A stretch of DNA of 64,000 bases. It comes from a virus. The number at the start of each line of letters is the position of its first letter. Positions within the stretch are counted from its first letter, which is position 1. Below are positions 1 through 64,000 of this stretch, one piece after another. The notes under the pieces were generated by a model. That model was not told the origin of the DNA. It saw only the letters and a list, made by a program, of their open reading frames with translations, and made no database searches. The DNA lies in the IMG/VR virus record IMGVR_UViG_3300035703_000082, positions 496-64,495 of that record, one strand, 5' to 3'. Position numbers and translations under genes: made by a program.

Positions 1-1
1 T

Positions 2-3000
2 GTCCACGAAGCCCCGGGCATCAGCCGGGATGCGCCCCTCGTACTGCGGGTTGGCCTTGACCAGCGCGTCGACCGAGTCGTAGATCTGCACCCGGCCCAG
101 ATCCGGGAACGCCTTGCGCAATTCCGTGCGCACGCTGTCGGTAGTGGACGGGGTGGCGGTAGCGCCACGGGAGAAGAACGCCTCTTCACGCGGCCCGCCG
201 AGAATCTCGATCTCAGGGGCTTCGTATTCAATCTCTTCGCCGGCTATATCTTTTACTTTAGGGCTACGGTACATGCCGCCGTCCCACGGCTTAAAGCCGC
301 TCTTAGCGTACCATGCCTCTAGTTGTTTTGCGGACAGCCCCTTAGTACCGACTTTTTGCGGCTGCAGCGTTAGCGTAACGCCGTGCTTATCAGCCAAAGC
401 CAGCAGTTTTTTGAGTACGGCAGATGCTTCGCCCTTACCGCCGACGCCGTTGTTTCTGATAAGGCTAATGTATGCGCCCTTGCCTGGAGAAGGAAAAACG
501 TTTTTCTTTACATCAACGTCAACATCTCCAAACGCACGCAATCCTTTTTCTTTTTTGCTCGGCTTGGTTATTTTTTCAAGCGACTTAAGGAAACTGTCTA
601 CGTTTTGTTCAGCAGTGCGCTTACCCTTGGTTTCAGGCGTTCCCTCGAGTTCTTTCGCGATTGCCGCTTCTTCTTTTGCCGTCAACGGTGCTTTTTCCGA
701 CAGCTTTACTTTTGACAAAGTAAGCGCGGCAAGCTCAGCCTCCGCCTCCGCCAGTTGTTGCGCTCGCGTGTTGCTGTCGCCTTTGGTCACGATCTCATAT
801 CGCGCTTCAGCAACAGCAAGCTGTGCCTCCGCAAGGCGCTTCTCTGACGGCGTTTTTGCTGACGTAACCGCGCTCTCGGCGGCGATTACGTTTGCCTCCG
901 CCTGCTCCTTCCGCGTCATCGGAATGTCGCGCTGCCGCACCCCCAGGACTTCCTTCAAGCGGCCATCAGGCTGCGTCGTCGTCTCTCCAGCACGACTCTC
1001 CTCCGACCCGGTACGCATCTCGCGCGGTGCAAAGACTTCGGGCCGAGTGACCGGGCCAATGGCGCGGGGGCCAAGGCGTTCGCCTGTAGTGCGGCTGCGC
1101 AGAATCTCGGCGTTCAGGGCTTCGCGCTCCTTGCGAACCGCAGCCGGATCGACACGCAGCACCTTCGGCGCACCCAACGCAGCCGCCAGCTTGCGGCGGT
1201 GTCCAACGAGTTTTTGCTCGGCGTTAGCCAACGCTTTACGCGCTTTCTCGCGGCGTGCCTCTAGCGCGGACTCAGCTCCTGCCGGATCATCCTTGAACGT
1301 CTTCTTGTCGCGCACCGTCAGCTTGATGTCCGCAAGCTTCTTGCGCAACGTATCTACAGTCTTTTCGGCAGCAGCAATGTTGTTGATGTGCGTGTTCGCC
1401 GTAGACAGCCGTTTCTTTTCGTCTGCGGACAGCTTGTTTTGCTTGGCCTCTACGTAGGCATCGGCCTCTTTTGCCTTAGCCAGCCGCTCCTCCGGCGACA
1501 GCTTCGTGTCGTACACGGCCTCGGCCAGCGCAAGATACTTCGGATCGGCAGAGATGATCTGCTCTCGCGCACGTTGGAACGTGATGACTTCGCGCGGTGC
1601 GGCCTTCCCCGGGAAGGGCCCTTCCAACCGCTCCAGCCGCGCTTGCTCGGCTTGCGCCGCCTCGGCAGACGCGCGTTCACGTTCGGCGCGGTCCGCACGC
1701 TCGGTGGTGGGCGGTGGTGCAGGCGGAGTCTTGCGCGCCTCGATCAGCGACTGCTTCGTGCGCAGTTCTTTCTTGAGCGCGGCGGCACCAGTGCGCAGTT
1801 CCTGCGCGGCCTTCTGCAGCTTGCCGACCTGCTCTCGCGTGCCCCGTGTGTTATCTGCGACTTGCGCAAGCGCCTCTTGCGCCGCAGCATAGTTCTGCTG
1901 CGCACGATCAAACGCATCGAACTGTTCTTGCGTGCCGCTGTAAAGCCGCAGTTCGTCTTTGGCGCGCGTCGCCGCTGCATCGATGGATGCGCGGTATCCT
2001 TTGATCGCCGCCGTAAGATCCGAGCCCGGACGGTCAAGCGCCTTCAGGAACGCTTGATGCGCAGCTTCCCGCTGCTGGACAAACTGCTCAAGGTCCGTTT
2101 GTTTCGCAGTTTTTTTCAGCAAACTCGACTGCCTACTGAGCCGCCGCATACGCGCATCAAACGCATTGTACAGCGCCGCCTCTTTGTCGAGGTAGTTTTG
2201 CAAGTCCGCGTCGCTTAGCGGCGAGAAGACCTTAATCTGGGCGGACGCTTTGTTGAACGAGTCCTTGGCGCTCTGCAGTTTCTTGCGGGCGGCGTCGAGC
2301 TGCCGCTTAGCCAGCGAATACTCCGCAAAGGTCGTAGACGTTTCACTCCAGTCCTTGCCGATGTTTTTCTGGACAACGTCGCGCTTGTACGTCTCGGCCT
2401 TCACCCACTCGTCGAGCGCAGTCTCGACTTTTTCTTTCGCAGCACGCAGGGCTGCGAAACGCGCGGCATCGCCCTTGAACACGACGGCTTTGTCTGTGCC
2501 GCCGATGGCGGGCACTACGTCCGTCTTTTGTGCCTCTACCGCCGCCAGCAGCGCGCGAGTGTGGTCACCCAGCGCACGGGCAGATTCTGTCGCGGCGTCG
2601 AGGGCTTGCGCATACCGCTGCTGTGCAAGATCCCGCAGGGCCAATACTTGCTCGAAGTCGCTCTCCAACTCGTTGCGAGCGGCAGCAAGATCAGCCCGCG
2701 CCAGCTCCACGCGCCGCTGCGCTGCCGCACGTTCGGCACCCATCGTGCCCTCCAGCGCAGCAATCTCGGTATTGAGCGCGGTCTCCTTGGCCTTGAACCC
2801 TTCGATCTGGGCCTTCAGCGGCTCTAGCTCCGCCTGCATGCGCACGACGGACAGCGCGGCTTCACCGTCCTTGCTGACCAAAATAGGCGCACGGGTGGTG
2901 AGGTAGTCGTAGAACTCCTTGTACGAACCGAACGCCGTGGCGCGGGGCTCCGGCATCTCCGGGAACTCCGGCTGCACCCCGGCTTCTTGCTCCGACGGAC

Positions 3001-5695
3001 GGGCTTCTGCAATACTGCGCAGCGTCTCTTGCACCTGGGCGTTGCCCTGCGGGCTCCCGCGTCCTGACAGTGTGCGGTACATCCACTCGGCTACACGCCG
3101 CGATGCCCGCTCTTCTGCCGCTTGGCGCGGCACAGAGGGTTCTGCCAGCGCCGCCTCGTACCGCACGTAGGCAGGCAAGTCGTCGGCAACTTCCGCCACA
3201 AGTGCTTTGGTCTCGTCGTCCAACTGCGGCGCAGCCTGGATGCGCTGCGCCATCGCGCGGATGCGCTCGTCCAGCGGCCCTCGGGGGCGCACACTGACCT
3301 GCGGGCTTTCGGCAGGCAGACCGACCGTGGTCGTGGTGACGGTGGGCTGCATCCGGGCGTTGAGCTGCTGCTCCAGAGCCTCGATGCGCTGACGGACACC
3401 CTCGATGCGTTGAAACGTCTCAGGCGATGGCCCGAGCGGAGAGTACGGCCCCTCTGCGCCCGTAGGTGCAGCGCCTGCTTCGCGTTGCGTCCGCGTCAGC
3501 CTGCGCAGCTCTCGGTACTGCTCGGCAAGCTGTCTGCGCAGTGCAACAACCTCTGGGGCGGCGCGGCCAACGACCTGAGCACGCGCACCTTCGCGCGGCG
3601 TGGGCAGTTCCGGCGCAGCAGGCTCTTCAGTGCGCTCAATCCGTTGCCGCCGCTCGGGGAACAGCTCAAACTGCTGGTCTTGGCGCAGGGTGCCGTAGGT
3701 ACGCTCCAAACGCCGCGCTTCACGGGCCTCGCCAACCGCCTCACGCAGCGGCTCTTCTCCGGCACGAATACGCTCCAGCGCTTCACGCTCACGCTCCACC
3801 CGCTGACGCGCCTGGGCTTCTGCGGCAACAGCCGCCTCACGCTCCGTACGCGCAGCCTCACGCCCTGCACTGATCTCGTCAAGCAGCTCCGCTTGCCGCT
3901 GCTGCTCCGCAGCAATCGCTTCTGGGGCAAACAGGCCAGTATCGGGACTGAGCGCCTGCAGTTGCTGTCGAACTTGCAGCAGCTCGGGCACAACTTCCAG
4001 TACTACGTCTTGGTCGCCGCTGTCCAGCGCTTTTGCGTAGCGTTCTTCCAGCTTCTTTGCACGGTCAAGCAGCTCTTTTTCTTCCGGCAACGCTTCGGCA
4101 GTTTTCTCTGCCTCTTCTACCGCTTTCTTTGTGCGAGCAACACGCTGTGCAATTTGTGCGGCTTCTTCCGGCGATGCCGCCGCTTTCATCTCTTCGCGCT
4201 GTTGAGTCAGCAACGCTTGCAATCCGGGAAGTTCCTGGCGCATACGCGCAGCACGTTCCTCGGCAGTTTCTTCGCCCACAAGCTCTCGCTGCGCATAGAC
4301 CTCGCCGGAACGCCGAGCTTCTTCGGTCGTTTGCGCCCGCGCACGCTCGGGCAGCATTTGCACTCGCGCAGCCCGTTCCTCCGGCGTTTCTTCCGCAGCC
4401 GGCGTCAACTCAAGCCGGCTTTCACGCGCTTTCTTTAGCGCTTGCGGACCCCCGGCAGAGAGGAACTCTTGTCGTGCGTCAGCAAGCGGCTTCTTCAGTG
4501 TCTCAAGCTGCTGATTGATAACGGCGTTGCTATCTTTGTCTTCCTGCGACAGCGGTGCTTCTTTGGTGCCCTTTTTGCGCTGCGCTTCGAGTGCTTCTTT
4601 TTCGTCGAGCAGCTTCCTGTATTCGCTGTACGAGGACTCGATGTACTCCGGCGCTTCGCGCTGTGCCTTCTCGGCCTGCGCTGCTGCCCGACGCTGCTCG
4701 GCGGCTGCGGTTTCTTCTGCTGCACGGGCTTCGGTGCGGGCTCCAGCCCGGTCAAAGGCACGGCCTGCGGCACCCAGGGGCGTACCCACCAGCGCCCCGC
4801 CGTAGGCGTTCTCGCCGTACTCCTTGAGGGCGTCGTCGTCCAGCAGGGGCAGCCCCGCCTGAGCCCGCTCCGCCACGGCCTGCAGCACTTCGGTCGGCAC
4901 GTTGGTCGCAGCGCCAACGCCCGCACCCTTGGCGAGCACCGTGGCAAGGTTCTCCTTGGCAAGCGCTTCGGCGGCTTCCTTCTTGCCCTGACCAAGTAGC
5001 GCGTCGACCTGGGGGCCGAAGACACTGCGGGCGACACGCCGGCCCAGTGGGATGAACGTCGCTGCGGCCTCCAGGCCGGTCTGCAACGCCGCCGCGCCTG
5101 CGGCAGGGCCCAGCTCCACATCCACCGCTTCGCCGCGTGCACGCTGCTCCGCAGCCTGCCGCTCGATGTTCGCGCCGTACAGCGAGGGGAAGATCGTCGC
5201 CAGGGCACCCAGAGTGCCGCCAATGACGGGGCCTGCCGGGGCCGCAGGCCCGAGGAGAGGCGCTGCTGCCGTGCCCGCCAGCGCACCAGCCTTGGCTCCG
5301 CCCAGCGTCGCAGCAAGCTGCGGGAGCTGCTCAGTGATCGCCAGGGGAACTTGGCGCAGGATCTCACCTACGGCGGCGACCGCACCGCGCGAGCCGTACG
5401 CCTCCTTGACCTTGTCCCAGCTCACCTGACTGGCGTAGGGCGAGTTGGCCGCACGCTCCAGCGCCAGCTCCGCTGCCTTGTTCTCGTCCCCAAACGTGGC
5501 CTGCGCCGCCGTCGTGGTGGAGCCGATGAGGTTCTCTACACCCGTGGCAAGAGCCGCACCGAAGCCCGTGCGCGGGGCAGGTTTAGCTGTTGCTTCTTGT
5601 TGATGCGTGTAGTTGGCCCACCGCCATGCAGTGCTCTCGTCAGGCGCGTCTACACGGTAGACGTTGTTGCCAACTTTTACGTCATAGGAGGGCAT
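2..5695 (-). CDS. Giant internal virion / polyvalent protein, N-terminal >=1,898 aa (runs off the left edge); includes a GNAT-like module
   Basis: ATG at 5695 (MPSYDVKVGNNVYRVDAPD...). Segments translated by hand are open, and the ORF track lists no closed minus ORF in this frame, consistent with no stop before position 2. Ala/Gly-rich hydrophobic N-terminus, then long E/K/Q/A coiled-coil, then GNAT-like segment. Last gene of the internal-protein cluster. Confidence 0.85.
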   Translation of the reverse strand, partial: MPSYDVKVGNNVYRVDAPDESTAWRWANYTHQQEATAKPAPRTGFGAALATGVENLIGSTTTAAQATFGDENKAAELALERAANSPYASQVSWDKVKEAYGSRGAVAAVGEILRQVPLAITEQLPQLAATLGGAKAGALAGTAAAPLLGPAAPAGPVIGGTLGALATIFPSLYGANIERQAAEQRARGEAVDVELGPAAGAAALQTGLEAAATFIPLGRRVARSVFGPQVDALLGQGKKEAAEALAKENLATVLAKGAGVGAATNVPTEVLQAVAERAQAGLPLLDDDALKEYGENAYGGALVGTPLGAAGRAFDRAGARTEARAAEETAAAEQRRAAAQAEKAQREAPEYIESSYSEYRKLLDEKEALEAQRKKGTKEAPLSQEDKDSNAVINQQLETLKKPLADARQEFLSAGGPQALKKARESRLELTPAAEETPEERAARVQMLPERARAQTTEEARRSGEVYAQRELVGEETAEERAARMRQELPGLQALLTQQREEMKAAASPEEAAQIAQRVARTKKAVEEAEKTAEALPEEKELLDRAKKLEERYAKALDSGDQDVVLEVVPELLQVRQQLQALSPDTGLFAPEAIAAEQQRQAELLDEISAGREAARTEREAAVAAEAQARQRVEREREALERIRAGEEPLREAVGEAREARRLERTYGTLRQDQQFELFPERRQRIERTEEPAAPELPTPREGARAQVVGRAAPEVVALRRQLAEQYRELRRLTRTQREAGAAPTGAEGPYSPLGPSPETFQRIEGVRQRIEALEQQLNARMQPTVTTTTVGLPAESPQVSVRPRGPLDERIRAMAQRIQAAPQLDDETKALVAEVADDLPAYVRYEAALAEPSVPRQAAEERASRRVAEWMYRTLSGRGSPQGNAQVQETLRSIAEARPSEQEAGVQPEFPEMPEPRATAFGSYKEFYDYLTTRAPILVSKDGEAALSVVRMQAELEPLKAQIEGFKAKETALNTEIAALEGTMGAERAAAQRRVELARADLAAARNELESDFEQVLALRDLAQQRYAQALDAATESARALGDHTRALLAAVEAQKTDVVPAIGGTDKAVVFKGDAARFAALRAAKEKVETALDEWVKAETYKRDVVQKNIGKDWSETSTTFAEYSLAKRQLDAARKKLQSAKDSFNKASAQIKVFSPLSDADLQNYLDKEAALYNAFDARMRRLSRQSSLLKKTAKQTDLEQFVQQREAAHQAFLKALDRPGSDLTAAIKGYRASIDAAATRAKDELRLYSGTQEQFDAFDRAQQNYAAAQEALAQVADNTRGTREQVGKLQKAAQELRTGAAALKKELRTKQSLIEARKTPPAPPPTTERADRAERERASAEAAQAEQARLERLEGPFPGKAAPREVITFQRAREQIISADPKYLALAEAVYDTKLSPEERLAKAKEADAYVEAKQNKLSADEKKRLSTANTHINNIAAAEKTVDTLRKKLADIKLTVRDKKTFKDDPAGAESALEARREKARKALANAEQKLVGHRRKLAAALGAPKVLRVDPAAVRKEREALNAEILRSRTTGERLGPRAIGPVTRPEVFAPREMRTGSEESRAGETTTQPDGRLKEVLGVRQRDIPMTRKEQAEANVIAAESAVTSAKTPSEKRLAEAQLAVAEARYEIVTKGDSNTRAQQLAEAEAELAALTLSKVKLSEKAPLTAKEEAAIAKELEGTPETKGKRTAEQNVDSFLKSLEKITKPSKKEKGLRAFGDVDVDVKKNVFPSPGKGAYISLIRNNGVGGKGEASAVLKKLLALADKHGVTLTLQPQKVGTKGLSAKQLEAWYAKSGFKPWDGGMYRSPKVKDIAGEEIEYEAPEIEILGGPREEAFFSRGATATPSTTDSVRTELRKAFPDLGRVQIYDSVDALVKANPQYEGRIPADARGFVD

Positions 5696-5704
5696 TGATA
5701 CTCC

Positions 5705-7339
5705 TTACCTAACCCGTTGCACTGCGCCGGGGGGCGGCACATCACTGGCACCCGTGGGCGCGGTATCCACCGTCATGCCGCCGAGGCGTGCGAGTTGCTC
5801 GCGAAGCCGCACGGCGCGTTGTTCAGCGGCTGCACGCTGTGCAGGAGTGGCGCTCAAGGAGGCCGCAACTGTGTTTGCCTCCTCCAGCAATGCACGGATC
5901 GCGCTCACTTGCCCGGTATCAACGCGGCTCTCGCGTCCGCCCCCTTGCTGCGCCCGTACAAGGTCAGCTTGAGCAGCAACACGCCTTGCCCCCGCTTCGA
6001 CCTCGGTCGCGGAAGTCTTCCGCTCTTCCCGCCCTTCCGACGCCAGTTTGAACTGGTAGTCGCGCAGGGCTTCCGATGCCTTGATTTCTGCCGCCGCGAT
6101 ACGCTCGCGGTCGCCCGAGCGGTAGGCGAGCTGTTTCTCCAGCATGGCTTGGCGCAGGGTTTCTTCTGCGTCCTCCAGCGTCATCAGCTCCTTGCGGAGC
6201 TGCCGCTGCTGTTCGCGCCGCTTGGTCTCGAATTCACCCACGCCCTGCGCTGCGCCTGACAGGAATTCCCCAAGGCTCTTGGCCCCACGGGCCCCGCCAA
6301 GCGCTGCCGCCAACGCGGCTTGCCGCTGCTCCTCCGGCGTCTGATCCAGGCTCCTGCCATACTCCTCGCGCTGCTGTGCACGGCGCGTCAGCCGCGCCTC
6401 CTGGCTCTTCAGGAGCGCTTCGCGCAGCGCCTTCTCGTCTTCGGGCACGGTGCCTGCGCCGCGCACGCGGCTCATGTAGTCCTCGATGCTGAACGGCGTC
6501 ACGCCCGGAGGCAGTGCCGATGCAAGGCCGGGAGCTTGTGCAGGCGGCGTAGCCGCAGCGGCAGGAGGCCGCGCAGCAGGCGGAGGCGGGGTTTGACGGG
6601 GTGGGGGCGGCGTTTGGGACGCAACCCTGCGCCCTTCTCGCACCGCTGCGGGTTCTGGGTACGACTGCGTCGTAGCTGCCCGTGCCGGCGCAGCGGCTGC
6701 GCCTGCGGCAGCAGCAAGCCCTGCTGCAGGAGCCGGAGAAATACGCCCTTGAGTGAGCGCGTCCAGTATCGGGAGGCGTTGCTCGGGAGGCGTGCGGAAG
6801 TAGTCCATCACGCTGCGAAACGCGCGGCGCAAGGGGCGGTTGGCAATCTCGTCCGCTTCTTCAGCTTCGCGGCGCTTACGCGCTTCGTACTGCGCACGCG
6901 TCTCCCCAGGCTCCGGGCCTTCGCGCGGGGAGAAGATCGGCACGCCGCCGACGGAGGTGAGCGTGTCATCGGCACGCGTCGCTCCACCCAACTGAAACCC
7001 CTGCACCTGCATCAACCCGCCTTGCGCGGCGTTGACGGTGCCCATGACGCCTTCGGCCACAGTGCGGGGCTGCTGTGCCAGTTGCTGCTGCGCGGACTGA
7101 AGCTGCTGCGCTTCGCGCATCTGCTGCATCTTGATCTGGCGATCTCGCGCAGCGATGATGGCGTACGTCGGCACGCCTTCCGGCGGGTTCATGTACAACT
7201 GCTTCAGCACTTCAGGCGGCAGCTTGACCAATGAATCTACCGTGCTCGGCACCGGCTGCTGCACACCCTGCTTCGCCTGCATGGCAGAAAAAAGCCCGCT
7301 CATGGTGGGCGCGGCCTGTCCGGGCATTTGCGGCATCAT
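5705..7339 (-). CDS. Internal virion (ejection) protein
   Basis: 544 aa, Q/A/P-rich and coiled-coil; position among the late internal-protein genes; AAQGGLM motif. Confidence 0.65.
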   Translation of the reverse strand: MMPQMPGQAAPTMSGLFSAMQAKQGVQQPVPSTVDSLVKLPPEVLKQLYMNPPEGVPTYAIIAARDRQIKMQQMREAQQLQSAQQQLAQQPRTVAEGVMGTVNAAQGGLMQVQGFQLGGATRADDTLTSVGGVPIFSPREGPEPGETRAQYEARKRREAEEADEIANRPLRRAFRSVMDYFRTPPEQRLPILDALTQGRISPAPAAGLAAAAGAAAAPARAATTQSYPEPAAVREGRRVASQTPPPPRQTPPPPAARPPAAAATPPAQAPGLASALPPGVTPFSIEDYMSRVRGAGTVPEDEKALREALLKSQEARLTRRAQQREEYGRSLDQTPEEQRQAALAAALGGARGAKSLGEFLSGAAQGVGEFETKRREQQRQLRKELMTLEDAEETLRQAMLEKQLAYRSGDRERIAAAEIKASEALRDYQFKLASEGREERKTSATEVEAGARRVAAQADLVRAQQGGGRESRVDTGQVSAIRALLEEANTVAASLSATPAQRAAAEQRAVRLREQLARLGGMTVDTAPTGASDVPPPGAVQRVR

Positions 7340-8418
7340 TTTGTGTCTCCAAAGAAGTTCAGCAACCCGTATGCGCCGAGTCCGCCTTTTAAGGCTTCTA
7401 GTAGCGCAGACTGCTCCGGCTGGAACTCATTGGCCCTGATTGGAAGCCCCTGCAACAGACTCTGCATGTACGTCGCCTGTTGGTACGGATACTTCATACT
7501 CTCTTGGAACTGTTGGTAGCCGAAGTCGAGCGGCTGCTGAGCAAGCTCGCGCTGTGTTGCACCCGCTGCAAGCTGATCCGCCAGAGACCGGAGCCCGTAG
7601 TTGGCACCGAATTGACGCGACGCTTCTGACTGTCGTTGGGCCTCCAGGCCCTGGGTTGCACCGAACTCCGCGCCTCGGGCGCGTTGTTGCTCTTGGAACT
7701 GCCGTGCGGCCTCCGTCTGCTGGAGCCCCGCCAATCCGTACTGTGCGCCTAGCTGCGCGGCGGTCATGGCTTGACCAGCACCGAACTGCCGGGACGCCTC
7801 CGTCCCGCGTTGAGCCTCCAGGCCCAGGCCAGCCTCTTGTGCACGCTGCGCCAGCGCACGGTCGTAAGCCCCCTGCAAGCCCCGGGAGGTGATGTCCCCG
7901 ATTTGCGTACCGAGGTTGCGCTGACGCTCCGCCTCCATGATGGCTTGCCGGCTACCGCCGAAGGCTCCAGCCTGCGCAAGCCGCGCCTGCTCCGCATTCC
8001 GAGAAATGTCCGCCTGCCGCCGCGCCTCACGCGCTTCGATGTCCGTCACCGAAGAGAGATACGGTGACATGTAGCTCTGCACCGAACCCACCGGCCCAAG
8101 ACCAGTGTTGAACTGCATCGGCGTGTACGCACCGGGCGCAGTGAACTGGTTGCTGAACTGAGTGGCACCAGACAACGCCGGGGGCGTGTAGCCTGCGGTG
8201 AACTGCGTGGGGGTGTACTGGCCTAGCGCACCAAGACCCGAGAAGGCTTGCTGTTGGAGCGCCGAAGGCCCCGCGAAGCGCTCACCCGTGTAGGGCTGGA
8301 ACGGCAGGTTGGCCGCTGCCTCCCCCTTCGACAGCATGTTGTAAACATACGGCGCGAAGTTGGGGCTGAGCGTGGATTGAGAGGGGTCAAGGCTCGTGGT
8401 GGTAACGTCAGCCATCAC
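7336..8418 (-). CDS. Internal virion (ejection/pilot-like) protein
   Basis: 360 aa, Q/A/G-rich with EAxRQFGA repeats; coupled to its neighbours by overlapping start/stop codons. Confidence 0.65.
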   Translation of the reverse strand: MMADVTTTSLDPSQSTLSPNFAPYVYNMLSKGEAAANLPFQPYTGERFAGPSALQQQAFSGLGALGQYTPTQFTAGYTPPALSGATQFSNQFTAPGAYTPMQFNTGLGPVGSVQSYMSPYLSSVTDIEAREARRQADISRNAEQARLAQAGAFGGSRQAIMEAERQRNLGTQIGDITSRGLQGAYDRALAQRAQEAGLGLEAQRGTEASRQFGAGQAMTAAQLGAQYGLAGLQQTEAARQFQEQQRARGAEFGATQGLEAQRQSEASRQFGANYGLRSLADQLAAGATQRELAQQPLDFGYQQFQESMKYPYQQATYMQSLLQGLPIRANEFQPEQSALLEALKGGLGAYGLLNFFGDTK

Positions 8419-9995
8419 GCTCTCCTCTGGAGGTTGTTCATCAGGTTGTACATCTGGCGTGCACCGCCCATGCGCTGGACAGTCTCCCGAGGGACGTAGG
8501 CTTCACCGTTTGACACCCGGGCCGGAGTCTGGCCCTTGGCCCCGTGGATTGTCGCAGGGATGCTGTCGCTTGTGCCAGTCCCTGGCCCCCGAATTGGCTG
8601 CGCACCGGGCACCAGCGCGGCGAGGCCCCGGGGTCCGCCCGCGCCATCAACGGCCCGCTTGGTCAGCACGAACCCGCCGTCTTCCATATTGACGTGGCCC
8701 CCGTGGGCGTAGGCGTGCATCAGTCCGCCTTGGGCGGCGTATTGAGCCAGCGGACCGTACTTGCCTTGCACCATCATGCGCTGAAGGGGCGCGGGGCCTT
8801 GGTAGGCTTGAGCGGTACCGCCCCCGCGTTGAGGAAGACGTTCCTTGGCAGCTAGGTAGGCTGCGAGACCAGCGAGCCCGGTCTTGCCCAGGTCAGAGGT
8901 CACGAGTTTGCCCAGGGTGTCAAGCCCGGGAGTGTCGATGAACTTCTTGAGGGGATCGAAGAAACCGGTGCCACCCAGGACTTCGGAAGGAATGTTCGTG
9001 CCTTTGGTCAGGATACCCGTGCCAGCAACGCCGGGGCCTTCTGTTGCAGCAACTTCTTCCATGTCGGAGAGGAACGGTCTGGTAGCAGCGGCGGCATTCC
9101 CGCCGATAGCCGCCATCCCTTCGGGAACACCCATACCTGCAGCGAGCGCGGCGTCAGCAGGCACTCCGAGGTCAGCGAAGCCGGCGTAGAGGTCTCCAAC
9201 ACCCGCACCGGGCACGCCCGTCATGTCCCACGGGCCGCTAGGAGGCAGCTCCATCGCAAGATCACCGAGCAGTACATCCGGCGTCTGTACGTGAGCAATG
9301 GAGCCGACATCGGTAAGCGGCTGAAGTACAACCTGCTCCGGTGCCGCGATACCCGACAAACCGCCAGTGATGTCAGAGCTTAGGCCCGCTAGGTCAGCGG
9401 CAGTGAGACCTCCGATAGCCGGAACCTGCGCAATCGGTACCCCCGACGCTCCAACGATATTGCCGCTGACCGCACCGAGACCTTCCATCGCTCCACCTGC
9501 GGCGATAGCTCCCGGACCAGTAGCACCGCTCAAGGCAGTCGTTACGGGCGTCAGTGCGTTGCCCAGCGCCCCAGCGCCGAAATACGCGCCTACAGAGGGA
9601 AGGACAAATTCCTTGAAGAAATCGCCGAAGCCGCCGACTTTAACCGTTCGCTGGTTTGTTACTTCACCAGTGGGCAGGCGGAAACCGACGGTCTGTCTGT
9701 CCTTGTTGATCTTGCTCGCGTCAGTGACGAAATCGTAGCCCTCGGCCCGCTTTGACTGAATCCAGTTTAGGAACTGAGGCGAATAGCCGGTGTAATTGTT
9801 GCCGTCAGGGCCGATGTAATCTTCCATCGTAGGCCCCGTCCACCCGAGTTGCGGCGCAACCATCTCCCAGTTCTGCGGGCTCTGTAGTCCAGCAACCTGC
9901 GAGTCATACGCACCGGAAACGTAGCCGCTCTCGTCGTAAGTGCCGGGATACTGCGAGAAAAACGGGTCACTCGCGGAAAGCCATTGCTGTGCCAT
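8415..9995 (-). CDS. Internal virion protein with C-terminal GPGTGTSDSIPA motif
   Basis: 526 aa; C-terminal GG...GPGTGTSDSIPA...SNGEAYV resembles the motif near the end of many tape-measure proteins. Confidence 0.6.
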   Translation of the reverse strand: MAQQWLSASDPFFSQYPGTYDESGYVSGAYDSQVAGLQSPQNWEMVAPQLGWTGPTMEDYIGPDGNNYTGYSPQFLNWIQSKRAEGYDFVTDASKINKDRQTVGFRLPTGEVTNQRTVKVGGFGDFFKEFVLPSVGAYFGAGALGNALTPVTTALSGATGPGAIAAGGAMEGLGAVSGNIVGASGVPIAQVPAIGGLTAADLAGLSSDITGGLSGIAAPEQVVLQPLTDVGSIAHVQTPDVLLGDLAMELPPSGPWDMTGVPGAGVGDLYAGFADLGVPADAALAAGMGVPEGMAAIGGNAAAATRPFLSDMEEVAATEGPGVAGTGILTKGTNIPSEVLGGTGFFDPLKKFIDTPGLDTLGKLVTSDLGKTGLAGLAAYLAAKERLPQRGGGTAQAYQGPAPLQRMMVQGKYGPLAQYAAQGGLMHAYAHGGHVNMEDGGFVLTKRAVDGAGGPRGLAALVPGAQPIRGPGTGTSDSIPATIHGAKGQTPARVSNGEAYVPRETVQRMGGARQMYNLMNNLQRRA

Positions 9996-10002
9996 GATTA
10001 CC

Positions 10003-11352
10003 TCAAGTCAAGTCCCAGAAGGACAGCGAACCGATGGCGCTGTGCGTGCCGCTGAGCGCCCTGGCGGCGATGGTGTAAATGTCGCTTGTACCGCCGATAG
10101 TTGCGCCGAGCTGCAAGTCCCAGTTGTAGTCTGAACCACCGCTAGACTGTCCCTGAGAGAGCGTGGACGACAGCACATACGTGGACTCAATGATCGTCCC
10201 GCCAGTCAGCGCCGTGGCAGAGATGTCTCGCTCGACGTTGGTGGAGTCCGTAGCCCCCCAAGATGCACCGGTCAGAGTGGCGTTCTTGATCAGCACTATC
10301 TCGAAGGTCGTAGGCGATGTTGCCGTGGGTAGCACGTTGTAGCCGTCCGGGATGACAATAGCCCCGGTGCGGCCTGAAGCAAGACGAATCGAGACCAGCG
10401 GAACGAAGCTCGTGCTGATACTGCTGTTCACCGCCGTCATCCGCGCTACAAACGGCGCGACCTTTTTCTCGTACCCACCCTCGGAGATCACCGTCGAGCA
10501 GATCTGCTTGAGGATCGCCCCGGTACTAGCGCCCGTGTTCGTGATCTCATAACGCACCGGCAGCATCGCCGTCGTCATGTACACGCTTGTCAGGTTGTTC
10601 GCATTATTGAATGTGTGGCAAATGATGGTCTGTCCATCAATGACGAACCCAGCGCGTACCGAGCCGACCCCAAGCCACTCAAAATCCTGCCAGAATATCT
10701 GTGCCTTGGTCAGGTCGAGAGTGAAGCCAGAGTCCCCAGTGCCGTTGAGCTTGTCGCCGTTCCAATCTGCCTGTGCCACACGGGTATCCACCGCTGAGCC
10801 CGTCACGTAGGTGCGCCTAACGATGTAAACAGCGGTGCCGTCGCGTTCCAAGAACACGCCATTCTCGGTGTTGAAGTAGCCGATGCGGATACGCTGGTTG
10901 GCGTTGGCCGTAGGCATCACGAACGTGTTCAGCACCAGCAAGCTCTTGCCCGGCTGATAGCTGAACGAACGGTAAGTCTGGCGAACTACCTCGGAGCCGC
11001 TTGACGCCGTCACCTCCAAGTTCACCGTGCTGGCGTTGGCAACGTACGACACCGATCCGCCTGTAGCGGTGGTTTCACTGAACAGGTCGTTCTTCTCGTA
11101 CCTATTCTGGCTGTCGAACAGGGTATAGGGTTGGCTGAACCGCGCCCGACCGAAGGCGTCCAGGGCCGTGCCGTAGAAGTTCACATTGACCGGCGCTGCA
11201 TCCACAATTTGCCCCAGAAGACTGTCAAGTTGGTTGAAGTAGAGCCGCAGGACGCTGATGAACTGGTTGAAGTAGTTCGGGTCGTAGACAGGCGTGGGCA
11301 ACGGCAGCGCCGGTGCCTTGAAGCGCTTGATGACATTGGCCCAGATACTCAC
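10003..11352 (-). CDS. Virion structural protein (tail-associated; beta-rich C-terminal domain)
   Basis: 449 aa; N-terminal APALP..P..YD..YFNQ...LRLYFNQLD segment followed by a T/S/V beta-rich region. Confidence 0.55.
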   Translation of the reverse strand: MSIWANVIKRFKAPALPLPTPVYDPNYFNQFISVLRLYFNQLDSLLGQIVDAAPVNVNFYGTALDAFGRARFSQPYTLFDSQNRYEKNDLFSETTATGGSVSYVANASTVNLEVTASSGSEVVRQTYRSFSYQPGKSLLVLNTFVMPTANANQRIRIGYFNTENGVFLERDGTAVYIVRRTYVTGSAVDTRVAQADWNGDKLNGTGDSGFTLDLTKAQIFWQDFEWLGVGSVRAGFVIDGQTIICHTFNNANNLTSVYMTTAMLPVRYEITNTGASTGAILKQICSTVISEGGYEKKVAPFVARMTAVNSSISTSFVPLVSIRLASGRTGAIVIPDGYNVLPTATSPTTFEIVLIKNATLTGASWGATDSTNVERDISATALTGGTIIESTYVLSSTLSQGQSSGGSDYNWDLQLGATIGGTSDIYTIAARALSGTHSAIGSLSFWDLT

Positions 11353-13241
11353 GACTTACGCCCGTCCGGCCTGATGTCGATGCGCGGCACACCAAGCTGC
11401 CACTGCACGCCCTGTCCCGTAGACCCCACCTTGATCGCCATCTGGCGTGCCCGGATGCGGATGTTGACCTGCTCGGTGAAGCGCTCGACCGTGGTCGTCG
11501 CCACCCGCGCCACAGGGAAGGCGTTGCTCCCTGCAACTGACATGTTGGACGTATCCGTAGCCACCGGGTCCACGCCCCGCGTGTAGCCCGAGCCGGAGTT
11601 CTGCAGCGTGAGGAGAGACAGCTCGACGCTGGGCTGGGCAGGGAGTGCCGTCGTTGAGCCGTTGAACGTGATGTCCGGAATCACGCGCCAGACAAACCCG
11701 AAGTTGTGCCCGTCGTCGATGTCAAACTCAGCCGAAGTGATGTAGGACTCGAAGCCTACCGCCGAGGGGCCGGAACCGTCATCACACCCAGTCTCTTGCA
11801 GCAACAAACGGCTGTTGTAGTCGGCTGCAATGGGCACATCCTCAACCACGCTTGCATCGACCCAAGCAGTGCGAGCCATCGTGCCGTAGTACCAGATCTT
11901 CTCGGCGTAGTTGTAGACAACGTACTTGTCAACAGAAGTGGAGCCTGCGGAGCAGTAGAACCACCAGACCTCACTGAACTGCTCCACGGTAGAGGCGAAG
12001 ACTTGCAGCGGCTGGTCGTAGTTGAAGTCGTTGAAGATGTACTGACGAATGTCGCAGTTGAGCGTCTGAACCCGCCCGTCGAACAGATAGAACTTCTCGT
12101 AGCCCATCCAGTAGGTGACGCCTGCGGCGGTTGCCCAGGCGCGGTCACTGACAATTGAGACGTTGTCCGCAAGGATCTGCGAGCCCCAGACGATGGGCGG
12201 GCCGAGGTACTGCAGGGAGTACAGCGAGGTGTCCGTCCAGACCAGAATCTCTTGCCGCACCTGGGCAACCGCCTCGATGGCGGAGCCGTGAGACAGGCGC
12301 AGGCTACCCGCTTGTGTGGTCGCTGCAGGGGTCCAGTTGGCGGCGGTCTCTTGATCCGACCAGCGGATCAGCATGGGGTCCAGATTGGTTGAGCCGTAGT
12401 CGGTGGTACCGAAAGCCAGGACGAAGCGCGAAGCGTCGGAAACGACGATGTAGTTCGACTTGCTGGGCGTGTCGCTTGCACCCGTGAGCGTCGAGATATT
12501 GACCGCCCGCGTGCCGGAGCCGATGGTCGCCGCGTCCCAGTAGTAGATGCCGCCGCCCTTGGGGTTGATCAGCAAATCGTTGCCGAAGTTGTACGCGGTC
12601 CAGAGGCCGAAGTCCAAGGGGACGAAGGGCGTCGAGCTGCCACCCCACACACCGGAGCCCCAGCCACCGGAGCCCCAGCCCGTACCCGACGCGGGTGGGT
12701 ACTGGATGACCGACCCGACGTTGACCTGATAGGCAGCAGACACCGCTGCCCCACCGCCCGAACCCGCAGGCACCGTCGTGCTGTACGTGATGGTGTAGTT
12801 ATCGACGTCGATAACCGTGACTTGATACTCGCCGGAGATGGTGACCCCGGAGAATGCCGTCGCACCACTGAAGGTGACGAAGTCGCCTGTGAGCGCACCA
12901 TGCGCCGGGTCGTAGACGTTGATCGTCGTTGTGCCGTTGGCAGTGAACGGGTTGTTAGGCAGCGTCCTCGTGGTGCGCAGCGGCGTGATGTCGTAGTACC
13001 CACCGTACTGGATGTAGTACTTGAGGTGCGTGCCGACACCGACGAACTGTGTCCAAGGCCAAAGAGAGCGGCAAACACCAAGAAACTGGTCATTGAGCAG
13101 CCGCGCCCACCCGCCGATCTTCTCAGGCTGCCCCGAGCGGAAACGGACTTTGTCGCAGAAGTACCACCCACGGTCTTCTGAAGCGTAGCGGGTGTTCTCA
13201 CGGAACACCCCCGGGCGGATGCGTACAGCTTTCAGCGGCAT
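11349..13241 (-). CDS. Tail hub/nozzle protein (P22 gp10-like DNA stabilisation protein)
   Basis: 630 aa, W/Y/G-rich beta-propeller-like; IRWSDQE...W motif; position in a podovirus tail module. Confidence 0.7.
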   Translation of the reverse strand: MPLKAVRIRPGVFRENTRYASEDRGWYFCDKVRFRSGQPEKIGGWARLLNDQFLGVCRSLWPWTQFVGVGTHLKYYIQYGGYYDITPLRTTRTLPNNPFTANGTTTINVYDPAHGALTGDFVTFSGATAFSGVTISGEYQVTVIDVDNYTITYSTTVPAGSGGGAAVSAAYQVNVGSVIQYPPASGTGWGSGGWGSGVWGGSSTPFVPLDFGLWTAYNFGNDLLINPKGGGIYYWDAATIGSGTRAVNISTLTGASDTPSKSNYIVVSDASRFVLAFGTTDYGSTNLDPMLIRWSDQETAANWTPAATTQAGSLRLSHGSAIEAVAQVRQEILVWTDTSLYSLQYLGPPIVWGSQILADNVSIVSDRAWATAAGVTYWMGYEKFYLFDGRVQTLNCDIRQYIFNDFNYDQPLQVFASTVEQFSEVWWFYCSAGSTSVDKYVVYNYAEKIWYYGTMARTAWVDASVVEDVPIAADYNSRLLLQETGCDDGSGPSAVGFESYITSAEFDIDDGHNFGFVWRVIPDITFNGSTTALPAQPSVELSLLTLQNSGSGYTRGVDPVATDTSNMSVAGSNAFPVARVATTTVERFTEQVNIRIRARQMAIKVGSTGQGVQWQLGVPRIDIRPDGRKS

Positions 13242-13245
13242 GGTG

Positions 13246-13647
13246 TTACTTCGTCACGCCTTTAGCTTTCTCGTAAGTGCGGAGTCCACCGATGCCTAGC
13301 ATCCCGGACACAACCACCCACAAGAATTCAGTGTCGATGTCAGGCGGCACCGGCCAGCCCTTGATAGTTGCCCACCAAGTCAGTAGCGGTTTGATGATGC
13401 CGACATAAGCAAATGCAGTACCGCCAACCCAGCCGAAGTAAGGACGCCAGCCAGCAACCCAGGTGCTGGGATGCGTAGCCTCTCGGGCGTTGATCTCCAG
13501 TTGAGCGATGACCTGCTTGAGTTCGCCGTCCATCGCCTGCTTGAGGAACTCAGCCTCCGCTTCGCGGCGCTTTTCGGGGTCCGGGACAAAGCGGTCGAGC
13601 AGCGTCTTGCCGACTTCGAGGATGGGGCCGAGGAAGAGCGGGTTCAT
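13246..13647 (-). CDS. Holin (3TM, GTA-type holin-like)
   Basis: Start MNPLFLGPILE at 13647; WRPYFGWVGG, hydrophobic helices, GMLGIGGLRTYEK.KGV C-terminus. Confidence 0.75.
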   Translation of the reverse strand: MNPLFLGPILEVGKTLLDRFVPDPEKRREAEAEFLKQAMDGELKQVIAQLEINAREATHPSTWVAGWRPYFGWVGGTAFAYVGIIKPLLTWWATIKGWPVPPDIDTEFLWVVVSGMLGIGGLRTYEKAKGVTK

Positions 13648-13925
13648 CAAAGACTCCTTGGTTCGCGGAACGCTCGCGCCGCAATTTGTGAGACATCGCC
13701 GTCCAGCCATGCGATCTGGACGATCTCACCGGCAAGCACCCAGCACCCGGAGATGCGAACCTTGCCTTCTTGGTACTGCGCCCACAAGGCGCGGCCTTGG
13801 CACGGGCCTGGAACGTCGTGAAGCTCGACCCGCATGTTGCCTTCCTGCACCTCCGCTACCAGCGTCGCTGTTGCACTGCCCGCAAGTCCGAGACCAAGAA
13901 CAAGCGCAGCGACGGTACGGAGCAT
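13647..13925 (-). CDS. Small exported protein in the lysis cassette
   Basis: 92 aa with a Sec-type signal peptide (MLRTVAALVLGLGLAGSATA) and two Cys; lies between lysozyme and holin. Confidence 0.55.
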   Translation of the reverse strand: MLRTVAALVLGLGLAGSATATLVAEVQEGNMRVELHDVPGPCQGRALWAQYQEGKVRISGCWVLAGEIVQIAWLDGDVSQIAARAFREPRSL

Positions 13926-13932
13926 GGCGGCC

Positions 13933-14409
13933 TCACATGGCTAGGATGTCTGCACAGCGGCGGATCCAGCCGCGACCGAAGGTGGGGAAGGTGTTGAGGT
14001 CACAGAGGAAGCGCAGACGTTGCGCGATGATACGCGCTCGAAGCACCTCTGGGTTGGCCTGATTGGCAGCGGCCAGGGTCCGGGGGCCGAGAACCCCGTC
14101 ATCAGCAACGCCCAGGGCCCGCTGGAGCCACAGGATGGACTGGCGCACCCCGGAGTTCACCGCAGCGTCGAAGACGGCGTAGCGCACAGCAGGGGGCAGC
14201 TCTTCAGCCCGCACCGGCTTCCAGTATTCTTCGAGGTAGATGCGCTTTGCAAGCTCAACGGGCAGGTCTTGCATCGCACCCTTGTAGCCCACTCTTCGCG
14301 CCACAGCCTCTGTGATGCCGAAATTGGTGGAACCCCCAGGATCGAGCGGGTGATGTACATAGCCACCTTCGTGCTTGATGACGACACTGAATGCGTTGTC
14401 GAAGTTCAT
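13933..14409 (-). CDS. Endolysin, glycoside hydrolase family 108 with peptidoglycan-binding domain
   Basis: HEGGYVHHPLDPGGSTNFGIT, FDAAVNSG, FGRGWIRR motifs. Confidence 0.9.
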   Translation of the reverse strand: MNFDNAFSVVIKHEGGYVHHPLDPGGSTNFGITEAVARRVGYKGAMQDLPVELAKRIYLEEYWKPVRAEELPPAVRYAVFDAAVNSGVRQSILWLQRALGVADDGVLGPRTLAAANQANPEVLRARIIAQRLRFLCDLNTFPTFGRGWIRRCADILAM

Positions 14410-14684
14410 GCTTTGCTTTCCGCAAACACGTTGACGAAGACCGTACCGTCTTCGAGTGCCTCAATCTCGTGCCATTCTCCCGCCAGCAAGTTCAACGGCG
14501 CTGAGTTTTTGTCGATGATGCGTTCGCCTTTTTCTTTGCGAACAACGCATCGGCCTGCGTGGCACATTGTGAGATGTGAGTACAGATGCTCATGACGCGG
14601 CAATCCCTCCCCTTTGTTGGCGCAATAGGTGTTGATCACCGCACCGTCGTAGGTTACAGAATGCCGTGGCGTCAGAAGCACCAT
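14406..14684 (-). CDS. Cupin-fold protein
   Basis: HEHLYSHLT...G and GEWHEIEALEDGTVFVNVF cupin motifs. Confidence 0.75.
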   Translation of the reverse strand: MVLLTPRHSVTYDGAVINTYCANKGEGLPRHEHLYSHLTMCHAGRCVVRKEKGERIIDKNSAPLNLLAGEWHEIEALEDGTVFVNVFAESKA

Positions 14685-14950
14685 CAGAAGTTCTCCGCGC
14701 CCGTCTGAGCAGGCTGTTCTTCAGGGCTTGGCGGAGCGGGGGGCTCCGGGGGTGGAATGTATGGCGCAATCGGGCCGTATACCCCTGCACAGCCTTTGTT
14801 CCAGAGTTCTTGAATGTGCGGGTATGGGTCGGTACCGTTGACGCCAACTGGCAACACTTCGTTGAACTCCGCGTACTTCACCGTGCAGCGAAACGCCGTT
14901 TGCTCTGCATCACACCACTCAAGATTGCTGACAGATTCGATGGTGAACAT
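14684..14950 (-). CDS. Tail fibre assembly chaperone-like protein
   Basis: 88 aa directly downstream of the fibre gene; DPYPH...G.YGPIAPY..P pattern. Confidence 0.6.
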   Translation of the reverse strand: MFTIESVSNLEWCDAEQTAFRCTVKYAEFNEVLPVGVNGTDPYPHIQELWNKGCAGVYGPIAPYIPPPEPPAPPSPEEQPAQTGAENF

Positions 14951-14957
14951 GTTGGTC

Positions 14958-17042
14958 TCACGAAATGCGGACGTAGAGCGCGGCGGCCCAATAATACGTT
15001 GTCACGCAAGCGGAGGTTATAGAAAAATAAGTGGAGCCGGTGCTTACTTTTCTCCACGTTCCGCTCAAAGATGTCCCGCCGCCATTGTATGTATTGGCGC
15101 CGTTACTTCTATTTGCGCCAAAAGAAGACCAAGTTGACCCTGTTCCTTGCGGCCCAGTGTTTGGCGTCCATCCGTACCGCAGATCACTGCCTGCAACCGT
15201 GGACCCAACTGCAACATCGGTATTTGTCGCAATGATTAGCACCGCGTAGCTGCCGATGTCGCCCAGTCCAGTCATGGACACCGCGCCGGTCAAGCCGTTG
15301 ACGCTGGTGACAGGCGCTGAGGCAGGCGCTTGGCTTACCCAAGTAGACCCGTTGGATGTCAGCACGTTGCCCGAGGTGCTGGGGGCCACCGCTTGAACGC
15401 CCGAGGTTCCGTTTCCCAGCAGGACGTTGTTGGCAGTCAGGGATGTTTGACCAGTGCCGCCGTTGGCAACAGGCAGCGTGCCAGTGACGTTGGAGCCCAG
15501 GTTGCAGAACGTCGTTGACGATGTGCCGGTGCCGCCGTTGGCAATCGCCAGAATGCCCGTGAAGCTGATGTTCGGCGTAGCACCGCCGCTAGATGCCAGC
15601 GGCGAAGACGCGGTAACGCTAAGGACACCGCTAGACGGCAGGGCTGCACTGGTCCATGTTGTACCGTTCGATGTCAGCACGTTGCCCGACGACCCGGGAG
15701 CCACCACCTGAACGGCTGAGGTGCCGTTACCGAGCAGGACGTTGTTGGCCGTCAGAGACGTTTGCCCTGTACCCCCATTGGCGACAGCAACCGTGCCTGT
15801 GACATTTCCGGCAGTTGTAGCGCTCGTTGCACTTGTAGCCGTTCCAGCGTTTCCTGAGATATTTATACCCCAAGTACCAGAAGCACCTGATCCACTACGA
15901 CTGGGAACATCTAAATTTGTTCTTGCAGTTCCGGCATCTGTGGCTCCTGTCCCGCCATTAGCAACCGCAACTACTCCGGTGACGTTTGCCGCAGTGCCAG
16001 TCGTGTTTTGATTAAGCGTCGGCACATCAGCCGCTTGAATAGCAGACATGACAACGTTAGATCCGTTGCCGCGCAGGTACTGGCCACTAGTCGTTGCGCC
16101 CGCTAATGCGTTTATAGCGGCCTGGGTAGTTGTTTGACCCGTCCCGCCATTAGCAACTGCCAAAACGCCGGTAAAGCTGATGTTTGGCGTCGTTCCACCA
16201 CTAGACGCTAGCGGAGACGACGCCGTTACGCTGGCAACACTAACAGGCAACGCAGTGCTCTGCCAAGTCGTCCCGTTCGATGTCAACACGTTGCCCGAAG
16301 TGCTGGGGGCCACCGCTTGAACGGCTGAGGTGCCGTTGCCGAGCAGGACGTTGTTCGCAGCCAGCGTGGCTGCGCCCGTGCCGCCATTCGCAACCGGCAG
16401 CGTGCCCGTCACCCCCGTGGTCAGAGGCAGCCCCGTAGCGTTGGTCAGCACCGCCGCAGACGGCGTACCCAGCGCAGGCGTCACCAACGTAGGCGAAGTA
16501 GCCAGGACGATGCCGCCCGTGCCCGTGACATTCTGCCCCAGCGCCGTGGCTACGCCCGTGCCAAAAGCGGTGATCCCTGTACCACCAGAAGCCACCGGCA
16601 GCGGAGCGCCGAGGGTCAGCGCGGCAACATGCGTGATCCCCTCAACAACGTCTGTACCCCCGTCGTTCATCTTCAACACCATCGAGGCGTTGACCGGGAC
16701 CACCACACCCGTCTGCCCAACGACCTTGACCGTCACCGCGCCATCGGAGCCGTTCCTGACGAAGAAGAGCTTGTTGACCGTGTTCGACCGCGCAGGGACT
16801 TGGATCTCGCGTGCGCCCCCGGGCGTGCCGAAGGCGTAGATGAACATGCTCCGGCCATCAGACACCGCGCCGTCAGACAGCGTCAGGACGAAGGGCCCCG
16901 CAGCCGTGACATCCACGCGCACCTGACCGGCTACCGCCTGATCGACCAGATCGGTGAGCCCGCTGTTGACCGTGGTGCCCCAGCCCGCGTCGCCCAGCCC
17001 CGGCTTCGTCAGCCGCAAGCCCGTGGTGTAGGTGTTTGCCAT
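14958..17042 (-). CDS. Tail fibre protein with internal repeats
   Basis: 694 aa, G/T/S-rich; repeated VANGGTG and NNVLLGNGTSAVQ.VAP..SGNVLTSNG.TW units. Confidence 0.8.
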   Translation of the reverse strand: MANTYTTGLRLTKPGLGDAGWGTTVNSGLTDLVDQAVAGQVRVDVTAAGPFVLTLSDGAVSDGRSMFIYAFGTPGGAREIQVPARSNTVNKLFFVRNGSDGAVTVKVVGQTGVVVPVNASMVLKMNDGGTDVVEGITHVAALTLGAPLPVASGGTGITAFGTGVATALGQNVTGTGGIVLATSPTLVTPALGTPSAAVLTNATGLPLTTGVTGTLPVANGGTGAATLAANNVLLGNGTSAVQAVAPSTSGNVLTSNGTTWQSTALPVSVASVTASSPLASSGGTTPNISFTGVLAVANGGTGQTTTQAAINALAGATTSGQYLRGNGSNVVMSAIQAADVPTLNQNTTGTAANVTGVVAVANGGTGATDAGTARTNLDVPSRSGSGASGTWGINISGNAGTATSATSATTAGNVTGTVAVANGGTGQTSLTANNVLLGNGTSAVQVVAPGSSGNVLTSNGTTWTSAALPSSGVLSVTASSPLASSGGATPNISFTGILAIANGGTGTSSTTFCNLGSNVTGTLPVANGGTGQTSLTANNVLLGNGTSGVQAVAPSTSGNVLTSNGSTWVSQAPASAPVTSVNGLTGAVSMTGLGDIGSYAVLIIATNTDVAVGSTVAGSDLRYGWTPNTGPQGTGSTWSSFGANRSNGANTYNGGGTSLSGTWRKVSTGSTYFSITSACVTTYYWAAALYVRIS

Positions 17043-17049
17043 GATGACC

Positions 17050-20000
17050 TCAAGTTTGGATCTCGGTCCAGCCAGGAGCCTGCGTGTCGTTGATCTGGAC
17101 CCAGCCCGGGGACTGAGCCGTTACCACATTCTGCCAGTTCGGATTCTGATTGTCATCTATTGGATTCCAGAGGTAGCCGCCAACAACCACATCCGTGATC
17201 GTGCCCCCGTCGCTGAGCGAGACGTTGAAGGTCGAGCCCGCAACAGCAGGCGCGTCCAGCGCCAGGACAAGTCCCTGCACCACCGGGTTGAACGTCGAGG
17301 CGGCAACCGCAGGAGAGTCCAGCCCTTGGGCGGTCTCGTTGACTGCGGAAACGAAGATGACGAGCGCGGAAGTGGCGTCAGCGCCTGCTGCAAGCTCTGC
17401 CACTGCCGTGGCGAACACCATCTTGGCGGCAAGCGCGTCCGAGCCCGTGGCCGTGTCCGAGAAGGACGCCGGGAACACCATCAGCGCCGCAGGAGCATCA
17501 GCACCTGTGGCCGTATCACTGAGCGCCGCGCCAAAGGTCGATGCAGCTACCGAGGGCAGATCGAAAAGGGTTGCCGTGTCAGACAGGCTTGAACCGAAGA
17601 CCGAACCCGCTGCATCTGGTGCGTCCGTGCTTACAACGGTATCCGAAACCTCGGCACTAAACGACGACGCAAGAACTACAACCGCGTCAGTGCCTGTTAC
17701 TGTATCCGTGAGGCTGGGGGTAAAGACCGACGCAGCGACAGCGAAGGCATCAGCACCTGTAGCTGATTCAGAAATAGCCGTTAGAACTACATATCCACCG
17801 GCAATCGCGTCGGATGCTACGGCGGTGTCGGCAAATGATGCTGTGAAGTCCACCAAGGCGGTGGGGGAATCCACAAGAGATGCCGCGTCAGAAAGAGCGA
17901 CGCTAAGACTCGCCGTAACGGTAAGTGTATCTTGTATACCAACAGTTTCAGCGGTTTGGGCGCCGAAAACAGACGCGACTACCGACGAAGCGTCCGCACC
18001 CGTAGCGGTGTCGGAGAGCGATACGACAAACACAAGGCCTGCGGAAATGGTGTCTGAACCAGTGGTGGTGTCAGAGAAAGATGCGCTAAGGGTAAGGGCA
18101 GCGCTGAAAGCGTCCGCGCCCGTGGCGGTGTCGGAGAACGAGACGTTGAACGTCGTGCCGCCTGCAGCCTGAAACAGCCAGCCCAGCGAGCCGTTGTTGG
18201 TCGAGTTGGCCCCGGCGTACCACGTGGTGTTCAGGTCGTAGGCGCGGATGCCGGTGATCGTCAGGTAGTCAGGCGTGGTCACCGTGCCCGAAGTCAGCAC
18301 CAGCGTCGCGGGGGAGGACGCAGACGTCCCCGTCAGCGTCAACACCCTACCAGATTCGCCAGCAGCAGTGAAGTTGCCAACCGTCTGCGTTGTGGTGCCG
18401 AAGTTGATGGTGGTGGCACCAGTGGCTTTGTAGGTGTTAGTGATGTTGGCGAAGGTGTTGTTGCTGCTGATGGTGAGCGTGCCTGCGCCGCCTTGGTTGA
18501 GGGTGATGCCGCTGTAGGAGACGCCACCACCTGCGAATGTCTTGGCAGATGCAGAGGTGAGGCTGATGGTGCCGGTGCCGGTGACGGTGAGGTTGGTGGA
18601 TGTGGCTGCGTTCCATGCTGTACCGGAACCAGCAAGCGTCCACGTACCTGACCCAACTGCAATAGTTCTAGTGTTTGAATTAGAAGAAGAAAGAGCGCCG
18701 GCAGACATCGTTACGCTATATGCGCCCGCATCAAATGTGCCCATTGTGAGCGTCAAAGACGTTGCGTTTGATGTAAACGCATCTTGTAATGTTAATGAGC
18801 CACTAGGGGAATTAACAGTGATGCCGCCCGTAAAAGTCTGACCAGCACTTGTAAGAGTTTGACTTGTTCTTCCAGAAAATGTCGTGTTAATATTGTTGGA
18901 TAAACTTACGCCTGTACCATTGATCCAATTACCGTAGATTGTTGGCTCTACTGAACGAGCCAACGTCATCGTATTCGTCGTCCTGGCCGACATGTCGATG
19001 GTGCCGATGTTGTAGGCAGCGTTGATGGTGACCGTGGCTCCGCTGTTCAGCCCTGTAGCTTCAAAGAAGCAGGTGTCTTGCGCGAGAGGGAAGTCGTTGA
19101 TGTTCGGCGTGCCGCCGCTTGACGTAGCCCATCCAATAGCACCACCCCAGTTGCCGCCAGCAGCAAGGTTCCAATACTTATTCGCCGCAGCCGTGAACGT
19201 GACGCCGCTGTTGCCCTTGCAGTCTCCGATGCGCGTGCCAGAGGCAGGGGCAGCAGCACCAGCGATGGTGATGTCTCTGAAGTCAACGTCAGTGAGGCTG
19301 ACAGCAGCACAGGTCAGTGTGCGTGTGGTGCCGATGGTGTCAGAGCGAACGAAGTGACGCATCGTGGCGTTGGTGCCTGCTGAGCAGGTGAAGGTGCCGG
19401 TGATGGTCTGGTTTGCTGTGACGCTGATGATCTTTAAACCAGCAGAGGTGATGCCGGTGAAGGACAGGTTGTTGAAGCTGTTGGCTCCGTTGATGGTGAC
19501 GGTGCCTGCGGATGTGCTGGTGAAGGCGACGTTGTAGAAGGTTTGGTTGTTGCCGGAAAAAGTAATACCAGAGGCGCTGATATTTAACTGAGAAGTTCCC
19601 GCATTAAAAGTAAAACTAGATCGACTGGTTTCTGTCGTATTAAAAGTAAAACCAGATGATAGGGTTATAGTTCCTGAGCTAAATTTAACATCTTTTGTTG
19701 TGTTAGCGGGGGTTGAACTTAGCGTTAATTCTCCAGCAGTCAGATTATAAGAAGAAAGATCGAGACCTCCTTCACGTATGATAAATTGACCTGTGCCGCT
19801 GTTCAACGCACTACCCAGCGCCCATTCACATCCAACGCCGTTCACCGTAATCGTTGAAGCTAACGTCACACCATTGGTCGTCAACGTCTTGCCCGACGTA
19901 GACCCTGACAGCGTGATAGCGCCTGTGTACGTCCTCGTCAGCCCCGTCGCAGGCAGCGTCACATTGCCGTGAATACCGTCAATAGCTGTACTGCCCGCCA

Positions 20001-23000
20001 GCGTCACGTTGCCGCTTGCTGGGCCTGCAATGGTGAGAGACTTCATCCTGATGCCACCAGTGACAGCATTCACCGTGGCTGTGTAAGCTGTGGCGTTGGA
20101 CAAACTGTCAAAAACAACATCATCATGGCTTCTCGGCACAGACGCGCCTGAGCCGCCACCAGACGACGTAGACCAGCGGGCGGTGTCGCTCCAGTTGCCT
20201 GTGCCACCAACCCAGTAGCGTGTGCTGTCGGCAGGCTTGGCTGTGCGGTAGACAGGCGCTGCTGCCGTGCCTGTGCTGTTGGCACCTGCGTAGAACTCAC
20301 CAGGGCTTGTGGCGGCAAAGCCAATGGAGCCCATCGCAAGGTAGTCGATGCTGTCTGTACAGGCTCCAGCGAGGATGTGGGCAGTGCCTGTGCCAGTGAG
20401 CGTGACGACGTTGCCTGCTGTACCTGTCACCGTCCATTTGCCGAAGGTCTGTGCCGTGCTGCCAAGGGCAATGGTGTGGGCTACGGTTTTGGTCGAAGCG
20501 AGTTCGGTGAATTGGTTGTTGCCGACTATGGTCAGCGTGCTGGTGCCAGTTGTGCCGCCAATGGTGAGTTTGTTGTAGGAGAGGAATCCACCAGCGAAAG
20601 TGCGGGCGGTTGTGCTGGTGTCAGACAAAACAATGTTGGCAGTGTTTTTATAGAAGTTGAGGTTGGTTGTGGTTGGTGTATTCCAAACAGTGCCCGTGCC
20701 AGCCAATGTCCAAGTGCCAGAACCCATTTTTAGCGTTCTTGCTGTAGACCCTGTAATGGATACTACCCCAGCCGTGACGTTATACGACACAGCGTCAAAC
20801 GTGCCAGATGTTAGGGCCAGGGTACGTGTTGAGCCAAGCGACAACGCATCAGCAAGCTGGACAACACCAGTAACGGAATCTATCGTGATAGGACACCCAA
20901 ACGTAATACCGTTACTGGTGATGGTCTGCGTTCCACGTTTGGCGAACGTGATCGTGCCTGTCGTACTAGATGACGTCACACCCGTGCCAAACTTCCAATC
21001 GCCATAAACAAACGGAGTGTTAGTGCTGGTGGTGAGCGTCATCGCACTAGTCCGCAACGACGCATCAAACGTGCCGATGTTCCAAGCAGCATTGATGGTG
21101 ATGGTGCCCGTCACACTACCAGCAGCTTCATCAAACACAGCCGTGTCTTGTGCCAGCGGGAACTGATTGATGTCGGGCGTTCCACCAGACGATGGTGCCC
21201 AAGCCGTTGCAGACCAGTTCTGTGCTCCAGCAAGGTTCCAATAGACGGTCTTGGCCGCAGGGAAGGTGATGCCGCTGTTGCCGCCACAGTCGCCTGCACG
21301 GGTCGGAGAAGAGCCTGCTGCGGTGCCGGTAATGGTGATGTCGCGGAAGTCGCAGTCTGTGGCCGACAGTGTGCCCACAGTGAGTGTGCGGGTGGTGCCG
21401 AGGGTGTTTGAACGGACGAAGACGCGACGAACAGGGGAAGCGCCTGCAACGGTGAGGGTGCCGGTGATGGTGAAATTTCCGTTTACAGAAAGCGTCGCAA
21501 AACCCGCCGTTGTTGGTGCGGTAACAGTAATGTTGTTAAATGTGGCTGCCCCCGTAAGCCCATAAGTAATTGTAGGGCTACCGACTCTATTAAAGTTAAA
21601 ATTGTAGAAAGTCAACCCACTTCCGGATGTAGAAGCTACTTCGATACTCCCAAGAGAGTTTATTGTTGATATTGTTGAAGTCCCTGCGTTAAAAGTAAAA
21701 TTAGTTGTATTTCCAAAAGCACAAGCAGTGTTGCCATCGGTTGTAACTGTACTCGACCCCAGTGTTATCGTCCTGACGTTGCTGTTGCTGGACGACAGAG
21801 AGCCTGCGGTGACGTTGTAGTTTTTGGTGTCGAAGGTGCCGTTGGTGATGGTGAGGGTGTTACCACCGATGTTTAGCGCGTCGGCGAGTTCGACTGTGCC
21901 GCCGTAGGAATCGACGGTGATTGCACCTGAAAGAGTCTTCCCGGCGCTAGTAATAGTCTGTGTATTACGACCTGAAAATGACAAGATATTAGAATAGCTT
22001 TGAGTTACCCCACTACCAAGCACCCAATTTCCATACACCGTGTAAGCCGTCGATCCAGCCAACGTCATCGCGTTCGTGCGCGTAGACATCGTGACCGTAC
22101 CTGTGTACGGAACCGCGCTATCAAGCGTCACCGTAGCCGACGTATTCAGCCCCGTGTTCTCGATAACAGCCGTGTCTTGGGCCAGCGGGAAGTTGTCCGT
22201 GCTGACCGCGCCGCCAGAGCTTGCGGCCCAGTTGTTGCCGCTCCAGTTGCCACCAGCGGCTTGGTTCCAGTAGACGGTCTTTGGCGTGCTGAAGGTGATG
22301 CCTCTGCAGCCTCTCAGGTCTCCAACACGCGTGCCGCTGATGGGCGCGGCTGTGCCGATGACGTAAATGTCTCGGAAGTCTGCGTCGGTCAGGCTTGGGG
22401 CTGAGTTGATGGTGAGGGTTTGGGCGATGCCGTAGGTGGTGCCTCTGAACCAGACTCTGCGGTTGCCTGCTGTGCCGGTGGTGGAGAGGGTGCCGTTGAT
22501 GGTCTGGCGGGAGTCGAAGGTGACTTGACGAACGCCTGCGGAAGATGGTGCTGTGATTGTTAGGTTGTTGAAGGTGTTGGGGCCTGCTATTGTTAACAGA
22601 TTAGAGGTGGCTGCTGTTGCAGATACATTATAAAAAGTAAAACCTGCCGCAGCGCCTAAAGTAATATTCGTAGCACTATGAGTTAATTGAATAGTAGATG
22701 TTCCTGCGTTAAAAGTAAGATTGGTAGATAAGGTGAATACAAGAGGATTATTACCACTCAAGGATACAGTACTACTACCTAAATTAATGGTTCTTGCAAC
22801 AGAAGTTGACGAGTCAATGGCAAATGCCGAAAGATTGTAATTGGCTGTATCAAATATGCCTTGAGTTATTGTAAAATTTCCCCCGGCTGAGATTGTTAGC
22901 GCATCACCTAGTGTTACTGTACCTCCCGGAGCATTAATACCAAGCGTTTGAATAGTTTTTCCGGCAGTGGTCAAAGTTCCCGTGCCAGTTATTATTAGCG

Positions 23001-23286
23001 CCCCGGTATATGTAAACGTCATCCCTGCCGCAAGTACTAGCCCGCCTCCTAAAGTAATAGGAGAACTGCCCGCCAACGCTCCCGTAAATCCTGTGCAGTT
23101 GATGGACTTGGCACCAGTGTTGCCGGTAGAGATGGTGCAGGTGCCGGTGGAGGCAGCGTCAAAGAAAACGTCGTCAGCGCTGGTAGGGACGCTAGCCCCT
23201 CCAGCGCCACCAGACGTAGCTGACCACTTGGTTCCGGCAGTGCCGTCCCAAGCTGCTGTACCACCAACCCAGTACCTGTCAGCCAT
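17050..23286 (-). CDS. Giant repeat-rich tail fibre/adhesin-like protein (2,078 aa)
   Basis: T/G/S/A-rich beta-solenoid-like sequence; five YW-initiated repeat units; C-terminal S(D/E)TATGxD repeats and W-spaced tail. Confidence 0.75.
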   Translation of the reverse strand: MADRYWVGGTAAWDGTAGTKWSATSGGAGGASVPTSADDVFFDAASTGTCTISTGNTGAKSINCTGFTGALAGSSPITLGGGLVLAAGMTFTYTGALIITGTGTLTTAGKTIQTLGINAPGGTVTLGDALTISAGGNFTITQGIFDTANYNLSAFAIDSSTSVARTINLGSSTVSLSGNNPLVFTLSTNLTFNAGTSTIQLTHSATNITLGAAAGFTFYNVSATAATSNLLTIAGPNTFNNLTITAPSSAGVRQVTFDSRQTINGTLSTTGTAGNRRVWFRGTTYGIAQTLTINSAPSLTDADFRDIYVIGTAAPISGTRVGDLRGCRGITFSTPKTVYWNQAAGGNWSGNNWAASSGGAVSTDNFPLAQDTAVIENTGLNTSATVTLDSAVPYTGTVTMSTRTNAMTLAGSTAYTVYGNWVLGSGVTQSYSNILSFSGRNTQTITSAGKTLSGAITVDSYGGTVELADALNIGGNTLTITNGTFDTKNYNVTAGSLSSSNSNVRTITLGSSTVTTDGNTACAFGNTTNFTFNAGTSTISTINSLGSIEVASTSGSGLTFYNFNFNRVGSPTITYGLTGAATFNNITVTAPTTAGFATLSVNGNFTITGTLTVAGASPVRRVFVRSNTLGTTRTLTVGTLSATDCDFRDITITGTAAGSSPTRAGDCGGNSGITFPAAKTVYWNLAGAQNWSATAWAPSSGGTPDINQFPLAQDTAVFDEAAGSVTGTITINAAWNIGTFDASLRTSAMTLTTSTNTPFVYGDWKFGTGVTSSSTTGTITFAKRGTQTITSNGITFGCPITIDSVTGVVQLADALSLGSTRTLALTSGTFDAVSYNVTAGVVSITGSTARTLKMGSGTWTLAGTGTVWNTPTTTNLNFYKNTANIVLSDTSTTARTFAGGFLSYNKLTIGGTTGTSTLTIVGNNQFTELASTKTVAHTIALGSTAQTFGKWTVTGTAGNVVTLTGTGTAHILAGACTDSIDYLAMGSIGFAATSPGEFYAGANSTGTAAAPVYRTAKPADSTRYWVGGTGNWSDTARWSTSSGGGSGASVPRSHDDVVFDSLSNATAYTATVNAVTGGIRMKSLTIAGPASGNVTLAGSTAIDGIHGNVTLPATGLTRTYTGAITLSGSTSGKTLTTNGVTLASTITVNGVGCEWALGSALNSGTGQFIIREGGLDLSSYNLTAGELTLSSTPANTTKDVKFSSGTITLSSGFTFNTTETSRSSFTFNAGTSQLNISASGITFSGNNQTFYNVAFTSTSAGTVTINGANSFNNLSFTGITSAGLKIISVTANQTITGTFTCSAGTNATMRHFVRSDTIGTTRTLTCAAVSLTDVDFRDITIAGAAAPASGTRIGDCKGNSGVTFTAAANKYWNLAAGGNWGGAIGWATSSGGTPNINDFPLAQDTCFFEATGLNSGATVTINAAYNIGTIDMSARTTNTMTLARSVEPTIYGNWINGTGVSLSNNINTTFSGRTSQTLTSAGQTFTGGITVNSPSGSLTLQDAFTSNATSLTLTMGTFDAGAYSVTMSAGALSSSNSNTRTIAVGSGTWTLAGSGTAWNAATSTNLTVTGTGTISLTSASAKTFAGGGVSYSGITLNQGGAGTLTISSNNTFANITNTYKATGATTINFGTTTQTVGNFTAAGESGRVLTLTGTSASSPATLVLTSGTVTTPDYLTITGIRAYDLNTTWYAGANSTNNGSLGWLFQAAGGTTFNVSFSDTATGADAFSAALTLSASFSDTTTGSDTISAGLVFVVSLSDTATGADASSVVASVFGAQTAETVGIQDTLTVTASLSVALSDAASLVDSPTALVDFTASFADTAVASDAIAGGYVVLTAISESATGADAFAVAASVFTPSLTDTVTGTDAVVVLASSFSAEVSDTVVSTDAPDAAGSVFGSSLSDTATLFDLPSVAASTFGAALSDTATGADAPAALMVFPASFSDTATGSDALAAKMVFATAVAELAAGADATSALVIFVSAVNETAQGLDSPAVAASTFNPVVQGLVLALDAPAVAGSTFNVSLSDGGTITDVVVGGYLWNPIDDNQNPNWQNVVTAQSPGWVQINDTQAPGWTEIQT

Positions 23287-23289
23287 CTC

Positions 23290-23571
23290 TTATACCTTGT
23301 AGTACCAGACGCCGTCGATCTCGACCAGCTTTGCGCCAGACGGAGGCACACCCTCTAGTTTCTGATACACCTCACCAGCAATCTCTTTGGTCGTCTCAGG
23401 CTCCGGTGCAGGCGGCGCAGTCACTACAGCAATCCAGTTGTCTCGCCGCTGCTCCTTCATCGCCTCAATCTCAGCCTCTGTGAAGCCGTGATCATCAGGC
23501 AGATGAAGAGCGTCTGCAAACTTGCCGTGGGGGGTGTCGAAGGAGAAGTCAATCTTAATCATGGTCTTCAA
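23290..23571 (-). CDS. Small protein downstream of the structural genes (possible fibre chaperone)
   Basis: 93 aa ORF adjacent to the giant fibre gene. Confidence 0.55.
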   Translation of the reverse strand: MKTMIKIDFSFDTPHGKFADALHLPDDHGFTEAEIEAMKEQRRDNWIAVVTAPPAPEPETTKEIAGEVYQKLEGVPPSGAKLVEIDGVWYYKV

Positions 23572-23603
23572 AGAAAGACACCCGCCTAGACGGGTGTCTT
23601 TTT
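23570..23603. terminator. Intrinsic terminator, possibly bidirectional
   Basis: Stem aaagacacccg/cgggtgtcttt with a 6-nt loop, flanked by A- and T-runs. Confidence 0.65.
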
Positions 23604-23618
23604 CAGGGTTGCTGAAGA

Positions 23619-24197
23619 TCAGGCCGCATCGAGGGAAAAAGTGTAACTAACATTCAGCGTGTCTCCGTTAGCCACCGTTCGATCACCCGGCGCGGCAAAG
23701 TCGGCGGCCGAGAACAACGTACCCGTCGTCCCGCCCTTGGTGTTGTTGGAAGTTAGGAACGCCCCACCAATAGTTGCCGATGCATTGATGTTGAACGATG
23801 CGGGGGATGCTGTATTGCTGATGACCGAAGGATCTGCCGTCGTTGCGGTACCGAACGTGCAGGTGGGGCGGTTAGCGTTGCTATAGCCCGTCTCCTCCGT
23901 CCATCCCGCATGGCTCGCCATCGTGTTACCCGCCGCAGGGTTGTTGCTCGACGCAGCGCCGTAAAGGCCGATGTACCACGTAGTGATGGCTGCTTGGCCA
24001 CCCAAAGCTGCGGCGTTCATATACTGAAGGCCCTCGTTGACCACGAGGTTGTGGGACTCCGCCTCCCACTTCAGCACGCCAGCCTTGTCAAAACACTGGA
24101 GTTTGAAGACCCCACCAGCCTTGGCGCGGGCATCCGGCTCGACCTTGCGCACAACGGACGCCGCCATCGTATCGACGGCCTTGGATTTGATCAGCAT
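23619..24197 (-). CDS. Virion structural protein
   Basis: 192 aa; NLVVNEGL, WYIGL, GAFL...GGTTGTLFSAADF; structural operon context. Confidence 0.6.
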   Translation of the reverse strand: MLIKSKAVDTMAASVVRKVEPDARAKAGGVFKLQCFDKAGVLKWEAESHNLVVNEGLQYMNAAALGGQAAITTWYIGLYGAASSNNPAAGNTMASHAGWTEETGYSNANRPTCTFGTATTADPSVISNTASPASFNINASATIGGAFLTSNNTKGGTTGTLFSAADFAAPGDRTVANGDTLNVSYTFSLDAA

Positions 24198-24206
24198 GAT
24201 GTTTCC

Positions 24207-24623
24207 TTATGCAAAGCGCAACAGCGCAGTTGAGGCGGTTGCCGCCGGGAGTTGAACAGTGAACGTACCTGATGCGGTCTTATCGGCGCCGAAGTCGATG
24301 ACAGCTATGGCGCGGTCGGCCTTGCTGACGTTGTAGATCAGCGCACCCCGGCAGACAAACGATGCACCGGACCATACCGGGTTGTTAAACGTCAGATACG
24401 CCGTGGTGCCAGAGAGCAGGACTTGAGCCCCGGTGATGATCTCACCGCCAGCGGTGTACCCTGCGCCGACAACTTCACCAGCGGTCGTGTAAACCGTCGT
24501 GGCTTGGCTCAGGTTCGCGTTGGCCGTGTACAAGGCCATCTTCAGCGTGTCCGTGTCAAGATCATGAATGCCCAGCCAGGACTCCTGCTTGAACGAAGAA
24601 CACATTCCCTGGAGGATAGGCAT
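24207..24623 (-). CDS. Virion structural protein
   Basis: 138 aa; SFKQE...HDLDTDTLKMALYT...GYTAGG; structural operon context. Confidence 0.6.
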   Translation of the reverse strand: MPILQGMCSSFKQESWLGIHDLDTDTLKMALYTANANLSQATTVYTTAGEVVGAGYTAGGEIITGAQVLLSGTTAYLTFNNPVWSGASFVCRGALIYNVSKADRAIAVIDFGADKTASGTFTVQLPAATASTALLRFA

Positions 24624-24626
24624 GGC

Positions 24627-25280
24627 TTACCTCACAGGATTGCGCACTTGACCGCTTCGATAAGCGTCCATGCGGTTCTTCCCGTCACCCAGGTTCTTGA
24701 GCAGTACGAACGATTCGTTGAACTGATTCTGGTACATCGCCATCAGATCTTGCTCAGTCTTCATAAACCGACCCGCCTCAACCATGACGGCGTTAAACAA
24801 CACGCTATCAAAGTTGTCACCCAGCCATGACGTAGTGGCCGTGACGATGCTCTCCGGGTAGTAGAAGTAGTGTAGTTCTGCAGTGAACCCTGCGGCAGGC
24901 GTGGGGCCCAAGATGAAGGTCAGTTCCGTTGGCAGGTTATAGACCGGGCCGAACAGCGCGTAGTACTTCGGAGTACCTGTGACCGTTGGATTTGGGTAGC
25001 TTTCCCGAATGAAGTTGACATCCTTGTCGATCAGGAATGTGTATTCACCGCCGCCCGTGGGAAACACCGCAAGAGAGTAGACCGACAAAAAGTCGTTGGG
25101 CGCAGCAAGGTATTGATTCCCGGCACTGATGGTGCCGGTCATGTTCTTGCGAAGCGCGGGAAGTTGAACGCTGTTGTAGATCTTCTGCTCTGCCAGCTTC
25201 GTGAGCAACGCAAAGTCAGTAGCCGAGAACGTGTTCTCGGTCGTATCCTCAACAGCGGTCTTCAGCTCAGTGTAGTTCAC
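24627..25280 (-). CDS. Head-tail adaptor-like protein
   Basis: 217 aa; MNYTELK..., G.PKYYA, ILGPTP, ELHYFYYP pattern of podovirus adaptors. Confidence 0.6.
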   Translation of the reverse strand: MNYTELKTAVEDTTENTFSATDFALLTKLAEQKIYNSVQLPALRKNMTGTISAGNQYLAAPNDFLSVYSLAVFPTGGGEYTFLIDKDVNFIRESYPNPTVTGTPKYYALFGPVYNLPTELTFILGPTPAAGFTAELHYFYYPESIVTATTSWLGDNFDSVLFNAVMVEAGRFMKTEQDLMAMYQNQFNESFVLLKNLGDGKNRMDAYRSGQVRNPVR

Positions 25281-25456
25281 GCCATCGGCCCCCGGGCCAT
25301 GAAGCCCTTGGTTTGAGCCTTACCGCCGCGCACCTTGATGCCGGAGGTCTTGGCCGCAGGCGGGCACGGGGCGGTGGACTCAGCGCCCACGACAAGGCGC
25401 GGGGGAGTGCGCTCGGAGACGCCTACAGAGGGCGTGGCGACTCGTTTGGCCTTCAT
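25277..25456 (-). CDS. Small basic protein (59 aa)
   Basis: ATG at 25456 (MKAKRVATP...GIKVRGGKAQTKGFMARGPMA); coupled to the next gene. Confidence 0.6.
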   Translation of the reverse strand: MKAKRVATPSVGVSERTPPRLVVGAESTAPCPPAAKTSGIKVRGGKAQTKGFMARGPMA

Positions 25457-25457
25457 G

Positions 25458-25631
25458 TCACTTCCCCTTGCGCCCGACCGGGCCTTGGTTAGCGACGCGG
25501 GCCATGTTGCGGCCCATCTGCTGAGCGGCTTGCGTGGTGACACCGCCCTTGGCGAGCTTGGCACCGGGGCCGTGGGCAACGCCCGCGGGCTTCTTGGCGT
25601 GGGCCCGGAGGGCTTTCATGGCGTCTTTCAT
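25458..25631 (-). CDS. Small basic protein (57 aa), not in the ORF track
   Basis: Hand translation MKDAMKALRAHAKKPAGVAHGPGAKLAKGGVTTQAAQQMGRNMARVANQGPVGRKGK; GGAG upstream. Confidence 0.65.
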   Translation of the reverse strand: MKDAMKALRAHAKKPAGVAHGPGAKLAKGGVTTQAAQQMGRNMARVANQGPVGRKGK

Positions 25632-25682
25632 CTTCAACTCCTTTGGGCTACGCCCACGTGAATGATAGCGCCAACAGGCGCG

Positions 25683-26108
25683 TTAGGAAACAGTGACTTG
25701 CCCAACTTCTCCCCGCCCGACCAAGAGGTTCGGCGTGAGCGGGTCCGTGAAATCTCTTGCACCGCCAATCGGGTTCCAACCCCACTGGGTGACCAGCATG
25801 CCCTCGCCGGGGAAGCCGTCTTGGTTCGGTCCAGTGCCACTGGTGTTGGTGAGTTGTAGGCCGTTGGTGCCGGACTGATACCACGTATTGGTGTCCGGGC
25901 GTGGGTCACGGATGGCCTGGGGGTCACTTACGGGGAACATCCCAAGCTGCAGTTGCGGCTGATCCGGCGTCCAACACTGCTGACAAGCCTTGATCTGTGT
26001 CTGTTTGGTCTTGACGACGAGGTTCTTCAGTTTCTTCAGGTCAAAACGAAAGCCACAAACGTCGCAAAAACCGAACGCTTTTCTTCCGTTTGCGAAGCGA
26101 TTAGCCAT
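25683..26108 (-). CDS. Zinc-binding (CxxC...CxxC) late protein
   Basis: CDVCGFRF...CQQCW..DQPQL...DPRPD. Confidence 0.65.
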   Translation of the reverse strand: MANRFANGRKAFGFCDVCGFRFDLKKLKNLVVKTKQTQIKACQQCWTPDQPQLQLGMFPVSDPQAIRDPRPDTNTWYQSGTNGLQLTNTSGTGPNQDGFPGEGMLVTQWGWNPIGGARDFTDPLTPNLLVGRGEVGQVTVS

Positions 26109-26114
26109 GTCAGA

Positions 26115-26810
26115 TCACGAGATGAATTGTTGACGCGGGACAAAGCGCACTGCGCTTTTGTCGCGATCTTCCGCCATAGCTAAATCAAGATCCTGATCGT
26201 ATTGCGCTTTGAGCATAGGGATGCGTTCTGCGGCCTGAGGAATCTTCAGTGCCAGATAGTAGGCAAGACCAGAAATCAACGGCGGGATAAAACGGAACGG
26301 AATGTCTTGTGTATAAGTTCCGCCTGTGCCCGGATCTTGTAGCCTACGCAAGCGCCAATACACAAACTGATACACGCCTGTCTGGTCGGGCGTGGGCCAC
26401 ACGACGATCTGGGGCGTCGGGGCTTGGCGGTTGATCCACACCTGAATGGGCCGCGCCTGCTGGAGCTTGTTGGGGATCGAAGAGTAGGTGCTGACGCTGA
26501 TGCGCGTGATGGTCAGATCGACCTGAGTCGAGACGTTGCCTGCCCCCGTGCGGATGACATGCTCCAAGAGGTCAACGGTGTCCTGCGGGAGGTTGTAGGT
26601 GTTGGTGCCCTGCGTCAAGTTGATTGCACTGCTGTCAATAGTCCAAAGATTTATACCTAAATTTGACCACCCAGCCAGTAGTATGGACAGCGAACGCCGC
26701 GCAGTACGCAAGTCATAGCCTGTCCTGAGTTCCGAAGCGCACCGCTCATGCGCTTCTTCAACAATCTCATTTAGGTCTGGATTCCAAACGGCAACACCGG
26801 AAGTGGTCAT
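26115..26810 (-). CDS. Tail tubular/adaptor protein (P22 gp4-like position)
   Basis: 231 aa; EIVEEAHERC, ARRSL, GINLWTI, WPTPD, DIPFRF.P.L.SGLAYYL. Confidence 0.65.
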   Translation of the reverse strand: MTTSGVAVWNPDLNEIVEEAHERCASELRTGYDLRTARRSLSILLAGWSNLGINLWTIDSSAINLTQGTNTYNLPQDTVDLLEHVIRTGAGNVSTQVDLTITRISVSTYSSIPNKLQQARPIQVWINRQAPTPQIVVWPTPDQTGVYQFVYWRLRRLQDPGTGGTYTQDIPFRFIPPLISGLAYYLALKIPQAAERIPMLKAQYDQDLDLAMAEDRDKSAVRFVPRQQFIS

Positions 26811-27646
26811 TTTTCTTTCCTAAACGCCCAGCCTTTTGAGCGTGCCTGTCTTCTAATTGCCTGCGAAATAGCTTGTAGGCTTACACCGAGTTCATCTGAT
26901 GCAGCTTTTAGTGTGCCCCAACGCTTTTCTCCATGTACGGGATGGACACCAACAACTGCCGTCGCCATATGGTTAGCTGCACCACGCTGACGATCCCCTT
27001 GGCCGTAAAAAGGGTTCTTTTCGCCGCGTAGCAAGCCTTTGGCTTGCATCAAAGCCGCGTGCTCAGGACGTTTTTTACCGCGCCAAGGATTGTTTAGTGA
27101 AAGAGCGGCTTTATGCTCCGCCGACAGCGTGCGACCTTTTTGCCACAGCAAAGCTGCCGCACTCATTTTTATTTTTGTTTCTTCAGAATGCTTACGCGTT
27201 TTACCGATAGCCGATAGTTTTGCGCGAGTCTCTTCTGAAACAACACGAAGTTTCGCCGCTGCACTCATTTTTGCCCGCGCTTCCGGCGTTTTAGATAACG
27301 CTCTTAGCTTTGCTCTTGTTTCGTCACTACGTTTGATTCCTAGCAGTGCTTTCGAGATTGCCGCCGCCACGTCAGGGTGGGAAGACGGTGCGATATCACC
27401 GCGATCCAAAATGTTTACAAGGGTGCCGAAGGGTCTAAAGTGCGCGATAACAGCGGCCTCTTCTTCAATGGCTTGCGCTTGGGTCAGCCCGTCAGCCAAC
27501 AAAATGACTTCGTAGCCGTACTTCGCCACCGTATGCTGCCAGTGCGCGTTGCGACCGCGCGTAGACCATGCACGCTGCCGCGTACCCTTACCGATGTAAA
27601 ACAACGTGTTGTCGGGTTTAGCGTGAGCGTACACGTAGTAGGTCAT
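26807..27646 (-). mobile_element. Free-standing GIY-YIG homing endonuclease with NUMOD3-like repeats
   Basis: YYVYAH...FYIGKG...RA...E...N catalytic pattern; repeated (H)SEETRAKLS/KIKMS units; AT-richer than the flanks. Confidence 0.8.
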
Positions 27647-27876
27647 CTAAACCTCGCCGTCTTCTGCGCTATGCCCTTGGGTTGCTTGACAAACTGCTTG
27701 CCCGCTGCCTTACCTGCCCGCTTCGCTCGCGTTGTTGCGGCGTACTCAGCAGGGCTGAGTGCCTTGATTGCCGCCTCCGGGAGATAGCGCTCGCCGGTCT
27801 TTGACGAAGGCTTGCCGCTCCGCGTTGTCCAACGCTGCTCTGTCCAATCCTTAAGGGATTTCTGAGGGGCTTTCAC
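27643..27876 (-). CDS. Small basic protein (DUF5872-like, C-terminal half)
   Basis: SLKDWTEQRW.T.SGKPS..TGERYLPE.AIKAL. Confidence 0.6.
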   Translation of the reverse strand: MKAPQKSLKDWTEQRWTTRSGKPSSKTGERYLPEAAIKALSPAEYAATTRAKRAGKAAGKQFVKQPKGIAQKTARFR

Positions 27877-28118
27877 TTGTACCCACCGCCGCGTTGTTTG
27901 TACTGCTTAGCAAGCAGTTGTGCCTTCCTCGCGCTCCATTGCCCTGCAGCGGTGCCTTGTGTCTCGCGTGCCTTGATGGACTCAAAGAGCGCCTTACGCA
28001 TCCCGGGCTTGGTGTAGTTGCCCGCCTCGTTGACGCGGCTCTCGCCGCCCTTGGCGAAGGCTTTCGCCTTGGGCATCTTGGCGGGGTTGATGCACCCCAT
28101 CCCACGGGAAGCCCTCAT
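27873..28118 (-). CDS. Small basic protein (DUF5872-like, N-terminal half)
   Basis: YTKP.MRK.LF..IKA....GQWSARKAQLLAKQYK..GGGYK. Confidence 0.6.
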   Translation of the reverse strand: MRASRGMGCINPAKMPKAKAFAKGGESRVNEAGNYTKPGMRKALFESIKARETQGTAAGQWSARKAQLLAKQYKQRGGGYK

Positions 28119-28756
28119 ACCATCCGCCCCTTGGTCTTGCCTCGCTGCGCGATGCCGTCGCCCCGGCCCCGGGACGGGGCCTTCACCTTGCCGCCCTTCT
28201 TGAACGGCACTGCGTCAGGGTCGCGCACAAGCGCCTCTGTGGCCCTGGGAGCCCGTGCAGGGGCTGAGCCCAAGGCCCGACCGATCCGCGCCGCCAGCGG
28301 CGCACCAGCCACCGAGGCAAGGCCCGTGAGCGCGTTGAGCGTGTTCTCACGGTACCGATCCCGAGCTTCCTCGTTGCTCTCCAGCGCGGGTAGGCGCTTC
28401 AGCCGCTCGGCAACAGCTTGCGCATCAGGGCCGACAGGCTCCGCACGCCGCATAGGGGCCGTAGAGACATCTCGGGCGGTTCTGCCGGGAGACAGCCCTC
28501 GCCCTGCGCCGGGACCTGTGCGTTGCGCACGTTCCTCAGCCGTCTCGGTACTGTATGTCTTTCCGCGCCAGGGGAAGTCGGACTTGCCCGCCGCCTTCGC
28601 CGCATTGAACGCCTGCCCAAAGGACAGGTCGTCATACCCGTCCGCATAGCGCGACAGAATCCGAGCGCGTTCGCGCTGCTTCTCGATAGGCGTGGCGGAA
28701 GCCCGTGCAGCTCCTGCACGGCGCAACGCGGCGCGGGCGGCGTCCTCGGCGCTCAT
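28115..28756 (-). CDS. Basic late protein
   Basis: Likely start MSAEDAARAA at 28756; ends FKKGGKV...RGDGIAQRGKTKGRMV. Confidence 0.6.
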   Translation of the reverse strand: MSAEDAARAALRRAGAARASATPIEKQRERARILSRYADGYDDLSFGQAFNAAKAAGKSDFPWRGKTYSTETAEERAQRTGPGAGRGLSPGRTARDVSTAPMRRAEPVGPDAQAVAERLKRLPALESNEEARDRYRENTLNALTGLASVAGAPLAARIGRALGSAPARAPRATEALVRDPDAVPFKKGGKVKAPSRGRGDGIAQRGKTKGRMV

Positions 28757-28757
28757 C

Positions 28758-28979
28758 TCACACCATCCTGCCCTTGGTGTGGCCCTTGACGGCGCAGCCG
28801 TCTGCGCGGGTGACGCCGCCCTTGGCGAACTTCTTGGCCGGAGGCTTGGGCGCGGGCTTCGGGTAGTCCTTCTTGGTCTGCTCAGCAGCTTTGCGCTCAG
28901 CAGCACGCCGCTGCGCCGGAGGCAGCGCGGAGGCTTGGTCGATGTCGACCGGGGGCGGGCCCATTTCCTTCGTGTACAT
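28758..28979 (-). CDS. Small basic late protein
   Basis: 73 aa ending KKFAKGGVTRADGCAVKGHTKGRMV. Confidence 0.65.
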   Translation of the reverse strand: MYTKEMGPPPVDIDQASALPPAQRRAAERKAAEQTKKDYPKPAPKPPAKKFAKGGVTRADGCAVKGHTKGRMV

Positions 28980-28990
28980 GGTGTGTCCTT

Positions 28991-29323
28991 TCAGCAGGCT
29001 TTGCCGCCGTACGCCATCTTCTTGGGCTTGCCGCCCTTGCGCAGGCCGTACTCGGCCTTCTCCTTGGCGATCATAGCCTTGGGCGCACCCTTGGCCTTCA
29101 TGAACGCGACCTCGGCCTTGCCGTGAGCCTTGTCCGCAGGCTTCTTGGCTTCCTTCTTCATGAACGGGGGGAGGGGCTTCTTCACGGGGGACTCCTTGAC
29201 GGCACCGCCGTCGTTATGGGCCTTCGGCCCGACGAACTTCTTCGCTACGCTCGCTGGGACATCGGTCTTGCCCGCAAGCGAGGCGTACATGAAACGCCTC
29301 TGGCGTTCGGACTTAATCGGCAT
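28991..29323 (-). CDS. Small Lys-rich late protein
   Basis: 110 aa; MPIKSERQRRFM.A; three xxGG motifs. Confidence 0.65.
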   Translation of the reverse strand: MPIKSERQRRFMYASLAGKTDVPASVAKKFVGPKAHNDGGAVKESPVKKPLPPFMKKEAKKPADKAHGKAEVAFMKAKGAPKAMIAKEKAEYGLRKGGKPKKMAYGGKAC

Positions 29324-29516
29324 GGGACTTACTCTTCAGTCCCAACAACACCGAGATTTCTTTCCCGGTAATCATCTCAATGATCCGCAGTCCTGTCCAG
29401 ATGATCGTGAACAACGCAGCCACAGCAGGAAGTACCTGCATCAAGGTGCCGACAACAGTCATCACCGACAGCCCATCGGCCACTGTCTTGACGGTATCAA
29501 CGTGCTCTTGTTTCAT
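29313..29516 (-). CDS. Small membrane protein (holin-like)
   Basis: 67 aa with a central hydrophobic helix or helices. Confidence 0.55.
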   Translation of the reverse strand: MKQEHVDTVKTVADGLSVMTVVGTLMQVLPAVAALFTIIWTGLRIIEMITGKEISVLLGLKSKSHAD

Positions 29517-29517
29517 C

Positions 29518-29787
29518 TCAGCAGTTCCACGCTTTGAGTGACTTGTTGATGCGGGAGTTCGGGTCTTTTGCTGTCTTCTCGCTTGTCAGCTTTGCCTTCA
29601 TCCCTTTCATCCTCGAACAGAATGACTCCCGTCGGGCCGCATCTTTCTCGGTCTTCGGATTTGGAGCCGGAGGCTTCAACCCCGGCTTACCCGGGTTAGC
29701 GGCGTTATATGACGCCCGCCCCTTAGCGTTGAGTCCCCCTTTTGGGTTCTTGCCTTCCTTGCGGGTCCAAGCGGGGGTCTTAGCCAT
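29518..29787 (-). CDS. Small basic protein (DUF6321-like)
   Basis: EGKNPKGGLNAKGRASY...RRESFCSRM.G...DPNSRINKSLKAWNC. Confidence 0.7.
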   Translation of the reverse strand: MAKTPAWTRKEGKNPKGGLNAKGRASYNAANPGKPGLKPPAPNPKTEKDAARRESFCSRMKGMKAKLTSEKTAKDPNSRINKSLKAWNC

Positions 29788-30061
29788 ACATTACCGTGGC
29801 AGTTGTGCCGGTGCCGGTGGTGGCATAGATACCTGTCTGGGCCAGAATGCCCTCGCCAGGAAACAGCATGTACAAAGAGGCTGCCGCCGCTGCGGGCGTG
29901 AAAGAAAACAGCGTTGGCCCGCCATTGCCGTCAGTGATGGTCAACGCACCCGCGCTGGCGGTGAATGTCATGGCAATGGCTTTGATGCGCGTGCGATAGG
30001 TCGTAATTGACGCGCTCGTGGCTGCGCCAACTGAACCTGCACTGACGTCAGTTTGCATCAT
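29780..30061 (-). CDS. Small virion protein
   Basis: 93 aa beta-rich; MQTDV start. Confidence 0.6.
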   Translation of the reverse strand: MMQTDVSAGSVGAATSASITTYRTRIKAIAMTFTASAGALTITDGNGGPTLFSFTPAAAAASLYMLFPGEGILAQTGIYATTGTGTTATVMYG

Positions 30062-30076
30062 ATGGAACTCCGGTGG

Positions 30077-30098
30077 AAAAACGCCCCCGAAGGGGCGT
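30077..30098 (-). terminator. Intrinsic terminator
   Basis: On the minus strand, stem acgcccc/ggggcgt with a UUCG loop, then U5. Confidence 0.75.
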
Positions 30099-30103
30099 CA
30101 GGA

Positions 30104-30562
30104 TCAAACCTGCGACGGGTTCGCAGAACCGTCGTCGGCACGCACCACGTAGTTGATGATGATCGTCGCCGCGCCCGTGGTCAGGCCCGCACCGGCCAGC
30201 GTGTAGGTCACGATGGCGTCGGTCGCACCGACGTTGAGCCAGCCGCCCGGGGTCGTCGCGTTCGCGGTCAGAGCCACACCGCCCACGTTGGTCACCGTGC
30301 CGTTGGTCGTGAAGTCCACACCACCGATGCTCAGCTTGCAGGTCGTCGCCGCGCTGAAGACCGTCGTGGTCACGACGTTGACCGAAGTCACCTGAGCGCC
30401 TGCAGGCAGGACGAAGGCCGTGCCCGTCAAGGTGCCGAACACCACGTTGGCGGATTGGGAGACCACCGTGGCCCCCATGTTGCGGATCGTGCCCGCCGTC
30501 GTGCCGGTCGTGTTCTTGACGGTGCCCAGCAGCCAGGGGCCGAGATGTGAAGCGAATCCCAT
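30104..30562 (-). CDS. Capsid-associated/decoration-like protein
   Basis: 152 aa T/A/G/V-rich; immediately downstream of the major capsid gene. Confidence 0.55.
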   Translation of the reverse strand: MGFASHLGPWLLGTVKNTTGTTAGTIRNMGATVVSQSANVVFGTLTGTAFVLPAGAQVTSVNVVTTTVFSAATTCKLSIGGVDFTTNGTVTNVGGVALTANATTPGGWLNVGATDAIVTYTLAGAGLTTGAATIIINYVVRADDGSANPSQV

Positions 30563-30664
30563 GATGGTTCCTCAGATGCCCCTACCGTCTTGAGGACGAG
30601 TCCGCCGAGTCGGTCGGTAGGGAAGTTGGTCTCGGGTTGGCCCGAGCCTAGCACACTCAGCCCC

Positions 30665-30691
30665 AAAAGAAAAGGCCCCCGAAGGGGCCTT
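30665..30691 (-). terminator. Intrinsic terminator after the major capsid gene
   Basis: On the minus strand, stem aaggcccc/ggggcctt with a UUCG loop, then UUUCUUUU. Confidence 0.8.
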
Positions 30692-30709
30692 GAGTCACGC
30701 CAGGATTGC

Positions 30710-31621
30710 TCAGCTTGCGCCGGGGGAGCCGAACATCCCCAAGGGATCAGAACACCCGAAGCTGTAGCGCTCGCGGGCCTTGTACCGGCTGTTGCCGGTG
30801 TCGAAGTCCGCGTCCATCGAGGTCGCCAGGGGCACACGCACGAAGTGCTTCAGCCCGTTGGGGACATCGGTCTTCAGGAACCACGCGTTGGTGTCGGTCA
30901 GGAAGTGGTTGACCGTGTAGCCCTCGGGGATCGAGCCGTTGTTCTTCAGCGCGTTGATGTCGTTGTCGGTCGTGCCCACACGGAGATTGGTCTCCAGCAG
31001 ACGGGTCGCAACGAACATCAGGGCCGGAGGAACGATCAGCTTCCGAGGCTTGGCAGCGATCAGCAGGCCGCGCTCGTCCGTCCACGCAGCGATCTGGATG
31101 ACCGCGTTCTCCAGGGAGGTTTCATTCAGGTCCGAGGCAACCGTGGGGCGGTTGCTGTTGGTGCCGCCAGAAACCAGCGGGTGAGCCGTCGAGAACAGCG
31201 GCTGGCCGTCACCGAAGGTGAAAGCCGCGTTGAAGCCGTTGTTCAGGATGGACGCCGCCTTGACCTGCTTGGTGTAGGACATCGCCCGGGCCAGAGCCTT
31301 GGTGTACCGCGCCGACAGGCTGTCGTACAGGTTGTCTTCCATCGCCTCTTCGGTGATGGAGAAGCCCATTGCGATGGTCTCGTGGTTGTAACGAGCGGTC
31401 CAGGCTTCCTGCGCATTGTCGTACGCGATGGCTTGGCCTTCGTTCTTCACCGGAGCGGCGCTGAAGCCGGAGAGCTTGGTCTCCTCTTCAAACGAGCGGT
31501 CGGAGGTCTCCGTTTCGTAGATCTCCTTGTGCTCCTCGCCGTAGCGCTTGTACTCCAGACCGAACAGGGCGTTGAGTCCAGGGAGAAGCTCCTTGAGGAG
31601 CTGTGCACGAGAAATTGCCAT
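30710..31621 (-). CDS. Major capsid protein (HK97 fold inferred; Mu gpT-like family)
   Basis: 303 aa, MAISRAQLLKELLPGLNALFGLEY; strongly biased codons; follows the scaffold genes and precedes a terminator. Confidence 0.85.
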   Translation of the reverse strand: MAISRAQLLKELLPGLNALFGLEYKRYGEEHKEIYETETSDRSFEEETKLSGFSAAPVKNEGQAIAYDNAQEAWTARYNHETIAMGFSITEEAMEDNLYDSLSARYTKALARAMSYTKQVKAASILNNGFNAAFTFGDGQPLFSTAHPLVSGGTNSNRPTVASDLNETSLENAVIQIAAWTDERGLLIAAKPRKLIVPPALMFVATRLLETNLRVGTTDNDINALKNNGSIPEGYTVNHFLTDTNAWFLKTDVPNGLKHFVRVPLATSMDADFDTGNSRYKARERYSFGCSDPLGMFGSPGAS

Positions 31622-31633
31622 GATTCAGACTCC

Positions 31634-32560
31634 TTAGACGCCAGCGGCGATCAGGTACGAGTGGTAGCCGAAGTTCCAGCCGACGATCACCTCGGGGTAG
31701 CCGATGAAGCTGACCGAGGTACCGCTGGAGGCCGTGACGCTGGCGCTGACCGTGATAGTGTTGGTGCTGGTGACCACACCCGTGACCGTCAGGTTGCTGC
31801 CCGGGGAACCCGCCGTGGTGCCACTGATACCGTCGATGACGCACTGCATGCCCGGAACGATGCCCGTGGTGGACGGGACCGTGAAGGTCGTCGCGCCCGA
31901 GGGGGACGAGGACAGCGCAGTAGCCACCGTGACGGCGGTCTCAGGTACCAGTTGGATCACGCGCAGGCAGGGCGAAGTGCCCGCACCGGTACCGACCGTC
32001 TGGCGGATGTTGCCAGCCACCGACGAAGCCACCGTGGGGTTGCCACCCGAGACACCGGCCAGCGAGTTGCCAGTTGCCGTCGAGCCGCCGTTGCCGGCGA
32101 TCAGGAAGGCGTTGGTGCCGAGGAACGACGGCGACATGTAACCGATGGTCGTGCCGGTGTTCAGTTGGGTGTTGGCGCTGCCTTGCGGTTGCGCGATCAC
32201 CGCTGCCTTGAACAGGGCGTTCGGGTCGTCCAGCACGTAGGCCACCGCGTTGGGGGCGTTGGTGCTTGCCGGGTAGTACTGCTGACGCAGCTTGCCGTAG
32301 ATCGGGCCGGCCCCCGTGCTGTATTCACAGCCGAGGAAGACGCCGACGATGTCACCAGCCGCAGCGGCAGACTGCGTGTCCGCGTTGTAGGGCGTGATGA
32401 TGGCGTTGCCGTTGGACAGACCGACCACATCCCCATTGAAGATGTTGGTGGCGTAGCCTTGGCCGATGGGGATCATCCGGGTGGAACCCGCGAACGGGAT
32501 ACCGCCCTTCAGATTGACCGGAACAAGGCCGTAGGGCTTGTCAATCGAGGGGTAGGACAT
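31634..32560 (-). CDS. Capsid-associated protein
   Basis: 308 aa between scaffold and MCP; strongly biased codons. Confidence 0.6.
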   Translation of the reverse strand: MSYPSIDKPYGLVPVNLKGGIPFAGSTRMIPIGQGYATNIFNGDVVGLSNGNAIITPYNADTQSAAAAGDIVGVFLGCEYSTGAGPIYGKLRQQYYPASTNAPNAVAYVLDDPNALFKAAVIAQPQGSANTQLNTGTTIGYMSPSFLGTNAFLIAGNGGSTATGNSLAGVSGGNPTVASSVAGNIRQTVGTGAGTSPCLRVIQLVPETAVTVATALSSSPSGATTFTVPSTTGIVPGMQCVIDGISGTTAGSPGSNLTVTGVVTSTNTITVSASVTASSGTSVSFIGYPEVIVGWNFGYHSYLIAAGV

Positions 32561-32569
32561 TTATAACTC

Positions 32570-33022
32570 CTAGTTTGCTGCACCGCGTCCGAATTTCACC
32601 TCGGTGCTGCGTTCACGGAACAGCGGCATCCGACGATCATTCTCGCGCATGAACGAATTGTCCACCGACTGCATCTGCCCGTCTGCCATCTTCTGGAAGT
32701 GAGCGTTGCGTTGTTGGACAAACTCCTTGGGGGTTTTGCAAAGCATGAGACCACCCACCTCGATGCAGTCCGGGAAGCGAGCGTTGCTGCTGCCCATGTG
32801 CATGATCTCGGGGTGTTCGGATGCCTTGACGGGCTCCCAGCCCTCGCGGAGCTTCGAGGTTACATTGGTCGGGTCATTCTGACCCAGCGTACTGATGCGA
32901 ATCCAACGGAATTCGTAGCCTTCCTCCGGGTTGGGAGAGGGCAGAAGCTCCGGCAGCATCCACTGCTTCGGACGCTCGGAACGAGCGCGAGTGTCCAGTT
33001 CACGGGGGGTTCGTTCAGCCAT
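32570..33022 (-). CDS. Head assembly-associated protein
   Basis: 150 aa; GYEFRWIR...EGWEPV...VGGLMLCK. Confidence 0.65.
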   Translation of the reverse strand: MAERTPRELDTRARSERPKQWMLPELLPSPNPEEGYEFRWIRISTLGQNDPTNVTSKLREGWEPVKASEHPEIMHMGSSNARFPDCIEVGGLMLCKTPKEFVQQRNAHFQKMADGQMQSVDNSFMRENDRRMPLFRERSTEVKFGRGAAN

Positions 33023-33956
33023 TTTGTTTCCTCATCTGCTCCGCCACAGCTTGTGCGTACTGCTGAGGGGTGAGCCCCAGCCTCTTTGCCAGAGAAACCG
33101 CCGATTGCGTCAGCACGATCTTTTTGGGCGCGGTGCTGCGCGTTGCCGGGGCCACCACCGACTGCTTCGCTGGTTTCTTCTCCGAGGGAAACGCGCTCGG
33201 GAAGGTCTCGCGTAGCTGGTCATCGATCCGCCGGAAGTAGTCTTCGCTTCCGGGAGGCACACCCTCTGCGGCGAGTTCCTCGTGCAGAGCCATCGCGTAC
33301 GCCGTCATCCGCTTGTTGCCTGAACCGAACCAGGGATTGGCTTCAAGCCACGCACGGGTTCTGGGGTCCAGTTGCGGCTGCGGCGGCTGTGCCGAAGGCT
33401 GCGAGGCAGTTTGTACCTCATCTTGCGGCGGTTGTAAAGGGGCCGGCTTGAAGTTGCTCACCCGCTCCAGCTTGAACTTGGCCGCAGCAAGTGCTTCTTG
33501 GGCCTCCACGATGGCGTCGGTATCGAACGCCTCGTGTGCTTCCTTGAGCTTGCGCTTGGCCTCGTCCAGCTCCGACTGCGCAACCTTCTTGGCCTGCTCG
33601 ACCAGCACTTGTTGGCCCTGACCCACAGTGCCTTGGAGCTTCTTGTTCTCGTTGAGCAAGGACTGCACCAGCTTTGCGGCCTCGTCACGCTCGCGTTGGG
33701 CCGCTTCCTTGGCTCGCCGCTCTTCGTGGTAGCCCTTGGAGAGGTGCTGGATGCGCTTGCGCACCCCGTCACCGTACTGCTCCAGCTCTTCGTCCGTCAC
33801 CTCCGCCGGAGGCTCCTTCATCGGCGTGCGGCCACGGTCTTCCGGCGGCGTGTCGTCGACGATTTCGACCTCGGTCTCGCCTTCTACGGAGAAATCCACC
33901 TCTGCGGCGTCTTTCTTCTCGGCAACAACCTCGTCGGGGAACTTGAATTCATCCAT
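33015..33956 (-). CDS. Capsid scaffolding protein (putative)
   Basis: 313 aa; acidic N-terminus, long coiled coil, C-terminal helix (AKRLGLTPQQYA); located between portal and MCP. Confidence 0.7.
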   Translation of the reverse strand: MDEFKFPDEVVAEKKDAAEVDFSVEGETEVEIVDDTPPEDRGRTPMKEPPAEVTDEELEQYGDGVRKRIQHLSKGYHEERRAKEAAQRERDEAAKLVQSLLNENKKLQGTVGQGQQVLVEQAKKVAQSELDEAKRKLKEAHEAFDTDAIVEAQEALAAAKFKLERVSNFKPAPLQPPQDEVQTASQPSAQPPQPQLDPRTRAWLEANPWFGSGNKRMTAYAMALHEELAAEGVPPGSEDYFRRIDDQLRETFPSAFPSEKKPAKQSVVAPATRSTAPKKIVLTQSAVSLAKRLGLTPQQYAQAVAEQMRKQNG

Positions 33957-34179
33957 ATTTGCTCCTTAGCAGCTCAACTTCTGCTTTAAGTGCTTGATTC
34001 GTACTTTCCAAATGGTGAAAGTAAGTGTTTTGTTCGTAAGAACGGGCCTTCAGTACGCGCTCCATGTTCTCGAAGCGATTCGCCAATGCACGGAGTTGTT
34101 CCGCAATCTGCGTCATTTCGTACCAAAAGAAGTCGTCCGTTACGCCCAAGAACTCATTTTCTTTAGGCTCGGGCGTCAT
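33949..34179 (-). CDS. Small coiled-coil protein
   Basis: Start MTPEPKENEF at 34179 overlaps the GroES stop (ATGA). Confidence 0.5.
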   Translation of the reverse strand: MTPEPKENEFLGVTDDFFWYEMTQIAEQLRALANRFENMERVLKARSYEQNTYFHHLESTNQALKAEVELLRSKYG

Positions 34180-34580
34180 GCGCGTTTGATCCCTCTCGGA
34201 TCTTGCACGACTGCTTCGACACTGTCGTCGTTGATGATTCGCCACTCCGTTCCGTGGATTTTCAGCCGCGTACCTGTGTTCGGACGCACCAGAATAAAGT
34301 CACCGACCTTGCAAGACGGCCCGGAAGGGAACCGCAGCGGGTCTCGGTAGGCATCTGGGCCCATTTTTGCCACGAAAAGCACCGGGGACAGCACTTCTTC
34401 GTAGTGCATGGTCTGCCCAGCCTTGACAAGACCGCTCTCGTACTCCTCTTCAGCCTTTGGAACAAGGCACAGGAGGTGGTACGTCACGGGATCAGGCACT
34501 TGTCGCGCCTTTTCCGCGTCAGTTTCAGGCAATACTGACGTACCGCCGTCTGCATCCGCAAGGAGCAGCTCACTCATCAT
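34176..34580 (-). CDS. groES: Co-chaperonin GroES (Cpn10)-like protein
   Basis: P...HLL, ESGL mobile-loop-like segment, V.KMGP.AY, KVGD.ILV...G....G.EWRIINDD.V.AVV. Confidence 0.8.
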   Translation of the reverse strand: MMSELLLADADGGTSVLPETDAEKARQVPDPVTYHLLCLVPKAEEEYESGLVKAGQTMHYEEVLSPVLFVAKMGPDAYRDPLRFPSGPSCKVGDFILVRPNTGTRLKIHGTEWRIINDDSVEAVVQDPRGIKRA

Positions 34581-34764
34581 CGTTCTCCAGTCTACGCACG
34601 AGGTCGGTTAACAGGGAATGTGCGTGCGAAAGACCCCGGATTTCGCCCGACATGAACTTGTACTCGGAAAAGTCGCGTGCGCAACCTGTTCCAAGCGCTT
34701 CGGACAGCACCGTGCGGCGCTGTTCCAACTCTCTCAACACCGCAGTCAGTGCGTTATCGGCCAT
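34570..34764 (-). CDS. Small helical protein
   Basis: 64 aa; DFSEYK...GEIRGL; follows the portal gene. Confidence 0.65.
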   Translation of the reverse strand: MADNALTAVLRELEQRRTVLSEALGTGCARDFSEYKFMSGEIRGLSHAHSLLTDLVRRLENDDE

Positions 34765-37257
34765 TTACTGCTCCTTTTTGGGTTTGGCGGGTTGCGCGGC
34801 GCGCTGCTCAGCCTGCTGGCGCAACTTCATCCGGTGCGTCTGCTCTTTGTGGATCATGTCCTGCCGCGCCCGGGCCTGTTTCTGTGCCAGCTCCTGCTGC
34901 CCTCTGGCGGCAGCGAGCATCGGGTCTTCGCCCCGGTTCTTCTGGGCGTCGAGCGCAAGGCGGGCTTGCTCAAGCTGCAGCTTCTGCTGGGCAATCTGGA
35001 AGTCACGCTGGCTGTCGGCCTCCTTGCGGCGCAGTTCCTCGGCCTTCAACTGCAGCTCCGCCTGCTGCATCTGCACCGCCGGGTCTGCGGCTTGCTGCTG
35101 GGCCTGCATCTGCGCGGCCATGACTTGGTTCTGCATCATCGTGCGCTGTGCGGCTGCGGCCAGCAGCGGGGCCAGGGCCTTCTCGTCGTTGGGCGCGATG
35201 GGGGCTTCGGAGGTCTCGTCCAGGGCCGGCAGCGGGGTGCCGAGCGCCTGCTCGACCTGCGCCCGGTAGGCGAACGCCGCGTGCTCCGCGATGTGCGCCA
35301 TGAGTGCGGCCATCATCTGCTGCGCCATCGGGTTCTGGCCAATGGTTGCGGCGATCTTCGGGTCTTGCATGAACGCCTGATGGCACATCAGGTGCGCCTC
35401 GTGGTCTTGGTACGCGAACGCCTTGACGGGCTTGCCCATCAGCACGTGCATGTTCTCCGTCACCGGGTCTTGCGGCTTGCGGTCCTCGGACAGGGGCACC
35501 AGCCTGTCCGCGTTCTTGATGCCCAGCACCTCCAGCATCTGCCGGTGCAGGTAGGGCATGTCGTAGATCTGCGGAGCGCCTTGGGCAAGCTGCAGGGCCG
35601 CTTGGTACTGCACGATGCGCTGGGCCATCGTGGCGGCGTTGGGGTCGGACACCGGGATGATCTCCACGATGTCGTAGTCAGCCTGCTTGGCCCTGCGCGA
35701 GGCATTCTCGGGCTCGTAGCCGTAGTCGGGCGGGGTGTCGTCGCGAATCAGCCGCTTGAGCAGCTTGAACTCCATCCGCAGACTGGCGTGGACACGCGCC
35801 TGAACGGCGCTCATCGTCTTGAGCTGGCGCTCCAGCAGGGCCAGGGTGGTGCCCACCGGGGCCTCGGAGGACATGTCCGCGATCTTCAGGTCACCGATGG
35901 CCGCGAGCCTGCGCCCCTCGTCCGTGATGCGCTCCAGCAGCCCTGCAAGCACCTGCGACGGCTCCTTGTAGGGCAAGGGCATGATGTTGTCCCGCACCGT
36001 GCCTGAGGTCACGTCCACGTCCCTGAACTCCCCCGGCGCGATGGGGGTGTCGTCGCCTTTGATTCTCAGCCCCCGGGTCTTCAAGCCCCCGGGCAGATTG
36101 CTCAGCGTCCCGGCATCGACAAGCTGGCGGATGATCGAAGTGCCCGCCCGGGCGTAGCCGCCGATGATGTGGAAGAAGCCCAGGCCGTACGCCCCGAAGC
36201 CCGGGATGTACGTGTACTGCACGAAGTGCTGCCGCTTCTGGCGCAGCTTGTCGTTCTCGTCCCAGTTGCGGCGGATCGCCAACACCTGCTGCGAGCCCCG
36301 GTCGATGGTCACCACATACGGCAGCGCCAGCCCGTCGGGGTCCTCGTGCCCCGGCATGTCGTGGTACAGATGCACCTCCAGCAACTGATATCGCTCGTCC
36401 TCGTTGAGCGCGTAGCCTTCTTCCTCGGCCTTTTTCTTCTCCAGATCGGTGACGATATGTTGCGGCTCGCCCAGGTCGACGTCACGGTAGAACCCGCTGA
36501 GCTGCATGCGCTTGATCTCGTGCTTCGTCTTGCGCATGATGTGCGTGACGCGCTCCGCGACGTACACGTTGGCCGCGCCGTACGGGATGATCAGGTCTTC
36601 TGCCGGCACGTACGGAGCCTCTGGGTTGGGCTCATCGGGCATCTTGTAGAGCTTCTTGAACGCAGCACCGACGAGCCCCAGACTGAACAGCAGCCGCTCA
36701 TGCTCGGAGCGGTAAGACACCATCCCCTCGGTCAAGCGGTAGTTCATGTCCTGCCGCACGCGCTCTGCGGCCTCTTCCTTGTACTTGTCGACCGCACCGA
36801 TGATCTGCGTCTTCACCGGACCTTGCGCGGGGAACGTCTCGGTGATCAGTTCGGACTGGAACCTGATGGCAGCCTCGGCCAGCAGCGGGCTGTACACCCC
36901 GCACGCGCCCGACCACGGCTCGGTGCGCTCCTCGTACTTCAGCCCCAGCACCTCCAGGCCCTTGACGTAGGTGTCGACCCAATCCTTGCGGCTGTTGATG
37001 TCAGCGTCCACCAGCTCGATCAGCTCGCTGGCGAGCGCCTGCAGCGCCCCCTCGTCCATCGTCTCGGCAAGGTTCGCCTCGAAGCCTTCGTCGAGGTCGT
37101 CTTCTCCCGGGATGAGCGTGACCTCCAGGCCGTCGACACCAACTGTGACGCTGTCGGGGTTCTCGATTTCGATCTCGATGTCGGGCATCTCTGGTGCCTC
37201 GGGCTCCGGGAGCGGCGGTATGACCATGTAGAGGGGTTTGTCGATATTGGTTGCCAT
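34765..37257 (-). CDS. Portal protein (P22-like, with long C-terminal coiled-coil barrel)
   Basis: 830 aa directly after TerL; Q-rich helical C-terminus. Confidence 0.85.
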   Translation of the reverse strand: MATNIDKPLYMVIPPLPEPEAPEMPDIEIEIENPDSVTVGVDGLEVTLIPGEDDLDEGFEANLAETMDEGALQALASELIELVDADINSRKDWVDTYVKGLEVLGLKYEERTEPWSGACGVYSPLLAEAAIRFQSELITETFPAQGPVKTQIIGAVDKYKEEAAERVRQDMNYRLTEGMVSYRSEHERLLFSLGLVGAAFKKLYKMPDEPNPEAPYVPAEDLIIPYGAANVYVAERVTHIMRKTKHEIKRMQLSGFYRDVDLGEPQHIVTDLEKKKAEEEGYALNEDERYQLLEVHLYHDMPGHEDPDGLALPYVVTIDRGSQQVLAIRRNWDENDKLRQKRQHFVQYTYIPGFGAYGLGFFHIIGGYARAGTSIIRQLVDAGTLSNLPGGLKTRGLRIKGDDTPIAPGEFRDVDVTSGTVRDNIMPLPYKEPSQVLAGLLERITDEGRRLAAIGDLKIADMSSEAPVGTTLALLERQLKTMSAVQARVHASLRMEFKLLKRLIRDDTPPDYGYEPENASRRAKQADYDIVEIIPVSDPNAATMAQRIVQYQAALQLAQGAPQIYDMPYLHRQMLEVLGIKNADRLVPLSEDRKPQDPVTENMHVLMGKPVKAFAYQDHEAHLMCHQAFMQDPKIAATIGQNPMAQQMMAALMAHIAEHAAFAYRAQVEQALGTPLPALDETSEAPIAPNDEKALAPLLAAAAQRTMMQNQVMAAQMQAQQQAADPAVQMQQAELQLKAEELRRKEADSQRDFQIAQQKLQLEQARLALDAQKNRGEDPMLAAARGQQELAQKQARARQDMIHKEQTHRMKLRQQAEQRAAQPAKPKKEQ

Positions 37258-37267
37258 GTCTGGCTCC

Positions 37268-38821
37268 TTAGTAGTACGCTACTTTTCTAAAACTGCGAAA
37301 CTCCGGGGGGTCATCGGGCGCGTCTGACGGCAAGCCAATGAACCCGCCCATGCGCAGGCGCATCAGCGCCTGTATGCACGTATCCACGTAGTCGTCGTGC
37401 TCCCCGGCAGGGAACGCAGCGACTTCCTCAATGACTTCCTTTGCCCACCTAGTGTCCGGTGCCCACACACGCCCCGACACAAAGATGTCCGATACGGAGT
37501 TCAACCGCGCCGTCTTGTCTGACTTCGTCCCAACCTTGCCTCTGGAAGGCGAAAACTCCGACACCGGCACACCCGTGGCCCGCAGCTCCTGTATCAGCGG
37601 AGCGCCGGCAGCCTTCTTCTCGATCAGGCACGTGTCCGGCTGCCACTCCTTGTAGTACTCCAACGCCCGTTTCTTCAGCTCGGGGAACGTCCAGCGGTAC
37701 TTGATAGCGTCGAGCAGGATGATGTGCGCGTTGTTGTTGTCGTCCTCGTTGAACCACACGCCCCACGTGGTACATGCGCTGTAGTCGGCAGCGGTCTTCG
37801 TCTCGTGCGCCGTGTCCCACGACTGGATGATGTAGTCGCACTTGGGCGGGCGCTCGCGCTCCCATACCTGCCAGTGCTCGCGGCGGATGAGCGCGGCCAC
37901 CTCGCTCGTGGGGTTCTGCTGGTACTGCGCCTGCCAGAAGCGCGGGTCCATGCCCGCCCGCTTGGCCTGGAGCTGCTCCAGCGGCCACTGCCCGGGCCAC
38001 AGGCTCTTCTCCTCGTCGGTGTTCTCGTTGAGGATGGCGGGCAGCTCGACGATCTCCCAAGGCGTGGCGTCGGGGTTCTTGATCTGGTGGCTGATCAACT
38101 GGCCGGTGAGGTCGATCTGCGACCACCGCGTCATGATCACGATGATCGCCCCGTTGGGCATCAGGCGCTGCAAAGGGCCTGTCTGGAACCAGTTCCACGC
38201 CGCATCGAAGGGCGTGCGTGTGCCTGCCTTCAAGTCCTGCTCGGAGTGCGGGTCGTCAATGACGAACAGATCAGCTCCACGACCCGCGATGCTACCGCCC
38301 ACGCCAACCGCAAAATATTGACCGCCACTGGCGGTAGACCACTTGCCTGACGCTTTCTGGTCGTCGGCAACCTGCGTAGCGGGGAATATCTGGTGGTAAT
38401 CGGGCGTTTCCAGCAGGTTTCTGATACGTCGACCAAAGTCCTCCGACAAAGAGGACGTATGCGTACCCATGATGATTTTCTTCTCTGGGAAACGCCCGAG
38501 GTAGTACGACGGGAACAGAAACGACGAAAACTCCGATTTACCCATGCGAGGCGCGATGTTGATGATCACGCGCGTCTTCTCGCCCCTGACTACGGCGTCG
38601 AAAATGCTCGCCAGCTTGCGGTGATGCGGCCCTTCCTTGAACCCCGGGTAGATAGCGTGCGCGTAGCCCAGCACGCCTGTGCGTGCCGCCGAGAGCTTGG
38701 CCCGCTTCTCGCGCTCCTCCAGCAGGTCGAACAGCTCTGCCTTCTCCTTCACACTGAGCGTGGGCAGCGCCCGCTGCAGCGCGGCAGCTTCTGTGGCGGA
38801 GAGGAACGACGGCAGCTTCAC
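37268..38821 (-). CDS. terL: Terminase large subunit
   Basis: Walker A-like APRMGKS, Walker B FVIDDPH, nuclease SWDTA and HDDYVD. Confidence 0.9.
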   Translation of the reverse strand: MKLPSFLSATEAAALQRALPTLSVKEKAELFDLLEEREKRAKLSAARTGVLGYAHAIYPGFKEGPHHRKLASIFDAVVRGEKTRVIINIAPRMGKSEFSSFLFPSYYLGRFPEKKIIMGTHTSSLSEDFGRRIRNLLETPDYHQIFPATQVADDQKASGKWSTASGGQYFAVGVGGSIAGRGADLFVIDDPHSEQDLKAGTRTPFDAAWNWFQTGPLQRLMPNGAIIVIMTRWSQIDLTGQLISHQIKNPDATPWEIVELPAILNENTDEEKSLWPGQWPLEQLQAKRAGMDPRFWQAQYQQNPTSEVAALIRREHWQVWERERPPKCDYIIQSWDTAHETKTAADYSACTTWGVWFNEDDNNNAHIILLDAIKYRWTFPELKKRALEYYKEWQPDTCLIEKKAAGAPLIQELRATGVPVSEFSPSRGKVGTKSDKTARLNSVSDIFVSGRVWAPDTRWAKEVIEEVAAFPAGEHDDYVDTCIQALMRLRMGGFIGLPSDAPDDPPEFRSFRKVAYY

Positions 38822-39396
38822 GAGGGATTGGCCTCGGCGGCGACATCCGAGATGTCGGAGACATCCGTCACATCCATGAACCGCGCCAGCTTCTCCTTGA
38901 TCTTGGCGTCCAGCTCGTCGTCGTTGACCGTCGTTTTCTTGACCTCGACCCGGTCGGTGAAGAGCGCCACCTCGGTGACGCGTCCCAGCAGCTCCAGCGC
39001 CCGCAAGCGCAGGCGTGCGTCAGGGTTCTTCGTCTCCTCCAAGATCTGCGACACGGCGTAGCCACGCAGCTCCTTTGCCTGCTCCACGAACGCCCAGTCG
39101 TAGGCCGTCAGCATCCCCACAAGGTGCTGCACCGCCGGAGGCGTCTTCAGCCGCAACAAGGCGGCGTTCTGATCAGGCGTGGGGGTGGCGGTGGTGAGCG
39201 CGGTGAAGGCCTGCTGGGCCTGCGTAGCGGCTACCTGTGCGTCGGTGTTGGCGGTTGTCGGGGCCCCTACGGCGGCGAGCCAGTCGGCGGTGCCTTGCTG
39301 TGCGGCCAGGAGCTGCTCTGGCGTCGCGTCGGCCAGCGGCAGGATACCGCGTCCGTCTTCGATGGGGGGCTCGTAATCGAGTAGATGTTCCAGCAT
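38818..39396 (-). CDS. Terminase small subunit (putative)
   Basis: Likely start MLEHLL at 39396; RLRALELLG motif; directly upstream of and overlapping terL. Confidence 0.6.
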   Translation of the reverse strand: MLEHLLDYEPPIEDGRGILPLADATPEQLLAAQQGTADWLAAVGAPTTANTDAQVAATQAQQAFTALTTATPTPDQNAALLRLKTPPAVQHLVGMLTAYDWAFVEQAKELRGYAVSQILEETKNPDARLRLRALELLGRVTEVALFTDRVEVKKTTVNDDELDAKIKEKLARFMDVTDVSDISDVAAEANPS

Positions 39397-39440
39397 AGGC
39401 GCATGCGCGTGCGTGGCGGGTAGCCGGCGCAAGTGGGCGC

Positions 39441-39469
39441 AGTGTAGCCACAGGGGTTTGTTTTTGCAA
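39441..39469 (-). promoter_or_regulatory. sigma70-type promoter of the late (packaging/structural) operon
   Basis: Minus strand TTGCAA-N17-TACACT about 45 nt upstream of the terS start. Confidence 0.7.
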
Positions 39470-39493
39470 GCGCATGCACGGTATACTGCGCCC

Positions 39494-39562
39494 GCAGCGT
39501 TTCGTTGCCCTCCTGTGCGGCCTGAAGGCCGCTTTACCCCGGCCTGGAGCCGGGGTTTTTTT
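39494..39562 (+). ncRNA. Candidate small RNA
   Basis: TTGTTT-N18-TATACT upstream; hairpin gcggcc-tgaa-ggccgc; terminator follows; no ORF. Confidence 0.4.
39537..39562 (+). terminator. Intrinsic terminator
   Basis: ccccggc-ctgga-gccgggg followed by T7. Confidence 0.8.
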
Positions 39563-39589
39563 GACTGGTAATGTCAAGGATTAGACATT

Positions 39590-39700
39590 GTAGGGGGTAT
39601 TTTTGTAAAAAATTTTATAAAATTTTTATTTTAATTTTGTTTTTGTTTTTTACAAAATCGGTAATTTTTACGTTTTTTACAATTTTTGCGATTATGGTTG
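39590..39700. other. Very AT-rich, T-tract region between divergent operons (candidate pac/terminus region)
   Basis: Nearly pure A/T tracts in a GC-rich genome, next to terS. Confidence 0.45.
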
Positions 39701-39804
39701 TGGATTAGTGTTTATATTACGTCGCACTACATCGTCACAGCAGGGGTGTCCCCCGTGGGGTGGGGTCGCTGGCAGGGCACAGAACGGGTCGATTTACCCC
39801 CGTA

Positions 39805-39813
39805 TGCTACAAT
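39805..39813 (+). promoter_or_regulatory. Extended -10 early promoter
   Basis: TGcTACAAT upstream of the first rightward gene. Confidence 0.6.
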
Positions 39814-39889
39814 AGCTTCAGCGATTCGGGGTTCCGAGTCGCATCAACCGGGGGAGAAAGTCTCCCCCACTCTCTTGAAGGTAGCAATC

Positions 39890-40327
39890 ATGTCTAAGAC
39901 TCAAGTCCTCTCCCTGCAGCAGTTTGCCCACAAGCTCGGGCAGACCGTGCGGATGGTGCAATCCGCTTCCGAACCCTTCCACGCCCACTACGTCACCCTC
40001 GACGAGGCCGGCCGCAAGGCCATGCGGGACGCATGGATTCAAGCGCACCTCGAAGGCCAGGGCTATACCCCGGCCCAGGCCGAGAGCATCATGGGTGCGT
40101 CGCGCAAGGATCGGCACGCCGAGGATCAGCGCGGCTACGACCGGGCCCGGGCTGACTTCGCCTACCACGTGGTGCGCGATGCCGGCAACAACAAGGCCGA
40201 GGCAGTCGAGGTCGAGATCCCGGCGGAGCTGATCGAGGCCGCGAAGAAGCTCGCGAAGCTGGCCAATGCCTACGAGGACAGCCGCAAGCTGGCGGCGAAG
40301 GCGCTGGCGCTGGCCTTCGCGAAGTGA
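39890..40327 (+). CDS. First early protein, unknown function
   Basis: ATG at 39890 (MSKTQVLSLQQ) after GAAGG; strongly biased codons. Confidence 0.75.
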   Translation: MSKTQVLSLQQFAHKLGQTVRMVQSASEPFHAHYVTLDEAGRKAMRDAWIQAHLEGQGYTPAQAESIMGASRKDRHAEDQRGYDRARADFAYHVVRDAGNNKAEAVEVEIPAELIEAAKKLAKLANAYEDSRKLAAKALALAFAK

Positions 40328-40479
40328 GGCGGCAGCCGCGAGAGCGGCGGCACCGGGGGAGAAATTCTCCCCCATGCTGAGCGTAGCCCCTTGCGCCCTG
40401 CGGGGCGCTCGGGAGTGCGCTTGAAGCTCCCGTCGGGAGCGGCGTGCTGCAGGGCACAGCCCTGTGAAGGAGAGAGCAA

Positions 40480-40659
40480 GTGCTGAAGGAAACCCAACGT
40501 GACGCCCTGCGTGCGTTCAAGACCGAGCTGCGCCAGCGTGCGCAGGACGAGCGGGCGGCTGCCCGTCGCAAGGCACAAGCCCTGCGCGTAGCGCAGACGA
40601 AGGAAGCCCAGGTCGACGCCTGGGCGCAGGCCCTGCGCGGCGTGACGCCGCTGAAGTGA
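40480..40659 (+). CDS. Small basic helical early protein (59 aa)
   Basis: GTG start after GAAGGAGAG; hand translation VLKETQRDALRAFKTELRQ... Confidence 0.55.
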   Translation: MLKETQRDALRAFKTELRQRAQDERAAARRKAQALRVAQTKEAQVDAWAQALRGVTPLK

Positions 40660-40715
40660 CGCCGTAGGCGAAGCATCGGGGGAGAAAGTCTCCCCCATCT
40701 ACAGGAGAAAGAGTA

Positions 40716-40940
40716 ATGGCCTACTACCTCTGCATCGGCGTGGACACGCTTGATGACGCGTGCCGCTACGAGACGAAGAAAGACGCCCTCGACACCTTCC
40801 GGGATGTCGCGCAAGGGCTGGCCCGCTTCGGCCAGACCGTCTACGGGACGGTGCACATCGCAGACAAGCGCAGCGAGTGCGTCGACGAGCCCGACTTCTA
40901 CCTCCGCCTCGGTCCGCGCGGCGGCGTGCAATGCCTCTGA
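40716..40940 (+). CDS. Small early protein
   Basis: 74 aa, RBS AGGAG. Confidence 0.7.
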   Translation: MAYYLCIGVDTLDDACRYETKKDALDTFRDVAQGLARFGQTVYGTVHIADKRSECVDEPDFYLRLGPRGGVQCL

Positions 40941-40952
40941 AGGAGTGAGCAC

Positions 40953-41145
40953 CATGAACCTCAAGCAAGAAGTCCGCGCCGCCTGGGTGGCGCAAGAGAT
41001 CAAGCGCCTCTGGCCCCGAGACGGGGCCCCGCGAGCCTTCAAGACCGAGCGTCCGCCGAAAGCGGCTGCGCAGCAGCCGAAGGAACAGTCATCACGCGCA
41101 GAAGCGGCGCAGCCACCGGGGAGAATTTCTCCCCGGGAGGGTTGA
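40953..41145 (+). CDS. Small early protein
   Basis: MNLKQEVRAAW..., RBS AAGGAG. Confidence 0.55.
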
Positions 41146-41184
41146 ATTTCCGAGGGTGGGGGAGAATTTCTCCCCCATTTATTT

Positions 41185-41586
41185 GTCAAGGATTTGTCAG
41201 GGTTTACCCTTAAAAAAATGTCAAGGTTTTGACAACAGGTTGACATCTACCAACCTCTCGAATTTGCGTGCCACAACTTGCGCCGCGCTAACTCGTTGAT
41301 TTCCAAGGGCTTTTTTCATTCTTCTTCTTATCTTTATTATATATATATATATATAGAAGATAGTATTTATTTATCTATATATTTGTCTTTTTCCTTTTAT
41401 GGGAGAGAGAGAGAGAGAGATCTGTCTATGTATCGGTTTTTTGGGTCTAGTCTATGCTAGACCCCGCCTTTCCCCTTGCGCGACAACGACTTACCGTGCC
41501 ATAATCTGTGGCACGCCCGCTGGAGACCTTGGTAGCTACCACGTATGTCTAATCCTTGTCAGGGTAAACCCTGACAAATCCTTGAC
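41185..41586. repeat. Perfect 26-bp inverted repeats flanking a 350-bp AT-rich segment
   Basis: 41185-41210 gtcaaggatttgtcagggtttaccct is the exact reverse complement of 41561-41586; (AT)n and (GA)n tracts inside. Confidence 0.9.
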
Positions 41587-41614
41587 CGAAAACACTAGGA
41601 AAAAGATTCCGAAA

Positions 41615-42442
41615 ATGCAAAAAATCTGCACGCAATGCGAAAAATCCCGCCCGCTCCAGCTCTTCCGCCGCTTTTCGGGCCGGAAAAAGATCCTGCGCAC
41701 AATTTGCAACGTCTGCGACCCTCCGCGCACGCTCCGGCAGATGACGCCCGCTCAGCGGGTGCAGGAAGTCCACTATGGCCGCGCCAATCCGCTGGTTGTC
41801 TCCAGCATGGCTGCGCTTGAGCGGGCGCAGCGTTACGGGATCGAGGTCTCGGGGCGCAGCGCCCGGGTGCAGGCCGGTCTGCGCCGTCGTGCATGGGAAG
41901 CGGCCATCCTGGGCCCGCTTGCGCGGGAGATAGCCTGGGCTGAAGCGCTAGATGCCCGCTACGGGCATCAGATGGCCCTCTGGGCCGATCCTGGCCCGCG
42001 CCAAGGGGGTGGCCTACACCCCGACCTTGCAGCGCCTTGGCGGGCCTTTACGCAAGCCTACGCGCATCTTCTGCGGCGCATGTTGGGCGACGCTCGTGCC
42101 GAGCTTGCCCGTGTCGCGCTCGGCACGAGCGAGCTGACTCCCCGTTTTCAGCGGGGGGCTGCGCAGCAGCCCACGGGTCTACGCCCAGGGCGCGGCCCGC
42201 GCCCACGCAACCCCACGCCAGAGCAGGCAGACCCCTGCACTTACGCCCTGGCCCACGAGATCGGGCGTCTACGACGCCTGTACGCAGCCTGTCAGCCCAT
42301 CCCGGGCAGGCGGGCACCCCGCAGCCCCTGGCTGCTGTCCTGGGGGGACACCAGTCCCCCGTCCTCAACGGGGGAGAAAACCTCCCCCAAATTCCCGGGC
42401 GCATCCGCGCCTGACTCAACCCCGAAAGGAAAGCAATCATGA
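41615..42442 (+). CDS. Protein with N-terminal CxxC...CxxC zinc ribbon
   Basis: Likely start MQKICTQCEK...CNVCD; AGGA upstream. Confidence 0.55.
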   Translation: MQKICTQCEKSRPLQLFRRFSGRKKILRTICNVCDPPRTLRQMTPAQRVQEVHYGRANPLVVSSMAALERAQRYGIEVSGRSARVQAGLRRRAWEAAILGPLAREIAWAEALDARYGHQMALWADPGPRQGGGLHPDLAAPWRAFTQAYAHLLRRMLGDARAELARVALGTSELTPRFQRGAAQQPTGLRPGRGPRPRNPTPEQADPCTYALAHEIGRLRRLYAACQPIPGRRAPRSPWLLSWGDTSPPSSTGEKTSPKFPGASAPDSTPKGKQS

Positions 42443-43044
42443 AGACCAAGACCAACTCCTCCCCCTCCGCCAAGCCCACCCGCGCCGACCTCCGTGCTGC
42501 GCTCACCAGCGCCAGCGATTACACGTTGCGCAGTCTCAGCCGCGTGCACACCCTGTCGGCACTGGCTCCGCTGCTGCTGACGCACCCCTTGGTGCTGCGT
42601 ACCTACCGCACGCTCAGCAGCGCCCTGCCTGCCGGCCAGGGCCCGTGGGTCGACATCAGCCAGACGGCGGACAGTGTGCGGTTCGGTGCGACGCTGTACG
42701 AGCTGGACTCGTTCAAGGACGAGTGCTTGCTGCAGGCTCTGGAGCCCTTCGCGGATGCTGCCGACACCTGGGTGGCGGACTCCACCGACTGGACGTACAG
42801 CGCCCGACCCAACCGGGACTACAGCTTCGTGCAGCGTGTCGAGCTGGACCCGTACCTCTCCCCCATGCCTGCGCCTCTGCGCCGTGCGCTCTTGCGTGCT
42901 GGTGACTTGGCCCCGCAGGCGTTCGACCTGCGCGTGGTGGTCTGCGCCTACGTGAAGACGGACAGCCCGCTGTGCCGCGTCGTGGTCAAGGGCATCGAGG
43001 AGAAGATCGTCAGGGAGGAGATCAAGGAGATTGTGTGCGCCTGA
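42439..43044 (+). CDS. Early protein, unknown function
   Basis: 201 aa, RBS AAGGA. Confidence 0.7.
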   Translation: MKTKTNSSPSAKPTRADLRAALTSASDYTLRSLSRVHTLSALAPLLLTHPLVLRTYRTLSSALPAGQGPWVDISQTADSVRFGATLYELDSFKDECLLQALEPFADAADTWVADSTDWTYSARPNRDYSFVQRVELDPYLSPMPAPLRRALLRAGDLAPQAFDLRVVVCAYVKTDSPLCRVVVKGIEEKIVREEIKEIVCA

Positions 43045-43097
43045 TCGGCGCGTAGCGTGTGGGGGAGAGGTTCTCCCCCGTCTTTGAAGGAGTTGAC

Positions 43098-43172
43098 GTG
43101 ACCACCGACGACAAGCTGCTGCTCGCAGCGTACACGCTCATCGCAGCCCTGCTCATGCTGGGCATCATCTGA
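43098..43172 (+). CDS. 24-aa hydrophobic peptide
   Basis: GTG after GAAGGAG; VTTDDKLLLAAYTLIAALLMLGII. Confidence 0.5.
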   Translation: MTTDDKLLLAAYTLIAALLMLGII

Positions 43173-43191
43173 AACTGAAAGGAGAGAAGCA

Positions 43192-43365
43192 ATGAACGGA
43201 TACATCGCGTTTTACAAGGGCCGACAGATCGAGGTCCGTGCCGATACTGCCTACGAGGCGCAGCAGAAGGCAGCCGCCCTGTTCAAGGCACGCAAGTCCT
43301 ACGAGGTCACCGTAGTCCTGGCCGAGAAGGACGGCCAGCAAGCGGTGCACAACCCGTCGTTCTGA
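43192..43365 (+). CDS. Small early protein (57 aa)
   Basis: MNGYIAFYKGRQIEVRADTAYEAQQKAA...; RBS AAGGAG. Confidence 0.7.
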   Translation: MNGYIAFYKGRQIEVRADTAYEAQQKAAALFKARKSYEVTVVLAEKDGQQAVHNPSF

Positions 43366-43378
43366 AAGGAGAGAAGAC

Positions 43379-43480
43379 ATGCCATCCTGGCACCAACTCA
43401 AGGCAGGGCTTCCCAAGCTCAGCCACCCTACGCAGTGGTCGAGCTACAACCCGACCCGCCCGACGGGCCCGAAGGACTGA
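43379..43480 (+). CDS. 33-aa ORF
   Basis: RBS AAGGAG then MPSWHQLKAGLPKL...; short. Confidence 0.35.
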   Translation: MPSWHQLKAGLPKLSHPTQWSSYNPTRPTGPKD

Positions 43481-43481
43481 C

Positions 43482-43766
43482 ATGACCGCCAAGACCCAAC
43501 CCATCACCAGCATCGACTACGCAGGGCGTACCTGCGCCTTGCGCACCTCCGGCGGCACCGCCGTCGGCCAGGGCTTCGTTGCGCTGTCCCACAGGGGCGA
43601 GCGCTGGGTGATCACCGGGGGCCGTGCTCCCCACAAGGAGAGCAGCAGCGGCAAGGTGTGGGCCATGCCCTACCCGGGCGGCTACCCCGAGTCCGAGTTC
43701 TTCCCCGGGGTCTTCGACCTCGTGTGGGTGCCATCAACGCCCGCCAAGACCCAGGCCCACGCCTGA
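43482..43766 (+). CDS. Early protein, unknown function
   Basis: 94 aa, AAGGA upstream. Confidence 0.6.
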   Translation: MTAKTQPITSIDYAGRTCALRTSGGTAVGQGFVALSHRGERWVITGGRAPHKESSSGKVWAMPYPGGYPESEFFPGVFDLVWVPSTPAKTQAHA

Positions 43767-43865
43767 TACCAACCCGGGGGAGAAGTTCTCCCCCATCAAC
43801 CCGTCGCCGCTGCGGCCCAGCGGCAGCTTGCCCTGCAACGCAGGGCGTTCCAAGGAGAGAGCATC

Positions 43866-44276
43866 ATGTTCGACATCAACACCGCCATCAACACCGCCAT
43901 CGCTGCCGCCGTGGCCGAGGCCACCAAGCCCCTGATCGAGCGCATCGCTACGCTGGAGGCGCAGCTCGCGCAGGCTACGCCTGCTCCGCAGGTGGGGGAG
44001 GCGGTGTCCGCCTACCTCGACAACGCCGAGTCCTTCTGGCACCGCATCGAGTGCTTCGTGCAGACGCGCACGGCGGACGCCGTGGACAAAGCGGTGGCCG
44101 ATGCCATCGACGCCCATCTGGAGGACGCCGGTCACCTCGACGAGGACGACATCGACACCAAGATCGAAGAGGCCATCGAGCGCCACGAGGAGAACAATAC
44201 GCACGGCGACAACGACGACATCGAGGAGATCGTCCAGAGGCTGCTGAACAGCGCAAGCATCAGCATCACCGTCTGA
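43866..44276 (+). CDS. Highly acidic helical early protein
   Basis: 136 aa, about 29 D/E versus 8 K/R by hand count; RBS AAGGAG. Confidence 0.75.
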   Translation: MFDINTAINTAIAAAVAEATKPLIERIATLEAQLAQATPAPQVGEAVSAYLDNAESFWHRIECFVQTRTADAVDKAVADAIDAHLEDAGHLDEDDIDTKIEEAIERHEENNTHGDNDDIEEIVQRLLNSASISITV

Positions 44277-44302
44277 CCTGCTCACGCAGGTCCAGGAACC
44301 CC

Positions 44303-44343
44303 TTCCCACAGGTTCGGGAACCTGATATAGTCAAACCTTTGAC
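44303..44343 (+). promoter_or_regulatory. sigma70 promoter overlapped by two palindromic operators
   Basis: TTCCCA-N17-TATAGT with TGn extension; CAGGTT-N4-AACCTG in the spacer; GTCAA-ACCT-TTGAC over the -10/start site. Confidence 0.7.
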
Positions 44344-44426
44344 AGACCCGGGGGAGACTTTCTCCCCCACCCGTCGCCCCTGCGGTCCAGGGGCACGCAT
44401 GCTGCACCGCAGCAAGGAGAGAAGCA

Positions 44427-45419
44427 ATGGCTCACGAAATCATGATCAAGAACGGTGTCGCTCAGTACGCCTCCACTCAACGCGAGTGGCACGGGCTGGG
44501 GGCACTCATGCAGCCCAACCAGCCCATCGAAACTTGGGCGCGAGACGCAGGCATGGACTACAAGGTCCAGCGTGCCTACCCCCGCTACGCGGTGGAGCGC
44601 ATCGAGCCCGACGCCGTGTACATCCCCGCGCACAAGCTGCGCCAAGTCGACGACAAGGTCGTGCTCTTCCGCTCGGACACCCACGCTCCCCTGGGCGTGG
44701 TCAGCGACGGCTACAAGGTCGTGCAGCCGAGGGAAGTCCTCGACTTCTTCCGCGAGTGGGCCGAGGCCGGCGGACTCACCATCGAGTCGGCAGGCGTGCT
44801 GTTCGGGGGCAAGCGCTACTTCGCAACTGCGAAGCTCGCAGACGGTGTCTGCGTGGACGGGTCCAAGGACAAGCTCGTGCCCTACGCGCTGCTGTCGACC
44901 TCTGCCGATGGCTCGCTGGCTACCGAGGGTCGCTGGACGACGGTGCGTGTGGTGTGCAACAACACCCTGCGCATGGCCCGGGAGGGGGCTACTGCCTTCC
45001 GCGTGACGCATCGCTCGGAGTGGAAGCCCGAGAAGTTCCAGGCCGTCATCGAGCAGGCGCAAGCCGAGTTCGGCACGTTCATGGAGACGACGCGCAAGCT
45101 CGCCGCCATCCGGGTCGAGTCCAAGCTGGCCGAGGAGATGACCGTGGCGCTCTTCAAGAAGGGCACCGAGACCGATGCCGACAAGGTGCGCGAGTCCCGT
45201 GGCTTCGCCTCTGTCATGTCCCTGTTCGCCGGGGCCGGCAAGGGTGCGATGCTGGAGACATCGCGCGGTACGGCCTGGGGCTGGCTGAACGCCGTCACGG
45301 AGCACGTTGACCACCATGTCCGCGCACGCTCGGACGAGAACCGCACCGCCTCGGCCCTCTGGGGCCCGGGCGACGCCCTGAAGCAGCAGGCTGTGGAGAT
45401 TGCCCTGGCTGCGGCGTGA
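44427..45419 (+). CDS. DUF932 / TIGR03299-like phage-plasmid protein
   Basis: WHGLG, VLFRSDT..PLG.VS..YKVVQ, T.VRVVCNNTL, GTAWGWLNAVTEH.DH. Confidence 0.85.
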   Translation: MAHEIMIKNGVAQYASTQREWHGLGALMQPNQPIETWARDAGMDYKVQRAYPRYAVERIEPDAVYIPAHKLRQVDDKVVLFRSDTHAPLGVVSDGYKVVQPREVLDFFREWAEAGGLTIESAGVLFGGKRYFATAKLADGVCVDGSKDKLVPYALLSTSADGSLATEGRWTTVRVVCNNTLRMAREGATAFRVTHRSEWKPEKFQAVIEQAQAEFGTFMETTRKLAAIRVESKLAEEMTVALFKKGTETDADKVRESRGFASVMSLFAGAGKGAMLETSRGTAWGWLNAVTEHVDHHVRARSDENRTASALWGPGDALKQQAVEIALAAA

Positions 45420-45445
45420 GCCGCTGCGCACGCGCAGCACAACCC

Positions 45446-45467
45446 GGGGGCTACGGCCCCCTTTTTC
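45446..45467 (+). terminator. Intrinsic terminator
   Basis: gggggc-tacg-gccccc followed by T5. Confidence 0.7.
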
Positions 45468-45488
45468 ATCCCTGAAAGGAGCATCACC

Positions 45489-45791
45489 ATGAACACCCAG
45501 TCCACCATCCTGACCTCCGCCGTCGACCGGCTGGCCGACATCAAGGCGCAGATCGCTGCGCTCCAGGCCGAGGAGGCCGAGCTGAAGCAGTTCCTCATCG
45601 ACTCGGGCGAGCCCGTGATCACGGGCAGCAAGCACCGCGCCACCGTGTCCCTGTGCGACGGGCGGGCCGTCACCGACTGGTGCGCCATCGCCATGCGCTT
45701 CGAGCCCTCGCGCCAGCTCATCACCGCCCACACCAAGGTGGGCGAGCCGTTCCACACCGTGCGCCTGTCGGCACACAAGACCAGCAAGTGA
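45489..45791 (+). CDS. Small coiled-coil protein
   Basis: 100 aa, RBS AAGGAG; DRLADIKAQIAAL. Confidence 0.7.
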   Translation: MNTQSTILTSAVDRLADIKAQIAALQAEEAELKQFLIDSGEPVITGSKHRATVSLCDGRAVTDWCAIAMRFEPSRQLITAHTKVGEPFHTVRLSAHKTSK

Positions 45792-45804
45792 AAGGAGAAG
45801 CAGC

Positions 45805-46038
45805 ATGTACATCGACCGCGACCGAGTGACCTACCTCGACATTGACCGTGACGAAGACGGGCGCTACCCACGCCCTTCATCCTGGCAGACCTTCACATGC
45901 AGGAAGTGTGGCGAGCCCGCCACTGCCGACTGGCAAGACACCGGCATCGGTGCCTACGAGTACTGGGGTGCCAAGGGTGTGGACAAGCGCATGGAGCTGC
46001 TGAGCGACTGCTGCGGCGCAGAGGTCTACGAAGACTGA
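45805..46038 (+). CDS. Small Cys-containing protein
   Basis: CRKC...SDCCGAEV; RBS AAGGAG. Confidence 0.65.
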   Translation: MYIDRDRVTYLDIDRDEDGRYPRPSSWQTFTCRKCGEPATADWQDTGIGAYEYWGAKGVDKRMELLSDCCGAEVYED

Positions 46039-46096
46039 TACCGACTGATACCAACCCGGGGGAGACTTTCTCCCCCACAACCTGAAGGAGAGCGCA

Positions 46097-46801
46097 ATGC
46101 TGAACATCGACACCAACGCCAAGACCGTCAAGGGTCAGAAGTACGGCTACATGACGGGCGTCCTGTACCTGTCGCCCTACACCAAGTCCGGGCGCAACGT
46201 GTGCCCCCTGGCCCACAAGGCCGAGTGCCACGTGCCGTGCCTCGACACCGCCGGTCGGGGCGCATTCACCAACGTGCAGGACGCACGCATCGCCAAGACC
46301 CACCTGTTCTTCGACGACCGCGACGCCTTCATGGACCGCTTCGTGCGCGACGTCCTGCGCCTGGAGCGCATGGCCCTGGCCCGTGGCCTCATCCCCGTGT
46401 GCCGCCCCAACGGCACCTCGGACATCAAGTGGGAGAACGTCAGCTTCGACTTCAACGGGCATCACTACGCCAACATCTTCGAGATGTTCCCCTTCATGCA
46501 GTTCTACGACTACACGAAGACTCCCGGGCGTAACGTCTCCCACATCCACAACTACGACCTGACTTTCAGCTACTCCGGCACCGACCCCTTCCGCCCCTAC
46601 GTGCGCAACGCGATGGAGCAGGGCATGCGCATCGCTGTGGTCTTCCGCTCCCGTGGCGACATCCCCGAGACCTTCCTGGGTATGGAGTGCGTGGACGGGG
46701 ACGATAGTGACCTGCGCTTCCTCGACCCGCAGGGTGTAGTCGTGGCGCTCTACGCCAAGGGACGCGCACGCCTGGATGCGTCAGGCTTCGTGGTGGGGTA
46801 G
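46097..46801 (+). CDS. Gp88-like protein (Cys cluster, possibly radical-SAM-derived)
   Basis: NVCP...C...CL.TAGRG, RPNGTSDI.WE, QFYDYTK, DGD.SDLRFLDP. Confidence 0.7.
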   Translation: MLNIDTNAKTVKGQKYGYMTGVLYLSPYTKSGRNVCPLAHKAECHVPCLDTAGRGAFTNVQDARIAKTHLFFDDRDAFMDRFVRDVLRLERMALARGLIPVCRPNGTSDIKWENVSFDFNGHHYANIFEMFPFMQFYDYTKTPGRNVSHIHNYDLTFSYSGTDPFRPYVRNAMEQGMRIAVVFRSRGDIPETFLGMECVDGDDSDLRFLDPQGVVVALYAKGRARLDASGFVVG

Positions 46802-46820
46802 AGGAACAGTCATCAGTCAA

Positions 46821-46858
46821 GTCAAAAGCTTGACGCACAGATCGGGCTCGCATACACT
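46821..46858 (+). promoter_or_regulatory. sigma70 promoter with operator over the -35
   Basis: TTGACG-N17-TACACT; GTCAA-AAGC-TTGAC at 46821-46834. Confidence 0.8.
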
Positions 46859-46934
46859 GCGGGCTCCTGTGGAGCAGCCACGCATCAACCTCTACAAGTC
46901 CTTGCTGCTCAAGGGCTTGCGTGTCGGAGTACAC

Positions 46935-47207
46935 ATGTTCCAGATTGTTTCGGGCGTTCCGCTGCCCCCCGCCGCTCGTGGCCGTCGTGCCGTCGAGCTG
47001 CCGCTCGCCCAGATGAACGCGGGCGACTCGTTCCTGATTCCCTTCGTGCCGGCGGGCGATGACGGCAAGAAGACCCTGGAGTCGTGGCGGCGCAAGGTGC
47101 TGGCTGCCAAGAAGAAGATCCAGAAGGAACACCCCGAGGCGGCGTACCGCACGGCGGTCGTCAACGACGAGCACGGCCAAGGCCTGCGCGTCTGGTGCAC
47201 TGCCTGA
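46935..47207 (+). CDS. Small putative DNA-binding protein
   Basis: MFQIVSGVPLP...LPLAQMNAGDSFLIP...GLRVW; similar to 63115-63384. Confidence 0.65.
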   Translation: MFQIVSGVPLPPAARGRRAVELPLAQMNAGDSFLIPFVPAGDDGKKTLESWRRKVLAAKKKIQKEHPEAAYRTAVVNDEHGQGLRVWCTA

Positions 47208-47292
47208 CGCTACCGCGCTGCATCACTCAACGCTCTGCAAACGCAGGGCGTTTTTATTGGCTCGGCGCTTTGCGCCGCACAGGAGAGTACGC

Positions 47293-47493
47293 ATGAACGA
47301 AGCAAAAACCATGAAGGGTAGCAACACCCTAATTTTGTGCATGGCTGAAATGAAGGTGGCCTTGCAGGAATACATCGACACACGCCTCGGTGAGCATGCG
47401 CCGCGAGTAGTACACATTAAACTCTTCAACACAGCCGACTGGACATTTGCCGTCGAGCTGACAGATCGGCGTGAGCCCAAGGAGGCGGTATGA
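47293..47493 (+). CDS. Hypothetical protein
   Basis: RBS AGGAG; 66 aa. Confidence 0.5.
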   Translation: MNEAKTMKGSNTLILCMAEMKVALQEYIDTRLGEHAPRVVHIKLFNTADWTFAVELTDRREPKEAV

Positions 47494-47801
47494 CCAAGCA
47501 CACACCGGGACCGTGGACGCTGTACGGGCCTATGGGTACCGGGCATTTGCGCGGAGAAGAACCTTGGTTTTATGTTGGCGCCGACACGACGCTACATCTA
47601 CAAGTGGTGGCGTGCCCTGATGGGTATGTGATCGGTGAGAACGCTGCCAATGCACGCCTGATTGCCGCCGCGCCGGATTTGTTGGACGTTCTGCTGCGTG
47701 CCAAAGACATCATCGAGGCACTCGACGGAACATCGACGGAAAACGAGAAGTTGGTGGACGACTATCGCGCAGTCCTTGCCAAGGTAGAAGGAACGAAATG
47801 A
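47490..47801 (+). CDS. Hypothetical protein (MTKHTPGPW...ANARLIAAAPDLL family)
   Basis: Common phage motif HTPGPW and NARLIAAAPDL. Confidence 0.75.
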   Translation: MTKHTPGPWTLYGPMGTGHLRGEEPWFYVGADTTLHLQVVACPDGYVIGENAANARLIAAAPDLLDVLLRAKDIIEALDGTSTENEKLVDDYRAVLAKVEGTK

Positions 47802-48025
47802 CAACCCACGACCCCGTCAACCATCCCAAGCACTACACCGAGCACCCATCAGGTGTCGAGTGCATACAGATCACCGAGCACATGGGCTTCTGCCTGGGTA
47901 ACGCCATCAAGTACATCTGGCGTGCCGACCTCAAGGGCGATGCCATCGAGGATCTTCAGAAGGCGGTGTGGTATATCGAGAGGGAGATCAAGCGCCGTAA
48001 AGCGGCGTCGGGAGACGCCGAATGA
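47798..48025 (+). CDS. DUF3310 family protein
   Basis: DPVNHPKHY...ECI...FCLGNAIKYIWRA..K..IEDLQKA.WY. Confidence 0.85.
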   Translation: MTTHDPVNHPKHYTEHPSGVECIQITEHMGFCLGNAIKYIWRADLKGDAIEDLQKAVWYIEREIKRRKAASGDAE

Positions 48026-48174
48026 ACACCAAGATGCTTCGCAAGGCCCGGGCTCTCTGGGCCACGGGTAACCGACGCCTAGACCGAAGGAACCAGCTTG
48101 CCTGGGTCCGCGCAGTTCGTCGGCTTGGCGACAGGTGGCTGCTGGCGCAACATGTGGAAAGGAAGGAGCCATGA
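48022..48174 (+). CDS. Small basic protein (50 aa)
   Basis: Hand translation MNTKMLRKARALW...; ATGA overlaps on both sides. Confidence 0.6.
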   Translation: MNTKMLRKARALWATGNRRLDRRNQLAWVRAVRRLGDRWLLAQHVERKEP

Positions 48175-48410
48175 GCGGCGGGTATTTCGACTACGTTCAA
48201 GACCGCATGTTTCGCGCTGCTGACAGGTTGGCATCTCTCATTGAGACTGATGACCAATACAGCAAGGAGACGCTCGCAGAATTCGGCAAAGCCCTCGCTA
48301 CGCTTCGCGCTGCAGCAATCTATCTGCAGAGGATTGACTGGCTTGTCTCCGGCGACGACGGCGAAGAGACGTTTCATCAACGACTGAAGGAAGACCTGAA
48401 AAATGACTGA
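48171..48410 (+). CDS. Hypothetical protein
   Basis: MSGGYFDY...IDWLVSGDDGEETF; RBS AAGGAG. Confidence 0.7.
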   Translation: MSGGYFDYVQDRMFRAADRLASLIETDDQYSKETLAEFGKALATLRAAAIYLQRIDWLVSGDDGEETFHQRLKEDLKND

Positions 48411-48651
48411 CAAATACGAAGACGTCGTTTTCGACGACGGCACCGAGCCCACGGTATGGGCACGGTCTGGGCAACGGGCGCTGGGCACGGACCAACAGGG
48501 GCGCTACCCCGAGGCGGCGGAAGCCGCTACCGACATCGGCCAGGACGATGACCTGACCTCGTTCGACTGGGCTGCGCTGATCATCATCGGCACCGTGGCT
48601 GCCGTCACGGTAGTAGCCGGCGCTCTGGCGCTGTTGGGAGGTGGGGTATGA
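48403..48651 (+). CDS. Small membrane-anchored protein
   Basis: Acidic N-terminus, C-terminal transmembrane helix. Confidence 0.6.
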   Translation: MTDKYEDVVFDDGTEPTVWARSGQRALGTDQQGRYPEAAEAATDIGQDDDLTSFDWAALIIIGTVAAVTVVAGALALLGGGV

Positions 48652-49004
48652 CTACGTTACGCGAAGCCGCCCAGCAGTTCGTGGCCGACTACGAAAACGG
48701 CGATCTGGGAGACCTGAAGCACTACGCACGCGCCCTCCGCGCCGCGCTGGCGCAGGAGGAGCCGGCGCCGGCCTTGGTACATCGGAAACTGGTTGAGGTA
48801 CACGCAGATGGCACCGAAACATGGGCCGAGACGCCCCTCTACACCCACCCACCCCGCCGCGAGTGGCAGGGGTTGACGGAGGAGGATATCAACGCGATTT
48901 GGTGCGGCGCGGTAATGGCGCAGTCTACTAAGTCGCCAGGACTTGGGGTTAGCGGCTTCGCCCGCGCCGTCGAGGCCGCGCTGAAGGAGAAGAACAATGG
49001 CTGA
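48648..49004 (+). CDS. Hypothetical protein
   Basis: PLYTHPPRREWQGLTEEDI motif common in phage accessory genes. Confidence 0.65.
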   Translation: MTTLREAAQQFVADYENGDLGDLKHYARALRAALAQEEPAPALVHRKLVEVHADGTETWAETPLYTHPPRREWQGLTEEDINAIWCGAVMAQSTKSPGLGVSGFARAVEAALKEKNNG

Positions 49005-49242
49005 CCAACCCGAAGCCCTGCGACTGGCCGATGAACTCGATTACAAAGAGCAGCGGTTCCTTGAACCCTACCCAAGTGAATTGCGTCAAGCCGCAGCCGA
49101 ACTGCGCCGGCTGTACGCAGCCAACCTCAAACTCGCCGGGGCCATTGACATGATCCGCGAGACGCTGAATGGCGGCAACGTGGACGACCTGCTCTACATC
49201 ATCAACACTGCTCTGGCGGAGCACAGGGGGAATCATGGATAA
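48997..49242 (+). CDS. Hypothetical protein (EALRLAD...AAAELRRL family)
   Basis: 81 aa; shares motifs with the next gene. Confidence 0.65.
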   Translation: MADQPEALRLADELDYKEQRFLEPYPSELRQAAAELRRLYAANLKLAGAIDMIRETLNGGNVDDLLYIINTALAEHRGNHG

Positions 49243-49507
49243 GTCCGAAGCCCTGCGGCTGGCTGATCAATTGGATAGTCCAGACACCCTATGCACTGCA
49301 CCTGACATTCTAGGTGCCGCAGCCGAACTGCGCCGACTATATAAGATGAATCAGGACTTGCTAGAAGTAGTTCAGAAATACATTGCGTGGGCAGAGGCCG
49401 AGAACGACCACAAGGAAACCACCTTCTGGGAGCGCGTTGAAATGTGCCGCGAGGTCGATGCTCTTGCCCGCGCCGCCATCGCCAAAGCAGAAGGAGAGAA
49501 GACATGA
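49235..49507 (+). CDS. Hypothetical protein (EALRLAD...AAAELRRL family)
   Basis: Start MDKSEALRLAD at 49235. Confidence 0.65.
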   Translation: MDKSEALRLADQLDSPDTLCTAPDILGAAAELRRLYKMNQDLLEVVQKYIAWAEAENDHKETTFWERVEMCREVDALARAAIAKAEGEKT

Positions 49508-49731
49508 AAGACACCGGAGGACCGGCGTTTCCGTATGAGTTCAAGTACGGCGACGGCACAGCAAGCAGGGCGGAAGGCATGACCCTGCGCGACTACTTCG
49601 CGGCGAAGGCGATGCAGGCGTTGATGCATACACAGTACGCGGACATGACGTATGAAGGTGAACCCGCTGCTATGGCGTTTGAGGCCTATCGGCTGGCCGA
49701 CGCCATGCTGGCAGAGAGGAGCAAGACATGA
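49504..49731 (+). CDS. Hypothetical protein (GGPAFP...MTLRDYFAAKAMQ family)
   Basis: Widespread phage motif; RBS AAGGAG. Confidence 0.7.
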   Translation: MKDTGGPAFPYEFKYGDGTASRAEGMTLRDYFAAKAMQALMHTQYADMTYEGEPAAMAFEAYRLADAMLAERSKT

Positions 49732-49973
49732 CCCAAGAAGACATCATCCGCATGGCGCGGGAGGCCAATCGTTATGCCAGCCACCAAACAGGCGATAGCT
49801 TTGAGTGGCAAGAAATACGCGACGAACGCTTCGCCGCCCTCGTCGCCGCAGCAGAACGCGAGGCGTGTGCAAAGGTCGCGGAAACCACGATCTGCGACAC
49901 ACACCTGCCGACAGGCGTGCGGATTTACGGTAGCAAAGCCGCCGCAGCAATCAGAGCAAGGAGCAAGACATGA
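49728..49973 (+). CDS. Hypothetical protein (RFAALVAAAEREACA family)
   Basis: 81 aa; paralog of the next gene. Confidence 0.7.
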   Translation: MTQEDIIRMAREANRYASHQTGDSFEWQEIRDERFAALVAAAEREACAKVAETTICDTHLPTGVRIYGSKAAAAIRARSKT

Positions 49974-50176
49974 ATAATGCCGAACTTGACACCATGTGGT
50001 TCCAAGCGCAGCACGACGCCATCAAGGCGGGTGAGGATTACGCCCGGTACCGTTTTGCCGCCCTTGTCGCCGCAGCCGAGCGCGAGGCGTGCGCCGATAT
50101 CTGCGACCAGCACGCCAGCATTGAGGGCATCGCGCAGCGATGCGCAGCGGAGATCAGAGCAAGGGGGAACAAATGA
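49970..50176 (+). CDS. Hypothetical protein (RFAALVAAAEREACA family)
   Basis: 68 aa; ATGA-coupled. Confidence 0.7.
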   Translation: MNNAELDTMWFQAQHDAIKAGEDYARYRFAALVAAAEREACADICDQHASIEGIAQRCAAEIRARGNK

Positions 50177-50412
50177 CCTGCCCGGACTGCGAACGCCACA
50201 AACTCAGCGCCGCCATGTGGAGAAACAAGGCGTATGAACTCGGCGGTACACCGCTCCCGTGGGACGCGGACAAGAAGATCGAGGAGGCGGTAAAGCAGGA
50301 GCGCAAGCAACTCGCTGACACCCTGCAGCGCCAAGCCGACATCATGTCTGACCACTTCGAGGTGAGGTGGTTGATGGAATTGGCGAAGGAACTCCGAAGG
50401 AGGGCTGTATGA
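50173..50412 (+). CDS. Hypothetical protein
   Basis: MTCPDC...; ATGA-coupled. Confidence 0.6.
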   Translation: MTCPDCERHKLSAAMWRNKAYELGGTPLPWDADKKIEEAVKQERKQLADTLQRQADIMSDHFEVRWLMELAKELRRRAV

Positions 50413-50594
50413 CCTACCTCCCCAGTGACTTCGCCCGGTGCGCCAGCGCACACAGGCCTGAGTGCAGAGACTGCCTTCGGAACATCAACAACAGCCCCCT
50501 GGACCCCGCTGCCACCCGCACCGTGTGGATCGGCCCGTGGGTGCTTGACGAACCCTGTGAGTCCAAAGTCTATGAACCCAGACAGCATCCTTGA
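50409..50594 (+). CDS. Small Cys-rich protein
   Basis: DFARC...C..CLR...C. Confidence 0.55.
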   Translation: MTYLPSDFARCASAHRPECRDCLRNINNSPLDPAATRTVWIGPWVLDEPCESKVYEPRQHP

Positions 50595-50655
50595 TGCCGT
50601 CGTTGTGGCGGGGCTCGCCGGGGCGGCTGTCCTTTTGTTTTGGAGGTGGAGATGA
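50572..50655 (+). CDS. 27-aa membrane peptide
   Basis: MNPDSILDAVVVAGLAGAAVLLFWRWR. Confidence 0.4.
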   Translation: MNPDSILDAVVVAGLAGAAVLLFWRWR

Positions 50656-50795
50656 CTGACATGCACCCCTGTGGCCTGACCATGCGCCGCTGGTTGTGGC
50701 CTTTCAAGACCGACGAGGAACGCGCCATCGTCGCCCGGTGGTTTGCCAAGCAAGTCCGCGCTGAGCGCGGCCAAGGTGAGGAGGCGCTGTTATGA
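50652..50795 (+). CDS. Small hypothetical protein (47 aa)
   Basis: Hand translation MTDMHPCGLTMRRWLWPF...; GGAGG RBS; ATGA-coupled. Confidence 0.55.
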   Translation: MTDMHPCGLTMRRWLWPFKTDEERAIVARWFAKQVRAERGQGEEALL

Positions 50796-51013
50796 CTGAC
50801 GAGCGTCTAAACGAACTGATGAGCCCGCAGCCCACGGTTGTGGTGCGCTCTCTCGCCAAAGACCCGAACTACGTCAAGTGCCCGCGTTGCTGGCACTACA
50901 CGCATGAGGGGCTGCACAACTACGACAACCTGTGTGATCGTTGTTGCAATGTGCTGGTAAACCACTGGCCGAATCATGAGAGCGTGCCGCGTATCCTTGC
51001 GGCGAGGCGGTGA
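50792..51013 (+). CDS. Stand-alone FPG/IleRS-type zinc finger protein
   Basis: KCPRCWHYT...LCDRC matches the pattern of the C-terminal Zn finger of bacterial IleRS. Confidence 0.7.
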   Translation: MTDERLNELMSPQPTVVVRSLAKDPNYVKCPRCWHYTHEGLHNYDNLCDRCCNVLVNHWPNHESVPRILAARR

Positions 51014-51014
51014 C

Positions 51015-51383
51015 ATGGCCCTGAACGTCCACCTCAGTAACACCACTGCCTACGCGGCGGTGGTCGAGGCCCTGGTGTACGGCGGCGGCACGGTGCCTGA
51101 GCTTCACGAGACCTCGGGACTGGCGCTCAACACCACGCGCAAGTTCATCCGCGCCCTGCGCAGCCGCGACCTTGTCAGGGTTATCCTGTGGAAACGGGAC
51201 GCCTGGGGCCGGCACACAATCGCCGTCTACGCCTGGGGCAGCCCGCGCTACGACGCCAAGCGCCCGCCGCGCATGACATCGGCTGAACGATCCGCAAGAC
51301 TTAGGAGGAAGAAACGTGAGATGTCCGCAGTGCGGAGCCTGGAGCGAGGTGCGGGAGACACGCATGCCGCGCCGCAGGCGTGA
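51015..51383 (+). CDS. Winged-HTH-like protein
   Basis: TVPELHETSGLALNTTRKFIRALRSRDLV; GAGG RBS. Confidence 0.6.
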   Translation: MALNVHLSNTTAYAAVVEALVYGGGTVPELHETSGLALNTTRKFIRALRSRDLVRVILWKRDAWGRHTIAVYAWGSPRYDAKRPPRMTSAERSARLRRKKREMSAVRSLERGAGDTHAAPQA

Positions 51384-51528
51384 GTGCGGTAACGGACACC
51401 GCTTCACCACCATAGAACTCCCGGCGACTGATGCAGCGGCGTATACTGCAGCAGAAGCAGACAAACGAGATAAGTATTTGCGCAGTAGAGCCAAGCTCAT
51501 CGCGCTTGGCTACCTGCAACCAGACTGA
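51316..51528 (+). CDS. NrdR-like zinc ribbon protein
   Basis: MRCPQCG..SEVRETR..RRRREC.NGHRFTT.E. Confidence 0.7.
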   Translation: MRCPQCGAWSEVRETRMPRRRRECGNGHRFTTIELPATDAAAYTAAEADKRDKYLRSRAKLIALGYLQPD

Positions 51529-51715
51529 CAGCCCCGCGACGATAGTAGGGGGCCTTGCCTGCAGCCGGTTCTAGCATCGCACATGTGAAGCCGCCTGTGG
51601 CCGTTTACGTGAATCGTCCTGTGCGCCAACACAGAAGCGTAAGCGGACTTTCATACCCAGAGATCAGGGGAGGCTGGGAATGTGCGTTCCCTCCCCTACC
51701 TAACAAGGAAACAAT

Positions 51716-52018
51716 ATGGCAAAGACACCAGAGAAAATCGTCAAGGACATGTGCGTCGAGGTGCTGAAGACTTACGGCGCGTATTACTTCTTCCCGGTCA
51801 TGGGCGGCTACGGACGCTCAGGCATTCCGGACATCATTGCTTGCCTCAAAGGACACTTCATCGGCATCGAGTGCAAGGCCGGGTTCAACAAGACCACGCC
51901 GCTGCAGGACAAAGAGCTTGCGGCTATATCTGCAGCAGGCGGCACAACGCTCGTCGTGCGCGAAGACACGATCAACTTCCTCATCGAGGAACTCAGGAGG
52001 ATCAAGCATGGACATTAA
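51716..52018 (+). CDS. VRR-NUC / PD-(D/E)XK nuclease (resolvase-like)
   Basis: GIPDII.C..G.FIGIECKA...T.LQ. Confidence 0.85.
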   Translation: MAKTPEKIVKDMCVEVLKTYGAYYFFPVMGGYGRSGIPDIIACLKGHFIGIECKAGFNKTTPLQDKELAAISAAGGTTLVVREDTINFLIEELRRIKHGH

Positions 52019-52268
52019 GGAAATGGCGGAGAAAGCGCAGGAACTGCCTTTCGACCGCAAAGCTTCGTTGTTGCTCATGACGCAAGCGTTGCTGCAGTGT
52101 TTCATTGACCCAAAGTGGCATGCGGTGCTGGTATGGGTGGAAAACGAAGACACACTCAAGATGGCGTCAGCCAACGCCACCGCAGGAGAAAGTCTCGCGA
52201 TGCTTGCAACCGCAATGGACGGCGTCGCAAGCGCTACGGAGCAGCCTGAACAAGGAGAGTTGCATTGA
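52008..52268 (+). CDS. Hypothetical protein
   Basis: Start MDIKEM at 52008, AGGAGG RBS. Confidence 0.6.
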   Translation: MDIKEMAEKAQELPFDRKASLLLMTQALLQCFIDPKWHAVLVWVENEDTLKMASANATAGESLAMLATAMDGVASATEQPEQGELH

Positions 52269-54244
52269 GCAAGATGCCCTTCGACCGCACACTGGCGGTC
52301 GACTTCGAGACCTCCTGGGGACGCGAGGTCAAGCTCGGGTTCTCGTGCCAGACCAACGAGGAGTACCTGCGCGACCCGCGCTTCAAGGCGTGGGGGCTGT
52401 CGTGGAAGGAGGTCAGCACCGATGACAAGCCCGTCTGGGTCCGCCGCAACGGCATCCAAGCCTGGGCCGACCGCATCGACTGGAAGCGTACCGCCATCGT
52501 CTGCCAGAACACCCAGTTCGACGGCAGCATCCTGTCGTGGCACTACGGCGTGCAGCCGTGCTTCATGTTCGACACCCTCAGCATGGGCCGCGCCCTGCAC
52601 GGCGTCGAGGTGGGCAACAGCCTGAAGGTGCTGGCCGAGCGCTACGGTCTGCCGCCCAAGGGGGACGGGCTCAGCCCGTCAGAGAACATCCTCGATGAGC
52701 TGCCGTTCGACGTTGAGCAGACGCTGGCCGACTACTGCAAGCACGACACGTGGCTGTGCGAGCAGATCTTCCTGCGCATGCTGCCCGGGTACCCGTCCAA
52801 GGAGCTGCGCCTGATCGACCTGACCCTGCGCATGTACACGCGCCCCTTGCTGGTGCTGGACGGGGCGATGCTGGAGCCAGCCATCGAGGAAGAGCGCCAA
52901 GCTCGCGAAGAGCTGCTCGCCCGCCTGGGCGTGGAGGAGGCCGCGCTGGCGTCCAACGACAAGTTCGCCGCTGTGCTGGAGGGCATGGGCATCGAGCCGC
53001 CGACGAAGGTCAGCAAGACCACCGGGCAGAAGACGTTCGCGTTCGCGAAGAACGACGCGCTGTTCCAGGCGATGATGAACTCCGACAACGAGGCCGTCGC
53101 CCTGCTCTGCGAGGCGCGGCTGAAGGTCAAGTCCACACTCCAGCGCACCCGTGCCCAGCGCTTCCTCGACATCTCCAGGCGCGGGGCGCTGCCCTTCCCG
53201 GTCAACTACTACGGCGCGGCCACGGGCAGGTACACGGCCAGCAAGGGCAGTCAGATCAACCTGCAGAACCTCAAGCGCGGGAGCTTCCTGCGCAAGGCCA
53301 TCACCGCCCCCGAGGGGCACGTGCTGGTAGTGGGAGACCTGTCCCAGATCGAGCCGCGCGTGCTGGCGTGGCTGGCGGACTACGATACGCTGCTGAACAT
53401 CTTCAAGAGCGGTGGTGACCCCTACGCCACGTTCGGCTCGGGCATGTTCAACATCCCCGGTATGACTAAAGACTCTCATCCGGTGGAGAGGCAAAGTGCA
53501 AAGTCTGCTTTGCTTGGGTGCGGGTACCAACTGGGGTGGGCAAGTTTCGCAGCGCAGCTTCTGACCGGCTTCCTTGGAGCGCCTCCGAAACGCTACACAA
53601 AAGCAGAAGCACGGCAACTCGGCGTGACCGCGAAAGATGTGGACATCTTTCTCGGCGCGGAGCACAACATGAAGGCGATGGAGGCCATCCCGCACTCTTG
53701 CACGGCGCAGGAGCTGCTCATCCACTGCCTCGCTGCCCAGGCCATCATCACCCGGTATCGCGCCACGGCACAGCCCGTCGTCGCCCTGTGGAGCCTCCTC
53801 CAAGACCTCATCAGCCACAGCCTGTTCAAGGGCAACGAGTACCGCCACAAGTGCCTGACCTTCCGCAAGGAAGAGATCGTCTTGCCAAACGGCATGAGCT
53901 TGCGGTATCCTGACCTCCAGCCCGAAGGCGACGGGCGGCGCATCCAGTGGACGTACGCGGACGGCAAGAAGCGGTCCAAGCTGTACGCCGGCAAGATCAC
54001 CAACAACGTCGTCCAGGGCACCGCGCGGATCGTGATGACCGACGGCATGCTGCGCATCGACAAACGCTACCCTGTGGCGGGCACGGTGCATGACGAAGCC
54101 ATCGCAGTCGCGCCGGAGAGTGAAGCGGAAGAAGCCAAGAACTGGGTCTTGGCGCAGATGACTATTGAGCCTTCGTACTTGCCGGGGATTCCGCTATCGG
54201 CAAGCGGGGGCGTGCACAAACGCTATGGACTTGCAAAAGACTGA
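52265..54244 (+). CDS. polA: Family A DNA polymerase with 3'-5' exonuclease
   Basis: ExoI DFET, ExoII NTQFD, ExoIII YCKHD; motif A DLSQIEPR, motif B RQSAKSALLGCGY, motif C VHDE. Confidence 0.92.
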   Translation: MSKMPFDRTLAVDFETSWGREVKLGFSCQTNEEYLRDPRFKAWGLSWKEVSTDDKPVWVRRNGIQAWADRIDWKRTAIVCQNTQFDGSILSWHYGVQPCFMFDTLSMGRALHGVEVGNSLKVLAERYGLPPKGDGLSPSENILDELPFDVEQTLADYCKHDTWLCEQIFLRMLPGYPSKELRLIDLTLRMYTRPLLVLDGAMLEPAIEEERQAREELLARLGVEEAALASNDKFAAVLEGMGIEPPTKVSKTTGQKTFAFAKNDALFQAMMNSDNEAVALLCEARLKVKSTLQRTRAQRFLDISRRGALPFPVNYYGAATGRYTASKGSQINLQNLKRGSFLRKAITAPEGHVLVVGDLSQIEPRVLAWLADYDTLLNIFKSGGDPYATFGSGMFNIPGMTKDSHPVERQSAKSALLGCGYQLGWASFAAQLLTGFLGAPPKRYTKAEARQLGVTAKDVDIFLGAEHNMKAMEAIPHSCTAQELLIHCLAAQAIITRYRATAQPVVALWSLLQDLISHSLFKGNEYRHKCLTFRKEEIVLPNGMSLRYPDLQPEGDGRRIQWTYADGKKRSKLYAGKITNNVVQGTARIVMTDGMLRIDKRYPVAGTVHDEAIAVAPESEAEEAKNWVLAQMTIEPSYLPGIPLSASGGVHKRYGLAKD

Positions 54245-54509
54245 CCTCAACGACTACGCCATGCCCTTGATGAACATCGAGCGCATGGCAAAACAAATTC
54301 ACGACTTGTGCCTCGAGAACAAGTTCGATGAAGCTCGGCAGCAGGCGCAACTGCTCTGCGTCGAGGGGCGCGTGTTGCAACACGTTCTTACAATCATGCA
54401 CGAACAGGAGAGTGAACGCTATGGAAATTCCCAAGCAAATCCAAGTCGGCAAGCGGGTGTACTCGATCAACAAGCGCCGCAAGCCGCGTCGACGCCTCAC
54501 GGTTGGTGA
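54225..54509 (+). CDS. Hypothetical protein
   Basis: MDLQKTDLNDYAMPLMNIERM...; overlaps the next gene. Confidence 0.55.
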   Translation: MDLQKTDLNDYAMPLMNIERMAKQIHDLCLENKFDEARQQAQLLCVEGRVLQHVLTIMHEQESERYGNSQANPSRQAGVLDQQAPQAASTPHGW

Positions 54510-54720
54510 AGTCAACTACGGCCAGCAGTACATCGATGTTGTCACGCACAGCAACTACACGGGCCGCGCGTTCAAGTCGGAGGAGCTGTCCGACACTTTT
54601 TGGCACGAGCTGACGCACGCCATCCTCTACGAGATGAAGAGCCCGTTGCACAACGACGAGGCGTTCGTCACCAAGTTCTCCGGCCTACTCAACAAAGCCG
54701 TGCTCTCGGCTAAATTCTGA
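54421..54720 (+). CDS. Small HExxH metallopeptidase-like protein
   Basis: TFWHELTHAIL...E motif; AGGAG RBS. Confidence 0.7.
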   Translation: MEIPKQIQVGKRVYSINKRRKPRRRLTVGEVNYGQQYIDVVTHSNYTGRAFKSEELSDTFWHELTHAILYEMKSPLHNDEAFVTKFSGLLNKAVLSAKF

Positions 54721-56357
54721 TGTCCACACCCATCACATGGTCCCACAGCGGGCTGAAGGACTTCGAGGGTTGCGCTCGGCGCTACCACGAGGTCAAGGTG
54801 CTGAAGAAGTTCCCCCACAAGGACACGAAGCACACGCTCTACGGCAAGGAAGTGCACAAGGCCATCGAGCTGTACGGCAGGGACGGCGTGCCCATGCCGC
54901 CGGCACTGGCGGACTTCAAGCCGGCGGTTGATGCGATCCTCGCCAAGCCTGGACGCAAGCTGTTTGAGCATGAGATGGGCGTGACCGCAGACCTGCGGCC
55001 CTGCGCGTTCGACGCGCCTGACCGCTGGGTACGGGGCATCGCGGACCTGCTGATCATCAACGACGACAATCTGACCGCGCGTGTGGTGGACTGGAAAGGG
55101 CTGGCACTGGATACGCCAATACCCACGCCGCAAGGGTGGGCGACGATGGGTAGCCTACAGGTGGGTGACCTTGTGTTTGATGCGCAGGGTAAGCCGACAC
55201 GCGTTGTCGGCAAATCGCAAGTTAAGCACATCCCTTGCTACAAGATAACTTTCAGTGACACGACGACGGTCGTCTGCGACGAAGAGCATTTATGGAAGCT
55301 TGCAAGCGGGAGGGTCGTTGGCGTACGCGACTTGACGGGAAAGCGCAACAAAAAACAGCGCGTTAAGCCGCCGCGAATCGCCGTTGCTGCGCCGCTTGCG
55401 CTTCCTGACATTCCGCTGCCTATAGACCCGTACGTACTAGGTCTTTGGCTTGCTGATGGCAAACGGGCATCAAGCGAGATAAGCAAACCTGATCTGTTCG
55501 TGTGGGAGGAAGTGCAGCGTAGAGGGTATGCAGTTAACATGGAAACTGGTGGGAGCAAGAGCTGCCCCACCCGCACAGTAAAAGGTCTGCGTACGCAGCT
55601 TGTAAGCTGCGGCCTTCTAGGGGCGAATAAACGCATACCCCCGGCATACCTGCGTGCAGGATATTCGCAGCGCCTCGATCTTCTGCGGGGGCTTATGGAC
55701 GGCGACGGCAACGCGAATCCAACAAGAAAGCAGGCCGTGTACACGACAACATCAAAAGAACTGAGCAATGATGTCTGTGAGCTGCTGTCCTCACTGGGGC
55801 AGCGCCCGCTTCAAAGCACTGTTACGGCTAGAGGATTCAATACTACGACAACCGCGTATCCGGTTTCGTTCCGTCCTATCGGGATTAACCCGTTCCTGCT
55901 TCCGCGCAAAGCGGAACGCATCGACGCACGGTGGGGCGCAGGAGACAGTGCAACTAGAATAGTCGTGTCTGTTGAGCAGGTTCCGACTGTACCCACGCAG
56001 TGCATAGCCGTTGAGTCAGAAGACCATACGTTTCTGTGCACAGAGCGTATGGTGCCGACGCACAACACCGGCAACGACAAGTACCCGGACAGAGATCAGC
56101 TCGTGCTGATGTCGCTGATGGTCTTCACGCACTTCCCTCATATCCGGCGCGTCTCCTCGGCCCTGATGTTCGTCGTCAAGGGTAGCATGTTCAAGCACCG
56201 CATGGAGCGAGACGAGGCGGAAGAAACGTGGTGGCGGTACCGGGAGCGCGTGGCGAAGCTGGAGGCCGCGCATGCCAACAACGTGTGGAATCCTTCGCAG
56301 AGCCCGCTGTGCGGCTGGTGCCCCGTGAAGAGCTGTGTGTTTCATCCTGACCACTAG
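54720..56357 (+). CDS. PD-(D/E)XK (Cas4/RecB-like) exonuclease interrupted by an intein
   Basis: WSHS.LKDFE.C, G.E.H, RGIADL, VVDWK|TG, QL..Y-like segment, PLCGWCPV..C; spliced length 222 aa. Confidence 0.88.
   Translation: MSTPITWSHSGLKDFEGCARRYHEVKVLKKFPHKDTKHTLYGKEVHKAIELYGRDGVPMPPALADFKPAVDAILAKPGRKLFEHEMGVTADLRPCAFDAPDRWVRGIADLLIINDDNLTARVVDWKGLALDTPIPTPQGWATMGSLQVGDLVFDAQGKPTRVVGKSQVKHIPCYKITFSDTTTVVCDEEHLWKLASGRVVGVRDLTGKRNKKQRVKPPRIAVAAPLALPDIPLPIDPYVLGLWLADGKRASSEISKPDLFVWEEVQRRGYAVNMETGGSKSCPTRTVKGLRTQLVSCGLLGANKRIPPAYLRAGYSQRLDLLRGLMDGDGNANPTRKQAVYTTTSKELSNDVCELLSSLGQRPLQSTVTARGFNTTTTAYPVSFRPIGINPFLLPRKAERIDARWGAGDSATRIVVSVEQVPTVPTQCIAVESEDHTFLCTERMVPTHNTGNDKYPDRDQLVLMSLMVFTHFPHIRRVSSALMFVVKGSMFKHRMERDEAEETWWRYRERVAKLEAAHANNVWNPSQSPLCGWCPVKSCVFHPDH
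55098..56066 (+). mobile_element. Intein (323 aa) with LAGLIDADG endonuclease; class 3 signature
   Basis: GLALDTPIPTPQGW start; block B DEEHLW; LGLWLADG and LRGLMDGDG; block F QCIAV; block G PTHN followed by Thr+1; AT-richer codons. Confidence 0.9.
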
Positions 56358-56365
56358 GAGGCTGT

Positions 56366-56626
56366 ATGCCGTACAAGGACATGAACGACCGGGACACGTA
56401 TCCCGCCTACGACCAGACGGAGAAAGCCAAGAAAGCGCGGGCGCAGCGCAACAAGGCACGACGCATGCTGATGCGCGAAGGGGCGGTTACCAAGGGGGAC
56501 GGCAAAGATGTGCACCACAAAACGCCGCTGAGCAAGGGCGGCAAGACGACGCCGGGGAACTTGGCCGTCGTGCCGGCCAGCAAGAACCGCACGTTCAAGC
56601 GAAACAAAGATCACTCGATGAAGTGA
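56366..56626 (+). CDS. Small HNH endonuclease
   Basis: DGKDVHHK.PLSKGG....NL.V.....NR. Confidence 0.8.
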   Translation: MPYKDMNDRDTYPAYDQTEKAKKARAQRNKARRMLMREGAVTKGDGKDVHHKTPLSKGGKTTPGNLAVVPASKNRTFKRNKDHSMK

Positions 56627-56641
56627 CGCCAGGAGGGCAAC

Positions 56642-58219
56642 GTGGAAATCGTAGACAACAGGATTCTGCTTTTCAAGACAAGATACCCAGATCGCTACAG
56701 CCTGATCCCCAAGAGCAAGGCGCTGCCCATCCCGGGCGGCTATCAGGTCGCCGTGTGGTGGGGCTTAGACGAAGCGCGGGTGCTGCGCAACCTGGGCGTG
56801 AGGGATGTCCCCTCGCCCATCTACGGGCGGTACGACTGGCCCGGGCGCTTCAAACCGATGGCGCACCAGCAGGAGACGGCGAGCTTCCTCACCCTGCATC
56901 GGCGGGCCTTTGTGCTGTCAGAGCCCGGGACGGGCAAGACGATGTCCGCGCTCTGGGCAGCGGACTACTTGATGACGCGCGGCGAGGTGCGGCGCGTGCT
57001 CATCCTGTGCCCGATGTCGATCATGCACAGCGCCTGGATGCAGGACATCGGCAACTCCGTCATTCACCGCAGCGCCATCGTGGCGCATCACTCCCAGGCC
57101 GCACGCCGCATCGAGGCCGTGCAGGAGGGGCACGACATCGTCATCACCAACTACGAGGGGCTCGACCTTATCTCTAAAGAGATCAAGAATGACGGCAGAT
57201 TTGATCTCGTAATTATTGACGAGGCCAACGCCTACAAAAACCCGCAGACAAAGCGGTGGAAGACGCTTAACGCGCTTCTGACTCCGAACATGTATCTGTG
57301 GATGATGACCGGCACGCCTGCTGCGCAGTCGCCGCTCGATGCCTACGGCCTCGCCAAGCTCGTCAATCCGAAGGGCGTGCCTTCGTTCTACACCGCATGG
57401 CGCGACATGGTGATGACCAAGCTCACCATGTTCAAGTGGACACCCAAGGCCGACGCCGCCGAGCGCGTGCACCGGGCACTGCAGCCCGCCATCCGCTACA
57501 CCAAGGAGCAGTGCCTGGATCTACCGCCCGTCGTCACGCTCACTCGCGAGGTGCCCCTGACTCCGCAGCAGGCCAAGTACTACAACGCGCTGAAGACGGC
57601 GATGGTGGCGCAGGCCGCAGGCGAGACGATCACGGCAGTGAACGCGGCTGCCGCGCTCAACAAGCTGCTCCAGATCAGTTGCGGCGTGGCGTACTCGGAC
57701 AACGGGGAGACGGTGGAGTTCGACGCCACGCCCAGGCTGAACGTGCTGCTGGAGGTGCTGGAGGAGACCGACCGCAAGGTCATCGTGTTCGCGCTCTTCC
57801 GTTCGGCCATCGAGACGATCTCGACATTCCTCAACAAGCGTGGTGTGGCCTGCGAGGAGATCCACGGCGGGGTGACGGCCACCAAGCGCGGCGACATCAT
57901 CAACCGCTTCCAGCGCCTGCCAGAGCCGCGCGTACTGGTCATGCAGCCCCAGGCCGCTGCGCACGGGATCACGCTGACGGCTGCGGACACGGTCGTGTTC
58001 TTCGGCCCGTTGATGAGCGTGGAGCAGTACGTCCAGGCATGCGCCCGGGCTGACCGCAAGGGTCAGACCAGTGACAAGGTCACGGTCGTCCACATCCAGG
58101 GCTCGCCCGTCGAGAAGAAGATGTTCGCCGCGCTGGCCGGCAAGGTCGACGACAACCGCCTGCTGGTCGAGCTGTTCAAGTCCGAGGTTCTTGAAAGGGG
58201 GTTGACGACCAAACGCTGA
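56642..58219 (+). CDS. SNF2-family (SF2) helicase
   Basis: EPGTGKT, IIDEA, MTGTP, HGITLTAAD, QACARADR.GQ. Confidence 0.9.
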   Translation: MEIVDNRILLFKTRYPDRYSLIPKSKALPIPGGYQVAVWWGLDEARVLRNLGVRDVPSPIYGRYDWPGRFKPMAHQQETASFLTLHRRAFVLSEPGTGKTMSALWAADYLMTRGEVRRVLILCPMSIMHSAWMQDIGNSVIHRSAIVAHHSQAARRIEAVQEGHDIVITNYEGLDLISKEIKNDGRFDLVIIDEANAYKNPQTKRWKTLNALLTPNMYLWMMTGTPAAQSPLDAYGLAKLVNPKGVPSFYTAWRDMVMTKLTMFKWTPKADAAERVHRALQPAIRYTKEQCLDLPPVVTLTREVPLTPQQAKYYNALKTAMVAQAAGETITAVNAAAALNKLLQISCGVAYSDNGETVEFDATPRLNVLLEVLEETDRKVIVFALFRSAIETISTFLNKRGVACEEIHGGVTATKRGDIINRFQRLPEPRVLVMQPQAAAHGITLTAADTVVFFGPLMSVEQYVQACARADRKGQTSDKVTVVHIQGSPVEKKMFAALAGKVDDNRLLVELFKSEVLERGLTTKR

Positions 58220-58237
58220 GATGTAAAATGTTTGACA
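58202..58237 (+). promoter_or_regulatory. sigma70 promoter with operator-like site over the -10
   Basis: TTGACG-N16-TAAAAT; TGTAAA-ATGT-TTGACA at 58222-58237. Confidence 0.6.
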
Positions 58238-58272
58238 GGTCCGGGACTCGGGCCGCGCCACAGGAGAAAAAC

Positions 58273-58692
58273 GTGAGTGATGACGCTGACAAAGAGGACA
58301 TTCCTCTGGACAAGCTCGTGCGTATCTACATGAAGATGCGTGCCAAGTTGACGGAGATCGAGGCGGAGTACGACGCCAAGATCGACGCGCTGAAAGAGCA
58401 GCAGAAAGATGTCAAGAACGCGATTAAGGACTTGATGCTCTCACAGGGCTCGCGTTCTGTTCGCACCGACCACGGCACCGTGGTCTTGTCTGAGAAGACT
58501 CGGTTCTACACACAGGACTGGGAATCTTTCAAGACGTTCGTCGTTGAGCAGGACGCAGTAGACCTGCTTGAGCGGCGCATCCACCAAGGCAACATGGCTA
58601 AGTTCTTGGAAGAGAACCCCGCACTGATGCCCCCGGGACTGAACTCCGACACGGAGTTCGATGTCTCTGTCCGCAAGCCCTCCACCAAGTAA
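58273..58692 (+). CDS. Coiled-coil protein of the replication/recombination module
   Basis: GTG after AGGAG; N-terminal coiled coil, SVRTDHGTV, DWESF. Confidence 0.7.
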   Translation: MSDDADKEDIPLDKLVRIYMKMRAKLTEIEAEYDAKIDALKEQQKDVKNAIKDLMLSQGSRSVRTDHGTVVLSEKTRFYTQDWESFKTFVVEQDAVDLLERRIHQGNMAKFLEENPALMPPGLNSDTEFDVSVRKPSTK

Positions 58693-58702
58693 GGAGTTTT
58701 CC

Positions 58703-59731
58703 GTGAGCAATCTCGCTCTGTTTTCTGGTTCCAATGTCCCTGCCTTCGCACGCACTGCATCGGCTTCTGCGCTCACCAAGTCGCTCGCGGGCGGTGTCGG
58801 TGGCGGCAAGCGCATCTCCATCAAGGGCGGTGTGTTCCGCCTGCTGGTCGACGGCCAGCAGATCGCGGCCATCGATGAGCGCTTCCTCGATGTGGTCGTG
58901 GTCGCTGCCGCGCCCAAGATCGGGCGCACGTTCTACCTCAAGTCCTACGACCCCGACTCGCCTGCCGGCCCTGACTGCTGGAGCGCGGACGGTGAGCGCC
59001 CCGACCCGACGGCGCAAAACCCCCAGGCTGACCGCTGCGCTACCTGCTCGCAGAGTGTCAAGGGCTCCGGCCAGGGCGACTCCCGCGCCTGTCGGTTCAG
59101 CCAGCGTCTGGCTGTGGTGCTCGCCAACGACATCGAGGGCGATGTCATGCAGCTTCAGGTTCCGGCAGCGTCGCTGTTCGGCAAGCCCGAGGGCGAGAAC
59201 ATGCCCCTGCAAGCCTACGCGCGGCTGCTGGCGACGCAGAACGTGGGCGTCGAGACGGTGGTCACCCGGCTGAAGTTCGACACCAAGGCCGAGGCCCCGA
59301 AGCTGTTCTTCAAGCCGATGCGCTGGCTGAACGAGGAGGAGTACGCCATCGTGCAGGAGCAAGGCCAGAGCGCCGACGCGAAGGCCGCGATCACCATGAC
59401 GGTCGCCCAGACCGACAAGGTCGACGGACTGAAGCTTGACGGTGCCCCGCCCCGGGGCGCTGCACCTCGTGCGGCAGCTCCCGCGCCTGCTCCGGCCCCT
59501 GCTCCGGCCCCTGCGGTCGTGGAGGAGGAAGAGCCCCCGGCTCCGGCACCGCGTCGTGGTCGCCCGCCGAAGGCGGTCGTGGAGGCCCGCAAGGCGGCTG
59601 AAGCACCCAAGCCCGCACCGGTCGAGGAGGACGACTCCGAGCCTGCCGTGCGTCGCGCAGAGCCCGCCGCTGCCCCCGCCCCTGCGAAGTCCAAGCTGGC
59701 TTCGCTTGCGGCTGAGTGGGACGACGAGTAA
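58703..59731 (+). CDS. Putative single-stranded DNA-binding/annealing protein
   Basis: Conserved N-terminal domain with a Cys cluster, P/A-rich linker and acidic EWDDE tail; strongly biased codons. Confidence 0.55.
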   Translation: MSNLALFSGSNVPAFARTASASALTKSLAGGVGGGKRISIKGGVFRLLVDGQQIAAIDERFLDVVVVAAAPKIGRTFYLKSYDPDSPAGPDCWSADGERPDPTAQNPQADRCATCSQSVKGSGQGDSRACRFSQRLAVVLANDIEGDVMQLQVPAASLFGKPEGENMPLQAYARLLATQNVGVETVVTRLKFDTKAEAPKLFFKPMRWLNEEEYAIVQEQGQSADAKAAITMTVAQTDKVDGLKLDGAPPRGAAPRAAAPAPAPAPAPAPAVVEEEEPPAPAPRRGRPPKAVVEARKAAEAPKPAPVEEDDSEPAVRRAEPAAAPAPAKSKLASLAAEWDDE

Positions 59732-59739
59732 CCTGTTAC

Positions 59740-59838
59740 GGGGGCGGCGGCAAGCGCCGTGATGCACAGGGGTTCCTGCTGAAGGTCTCCTTGCCCCGTG
59801 TCAATAGCCCCGGGTTGCGCCGGGGCCGCCCCCACCCA
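59740..59838 (+). ncRNA. Cloverleaf-like structured intergenic element
   Basis: 8-bp closing stem GGGGGCGG/CCGCCCCC enclosing three arms; not a canonical tRNA. Confidence 0.4.
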
Positions 59839-59843
59839 ACACC

Positions 59844-60122
59844 ATGACATACTCAGTCAAAACCATCCACGCGGTAAAGAACGGCAACCACTCGCTGGGC
59901 AACAAGCTCGGGCGCGAGGCGGTTTCGCTGGACTTCTCCGTGATACGCGTCAGCAAGCTCACCGGGGCTACACGCCAGACCGTGTACAACTGGTTCATCG
60001 GCGGCGAAGTCATCGCCCCCTACCGTGCATCGGTAGAGAAGCTGCTCGACATTCTTCACAACAGCTCTACTGCGGACGCAGCATGGACTCGCGCATGCCA
60101 AGAATTCAACCTTCAAGCCTGA
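59844..60122 (+). CDS. Cro-like HTH protein
   Basis: SVIRVSKLTGATRQTVYNWF.G. Confidence 0.8.
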   Translation: MTYSVKTIHAVKNGNHSLGNKLGREAVSLDFSVIRVSKLTGATRQTVYNWFIGGEVIAPYRASVEKLLDILHNSSTADAAWTRACQEFNLQA

Positions 60123-60238
60123 CACCGGAAGAACTGGCACGCTATGCGCGGCTGTACAACACGGAGGGCCTTCCGAAAGACTGGGTCGATGCGCTGGTGA
60201 GTGCGCTCGAAAAGCAACTGGACAGCGACAAGAAATAA
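60095..60238 (+). CDS. Small hypothetical protein
   Basis: MPRIQPSSLTPEELARYA...; start at 60083 or 60095. Confidence 0.55.
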   Translation: MPRIQPSSLTPEELARYARLYNTEGLPKDWVDALVSALEKQLDSDKK

Positions 60239-60254
60239 GCCCGGGAGGGGGTCA

Positions 60255-63152
60255 ATGGAACCGCTCGATTTTCTAGCGGCTGTCCTTCCGTCACCGGGTC
60301 ACGGGTACTACTGTGTAGCGGGCTACAAAGCGCCTGCACGCGATCACGTATTCGTCGAGGACTTAGCCACAACAACCGAGACCATAGACACATGGCTCGG
60401 CAGACGGCGCGATATCTACTTCGCGCTTTCCACCTTTGAAAAGAAAGGCAGCAGGGAAGCAGTCAACGCGCGGTACATCCGGGCACTGTTCATCGACATG
60501 GACGGCTACGCGTCAAAGAAGGACGCGGCCAACGCCCTGTCTGGTTTCCTTGACGACACCGGCCTGCACCGCTTCGGCACTCCCTGGGTCGTCGCCAGCG
60601 GCGGCGGGCTGCACTGCTACTGGCCCTTCGAGCACGCGGTGAGCATTCCCGAATGGCTGCCGCTGGCAGAGCGCTTCAAGCGCCTGTGCAAGGCGCGGGG
60701 GCTGTCCATCGACATGACGGTCACCGCCGATGCGGCGCGTGTCCTGCGCATCCCAGGCACGCTCAACTTCAAGCCCGACTACCCGCAGCCGCGCCCGGTC
60801 AGCATCCTGCTGGAGGGCTCGCCGGTCCCCTTTGATGACCTGCTGGACGCCGTGTCCGCGCTGGTCGAGGATGACGGCGCGACGCTGCCTGCGCTGCCGA
60901 TGCTGGCCCTGCCCGGGCAGCGTCCGACCAATGCCTCCCCCACCCGCGTGAAGCTCATGGAGAACACGACGGTGCGGTTCAAGCACATCATCGACCGCAC
61001 GAAGAAGGGGGACGGGTGCGCACAGATCGCGCACTACGTTGAGCACGCCTCGGATGAGGGCATGGAGCCGCTGTGGCGCGGGCTGCTGTCCCAGGCCAAG
61101 TTCTGTGCCGACGGCGACCGCGCGGCGGTGTGGCTGAGCAAGCTGCACCCGTATGACGACACGCGCATGCGGACGAAGCTCAACGAGATCAAGGGCCCGT
61201 ACTCCTGCGTGAAGCTCGACGGACTGAACCCAGGCGTGTGCAGCGGCTGCAAGCACTGGGGCAACATCACCAACCCCCTGGCGCTTGGCAGGGAGCTTGT
61301 GGCGGACAACGCCCCGAAAGAGATCGAGCTGCTCAAGGTGGACGAGGTCACCGACGAGCGCGAGGTCGTCAAGGTCATGCGCCCTGCCCCGCCCAAGGGG
61401 TACAGCTACGGGGCCAACGGCGGCGTGTACGTGGAGCGCATCGTCGAGGAGGCAGACGGCACCAAGCGCAAGCAGAACGTGATGCTGCTGCCCTACGACA
61501 TGTTCGTGGTGGATCTGCTGGTGAAGGAGGGCGAGCACACGGTGCACATGGTGGCGAACAAGAAGGATGCGCCGGTCGACATCCTCATGCCGCAGCGCTA
61601 CACGGTCAGCAAGGACGACTGCATCAAGAAGCTGGCCGAGCAGAACATCTTGGCGGCGTTCGGCGCGGGCAACGACAAGAACCTGTTTGACTACCTCCGC
61701 GCCTGTGTGGAGGAGGCCAGCCTCACCAAGCAGGCCGTGCGTGTGCCGCAGCAGTACGGATGGCAGGAGGACGGGTCGTTCGTCTACAGCGGGCGTGTGT
61801 TCTTCCCCAACGGCTTCGAGCGCTCGGTGCCGATGCCGGATCTCGCCAACCTGAACCGCGCAACGCGCTCGATGGGCACACTGGAGAACTGGCGCAAGTT
61901 CCCGCAGATGCTGATCAAGCGGCGGCTGTTCGACATGCTCGCGATGATGTGCATCGGCTTCGGCTCGCCGCTGATGCGGTTCACACAGATGAGCGCGTTG
62001 ACGTTCCATGCCGGCTCGACCGAGTCAGGCACCGGCAAGTCGCTGACCCTGACGGCCATCGCGTCGATCATGGGGCACCCGATCAACTACCGCACGAGCA
62101 AGTCCACCAGCGCCGTCACCATGCAGCAACGCATGGGCAACCTCAACAGCCTGCCGTTCGTCAGCGACGAGATCACGCACAAGTCTCGGCAGGACATGGA
62201 GTGGTTCCCGGGCCTGATCTTCGACACCGCCGAGGGCAAGGGCAAGGAGAAGTCCGAGGTCTACGCGAACCGCGAGCGCATCAACAACGTCTCGTGGTCG
62301 CTGCTGTCGTTCCTGACCAGCAACACGCACATGCAGGACTACATGTCTGGCTCGCGCCAGCACTCGTCCAACGGCGAGCTGTTCCGCATGCTGGAGTGGA
62401 CGCCCAACGAGGCGCTGAACTGGACGCCGGAAGAGACCGAGGTGCTGAAGCTGCTGTACGCCAACTACGGCGTGGCGGGGGAGAAGTACATCCGCTGGCT
62501 CGTCCAGCATCAGGACACCGCGCGGAGCGTGGCGCGGCTGGCTGAGGAGCGCCTCAAGCAAGAGTGGCGCATGTCGGGCGACGAGCGGTTCTGGGCAGCG
62601 GGCTGCGCGGCTGTCGTGGCCGGGGCCATCCTGGCCTCCAGCAAGTATGCGGACATCGTGGACATCCCCGTGGACGCCATCATCGAGAGCTTGCGCAAGC
62701 TCGTGGAGAAGGCCCGCAAGGTCGTCAGAGCAGGCGTGCGCTCCGCCGAGGATGTGCTGAACGCGTTCACTCGCGAGCACTACGGGCAGTTCGTCGTGGT
62801 GCGCATCAGCGACGGGTCGCTCCTGGCGGCGCTGGGCAACGGCGAGGCAGTGGATCAGACCATCACGCGCAGTCGGGTGATGGGGCGCGTCGAGCACGAG
62901 ATCGAGCGCAAGGGGTACGTGGACTACTACATCGAAGAGCAGGTGCTCAAGGCGCACTGCGTGGCGATGAGCTTTGGCTACGACGACTTCAAACGCCAGA
63001 TCCAGCGGGCAGACAACTACACGGTGCGGTTCCTGCGCAAGGACATGATGGCGAAGACACGGGGCCCGCAGATGCGCGTCAACACGATCATGATCAGCCG
63101 CCCCAAGGACATCGATGCCCACGTTCAGGAATCTGCCGTGGACGCAGCTTGA
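60255..63152 (+). CDS. Primase-helicase (RepB-like primase + DUF927 + P-loop helicase)
   Basis: DMDG, SGGGLH.YW, D.ARVLR.PGT.N primase motifs; C..C.H zinc site; GW..DG.F DUF927-like segment; Walker A ESGTGKS and Walker B DE. Confidence 0.88.
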   Translation: MEPLDFLAAVLPSPGHGYYCVAGYKAPARDHVFVEDLATTTETIDTWLGRRRDIYFALSTFEKKGSREAVNARYIRALFIDMDGYASKKDAANALSGFLDDTGLHRFGTPWVVASGGGLHCYWPFEHAVSIPEWLPLAERFKRLCKARGLSIDMTVTADAARVLRIPGTLNFKPDYPQPRPVSILLEGSPVPFDDLLDAVSALVEDDGATLPALPMLALPGQRPTNASPTRVKLMENTTVRFKHIIDRTKKGDGCAQIAHYVEHASDEGMEPLWRGLLSQAKFCADGDRAAVWLSKLHPYDDTRMRTKLNEIKGPYSCVKLDGLNPGVCSGCKHWGNITNPLALGRELVADNAPKEIELLKVDEVTDEREVVKVMRPAPPKGYSYGANGGVYVERIVEEADGTKRKQNVMLLPYDMFVVDLLVKEGEHTVHMVANKKDAPVDILMPQRYTVSKDDCIKKLAEQNILAAFGAGNDKNLFDYLRACVEEASLTKQAVRVPQQYGWQEDGSFVYSGRVFFPNGFERSVPMPDLANLNRATRSMGTLENWRKFPQMLIKRRLFDMLAMMCIGFGSPLMRFTQMSALTFHAGSTESGTGKSLTLTAIASIMGHPINYRTSKSTSAVTMQQRMGNLNSLPFVSDEITHKSRQDMEWFPGLIFDTAEGKGKEKSEVYANRERINNVSWSLLSFLTSNTHMQDYMSGSRQHSSNGELFRMLEWTPNEALNWTPEETEVLKLLYANYGVAGEKYIRWLVQHQDTARSVARLAEERLKQEWRMSGDERFWAAGCAAVVAGAILASSKYADIVDIPVDAIIESLRKLVEKARKVVRAGVRSAEDVLNAFTREHYGQFVVVRISDGSLLAALGNGEAVDQTITRSRVMGRVEHEIERKGYVDYYIEEQVLKAHCVAMSFGYDDFKRQIQRADNYTVRFLRKDMMAKTRGPQMRVNTIMISRPKDIDAHVQESAVDAA

Positions 63153-63384
63153 GAGAGGGCAGGGGTTCTTTGTCCCTGCCCTCGATCTGGAGGCTGTGAA
63201 GGAAGCGGTGCTCCGAGATGCAGTGCGACACCGCGTGCGCGGTGTCGAGGCTGCCTACGGCATCAAGCAGGGGAAGCTGGGAGTGTTCTTCTATCGAAGA
63301 GTGCGCGGGCTCGCTGCGCGATTTCGATCTTCCTCTGCCGTGCCAGATCGAGCTTCTCCCTTTTTTCCGCAGGACTTAGCGTAG
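63115..63384 (+). CDS. Small putative DNA-binding protein (paralog of 46935-47207)
   Basis: LPWTQLERGQGFFVP...GVFFYR. Confidence 0.55.
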   Translation: MPTFRNLPWTQLERGQGFFVPALDLEAVKEAVLRDAVRHRVRGVEAAYGIKQGKLGVFFYRRVRGLAARFRSSSAVPDRASPFFPQDLA

Positions 63385-64000
63385 GCGAGGCCCGCACGTT
63401 GCGCTCGAAGGTGGTGATCTCACCCATCACCTGACGGAACTGCCCAGCCACCGACGCCGCCGACAGCTCGTCGGCCTTCTCTGCCGCGTAGCGCTCCGCG
63501 TCGGCCCTGCGTCCGGTCTTCAGCATGTTCTCGTAGGTGTTCTGAACCTGCTGGATCTCCTTCATCCGCGCGTAGGTGGCGTCGATGATGCCCCCTGCGT
63601 CTATCGGCTGGAAGAGCGTGCCAACCAGCGGCAGGTCAGCCATGCGCCGGCTCGCAGCCTGGGCCCCCTCACCCTCGGGCATGAGGAAGTTCAGCGACTG
63701 CAGCAGCGCCATGCCCATGCCGCCCGTGTAGCCCCGGATGGCGTACTCCAACTGGATGGGCGAGATGCCGAAGGTCTGGCCGATGGCCTTGGCCGCTTCC
63801 GAGGTGTTGTCGCGGAACCGCTCCTCGGGCTCCCGCGCCTGCTCTTGCGTGGACTCGATGTCGCGCCCGGTGAAGAACGACCGACCCATCGCCAGCTCGA
63901 TGGCGGGCTTGACGCCCGCAGGCAGGGGCACAGGCACCGGCACGCCGCCGATCTGGGGCATGCTGCTGCCGCCCGGGATCGTGTTGATCACGATCTGCTT
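63263..64000 (-). CDS. C-terminus of a large polyvalent protein (LPD38-like), truncated by the window edge
   Basis: ELAMGRSFFTGRDIE...SPIQLEYAIRGYTGGMG; open to the window end. Confidence 0.7.
   Translation of the reverse strand, partial: KQIVINTIPGGSSMPQIGGVPVPVPLPAGVKPAIELAMGRSFFTGRDIESTQEQAREPEERFRDNTSEAAKAIGQTFGISPIQLEYAIRGYTGGMGMALLQSLNFLMPEGEGAQAASRRMADLPLVGTLFQPIDAGGIIDATYARMKEIQQVQNTYENMLKTGRRADAERYAAEKADELSAASVAGQFRQVMGEITTFERNVRASPTLSPAEKREKLDLARQRKIEIAQRARALFDRRTLPASPA

Follow-up and report, generated by a model that had tools for sequence, protein, structure and literature searches.

A minimal AcrVA5-like GNAT domain as a probable exchangeable cargo cassette of a giant phage polyvalent protein

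How does an acetyltransferase domain come to lie inside a giant phage gene, and what could it do there? The question is raised by an uncultivated phage known from a 66,647-bp IMG/VR virus record (IMGVR_UViG_3300035703_000082), of which a stretch of 64,000 nucleotides, hereafter the window, was analysed. An initial annotation had described an AT-rich GNAT acetyltransferase module, horizontally swapped into an ejection protein and possibly acetylating host targets at the moment of injection. The features on which the present analysis relies are collected in Table 1.

Table 1. Features of the giant gene and its surroundings, in window coordinates
Feature	Position	Strand	Basis or remark
Start of the constant block (about 670 nt, extending to the contig start beyond the window)	2..175	-	94% DNA identity to GNAT-less L004, L005 and L006
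Low-GC3 patch, codons ~1621-1830 (GNAT domain and Lys-rich N-terminal linker)	206..835	-	60-codon GC3 0.40-0.58
Minimal GNAT acetyltransferase domain (predicted), residues 1672-1818 of giant P0002	242..682	-	Family-HMM envelope
W-Y-A-K-S-G-F, alpha4/beta6	293..313	-	Family alignment
Motif A, G-G-K-G-E-A, pyrophosphate-binding loop between beta4 and alpha3	425..442	-	Alignment and secondary structure of the model
Rest of the giant ORF	683..5695	-	N-terminal block (residues 42-370) 57% identical to L004; long coiled-coil-like central region
Two upstream genes, virion structural protein families	10003..13241	-	PHROG phrog_1645, E 2e-107; phrog_3287, E 7.5e-59
3' part of the giant gene, C-terminal block with Pfam LPD38	63263..64000	-	Reached across the contig ends

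The giant ORF occupies window positions 2-5695 on the minus strand and its translation is stop-free. It is truncated by the contig start and its remainder, found at the far contig end, carries an LPD38 domain (Pfam E-value of 1.7e-30), so that the protein comprises at least 3025 residues in two parts (2063 + 962). In the relatives L005 and L006, both halves belong to a single ORF (2565 and 2827 aa, respectively). A direct circular join of the contig ends was ruled out, since the two halves are off frame by one base and run into an immediate stop, which indicates that sequence is missing at this place. The phrog_1645 and phrog_3287 neighbours lie on the same strand and place the giant gene within a structural module. 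Likewise, isolated phages encode homologues of its C-terminal part, for which the annotations read large polyvalent protein, virion structural protein or DarB-like. The giant ORF is a phage polyvalent protein, i.e. very large, multi-domain, LPD38-bearing and located among virion genes. Neither helicase nor methylase domains were detected in it. Going by gene context and by the literature on polyvalent proteins, the giant would be a packaged protein that is delivered into the cell along with the DNA, and the label of ejection protein would be appropriate on the same grounds. Known proteins of this kind are P1 DarB and the T7-type internal virion protein D, which are also large, virion-associated and thought to enter with the DNA and to protect it; the similarity of DarB-type giants to the present one is, however, confined to short blocks, and packaging is here a prediction. 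Junctions of the form hydrophobic-F-S-R/K recur and are candidate processing sites.

The translation quoted in the initial annotation, which located the module at 250-720, was found on the minus strand at window 293-478, inside that interval. The domain is small (roughly 130 residues) and lies inside the giant ORF, without a separate start codon. Its AlphaFold2 model (pLDDT 90.2, pTM 0.83) displayed a helix, three strands, helix alpha3, a strand, helix alpha4 and two strands, which corresponds to a reduced fold, beta1 and one N-terminal helix being absent. All of the 50 VIA-align matches listed carried acetyltransferase or GNAT titles. The best of them was AcrVA5 (6iuf_B, Z 10.5, rmsd 2.4, 90/95 residues), the other 49 scoring Z 7.2-8.4. 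The Foldseek list was almost wholly composed of GNAT-type acetyltransferases as well, and BFVD matches comprised phage 'N-acetyltransferase domain-containing' proteins together with large structural proteins. The predicted structure thus confirmed the GNAT fold first proposed for window 242-682 (minus strand).

Motif A of GNATs, Q/R-x-x-G-x-G/A, occupies the beta4-alpha3 loop and binds the pyrophosphate of acetyl-CoA. The first reading of this motif as GxGxA was correct for its G-x-A core, but the actual letters are G-G-K-G-E-A, with glycine at the first position. This position is occupied by lysine in P0004, a fragment discussed below, and by arginine in most members of the family, whereas the middle glycine is invariant across the 66 family sequences. 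The Ala and Asp of alpha3 are also invariant or nearly so over these sequences. As for the proposed WY..GF motif, the alignment bore it out, its tyrosine being invariant and W, G and F conserved in more than 90% of the members. This tyrosine lies opposite a tyrosine of AcrVA5 in the profile alignment and, by analogy with other GNATs, may act as the catalytic general acid.

A phmmer search with the 187-aa stretch against 1.84 billion representatives yielded 336 matches at E<=1e-3, a similarity well above chance level. Members of this family are either solo proteins of 100-160 aa or domains inside other giants, where they adjoin ART-PolyVal, LPD38, LPD39 or NUDIX domains or occur together with Zeta_toxin, and both forms are interspersed in the family tree. 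One GNAT-bearing giant, P0023, ends at its C-terminus in a homologue of 'internal virion protein D'. The family profile was built from 65 solo homologues and the window's own copy (66 sequences in all); it recovered this copy at an E-value of 1.4e-38, a value that is partly circular as the copy itself is in the alignment. Against the PDB, the profile ranked AcrVA5 first (E 1.1e-4), followed by other GNATs, with the next match at 0.052. A single-sequence phmmer search of the PDB with the window copy gave nothing significant, so that the link to AcrVA5 becomes visible at the sequence level with the family profile and not with the window copy alone. Pfam provided no match for this copy even at E<=1, while Acetyltransf_7 and Acetyltransf_1 were found in 27/66 and 17/66 members, respectively (E<=0.1, sub-threshold values, the best being 1.9e-5). 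Judged by these searches, the window copy is a divergent minimal form of GNAT.

No match was obtained among 50,697 phage records, either by blastn with window 1-6000 or by tblastn with the module, and no relatives of P0005 or of the module were found among viral contigs. The metagenome scan returned only distant GNAT-less giants. A genome-contig match (L013) was rejected as a family member by the HMM, which also gave no match in the giants of the cultured Vibrio phage 1.183.O, Yersinia phage fHe-Yen8-01 and Morganella phage Mecenats66. The fragment P0004 is the only other GNAT-bearing relative found.

The AT-richness of the module was reproduced. The best 450-bp interval (290-739) displayed a GC content of 0.487 (genome mean 0.613, sd 0.053) and is the seventh lowest patch in the 66.6-kb genome. 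Codons 1655-1822 had a GC of 0.49 and a GC3 of 0.488, compared with 0.649 and 0.718 in the rest of the gene, of which they form the lowest GC3 window. Yet, the variable centres of the GNAT-less relatives L004, L005 and L006 are GC3-poor as well (0.48-0.70) and all step up to 0.8-0.97 at the same constant block. Composition alone is therefore weak evidence of transfer, and its use as proof of a recent import was not retained.

The presence of the domain was patchy. Within the related IMG/VR loci, the family HMM found it in the phage's own genome and in 0/5 of the others; three metagenome loci were scored as GNAT-less from tblastn matches only, which start after the module. Eight homologous giants in total were devoid of the domain, including distant ones (44-48% identity). 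The initial annotation had named a composition and a domain common to all homologs as an argument against a swap: the domain is not common to them, whereas low GC3 is also encountered in the centres that lack it. A second observation concerns the edges of the module. The 94% DNA identity with the GNAT-less L004, L005 and L006 breaks sharply at window ~175, where the variable segment has its right edge, 67 nt downstream of the GNAT domain; as judged from the alignments, this break is a sharp recombination breakpoint. On the other side, residues 1418-1671 of the central region are common to the fragment P0004 but residues ~370-1836 could not be aligned to the GNAT-less homologues. The horizontal swap initially proposed is therefore favoured by the sharp break and by the patchy presence but not in the form of a clean insertion, the limits of which are undefinable because there is no conserved left flank.

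Further arguments come from the neighbouring block and from P0004. The GNAT core of this fragment is 83% identical to that of the window, while adjacent linker and coiled regions share 48-51%. Between window and fragment, the two halves of the neighbouring block displayed 81% and 55% identity (about 69% overall), whereas the same block of the window reached 90-92% with the GNAT-less L004 and L006 (best tblastn segment). Identity in the neighbouring block is thus at odds with GNAT presence, which counts for cassette swapping. Beyond the constant block come a second variable slot and a Tat-signal-like cassette, and the flanking parts of phages sharing this block displayed only 35-57% protein identity. 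These comparisons support the GNAT domain as an exchangeable cassette between constant parts of the polyvalent protein.

The constant block itself was characterised by a GC3 of 0.83-0.92 and by an invariant H-E-V-G-A-H motif, and it matched the PHROG 'DarB-like antirestriction' at E 1e-6. A possible role as a zincin peptidase releasing the cargo was considered: its model was good (pLDDT 83.5) but had no fold match above Z 4.7, with zincin-like chains at Z 3.2-3.4 only, and its motif is of the form H-E-x-x-x-H as opposed to the canonical zincin H-E-x-x-H.

The alternative that survives best is that the domain, far from being a recent horizontal import, is ancestral to this giant gene or has long resided in it, its AT-richness deriving from lysine content and from a low-GC3, fast-evolving centre, and that the relatives lost or replaced it. 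The GC3-poor centres of L004, L005 and L006 described above are in line with this reading. So are the low GC1 (0.57) and GC2 (0.41) of the module, consistent with 27 lysines in 168 residues (linker included), and the fact that the entire region 370-1836, not the module alone, is unalignable. We nevertheless consider it unlikely: one acquisition accounts for the eight homologous giants without the domain more parsimoniously than repeated losses would, the identity of the neighbouring block runs counter to GNAT presence, solo and fused members are interspersed in the tree, and GC3 has a local minimum in the module relative to its own upstream flank (0.70-0.73).

A second alternative is that the domain resembles the GNAT toxins of toxin-antitoxin systems (TacT, AtaT, KacT, GmvT) and would acetylate charged tRNA after entry, stopping host translation. 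These toxins share the fold, and TacT2, TacT1, AtaT, GmvT and KacT were the best ranked in Foldseek (E 1.6e-3 to 7e-3); VIA-align gave Z 8.2 for TacT2 and 8.1 for TacT3, and the Lys-rich module and linker would be expected of a nucleic-acid binder. By fold similarity, protein acetyltransferases and tRNA-acetylating toxins were inseparable in general, the toxins tying at Z ~8. However, AcrVA5 was ahead of them by structure (Z 10.5 vs 8.2) and in the profile search (E 1e-4), where no TacT or AtaT chain appeared among the 14 matches listed. Moreover, the toxins are proteins of ~150-175 residues, paired with an antitoxin and acting on aminoacyl-tRNA, whereas the window domain is some 40 residues shorter, fused inside the giant ORF, and has no antitoxin partner or adjacent small partner gene. 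A block of translation at entry would also harm the phage. Taken together, a toxin-like activity appears very improbable.

Least probable of all is a degenerate, non-catalytic GNAT serving as a CoA- or ligand-binding or structural virion module, or one acetylating a phage component or a small molecule in the capsid: the window copy does lack the R/Q of motif A, falls below every Pfam GNAT model and misses beta1 and an N-terminal helix, but the motif A glycine, the alpha3 Ala and Asp and the alpha4 tyrosine are (nearly) invariant across the 66 sequences, the equally small AcrVA5 has enzymatic activity, and the contrast between the core and its flanks in P0004 points to purifying selection on the GNAT domain.

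The closest solved relative, both by structure and by profile, is AcrVA5 (PDB 6IUF; 92 residues, from Moraxella bovoculi prophages), which acetylates Cas12a K635 and Cas2 K55 (PMC11021501, PMC13131331). Together with AcrVA5Bsp (PMC10799925), it represents a minimal phage-borne GNAT fold, and its motif A and tyrosine align with those of the window domain. The two differ in that the window domain has an extra N-terminal helix and only ~14% sequence identity to AcrVA5, and in that AcrVA5 is a free-standing early protein, whereas the window domain is built into a virion giant.

As a class, GNAT cargo in polyvalent proteins has been known since 2017 and turns up repeatedly in metagenomes. Such GNATs were reported as cargo of polyvalent proteins, often beside ART domains, and assigned to two families of the RimI-like clade (Iyer, Burroughs, Anand, de Souza, Aravind 2017, J Bacteriol, PMC5512222). 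The present case agrees with that description in several respects: a small GNAT within an LPD-bearing giant among virion genes, family members beside ART-PolyVal in other giants, the existence of solo versions, and a predicted role in host protein modification on entry. It differs by the lack of an ART domain in the 2063 + 962 residues of giant sequence and by its nearest relative, AcrVA5 here as opposed to the RimI-like clade there, although AcrVA5 was solved later and the families were compared by description only.

On balance, the reading that we regard as probable is that of a predicted, catalytically plausible GNAT of the AcrVA5-like type, carried as an exchangeable cargo cassette by a polyvalent protein of at least 3025 residues and acting on a host protein after entry. 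The giant, packed in the virion, would enter the cell together with the DNA. Its GNAT domain, either tethered or released, would then draw on the acetyl-CoA of the host and, ahead of all phage gene expression, acetylate a host protein on a lysine or at the N-terminus. The target would most likely be a defence factor or another early-acting host factor, and the slots would be filled with other cargo in other phages of the lineage. That a host target is acetylated after ejection, as initially suggested, would be in keeping with gene context and with the polyvalent-protein literature. More tentatively, and with clearly less confidence, the domain could be a pre-made anti-defence GNAT that is carried in the virion, is delivered along with the DNA and acetylates a host immunity protein ahead of phage expression, the lineage re-arming itself by cassette swaps on either side of the almost invariant ~670-nt block, which would serve as a recombination anchor.

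Enzymatic anti-defence proteins such as AcrVA5 are known as early-expressed free proteins. If the above reading is true, a version fused to a virion protein would be active from time zero, and sub-stoichiometrically, which is relevant to the evasion of constitutive defences. The locus also constitutes a natural comparison, since related phages with or without the cassette display it, or its absence, beside a DNA block that is 94% identical. Both the swapping of cargo in polyvalent proteins and the contribution of the cassette to host range are thereby open to study at this locus.

The giant gene runs along the minus strand from window position 5695 off the left edge of the window. On the source record (an IMG/VR virus contig of 66,647 bp, rated complete by CheckV; the window covers bases 496-64495) it appears as two parts: P0002, of 2063 residues, which reads to base 2 without a stop, and P0003 at the other contig end, also on the minus strand, of 962 residues with an open 5' end and a match to Pfam LPD38 (E 1.7e-30). 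Since the counterparts of both form one ORF in the related viral contigs L005 (2565 residues) and L006 (2827 residues), the gene encodes one giant protein, at least 3025 residues long, that the linearisation of the record split in two. A simple circular join of the contig ends left the halves out of frame by one base; therefore, some sequence is missing between them, and the "complete" contig is short by at least a few bases, possibly by a cassette. Two upstream genes on the same strand matched PHROG "virion structural protein" families, and homologues of the giant's C-terminus in isolated phages were labelled large polyvalent protein, virion structural protein or DarB-like antirestriction. 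The giant is a phage-type polyvalent protein as defined by Iyer et al. 2017 (PMC5512222).

Coordinates of the features discussed (own record in window positions unless stated otherwise)
Feature	Own record	Homologous loci
Giant gene, linearised	1-5695 and 63263-64000	
GNAT domain (HMM envelope, minus strand)	242-682	
Stretch translated in the initial annotation	293-478	
Patch shared with P0004 (residues 1536-1650)	~746-1090	
Homology breakpoint	174/175	
Constant block (~670 nt)	2-175 and contig bases 1-495	L004:10014-10682; L005:10079-10707; L006:10014-10641
Second variable slot	contig bases 2-40	L004:10650-10763
Hydrophobic-F-S-R/K motif	~165-175 (residue 1841) and P0003 residue 45	

The initial annotation had recognised a GNAT acetyltransferase domain in a hand translation, which proved right. 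The fold was confirmed as well, since profile, model and structure searches all gave GNATs. A phmmer search of a 187-residue stretch against 1.84 billion representatives retrieved 336 proteins at E<=1e-3; among the best 150, 83 were solo proteins (<=200 residues) and 35 exceeded 600 residues. Alignment A1, composed of the window copy and 65 solo members, displayed full invariance at three positions (the Gly of the beta4-alpha3 loop, an alpha3 Ala and a Tyr), with D, L, W, G and F near-invariant (consensus G-x-G-x-A-S ... L-A-D-K-H-G-V ... W-Y-x-R-x-G-F). Both the Tyr of alpha4 and the core of motif A (G-x-A) are present in the window copy, with Gly standing at the R/Q position of the motif. 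Searched against Pfam, it gave no match; across the 66 members of A1, Acetyltransf_7 was found in 27 and Acetyltransf_1 in 17 at E<=0.1. The A1 profile placed 6IUF chain A, the anti-CRISPR AcrVA5 (PMC11021501), first in the PDB (E 1.1e-4), and the remaining list consisted mostly of GNATs.

An AlphaFold2 model built with A1 (pLDDT 90.2, pTM 0.83) depicts a minimal GNAT without beta1 and one N-terminal helix. AcrVA5 was again first in an exhaustive structural search (Z 10.5, rmsd 2.4, 90/95 residues), and the next 49 listed were acetyltransferase- or GNAT-titled (Z 7.2-8.4), including RimI, TacT, NatD and Naa50. Foldseek matches in the PDB were almost all GNAT-type acetyltransferases, with weak E-values from 1.6e-3; those in BFVD included phage "N-acetyltransferase domain-containing" and large structural proteins. 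Solo and fused copies intermingled in a poorly resolved family tree. The same domain occurred in other giants together with ART-PolyVal (P0023, P0082), LPD38 (P0028, P0060, P0125), LPD39 (P0083), and NUDIX, Zeta_toxin or ParB_N. Large proteins P0008, P0120 and P0006 carried two to four tandem copies of the mini-GNAT.

Eight homologous giants were compared, five from IMG/VR (L004-L008) and three from metagenomes (L009-L011). The A1 HMM detected the domain in its own genome (E 1.4e-38) and in none of L004-L008; L009-L011 were judged from tblastn matches alone, which start past the module. The 90-92% protein similarity to L004 and L006 set in only at residue 1837. At the DNA level, identity to L004, L005 and L006 was 94% from the breakpoint leftward to the contig start (97-100% in most 60-nt bins), and the DNA upstream of the breakpoint, which follows the GNAT envelope at a distance of 67 nt on its downstream side, was unrelated to theirs. 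The only close GNAT-bearing relative, the 813-residue fragment P0004, was 83% identical in the GNAT core and 48-51% in the adjoining linkers, indicating stronger conservation of the core; its neighbouring block was 81% identical in one half and 55% in the other. GNAT presence and relatedness of the adjacent block were therefore discordant, and this is a recombination signature. Upstream of the GNAT linker, a 115-residue patch was 88% identical to P0004 between neighbours at about 50%, and was missing from the GNAT-less homologues.

The module had been described as inserted and horizontally swapped. Its absence from L004-L008, the breakpoint and the discordant block speak for exchange; clean insertion did not hold. 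Because no left flank is conserved and residues ~370-1836 are unalignable as a whole to GNAT-less homologues, the difference is one of the variable central region. The AT-richness was borne out (best 450-bp window GC 0.487, genome mean 0.613, sd 0.053): GC3 of codons 1655-1822 was 0.488 versus 0.718 across the remaining gene, synonymous codon choice was shifted (GAA:GAG 10:3 in the module versus 80:130 elsewhere in the gene), and the module contained no GTG. However, the GNAT-less variable centres of L004-L006 were also low (GC3 0.48-0.70), and in all of them GC3 rose to 0.82-0.97 at the constant block. Part of the AT contrast stems from an unusually GC3-rich, almost invariant neighbour, and the compositional evidence for transfer is weaker than it first appeared.

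This constant block (invariant H-E-V-G-A-H, GC3 0.83-0.92) was 94% DNA-identical between phages, whereas flanking parts of the same protein shared just 35-57% amino-acid identity. Extreme constraint, recent spread or a role as recombination anchor for cassette exchange could each account for this. The block may be a zincin peptidase that frees the cargo, but its motif is H-E-x-x-x-H and not the zincin H-E-x-x-H, and its model, though good (pLDDT 83.5), gave no convincing structural match in the PDB (best Z 4.7). The F-S-R/K motif heading both constant blocks (variants F-F-S-R-G, L-L-F-S-R-K, I-L-F-S-R-N and P-L-F-S-K-R) occupied the same places in P0004 and L005-L008, even where relatives were only ~30% identical; from these few instances, it may be a site of processing or a tag that marks a domain boundary. 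Directly past the constant block, the second slot opened with a Met and a twin-arginine-signal-like S-R-R-T-F-L-R-G-A, followed in L004 by a hydrophobic run. The slot gives the impression of an in-frame capture of a gene whose product is Tat-exported. P0004 displayed a different insert of ~150 residues there, and L005 and L006 none. Both our contig and that of L004 ended inside this cassette, ~80 nt or less apart.

The GNAT fold is intact, its cofactor loop and Tyr are conserved, its core more so than the linkers, and the polyvalent protein belongs to a virion module. From the polyvalent-protein literature and AcrVA5 biology, we infer that the giant would be packaged in the virion and enter the cell together with the DNA, where the domain would use host acetyl-CoA to acetylate one of the host's proteins, perhaps a defence factor. 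Alternatively, it may act toxin-like by acetylating tRNA; fold similarity cannot separate the two, since TacT and AtaT reach Z values of about 8.

GNAT domains were described in 2017 as polyvalent-protein cargo, often beside ART domains, along with solo versions in phages (PMC5512222), and AcrVA5-like mini-GNATs are already known in phages. The literature search found no paper mentioning AcrVA5 together with polyvalent proteins, so the structural link between them is a modest addition. The module is a well-supported further instance of an already described cargo type, and its specific value lies in a set of phages with and without the cassette around a near-identical anchor block.

Follow-up and report, generated by a model that had tools for sequence, protein, structure and literature searches.

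The window analysed here, a stretch of 64,000 nt from the 66,647-bp genome of an uncultivated phage, contains an early operon whose gene boundaries are marked by ten near-identical hairpin-forming palindromes. The features of this region, numbered from the first letter of the window, are the following.

39805..39813, + strand: extended -10 promoter element TGCTACAAT, read in the sequence; the motif recurs in related loci
39850..39868, + strand: hairpin 1, 8-bp stem, loop AAG, in the 5' leader; the gp1 start codon lies 22 nt on
39890..40327, + strand: gp1, the first early gene, 145 aa, all-helical; candidate cognate factor of the hairpins
40355..40373, + strand: hairpin 2, loop AAT, 27 nt past the gp1 stop codon
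40376..40450, + strand: second conserved structured leader element (GAGCGTAGC...AGTGCGCTTGA...GGCGTGCT)
40678..40696, + strand: hairpin 3, loop AAG, preceded by a stop at 40659 and followed by a start at 40716
41116..41136, + strand: hairpin 4, 9-bp stem, loop ATT, sharing sequence with the final codons of ORF 40955-41145
41157..41177, + strand: hairpin 5, 9-bp stem, loop ATT, then ATTTATTT; end of the first gene block
42343..42360, + strand: eleventh copy, GGGGGAC-ACCA-GTCCCCC, the type used throughout a sister lineage
42370..42388, + strand: hairpin 6, imperfect, 7-bp stem and 5-nt loop
43061..43079, + strand: hairpin 7, loop GGT; natural junction at 43081
43776..43794, + strand: hairpin 8, loop AGT; natural junctions at 43774 and 43794
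44350..44368, + strand: hairpin 9, loop CTT; natural junctions at 44349 and 44369
45446..45466, + strand: canonical intrinsic terminator within the early operon; natural junctions at 45443
46058..46076, + strand: hairpin 10, loop CTT, with a 10-bp tandem duplication (46033-46052) ahead of it
47229..47258, + strand: canonical terminator, where the hairpin-bearing early unit probably ends; natural junctions at 47221-47224

The early transcription start is predicted near 39820, about 30 nt 5' of hairpin 1. The ten GGGGAGA-N3-TCTCCCC palindromes at 39850-46076 were identified by a pattern search with one mismatch allowed, and their cores start at 39851, 40356, 40679, 41118, 41159, 42371, 43062, 43777, 44351 and 46059. 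Only 0.01 palindromes would be expected by chance, and a count of ten was reached in 0 of 100 shuffles. The first-pass annotation had described ten copies and none elsewhere, which was confirmed, since all ten were matched and relaxed patterns found no further GGGGAGA-type copy outside the array in the whole phage genome; the eleventh copy, at 42343, is of a variant type. The centres of copies 1-10 are also as listed there (AAG, AAT, AAG, ATT, ATT, AAA, GGT, AGT, CTT, CTT), which makes seven different loops. The stems are 8-9 bp as described, except in copy 6, where the closing pair is an A.C mismatch and the structure is therefore in fact a 7-bp stem with a 5-nt loop. The reported position between a stop codon and the next RBS applies to most copies, but predicted ORFs reach with their 3' ends into copies 4 and 6, and copy 1 is located in the 5' leader with no stop codon ahead. 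The gap between hairpin and start codon is just 19-22 nt at copies 1, 3, 7 and 10. Both the flank CTGATACCAACCC, common to 43763 and 46045, and the 10-bp duplication were read directly in the sequence. A 13-nt 5' flank is common to hairpins 8 and 10, and the terminator at 45446..45466 has the same 5' flank (CAACCCGGGGG). Hairpin 9 is immediately preceded by a promoter-like site (44303-44331) and a GTCAA-N4-TTGAC palindrome, and a DUF932 gene lies 3' of it.

The element is family-wide, as such hairpins are present in hundreds of IMG/VR relatives in the same first 5-10 kb of the early region. In the first sample the arrangement was observed in 38 of the 62 loci with at least 1.5 kb of early region, giving 177 distinct hairpin copies (246 once a second sample was added), and complete relatives carry 4-13 hairpins, all in the first 5-10 kb after the conserved extended -10 promoter. 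An upstream stop codon is found within 15 nt of the hairpin start in 92 of the 177 copies, and an RBS-linked start codon 15-25 nt past the hairpin end in 55. The stem sequence is lineage-specific, and minority hairpin types coexist inside single genomes. Stems are almost always perfect (4 imperfect copies vs 177 perfect ones), with no tolerance of G.U pairs; the apical pattern G-W-S-A / T-S-W-C was invariant in the first sample, the bases at the loop edge are subject to a symmetry rule, and loops are found in flipped form. Centres of 2, 3, 4 or 5 nt occur with identical arms, both across sister lineages and inside single genomes, and some hairpins show a stem extension to 11-14 bp in single copies. 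In some relatives the hairpin can form the tip of a longer conserved helix, and the counterpart of the leader element at 40376-40450 has an apical part that can be formed by the family hairpin. Some family hairpins are followed directly 3' by a canonical terminator. A search of bacterial genomes for the element returned scattered matches only, in unrelated taxa.

The hairpins are predicted to be transcribed, with a conserved extended -10 element 5' of the first gene. Of 108 related loci, 49 carry the motif TGnTAnAAT 58-91 nt 5' of the first early gene and none has it on the opposite strand, and the promoter scan detected no promoter behind the hairpin at any copy. An RNA hairpin of about -16 kcal/mol (computed about -15.7) was formed in every folded context. 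The hairpins have the GC-rich stem-loop of an intrinsic terminator; the U-tract is missing at nine of the ten copies in this GC-rich genome, hairpin 5 being the sole copy flagged by the terminator scan. Relative to the genes, the flanks are laid out as A-rich, C / stem / A, U-rich (in the family, 48% of copies have C at -1, 46% have A at +1, and T reaches 49% at both +2 and +3), and they are weakly terminator-like. A-rich upstream flanks were counted at 22 family copies vs T-rich downstream flanks at 25, with no excess of T-tracts over mirror A-tracts. The reverse-complementary loops had been taken as evidence that the element occurs in both orientations. This did not hold, as the flanks keep their polarity: 5'-C / stem / A-3' is present in 56 of the 177 family copies and its mirror T / stem / G in 19, and the flank CAAC occurs 68 times vs twice for GTTG. 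The flanks fail to flip with the loops; therefore, the element is one-way relative to the genes and the centre alone flips. The perfect stems, the symmetric loop edges and the loop flips are explained no less well by a constraint on the DNA or by homogenisation than by an RNA structure.

Gene replacements, indels and rearrangements, both among relatives and within metagenomic populations, end at hairpin edges. Homology blocks shared with close relatives start or stop at hairpins. In the relative L121, whose terminase is 99% identical, the first gene is replaced between hairpins 1 and 2, and an extra gene-plus-hairpin unit is present with hairpin repeats on both sides, hairpin 3 being duplicated around the extra cassette. 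Gene content and order vary among relatives, the order also among complete genomes. In assembled metagenomic contigs, 6 of 42 junction endpoints fall within 3 nt of a hairpin edge vs about 0.7 expected (41158, 43081, 43774, 43794, 44349 and 44369); conserved RBS repeats and ordinary terminators are the other junction sites. The comparison of relatives' breakpoints that the first-pass annotation had proposed thus bears out its cassette boundaries.

Since changes between relatives end at hairpin edges, the closest known analogue is the stem-loop half of the promoter-early stem-loop (PeSL) of T4-type myoviruses, minus its fused promoter (Arbiol et al. 2010, PMC2839356; Comeau et al. 2014, PMC4122927). 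Lineage-specific stem-loops punctuating a plastic early region have been described for T4-type phages (PMC2839356, PMC4122927), with stems such as A3-4G3-loop-C3T3-4 or AGNA-loop-TCNT (PMC4122927). The repeat system, which had been called undescribed, is therefore new for this phage family, but not in kind. In both systems a short conserved stem-loop with a lineage-specific consensus recurs where small early genes of unknown function adjoin, the flanks are A/T-rich and terminator-like, and the region is hyperplastic, with indels, replacements and reshuffling between close relatives ending at the elements. The present phage differs in having no sigma-70 promoter fused behind the stem-loop and in belonging to an unrelated podovirus-like family, whose nearest cultured relatives have 45-48% terminase identity. 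Moreover, the stems are far more uniform in its family, and the hairpin type tracks one early gene, which is unreported for PeSLs. Minicircles excised from between elements are a further trait of the T4-type PeSL.

That gene is gp1. A subcluster-1 gp1 was present in 10 of 10 genomes with GGGAGA arms, and such arms were absent from all 52 genomes whose gp1 belongs to another family; the second sample gave 12 of 12 against 0 of 22. The gp1 family and the hairpin type switch jointly, contrary to the phylogeny of the terminase and of other early genes, and the remaining early genes of this phage are closer to those of a GACA-type sister lineage than to those of GAGA-type genomes. On the terminase tree, the gp1 state changes 4-7 times with the hairpin type in step, although well-supported branches offer just 3-4 independent contrasts (sign test p = 0.25). 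No other protein of the genome has this hairpin-linked switching pattern. Exceptions are L123, in which a subcluster-1 gp1 is followed by GACA-type hairpins, and L398 and L410, in which it is accompanied by GGGGAAC arms. The gp1 model (pLDDT 84) is all-helical with no known fold, and yielded no significant structural match and no recognisable nucleic-acid-binding fold. The co-switching suggests a protein-hairpin specificity pair, in which the first early gene product may be the putative reader of the hairpins. However, gp1 is flanked by hairpins 1 and 2, and so the association could be one of linkage.

The reading preferred here, to which a probability of about one half is given, is that the hairpins are boundary elements of a plastic early operon, which act on the transcript, serve as exchange points and are read by gp1. 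The operon would be transcribed by the host RNA polymerase from the conserved extended -10 promoter, and the stem-loops would act on the early transcript through leaky termination or attenuation, 3'-end protection or processing, or insulation of cistrons. Within a genome, about 17-30 bases are identical from copy to copy, and the hairpins are therefore also the sites of exchange, deletion, duplication and reordering of early cassettes among co-occurring relatives, the step of this scheme that was observed. Because the stem is lineage-specific and switches jointly with the gp1 family, gp1 is the probable reader, acting as lambda N does on nut or as an early shut-off factor or translational repressor on its own sites. 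As in the lambda N/nut (boxB) system, a hairpin stands in the leader ahead of the first gene of the early operon, hairpins occur 5' of terminator-like structures, and the protein family and the hairpin sequence co-vary among relatives, here with exceptions. The differences are that there are ten sites rather than two, with no boxA, no GNRA-like pentaloop and no conserved loop, and that gp1 is a folded helical protein according to its model and a putative binder, whereas N is a disordered arginine-rich peptide that binds its hairpin RNA and alters termination. In phage T7, RNase III processing sites lie between the early genes in a polycistronic RNA made by the host polymerase, and the polycistronic early RNA of the present phage likewise has related hairpins between its cistrons. 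A stem of 8-9 bp is too short for RNase III, and only the leader element at 40376-40450 nears the needed size.

It is also conceivable, but unlikely, that the palindromes are duplex-DNA operators with incidental hairpin potential, at which a dimeric early protein, probably gp1, acts as a roadblock and shuts off or autoregulates the operon. Stoperators of this kind in cluster A mycobacteriophages, bound by L5 gp71, are asymmetric 13-bp duplex sites spread across the whole genome. Both systems have many copies of one short site at the gene boundaries of an operon and a candidate phage-encoded regulator, but the present palindromes are perfect, vary in their centres and occur in the early operon only. 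Both arms are near-perfect to the consensus with no G.T excess, the loop edges obey a symmetry rule while the centre flips freely, and the centre length is mostly uniform inside one genome. Arms of 7-8 bp around a short centre would place half-sites about one helical turn apart, one site is located between the promoter and gp1, and the covariation of hairpin type with the first early gene resembles that of heteroimmune repressor-operator pairs. However, centres of 2, 3, 4 and 5 nt are all found between the same arms, so that a fixed half-site spacing is not kept; gp1 proteins 46-50% identical to one another pair with N2 and N3 sites, and single copies carry palindromic extensions of up to 14 bp. 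The variable centre and these extensions fit a folded hairpin and not a rigid dimer operator. Moreover, no site overlaps a promoter, neither a helix-turn-helix nor another DNA-binding fold was found in gp1, and the promoter-like sites already have the separate GTCAA-N4-TTGAC palindrome. The dimer-operator option of the first-pass annotation is thus weakened, although it has gained gp1 as a candidate cognate protein.

Another doubtful possibility is that the hairpins have no sequence-specific reader. They would then be structural RNA hairpins, leaky terminators or stabilisers, kept identical by recombination and template-switch correction, and the gp1 correlation would reflect linkage. The mixed hairpin types inside genomes and the recombinant L123 are consistent with this, as are the junctions at RBS repeats and ordinary terminators; flip-pair loops are an expected product of template switching, and PeSLs have been accounted for in a similar way (PMC2839356, PMC4122927). 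On the other hand, all of the approximately ten dispersed hairpins differ from the sister-lineage type while the intervening genes are orthologous, gp1 alone among the proteins switches with the hairpins, and the apical pattern did not vary in the first sample.

It is very unlikely that the hairpins are dedicated site-specific recombination sites, such as attC-like sites or the ends of a small palindromic mobile element, at which a structure-specific enzyme moves cassettes. Such a system would account for junctions lying exactly on hairpin edges, for the gene plus its 3' hairpin behaving as a cassette in L121 and L123, and for the longer 5' flanks common to two copies together with the local duplication. 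Flanking 4-nt direct repeats, of the kind that target-site duplication by a MITE/REP-like mobile palindrome would leave, showed a weak excess (16 observed vs 8.8 +/- 2.9), which is inside the control range (maximum 18). The earlier statement that no recombinase is visible was too strong, as a PD-(D/E)XK exonuclease gene is located at 54720-56357 and a weak Hjc-like resolvase candidate at 51716-52018; the proteins that were scanned included no integrase, HUH enzyme or transposase. In contrast to the integron attC, an imperfect palindrome with extrahelical bases that is served by an integrase, the stems here are perfect, and extrahelical bases and R/L boxes are absent. Given the junctions at RBS repeats and terminators, the lack of an integrase-like gene and the absence of attC features, a dedicated site-specific system is less likely here than recombination between short conserved stretches. 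The suggested analogy to PeSL or attC sites therefore stands as a description of PeSL-like cassette boundaries and fails for attC.

DNA hairpin promoters of the N4 type, extruded by supercoiling and read by a virion-delivered RNA polymerase, are largely refuted, because no RNA polymerase gene was found in the phage by Pfam, PHROGs and PDB searches, and the giant virion protein (at least 3028 aa) that closes the late operon matched the N4 mini-vRNAP with an hhalign probability of only 0.3% (family profile) and has homologues with LPD38 and related domains only. At an N4-type hairpin promoter, transcription begins about 11 nt 3' of the loop centre. In N4, the early promoters need particular bases in the loop, and their sequence is conserved from -17 to +1 (PMC4496689). 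The short GC stem and 3-nt loop resemble N4 P1-P3 (PMC4496689), the hairpins recur in the initial part of the genome, adjoining the packaging genes and just 5' of early genes, and the C.A boundary would appear as a G.T wobble in the template strand. However, the loops vary in sequence and length, the stems are longer, a conserved host-type promoter lies upstream and canonical terminators directly follow some copies. A role as a DNA-entry signal, also proposed earlier, found no support.

The hairpins may act at the RNA or the DNA level, and action on the transcript is the reading proposed here. If gp1 reads the hairpins, the array would constitute the regulon of the first protein made by the phage.

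The features on which the argument depends are distributed along the two strands as follows.

1-39432, minus strand: late genes, with terminase (37268-38821), portal, major head protein and two giant ORFs
39805-39813: extended -10 element, TGCTACAAT
39850-46076, plus strand: hairpins 1-10, the ten palindromes of the early region
From 39890 on, plus strand: small early genes, the first of which (39890-40327) encodes gp1, a protein of 145 aa
42343-42360: an eleventh hairpin of another type, GGGGGAC-ACCA-GTCCCCC, found in a scan for all perfect hairpins
3' of the small early genes, plus strand: DNA polymerase A, exonuclease, helicase and DUF927 primase

The phage is a member of a large freshwater and subsurface lineage without a close cultured member. 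The closest cultured phages, which are the pelagiphages HTVC027P and HTVC023P and Planktothrix phages, share 45-48% terminase identity with it, and the DNA matches to GenBank phages are short and restricted to the DUF932 gene and one further gene (a hypothetical protein in the matched record). Hundreds of relatives were gathered from IMG/VR by a palindrome scan and then a terminase scan (at least about 600 in each of two terminase scans), while single-sequence queries with gp1 yielded two new loci only. Several other genes deserve a remark. The exonuclease (54720-56357) is of the PD-(D/E)XK type and is split by an intein-like, LAGLIDADG-type insert. A 100-aa protein immediately upstream of the DNA polymerase (51716-52018) is kept in all relatives and weakly matches the archaeal Holliday-junction resolvase Hjc (E = 0.0098). 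For the 2078-aa ORF at 17050-23286 (minus strand), no family was matched and just one of ten related genomes had a homologue; it probably encodes a variable host-recognition protein.

A pattern search for GGGGAGA-N3-TCTCCCC, in which at most one mismatch was allowed, returned exactly ten sites, all within 39851-46075, against a chance expectation of 0.01. Relaxed patterns gave no further copies of the GGGGAGA type in the 66,647-bp phage contig containing the window, which bears out the statement of the first-pass annotation that ten palindromes occupy the early region and that none was noticed elsewhere in the window. In short form, the element is GGGGGAGA-N3. The originally described geometry, a stem of 8-9 bp around a centre of 3 nt, also holds, save in copy 6, where the closing pair is an A.C mismatch and the hairpin effectively has 7 bp of stem and a loop of 5 nt. 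The longer flank attributed to two of the copies was recovered on reading the sequence (13 nt, common to copies 8 and 10), as was the 10-bp duplication at 46033-46052. In the perfect-hairpin scan, the density of hairpins in the 40-44 kb stretch was several-fold above that in most other parts of the window. An Rfam search gave no match to the hairpins. The eleventh hairpin is a single copy of the sister-lineage type, located 10 nt upstream of the only imperfect copy, and gives the impression of a remnant of an older hairpin type next to a newer one. The canonical terminator at 45440-45466 has a 5' flank, CAACCCGGGGG, identical to that of hairpins 8 and 10, as if it had been derived from, or converted into, the same element.

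The relatives indicate that this is a real, family-wide hairpin system, punctuating a plastic early operon that is transcribed by the host polymerase. Their first hairpin is found some 1.0-1.1 kb away from the terminase start, directly before the first early gene, and later copies are spread across the next 5-10 kb. The stem type depends on the lineage (GGGAGA, GGGACA, TAGGACA, TTGACA, GTGTCA, GGGTCA, AGAGAGA, GGGGAAC and GGGGAAA, among others), and the apical pattern G-W-S-A / loop / T-S-W-C was invariant in the first sample. The sister lineage (terminase identity 91-95%) carries GGGGGAC-N4-GTCCCCC, together with some N3 and N5 copies, and another lineage has arms identical to those of the window around a centre of 2 nt. 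Single genomes can hold mixed hairpin types and centre lengths, palindromic extensions of up to 14 bp are private to some copies, and in relatives a longer conserved leader helix can be capped by the hairpin. Such variability argues for a folded hairpin and against a duplex operator of fixed geometry. A second conserved structured leader element is present at 40376-40450, where GAGCGTAGC, an inner hairpin, AGTGCGCTTGA, another hairpin and GGCGTGCT follow one another. It occurs upstream of some early genes, in several copies in L137, L148, L133 and L123, is long enough for a processing site, and in relatives can have the family hairpin as its tip.

The hairpins mark the recombination joints of the early cassettes. 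Early gene order varies among complete relatives, and in comparison with L121, a related locus with a 99% identical terminase, homology restarts exactly at hairpins 1, 2 and 3. This relative has a different first gene between hairpins 1 and 2, as well as an additional gene-plus-hairpin unit with hairpin repeats on its flanks. In contigs from four metagenomes, variant junctions were found at 41158, 43081, 43774, 43794, 44349 and 44369; thus 6 of 42 junction endpoints lie within 3 nt of a hairpin edge, where about 0.7 would be expected. Other junctions involve repeated RBS sequences (43195 or 43367 to 43477) or lie beside the canonical terminators at 45446 and 47229. In a test for target-site duplications, 4-nt direct repeats around the hairpins showed a weak excess that stayed inside the control range.

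The same type of breakpoint evidence defined the PeSL (promoter-early stem-loop) elements of T4-type phages, whose stem-loops also take lineage-specific consensus forms (PMC2839356; PMC4122927). The stem-loop part of the PeSL is therefore the closest known counterpart, shared features being lineage specificity and position at recombination joints. However, the PeSL has a fused promoter and the hairpins described here have none, and they belong to an unrelated, uncultivated phage lineage; a promoter-less variant of the PeSL stem-loop part is the closest description. Of the initial proposal of cassette-shuffling sites, the T4-like half agrees with the joints at hairpins, whereas integron-like sites are unsupported.

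In 49 of 108 loci, the extended -10 motif TGnTAnAAT precedes the first early gene by 58-91 nt, and on the opposite strand it occurs in none of the loci. Given its position in the window, hairpin 1 comes to lie some 30 nt inside the leader of a host-polymerase transcript. As RNA, the hairpin has a folding energy of about -15.7 kcal/mol and formed in every context folded, with the ribosome-binding sites left unpaired. Approximately half of the family copies begin within 15 nt after the upstream stop codon, and about one third end 15-25 nt ahead of an RBS-linked start codon. The flank consensus of 246 distinct copies (A-rich, C / stem / A, T, T, Y, T), along with the excess of CAAC over its complement GTTG (68 vs 2) and of C/stem/A over its mirror (56 vs 19), indicates an element oriented with the genes and resembling a weak intrinsic terminator. 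Only copy 5 passed a terminator scan in this GC-rich genome, and no family-wide bias was found in U-tract orientation (T-rich downstream in 25 copies, A-rich upstream in 22). The suggestion that the element occurs in both orientations thus applies to the loops, which form reverse-complement pairs, but not to the whole element with its fixed flanks.

The bases at the loop edges follow a symmetric rule, G.T pairs are not favoured in the stems, and imperfect copies are very rare, so that a G.U wobble test for the structured strand had very few to draw on. Near-perfect stems, symmetric loop edges and flipping loops are explained no worse by duplex recognition or DNA-level homogenising (e.g. template switching) than by RNA structure; the level at which the hairpins act, RNA or DNA, is one that we infer. 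Among sequencing runs registered as RNA, none contained the region.

A strong terminator without an upstream gene (39536-39556) is kept in relatives and overlaps weak, sub-threshold Rfam matches at 39502-39563 (anti-hemB, SorX and a beta-proteobacterial toxic sRNA). After the tandem hairpins 4 and 5 comes an AT-rich island (41178-41600) that contains (TA)n and (GA)n runs. A 26-bp inverted repeat encloses it, and TTGACA-like and GTCAA-N4-TTGAC motifs lie on its flanks; similar (TA)n islands are present in relatives, e.g. L398, L410 and L396.

Promoters of the phage N4 type, in which DNA hairpins are read by a virion RNA polymerase, were also considered. The contig ends interrupt the largest protein of the phage (at least 3028 aa; 2-5695 and 63263-64000, minus strand), and its two parts are out of frame across the join. 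Its family, that of a giant virion protein, is marked by an HExxH metallopeptidase motif and, at the C-terminus, an LPD38 domain, which identify a polyvalent ejected protein, and the polymerase domain is absent. Searches with Pfam, PHROGs, PDB sequences and homologue annotation revealed no RNA polymerase, and the family profile matched the N4 mini-vRNAP domain with a probability of 0.3%. Promoters of the N4 type are thus unsupported. Mimicry of host CRISPR repeats or REP elements is unsupported too, as the bacterial genomes among the matches listed gave scattered single matches in taxa unrelated to one another, with no signal of a host. A few unrelated MAGs (loci L232-L311; Magnetococcales, Mailhella and Anaeromyxobacteraceae) do have the exact 19-bp palindrome on many of their contigs, and in a deltaproteobacterial MAG (L278) it forms a tandem array with a 33-bp period; probably, such copies are REP-like or terminator repeats of independent origin. 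The proposed role as a DNA-entry signal is unsupported.

The apparent coupling of hairpin type to the first early gene, as read from sequence comparison, is the most interesting new lead. When the first early genes were clustered, each of the ten genomes having GGGAGA arms proved to carry one and the same gp1 family, and such arms were absent from all 52 genomes with other gp1 families; a second sample gave 12/12 vs 0/22. Mapped on the terminase tree, gp1 switches family between four (well-supported branches) and seven times, and the hairpin type follows; three contrasts were concordant, none discordant and one mixed, a number too small for significance. The other early genes of the window are 56-82% identical to those of the GACA-type sister lineage vs 27-68% to those of GAGA-type genomes; the backbone therefore follows the terminase, and gp1 and all the dispersed hairpins switch jointly. 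No second co-varying protein was found among the proteins of the genome. Exceptions are L123, in which the gp1 family of the window is followed by GACA-type hairpins, and L398 and L410, in which it accompanies GGGGAAC arms; minority hairpin types inside single genomes are a further exception. The predicted gp1 structure is all-helical and confident (pLDDT 84), and the model has no significant match in PDB, AFDB clusters, BFVD or a wide VIA search.

The boldest reading, held tentatively at a probability of roughly 0.3, is that gp1 and the hairpins may be a specificity pair of a new kind. This small helical protein without a known fold would read the stem-loop, as RNA or extruded DNA, at each cistron boundary of its own operon, and by doing so would govern the entire early programme through read-through, stability or shut-off. 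If the pair were exchanged, phages that are otherwise alike would fall into compatibility groups, both regulatory and recombinational.

Early regions of this kind are where one would normally look for anti-defence and host-takeover genes. For this lineage, the hairpins provide a simple, checkable rule for the cut-and-paste points of the accessory early genes, and they carry the PeSL idea over to phages other than the T4 type and to a promoter-free element. Should binding underlie the co-variation with gp1, this would be a new regulator-hairpin system in which specificity variants occur naturally, and the hairpin would be usable as a marker delimiting early cassettes in metagenomic phage contigs.

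Follow-up and report, generated by a model that had tools for sequence, protein, structure and literature searches.

The zinc-binding domain (ZBD) that closes type 1 isoleucyl-tRNA synthetase (IleRS1) is the closest known counterpart of the viral protein described in this article. It is a domain of about 31 residues (PF06827), which corresponds to residues ~884-913 of the Staphylococcus aureus enzyme (1FFY/1QU2) and to the C901-C924 region, including W905, of the Escherichia coli enzyme, and it has been classified as a treble clef (PMC13752280, PMC4999995). In the structure of S. aureus IleRS (SaIleRS) with tRNA-Ile, R888 makes a backbone hydrogen bond and W890 stacks on the wobble base G34 (PMC11685878, PMC3575796). 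The corresponding tryptophan of E. coli IleRS, W905, also contacts the wobble base; its replacement by Arg or Lys turns recognition toward pyrimidines at the wobble position, and R, K or L is found at the equivalent position in Mycoplasma species that have no tilS (PMC3575796). It is to be noted that the ZBD of IleRS1 reads position 34 only, and reads it loosely by backbone and stacking contacts; A35 and U36 are read by another domain, ARD1 (PMC13752280). It is by means of its zinc finger that IleRS1, at the wobble base, distinguishes tRNA-Ile from tRNA-Met.

Pieces of aminoacyl-tRNA synthetases also exist as free-standing proteins, such as Trbp111/CsaA, which corresponds to the C-terminal tRNA-binding domain of MetRS, AlaX, YbaK/ProX, and YadB/Glu-Q-RS. 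The family described here is like the class of Trbp111, AlaX and YbaK in that a synthetase domain, or a pair of domains in its long forms, is made as an independent small protein, and the domain of Trbp111 binds tRNA. Members of that class are cellular and have been shown to bind tRNA or to have editing activity, whereas the present family is viral or metagenomic, consists of much smaller proteins, and has only a putative activity. Our search of the literature found no description of a free-standing or viral IleRS ZBD.

The protein encoded by the phage has in common with the IleRS1 ZBD the CxxC-x14-CxxC arrangement, the K-C-P-R-C-W-H-Y knuckle with the wobble-contacting R and W, the L-C-x-R-C start of the helix, the beta-strand that precedes the finger, and a predicted treble-clef secondary structure. 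Unlike the ZBD, it is encoded in the early block of a phage genome by an open reading frame (ORF) of 73 codons with its own Shine-Dalgarno sequence and start, and is not joined to a synthetase: the HUP, editing and ARD1 domains are all missing. Its spacer loop is fixed and family-specific, and a conserved helix takes the place of the N..G.GE.R.FA ending of the enzyme. Because the sequence and the ligands are those of an IleRS ZBD while the synthetase context is absent, we file the protein as a stand-alone derivative and not as an IleRS.

A small gene in the early region of a phage genome

The DNA under study, hereafter the window, is a stretch of 64,000 nucleotides that covers bases 496-64495 of a 66,647-bp IMG/VR virus record, whose completeness is 100% by CheckV. 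Late genes on the minus strand, for a terminase, a portal, a virion protein and two giant proteins of ~1,900 and 2,078 amino acids, extend up to ~39 kb. Early and replication genes are on the plus strand and encode a VRR-NUC-like nuclease, a family-A DNA polymerase (PolA), a Cas4-like exonuclease with an insertion, a helicase and a primase. The finger gene, present as a single copy in the whole 66.6-kb record, is within a tight run of small early genes on the plus strand, just upstream of the genes for the VRR-NUC nuclease, PolA, the helicase and the primase. It occupies 50792-51013 including the stop codon, with ATG at 50792 and TGA at 51011-51013, and homologues and purifying selection, described below, accompany the ORF. 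These are exactly the limits that a first-pass annotation made from the letters had given to it. A GGAGG sequence at 50780-50784 on the same strand, 7 nt 5' of the ATG, reads as its Shine-Dalgarno sequence.

The start of the finger gene overlaps the stop codon of the preceding gene as ATGA. This upstream gene (50652-50795, plus strand, ATG at 50652) encodes 47 amino acids, matches no family, and is conserved in no relatives other than L082 and L084, the closest two. Downstream, a gene of 122 codons on the plus strand (51015-51383) most plausibly starts with the ATG at 51015, 1 nt past the stop of the finger gene; it also matches no family, and it adjoins the finger gene only in L082 among the relatives compared. 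Two other small plus-strand genes of this region could be assigned to families: the one at 51316-51528, two genes downstream of the finger gene, encodes 70 amino acids that include an NrdR-like zinc ribbon (PF22811, scoring 27.5 bits where the cut-off is 27.2), and the one at 47798-48025 encodes a small DUF3310 protein (PF11753, E=1e-16), whose homologue is found at differing distances from the finger gene among related phages. Among the neighbours scanned, most of which match no recognisable family, no defence or anti-defence gene was identified.

The deduced protein has the sequence MTDERLNELMSPQPTVVVRSLAKDPNYVKCPRCWHYTHEGLHNYDNLCDRCCNVLVNHWPNHESVPRILAARR. Three segments can be told apart in it. 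Residues 14-24, PTVVVRSLAKD (50831-50863, plus strand), can be aligned with KVVVRASTNP of a Burkholderiales IleRS and with the strand that precedes the finger of the long forms, and from these alignments appear to be a remnant of the last beta-strand of ARD2, the IleRS domain that leads to the finger. Residues 27-56 (50870-50959, plus strand) form the core of the treble-clef zinc finger according to Pfam PF06827, hhalign, alignment to residues 884-913 of 1FFY and the secondary structure in an AlphaFold2 (AF2) model; its predicted cysteine ligands are C30, C33, C48 and C51, and R32 and W34 are at the positions that contact the wobble base. Residues 57-73 (50960-51010, plus strand), WPNHESVPRI and what follows, with the family consensus P-x-H-x-S-V-P-x-I, are a family-specific extension not found in IleRS, as judged from conservation and from a helix in the model. 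The motifs that had been picked out by eye, VVVRSLAK and KCPRCWHYT...LCDRCCNVL, are present as reported, the former as residues 16-23 and the latter after an intervening DPNYV.

Descent from the IleRS zinc-binding domain

The first-pass annotation had called the protein a free-standing copy of the IleRS zinc finger, and this homology has been borne out by PF06827, hhalign, matches to the termini of ileS genes, and long forms with ARD2. The comparison with zf-FPG_IleRS (PF06827), which it had proposed as a check, gave the sole Pfam match of the window protein (E=3.2e-4, 20.9 bits against the gathering cut-off of 21.3). Among 41 family members, 38 match PF06827 at E<=0.01 and match no other family, the best with E=2.5e-7; searches of PHROGs and NCBIfam gave no significant match for the finger protein. 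By hhalign, the family aligns with IleRS tails at 98.6% probability when the tails are picked by the motif, and at 97.9% with E=6.3e-13 when they are picked without it.

Scanning one genome per species with the family motif brought up hundreds of chromosomal sites. In 31 of the 36 sites checked, the motif closes a frame of ~930-1000 codons that ends with ...KCPRCWHY...LC.RC...GE.R.FA, that is, the terminus of ileS; three of the other five are ileS tails cut by the end of a contig, and two (L002 and L003) are free-standing. As these 36 sites had been selected by the motif, the comparison was repeated on 151 genomes drawn evenly from one class without motif selection. The family profile matched 76 of them at E<=0.01 per genome (75 of 150 if G044, an unpublished genome, is left aside), and, with few exceptions, one match in each closes an ileS frame of ~930-1000 codons. 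KCPRCWHY is the exact motif with which ileS frames of ~940-980 codons end in Enterobacterales, Burkholderiales and other bacteria; the ileS loci examined have it throughout, and many have KCPRCWHYT, a run of nine consecutive residues that we take to be identical to the tail of E. coli IleRS. In the alignment to 1FFY, R32 falls on R888 of SaIleRS and W34 on W890. The four cysteines, arranged as CxxC-spacer-CxxC (C30, C33, C48 and C51), do not vary among 148 representatives of the family, and the spacer between the pairs, which has 14 residues in the window protein, has 12-16 in IleRS tails. Taken together, it is very probable that the core of the window protein (residues 27-56) is homologous to the IleRS1 ZBD and that the family descended from IleRS.

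One site of the chromosomal scans deserves a separate remark. In a complete 2.1-Mb genome (L122, G086:C1:1139213-1142314), the ileS frame ends ~50 nt before the finger, and the finger is in another frame, in an open frame of 72 codons. This was considered as a free-standing chromosomal copy and rejected, since it is a frameshifted ileS; the break is either a true frameshift or a sequencing error.

Could the likeness have arisen by chance or convergence, from a generic CxxC...CxxC zinc ribbon, for example one related to bL32 or to Fpg/Nei, that has no IleRS ancestry? The PF06827 score just below the cut-off would allow it, and in a sequence search of the PDB, yeast mitochondrial bL32m came first (E=0.004), ahead of IleRS (E=0.26); these weak values for IleRS come from the PDB having no proteobacterial IleRS tail. 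Fold searches with the short model were also non-specific: Foldseek against the PDB gave only weak matches to treble-clef, RING, FYVE and bL32-like structures, headed by bL32 (E>=0.19), and the wide VIA-align search gave Z<=2.6, neither of which is informative for a zinc domain of 30 residues. Against such an origin, six-frame scans of genomes find the terminus of ileS and not rpmF, fpg or nei, KCPRCWHY is shared with IleRS tails, and the alignment of the long forms with IleRS extends through 115 columns and is accompanied by a model that matches IleRS1 structures. We thus regard chance or convergence as extremely improbable; the resemblance, which might have been confined to a generic CxxC finger, turned out to be specific to the IleRS1 ZBD. 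The finger of Fpg/Nei was rejected as the closest relative, as the 76 matched genomes present an ileS frame of ~950 codons and never an fpg or nei frame of ~270. bL32 was rejected too, with no Pfam L32 match and no rpmF match in the genome scans, and we read the resemblance to it as a general likeness among treble clefs and zinc ribbons.

The AF2 model of the 73-aa protein (pLDDT 87) has the knuckle, a hairpin at residues 28-37 and, starting at C48/C51, a helix at 49-58, and residues 65-72 in the C-terminal extension are modelled as a confident helix. This predicted secondary structure fits the classification of the IleRS ZBD as a treble clef.

Long forms and the origin of the family

Twelve family members are longer, 144-191 amino acids, and bear an N-terminal extension with an IleRS signature, ...vR..v...lE.lR....IGkS.eA.v.i...L..lf.VS.V... 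In an hhalign comparison, 115 columns of their alignment match the C-terminal ~125 residues of IleRS (99.4%, E=4.9e-22). When the AF2 model of one long form (pLDDT 89.6) was searched with Foldseek, the first seven matches were bacterial IleRS1 structures (1QU2, 8WNJ/F/G and 8C9E/F), with probabilities of 0.96-1.00 over 92-136 aligned columns. The long forms also carry N-[FY]-D-x-L-C-D-R-C and P-x-H-x-S-V-P-x-I, both absent from IleRS, and therefore they are relatives of the window protein and not stray fragments of ileS. Since they keep ARD2, the domain that precedes the finger in IleRS, the family descends from the C-terminal tRNA-reading module of the enzyme. Judging from these alignments, the window protein appears to be a minimal form made of the last ARD2 strand, the ZBD and the C-terminal helix.

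In a tree with IleRS tails, a long branch supported at 99/99 separates the long forms from every sampled IleRS tail, and they fall inside none of the sampled IleRS lineages. The tree agrees with one old capture, as far as such a tree can indicate, and it names no donor. Two of the long forms, P0076 and P0176, were not found in IMG/VR. A second architecture is seen in P0059, P0062 and P0091, in which the finger and the C-terminal helix are followed by a domain of ~140 amino acids (PEYW...ILPK..NP.YFLG.NYK.V.NFW.Y...FLPLF); this domain has no match in Pfam, PHROG or NCBIfam, and no other relative of it was found.

Conservation of the finger and the wobble-contacting positions

R32 is kept in 147 of the 148 representatives. 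Position 34 is W in 77, Y in 23, R in 20, K in 8 and Q in 7, so that W, Y, R or K is found in 128 of 148 (86%); in the clade of the window, R32 and W34 are each conserved to at least 90%, and the long forms have F, R, D, Y or G at position 34. This variation in the wider family is suggestive, as far as sequences go, when it is placed beside the W905 substitutions of E. coli IleRS. Other well-kept positions have no counterpart in the consensus of IleRS: N43 (137/148), L47 (139/148) and D49 (126/148) around the finger loop, and P60 (124/141), H62 (120/143) and I68 (133/146) in the C-terminal motif, where IleRS tails end with N..G.GE.R.FA instead. The conserved loop (THEGLHN.D.L) and the C-terminal motif, more conserved in the family than the same places are in IleRS, point to a putative family-specific surface and perhaps to a different partner.

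Such a partner is the essence of another explanation, in which the IleRS-derived finger was repurposed as a compact scaffold whose family-specific loop and helix bind another RNA, single-stranded or duplex DNA during replication or early transcription, or a host protein. That N43, L47, D49, P60, H62 and I68, the best-conserved positions of the family, are outside the IleRS consensus speaks for it, as do the variability of W34 in the wider family, the constant location of the gene among early and replication genes in two types of replication module, the lack of a consistent tRNA neighbourhood among the loci examined, and the existence of another fusion partner, the ~140-aa C-terminal domain of P0059, P0062 and P0091. 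It accounts less well for the near-invariance of R32 and for a residue 34 capable of stacking or basic in 86% of representatives, both of which are predicted if a base is read; moreover, the whole ARD2 and ZBD module is kept in the long forms, which would be odd if tRNA recognition had been dropped early. We consider this repurposing a serious possibility, although one that we would not bet on. The explanation that we prefer, that the protein is a phage-borne descendant of the C-terminal tRNA-reading module of IleRS1 with its function at the anticodon loop included, is itself a tentative one, to which as a whole we give not quite an even chance.

Distribution and mobility of the family

The finger protein is represented by 40 clusters at 90% identity, which share 55-99% identity with the window protein, and it is encoded at 39 IMG/VR loci; a profile search of 1.84 billion representatives extends the family to at least 266 clusters at 50% identity, 133 of them at E<=1e-10. 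The best 150 of the family's clusters are all 55-280 amino acids long and none of them is a synthetase. DNA and protein searches of 50,697 GenBank phage records detected no family member, and the family has been found in metagenomes only. The single weak match of a long form in GenBank, OR846604.1 (E=0.07), was rejected as a family member: it is a complete ileS of 933 codons from Enterococcus in a record flagged UNVERIFIED_ORG, that is, host DNA. In this record, named 'Enterococcus phage Efs 1-1-1', the stretch with ileS (L182, 6590-14913) is probably host chromosome, and a 507-aa ORF on the reverse strand beside ileS is, to our reading of its sequence, presumably glucose-6-phosphate dehydrogenase. 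The ESM Atlas contains additional clusters in which PF06827 is carried by 'hypothetical proteins' of 63-75 amino acids; thus, the free-standing architecture was already in databases, unstudied.

Across 17 copies of the finger gene, median pS is 0.81, with synonymous sites saturated, and median pN is 0.15. dN/dS is ~0.03-0.09 (0.013/0.418 against the nearest relative). The gene is a real one under strong purifying selection, beyond what chance can explain.

The finger protein is 97% identical between the window and L082, whose PolA is only 35% identical, and in L093 the values are 78% for the finger and 36% for PolA; in other relatives the finger is 67-68% identical where PolA is 62-68%. In L084, the DNA polymerase is encoded by two ORFs (6753-8069 and 8684-9637, in L084:6753-9637) with ~600 bp between them, where insertion of a homing endonuclease or an intein is possible. 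The immediate neighbours of the finger gene differ from phage to phage, and no conserved partner gene was found beside it among the relatives compared. A copy is also present on a 37-kb contig of a Pseudomonadota metagenome-assembled genome (L002, JAGWIG010000025.1), where the free-standing finger is directly upstream of a helicase-methyltransferase fusion in a module that also holds an O-like initiator and a DnaB-like helicase, a module that is phage-like and unlike the replication module of the window. Of the best 80 matches in bacterial assemblies, no other is a full-length free-standing copy, and this one is probably from a prophage or a mis-binned phage. With conservation above that of PolA, shifting neighbours, and a second type of replication module, the behaviour of the finger gene is that of a mobile accessory gene in the early/replication region, and it appears from these comparisons to move between otherwise divergent phages.

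Possible roles in the infected cell

How might a fragment of IleRS serve a phage? A fragment consisting of ARD2 and the ZBD became a phage family, with gain of a new C-terminal helix bearing P-x-H-x-S-V-P-x-I, and in the clade of the window it was trimmed to the last ARD2 strand, the ZBD and the new helix. The product would fold as a treble clef around one zinc ion, in which the C-terminal helix may stand in for the packing by ARD2 in the enzyme. In the manner of the enzyme's ZBD, it could then bind a host tRNA at its flipped-out wobble nucleotide (G34 or lysidine-34), with W34 stacking on this nucleotide and R32 making backbone hydrogen bonds, and the most likely target would be tRNA-Ile. With the anticodon loop masked or occupied during infection, the tRNA might be protected from nucleases or modifiers directed to the anticodon, or might be withheld from host IleRS.

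These steps do not deserve equal confidence. Putative binding of a tRNA anticodon loop by the finger protein, taken by itself and judged from its sequence, is the best guess at its function but rather short of probable. Specificity for tRNA-Ile is doubtful because IleRS needs ARD1, which is absent in the window protein, for A35 and U36; a 73-aa finger alone may bind weakly or without specificity for tRNA-Ile. Further points that weigh against a plain binder of tRNA-Ile are the variability of position 34, the conservation of residues peculiar to the family, the scarcity of tRNA genes in its carriers, and the failure to identify a defence or anti-defence gene among the neighbours scanned. As for roles, a shield against anticodon nucleases, a competitor of IleRS and a competitor of TilS are only plausible. 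Known counter-measures of phages to defences that target tRNAs include phage tRNAs that replace cleaved host tRNAs (PMC11555353, PMC10802454). If the tRNA-binding reading is true, the finger would act in the same conflict over the anticodon loops of the host. It differs, however, in that it would be an anticodon-binding protein, whereas tRNA genes and repair enzymes make up the counter-measures known so far, and no link to a defence system is attached to its gene.

The phage of the window has no tRNA genes. Among six carriers of the finger gene that are at least 95% complete, only one has a tRNA gene, and of five complete relatives four have none. This lone tRNA (L112:834-908, the same as G160:C1:14676-14747) has anticodon CAT, an acceptor stem of CGCGGAG and a C1.U72 mismatch, and we suppose, by comparison with E. 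coli tRNA-fMet, that it looks initiator-like rather than like tRNA-Ile2. A tRNA-Ile gene is near a family member in one of ~45 IMG/VR contigs, which is too few for an association. The contig in question belongs to a 106-kb AT-rich phage (L177:5079-8201, IMGVR_UViG_3300044796_000141), in which tRNA-Arg(TCT) and tRNA-Ile(TAT) genes are 2.9 kb and 1.4 kb upstream of the family member, respectively; an opposite-strand Cys-rich ORF (6539-7099) overlaps the 3' part of the tRNA-Ile gene, and the family member itself has Met at the wobble-stacking position (CPRCMKY), a single case.

The finger might act on the synthetase instead of the tRNA: a free copy could compete with the ZBD of host IleRS or add to it, either by docking at the enzyme's own finger site or by titrating a factor that recognises the C-terminus of IleRS, and so alter isoleucylation in infection. 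In favour of this, residues 14-24 preserve the strand between ARD2 and the finger, and work cited in PMC11685878 describes a C-terminally truncated IleRS that activates Ile without transferring it to tRNA, which would make the finger a control point of charging. On the other hand, a free copy would lose the competition with the finger of the enzyme, which is tethered in cis, and the IleRS of the host may not be of type 1. Action on the synthetase is therefore improbable in our estimation.

Returning to the anticodon loop, a bolder version can be imagined: phages would have domesticated the wobble reader of IleRS, and the mini-proteins of the resulting large family would bind anticodon loops of specific host or phage tRNAs, with residue 34 as the switch of specificity as in the enzyme. 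We think this unlikely to hold in full. If it does, W or Y would serve for G34 or lysidine, and R or K for a pyrimidine wobble base, as compared with W905R and W905K of E. coli IleRS (PMC3575796). Such proteins would then be the first known 'anticodon caps', which shield or sequester isoacceptors of tRNA-Ile against anticodon nucleases, or reprogram the decoding of AUA/AUH.

Concluding remarks

What is new here is the long forms that bear ARD2, and hence the derivation of the family from a larger piece of IleRS. The C-terminal modules of a synthetase can thus be captured and trimmed by viruses. The finger family is a concrete candidate for a viral binder of tRNA anticodon loops, and its ~70-aa members are candidates for a natural minimal reader of the wobble base, which may be of use in structural and engineering work. 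Even if they turn out to bind no tRNA, they would still be a clear case of a domain of the translation machinery put to another use.
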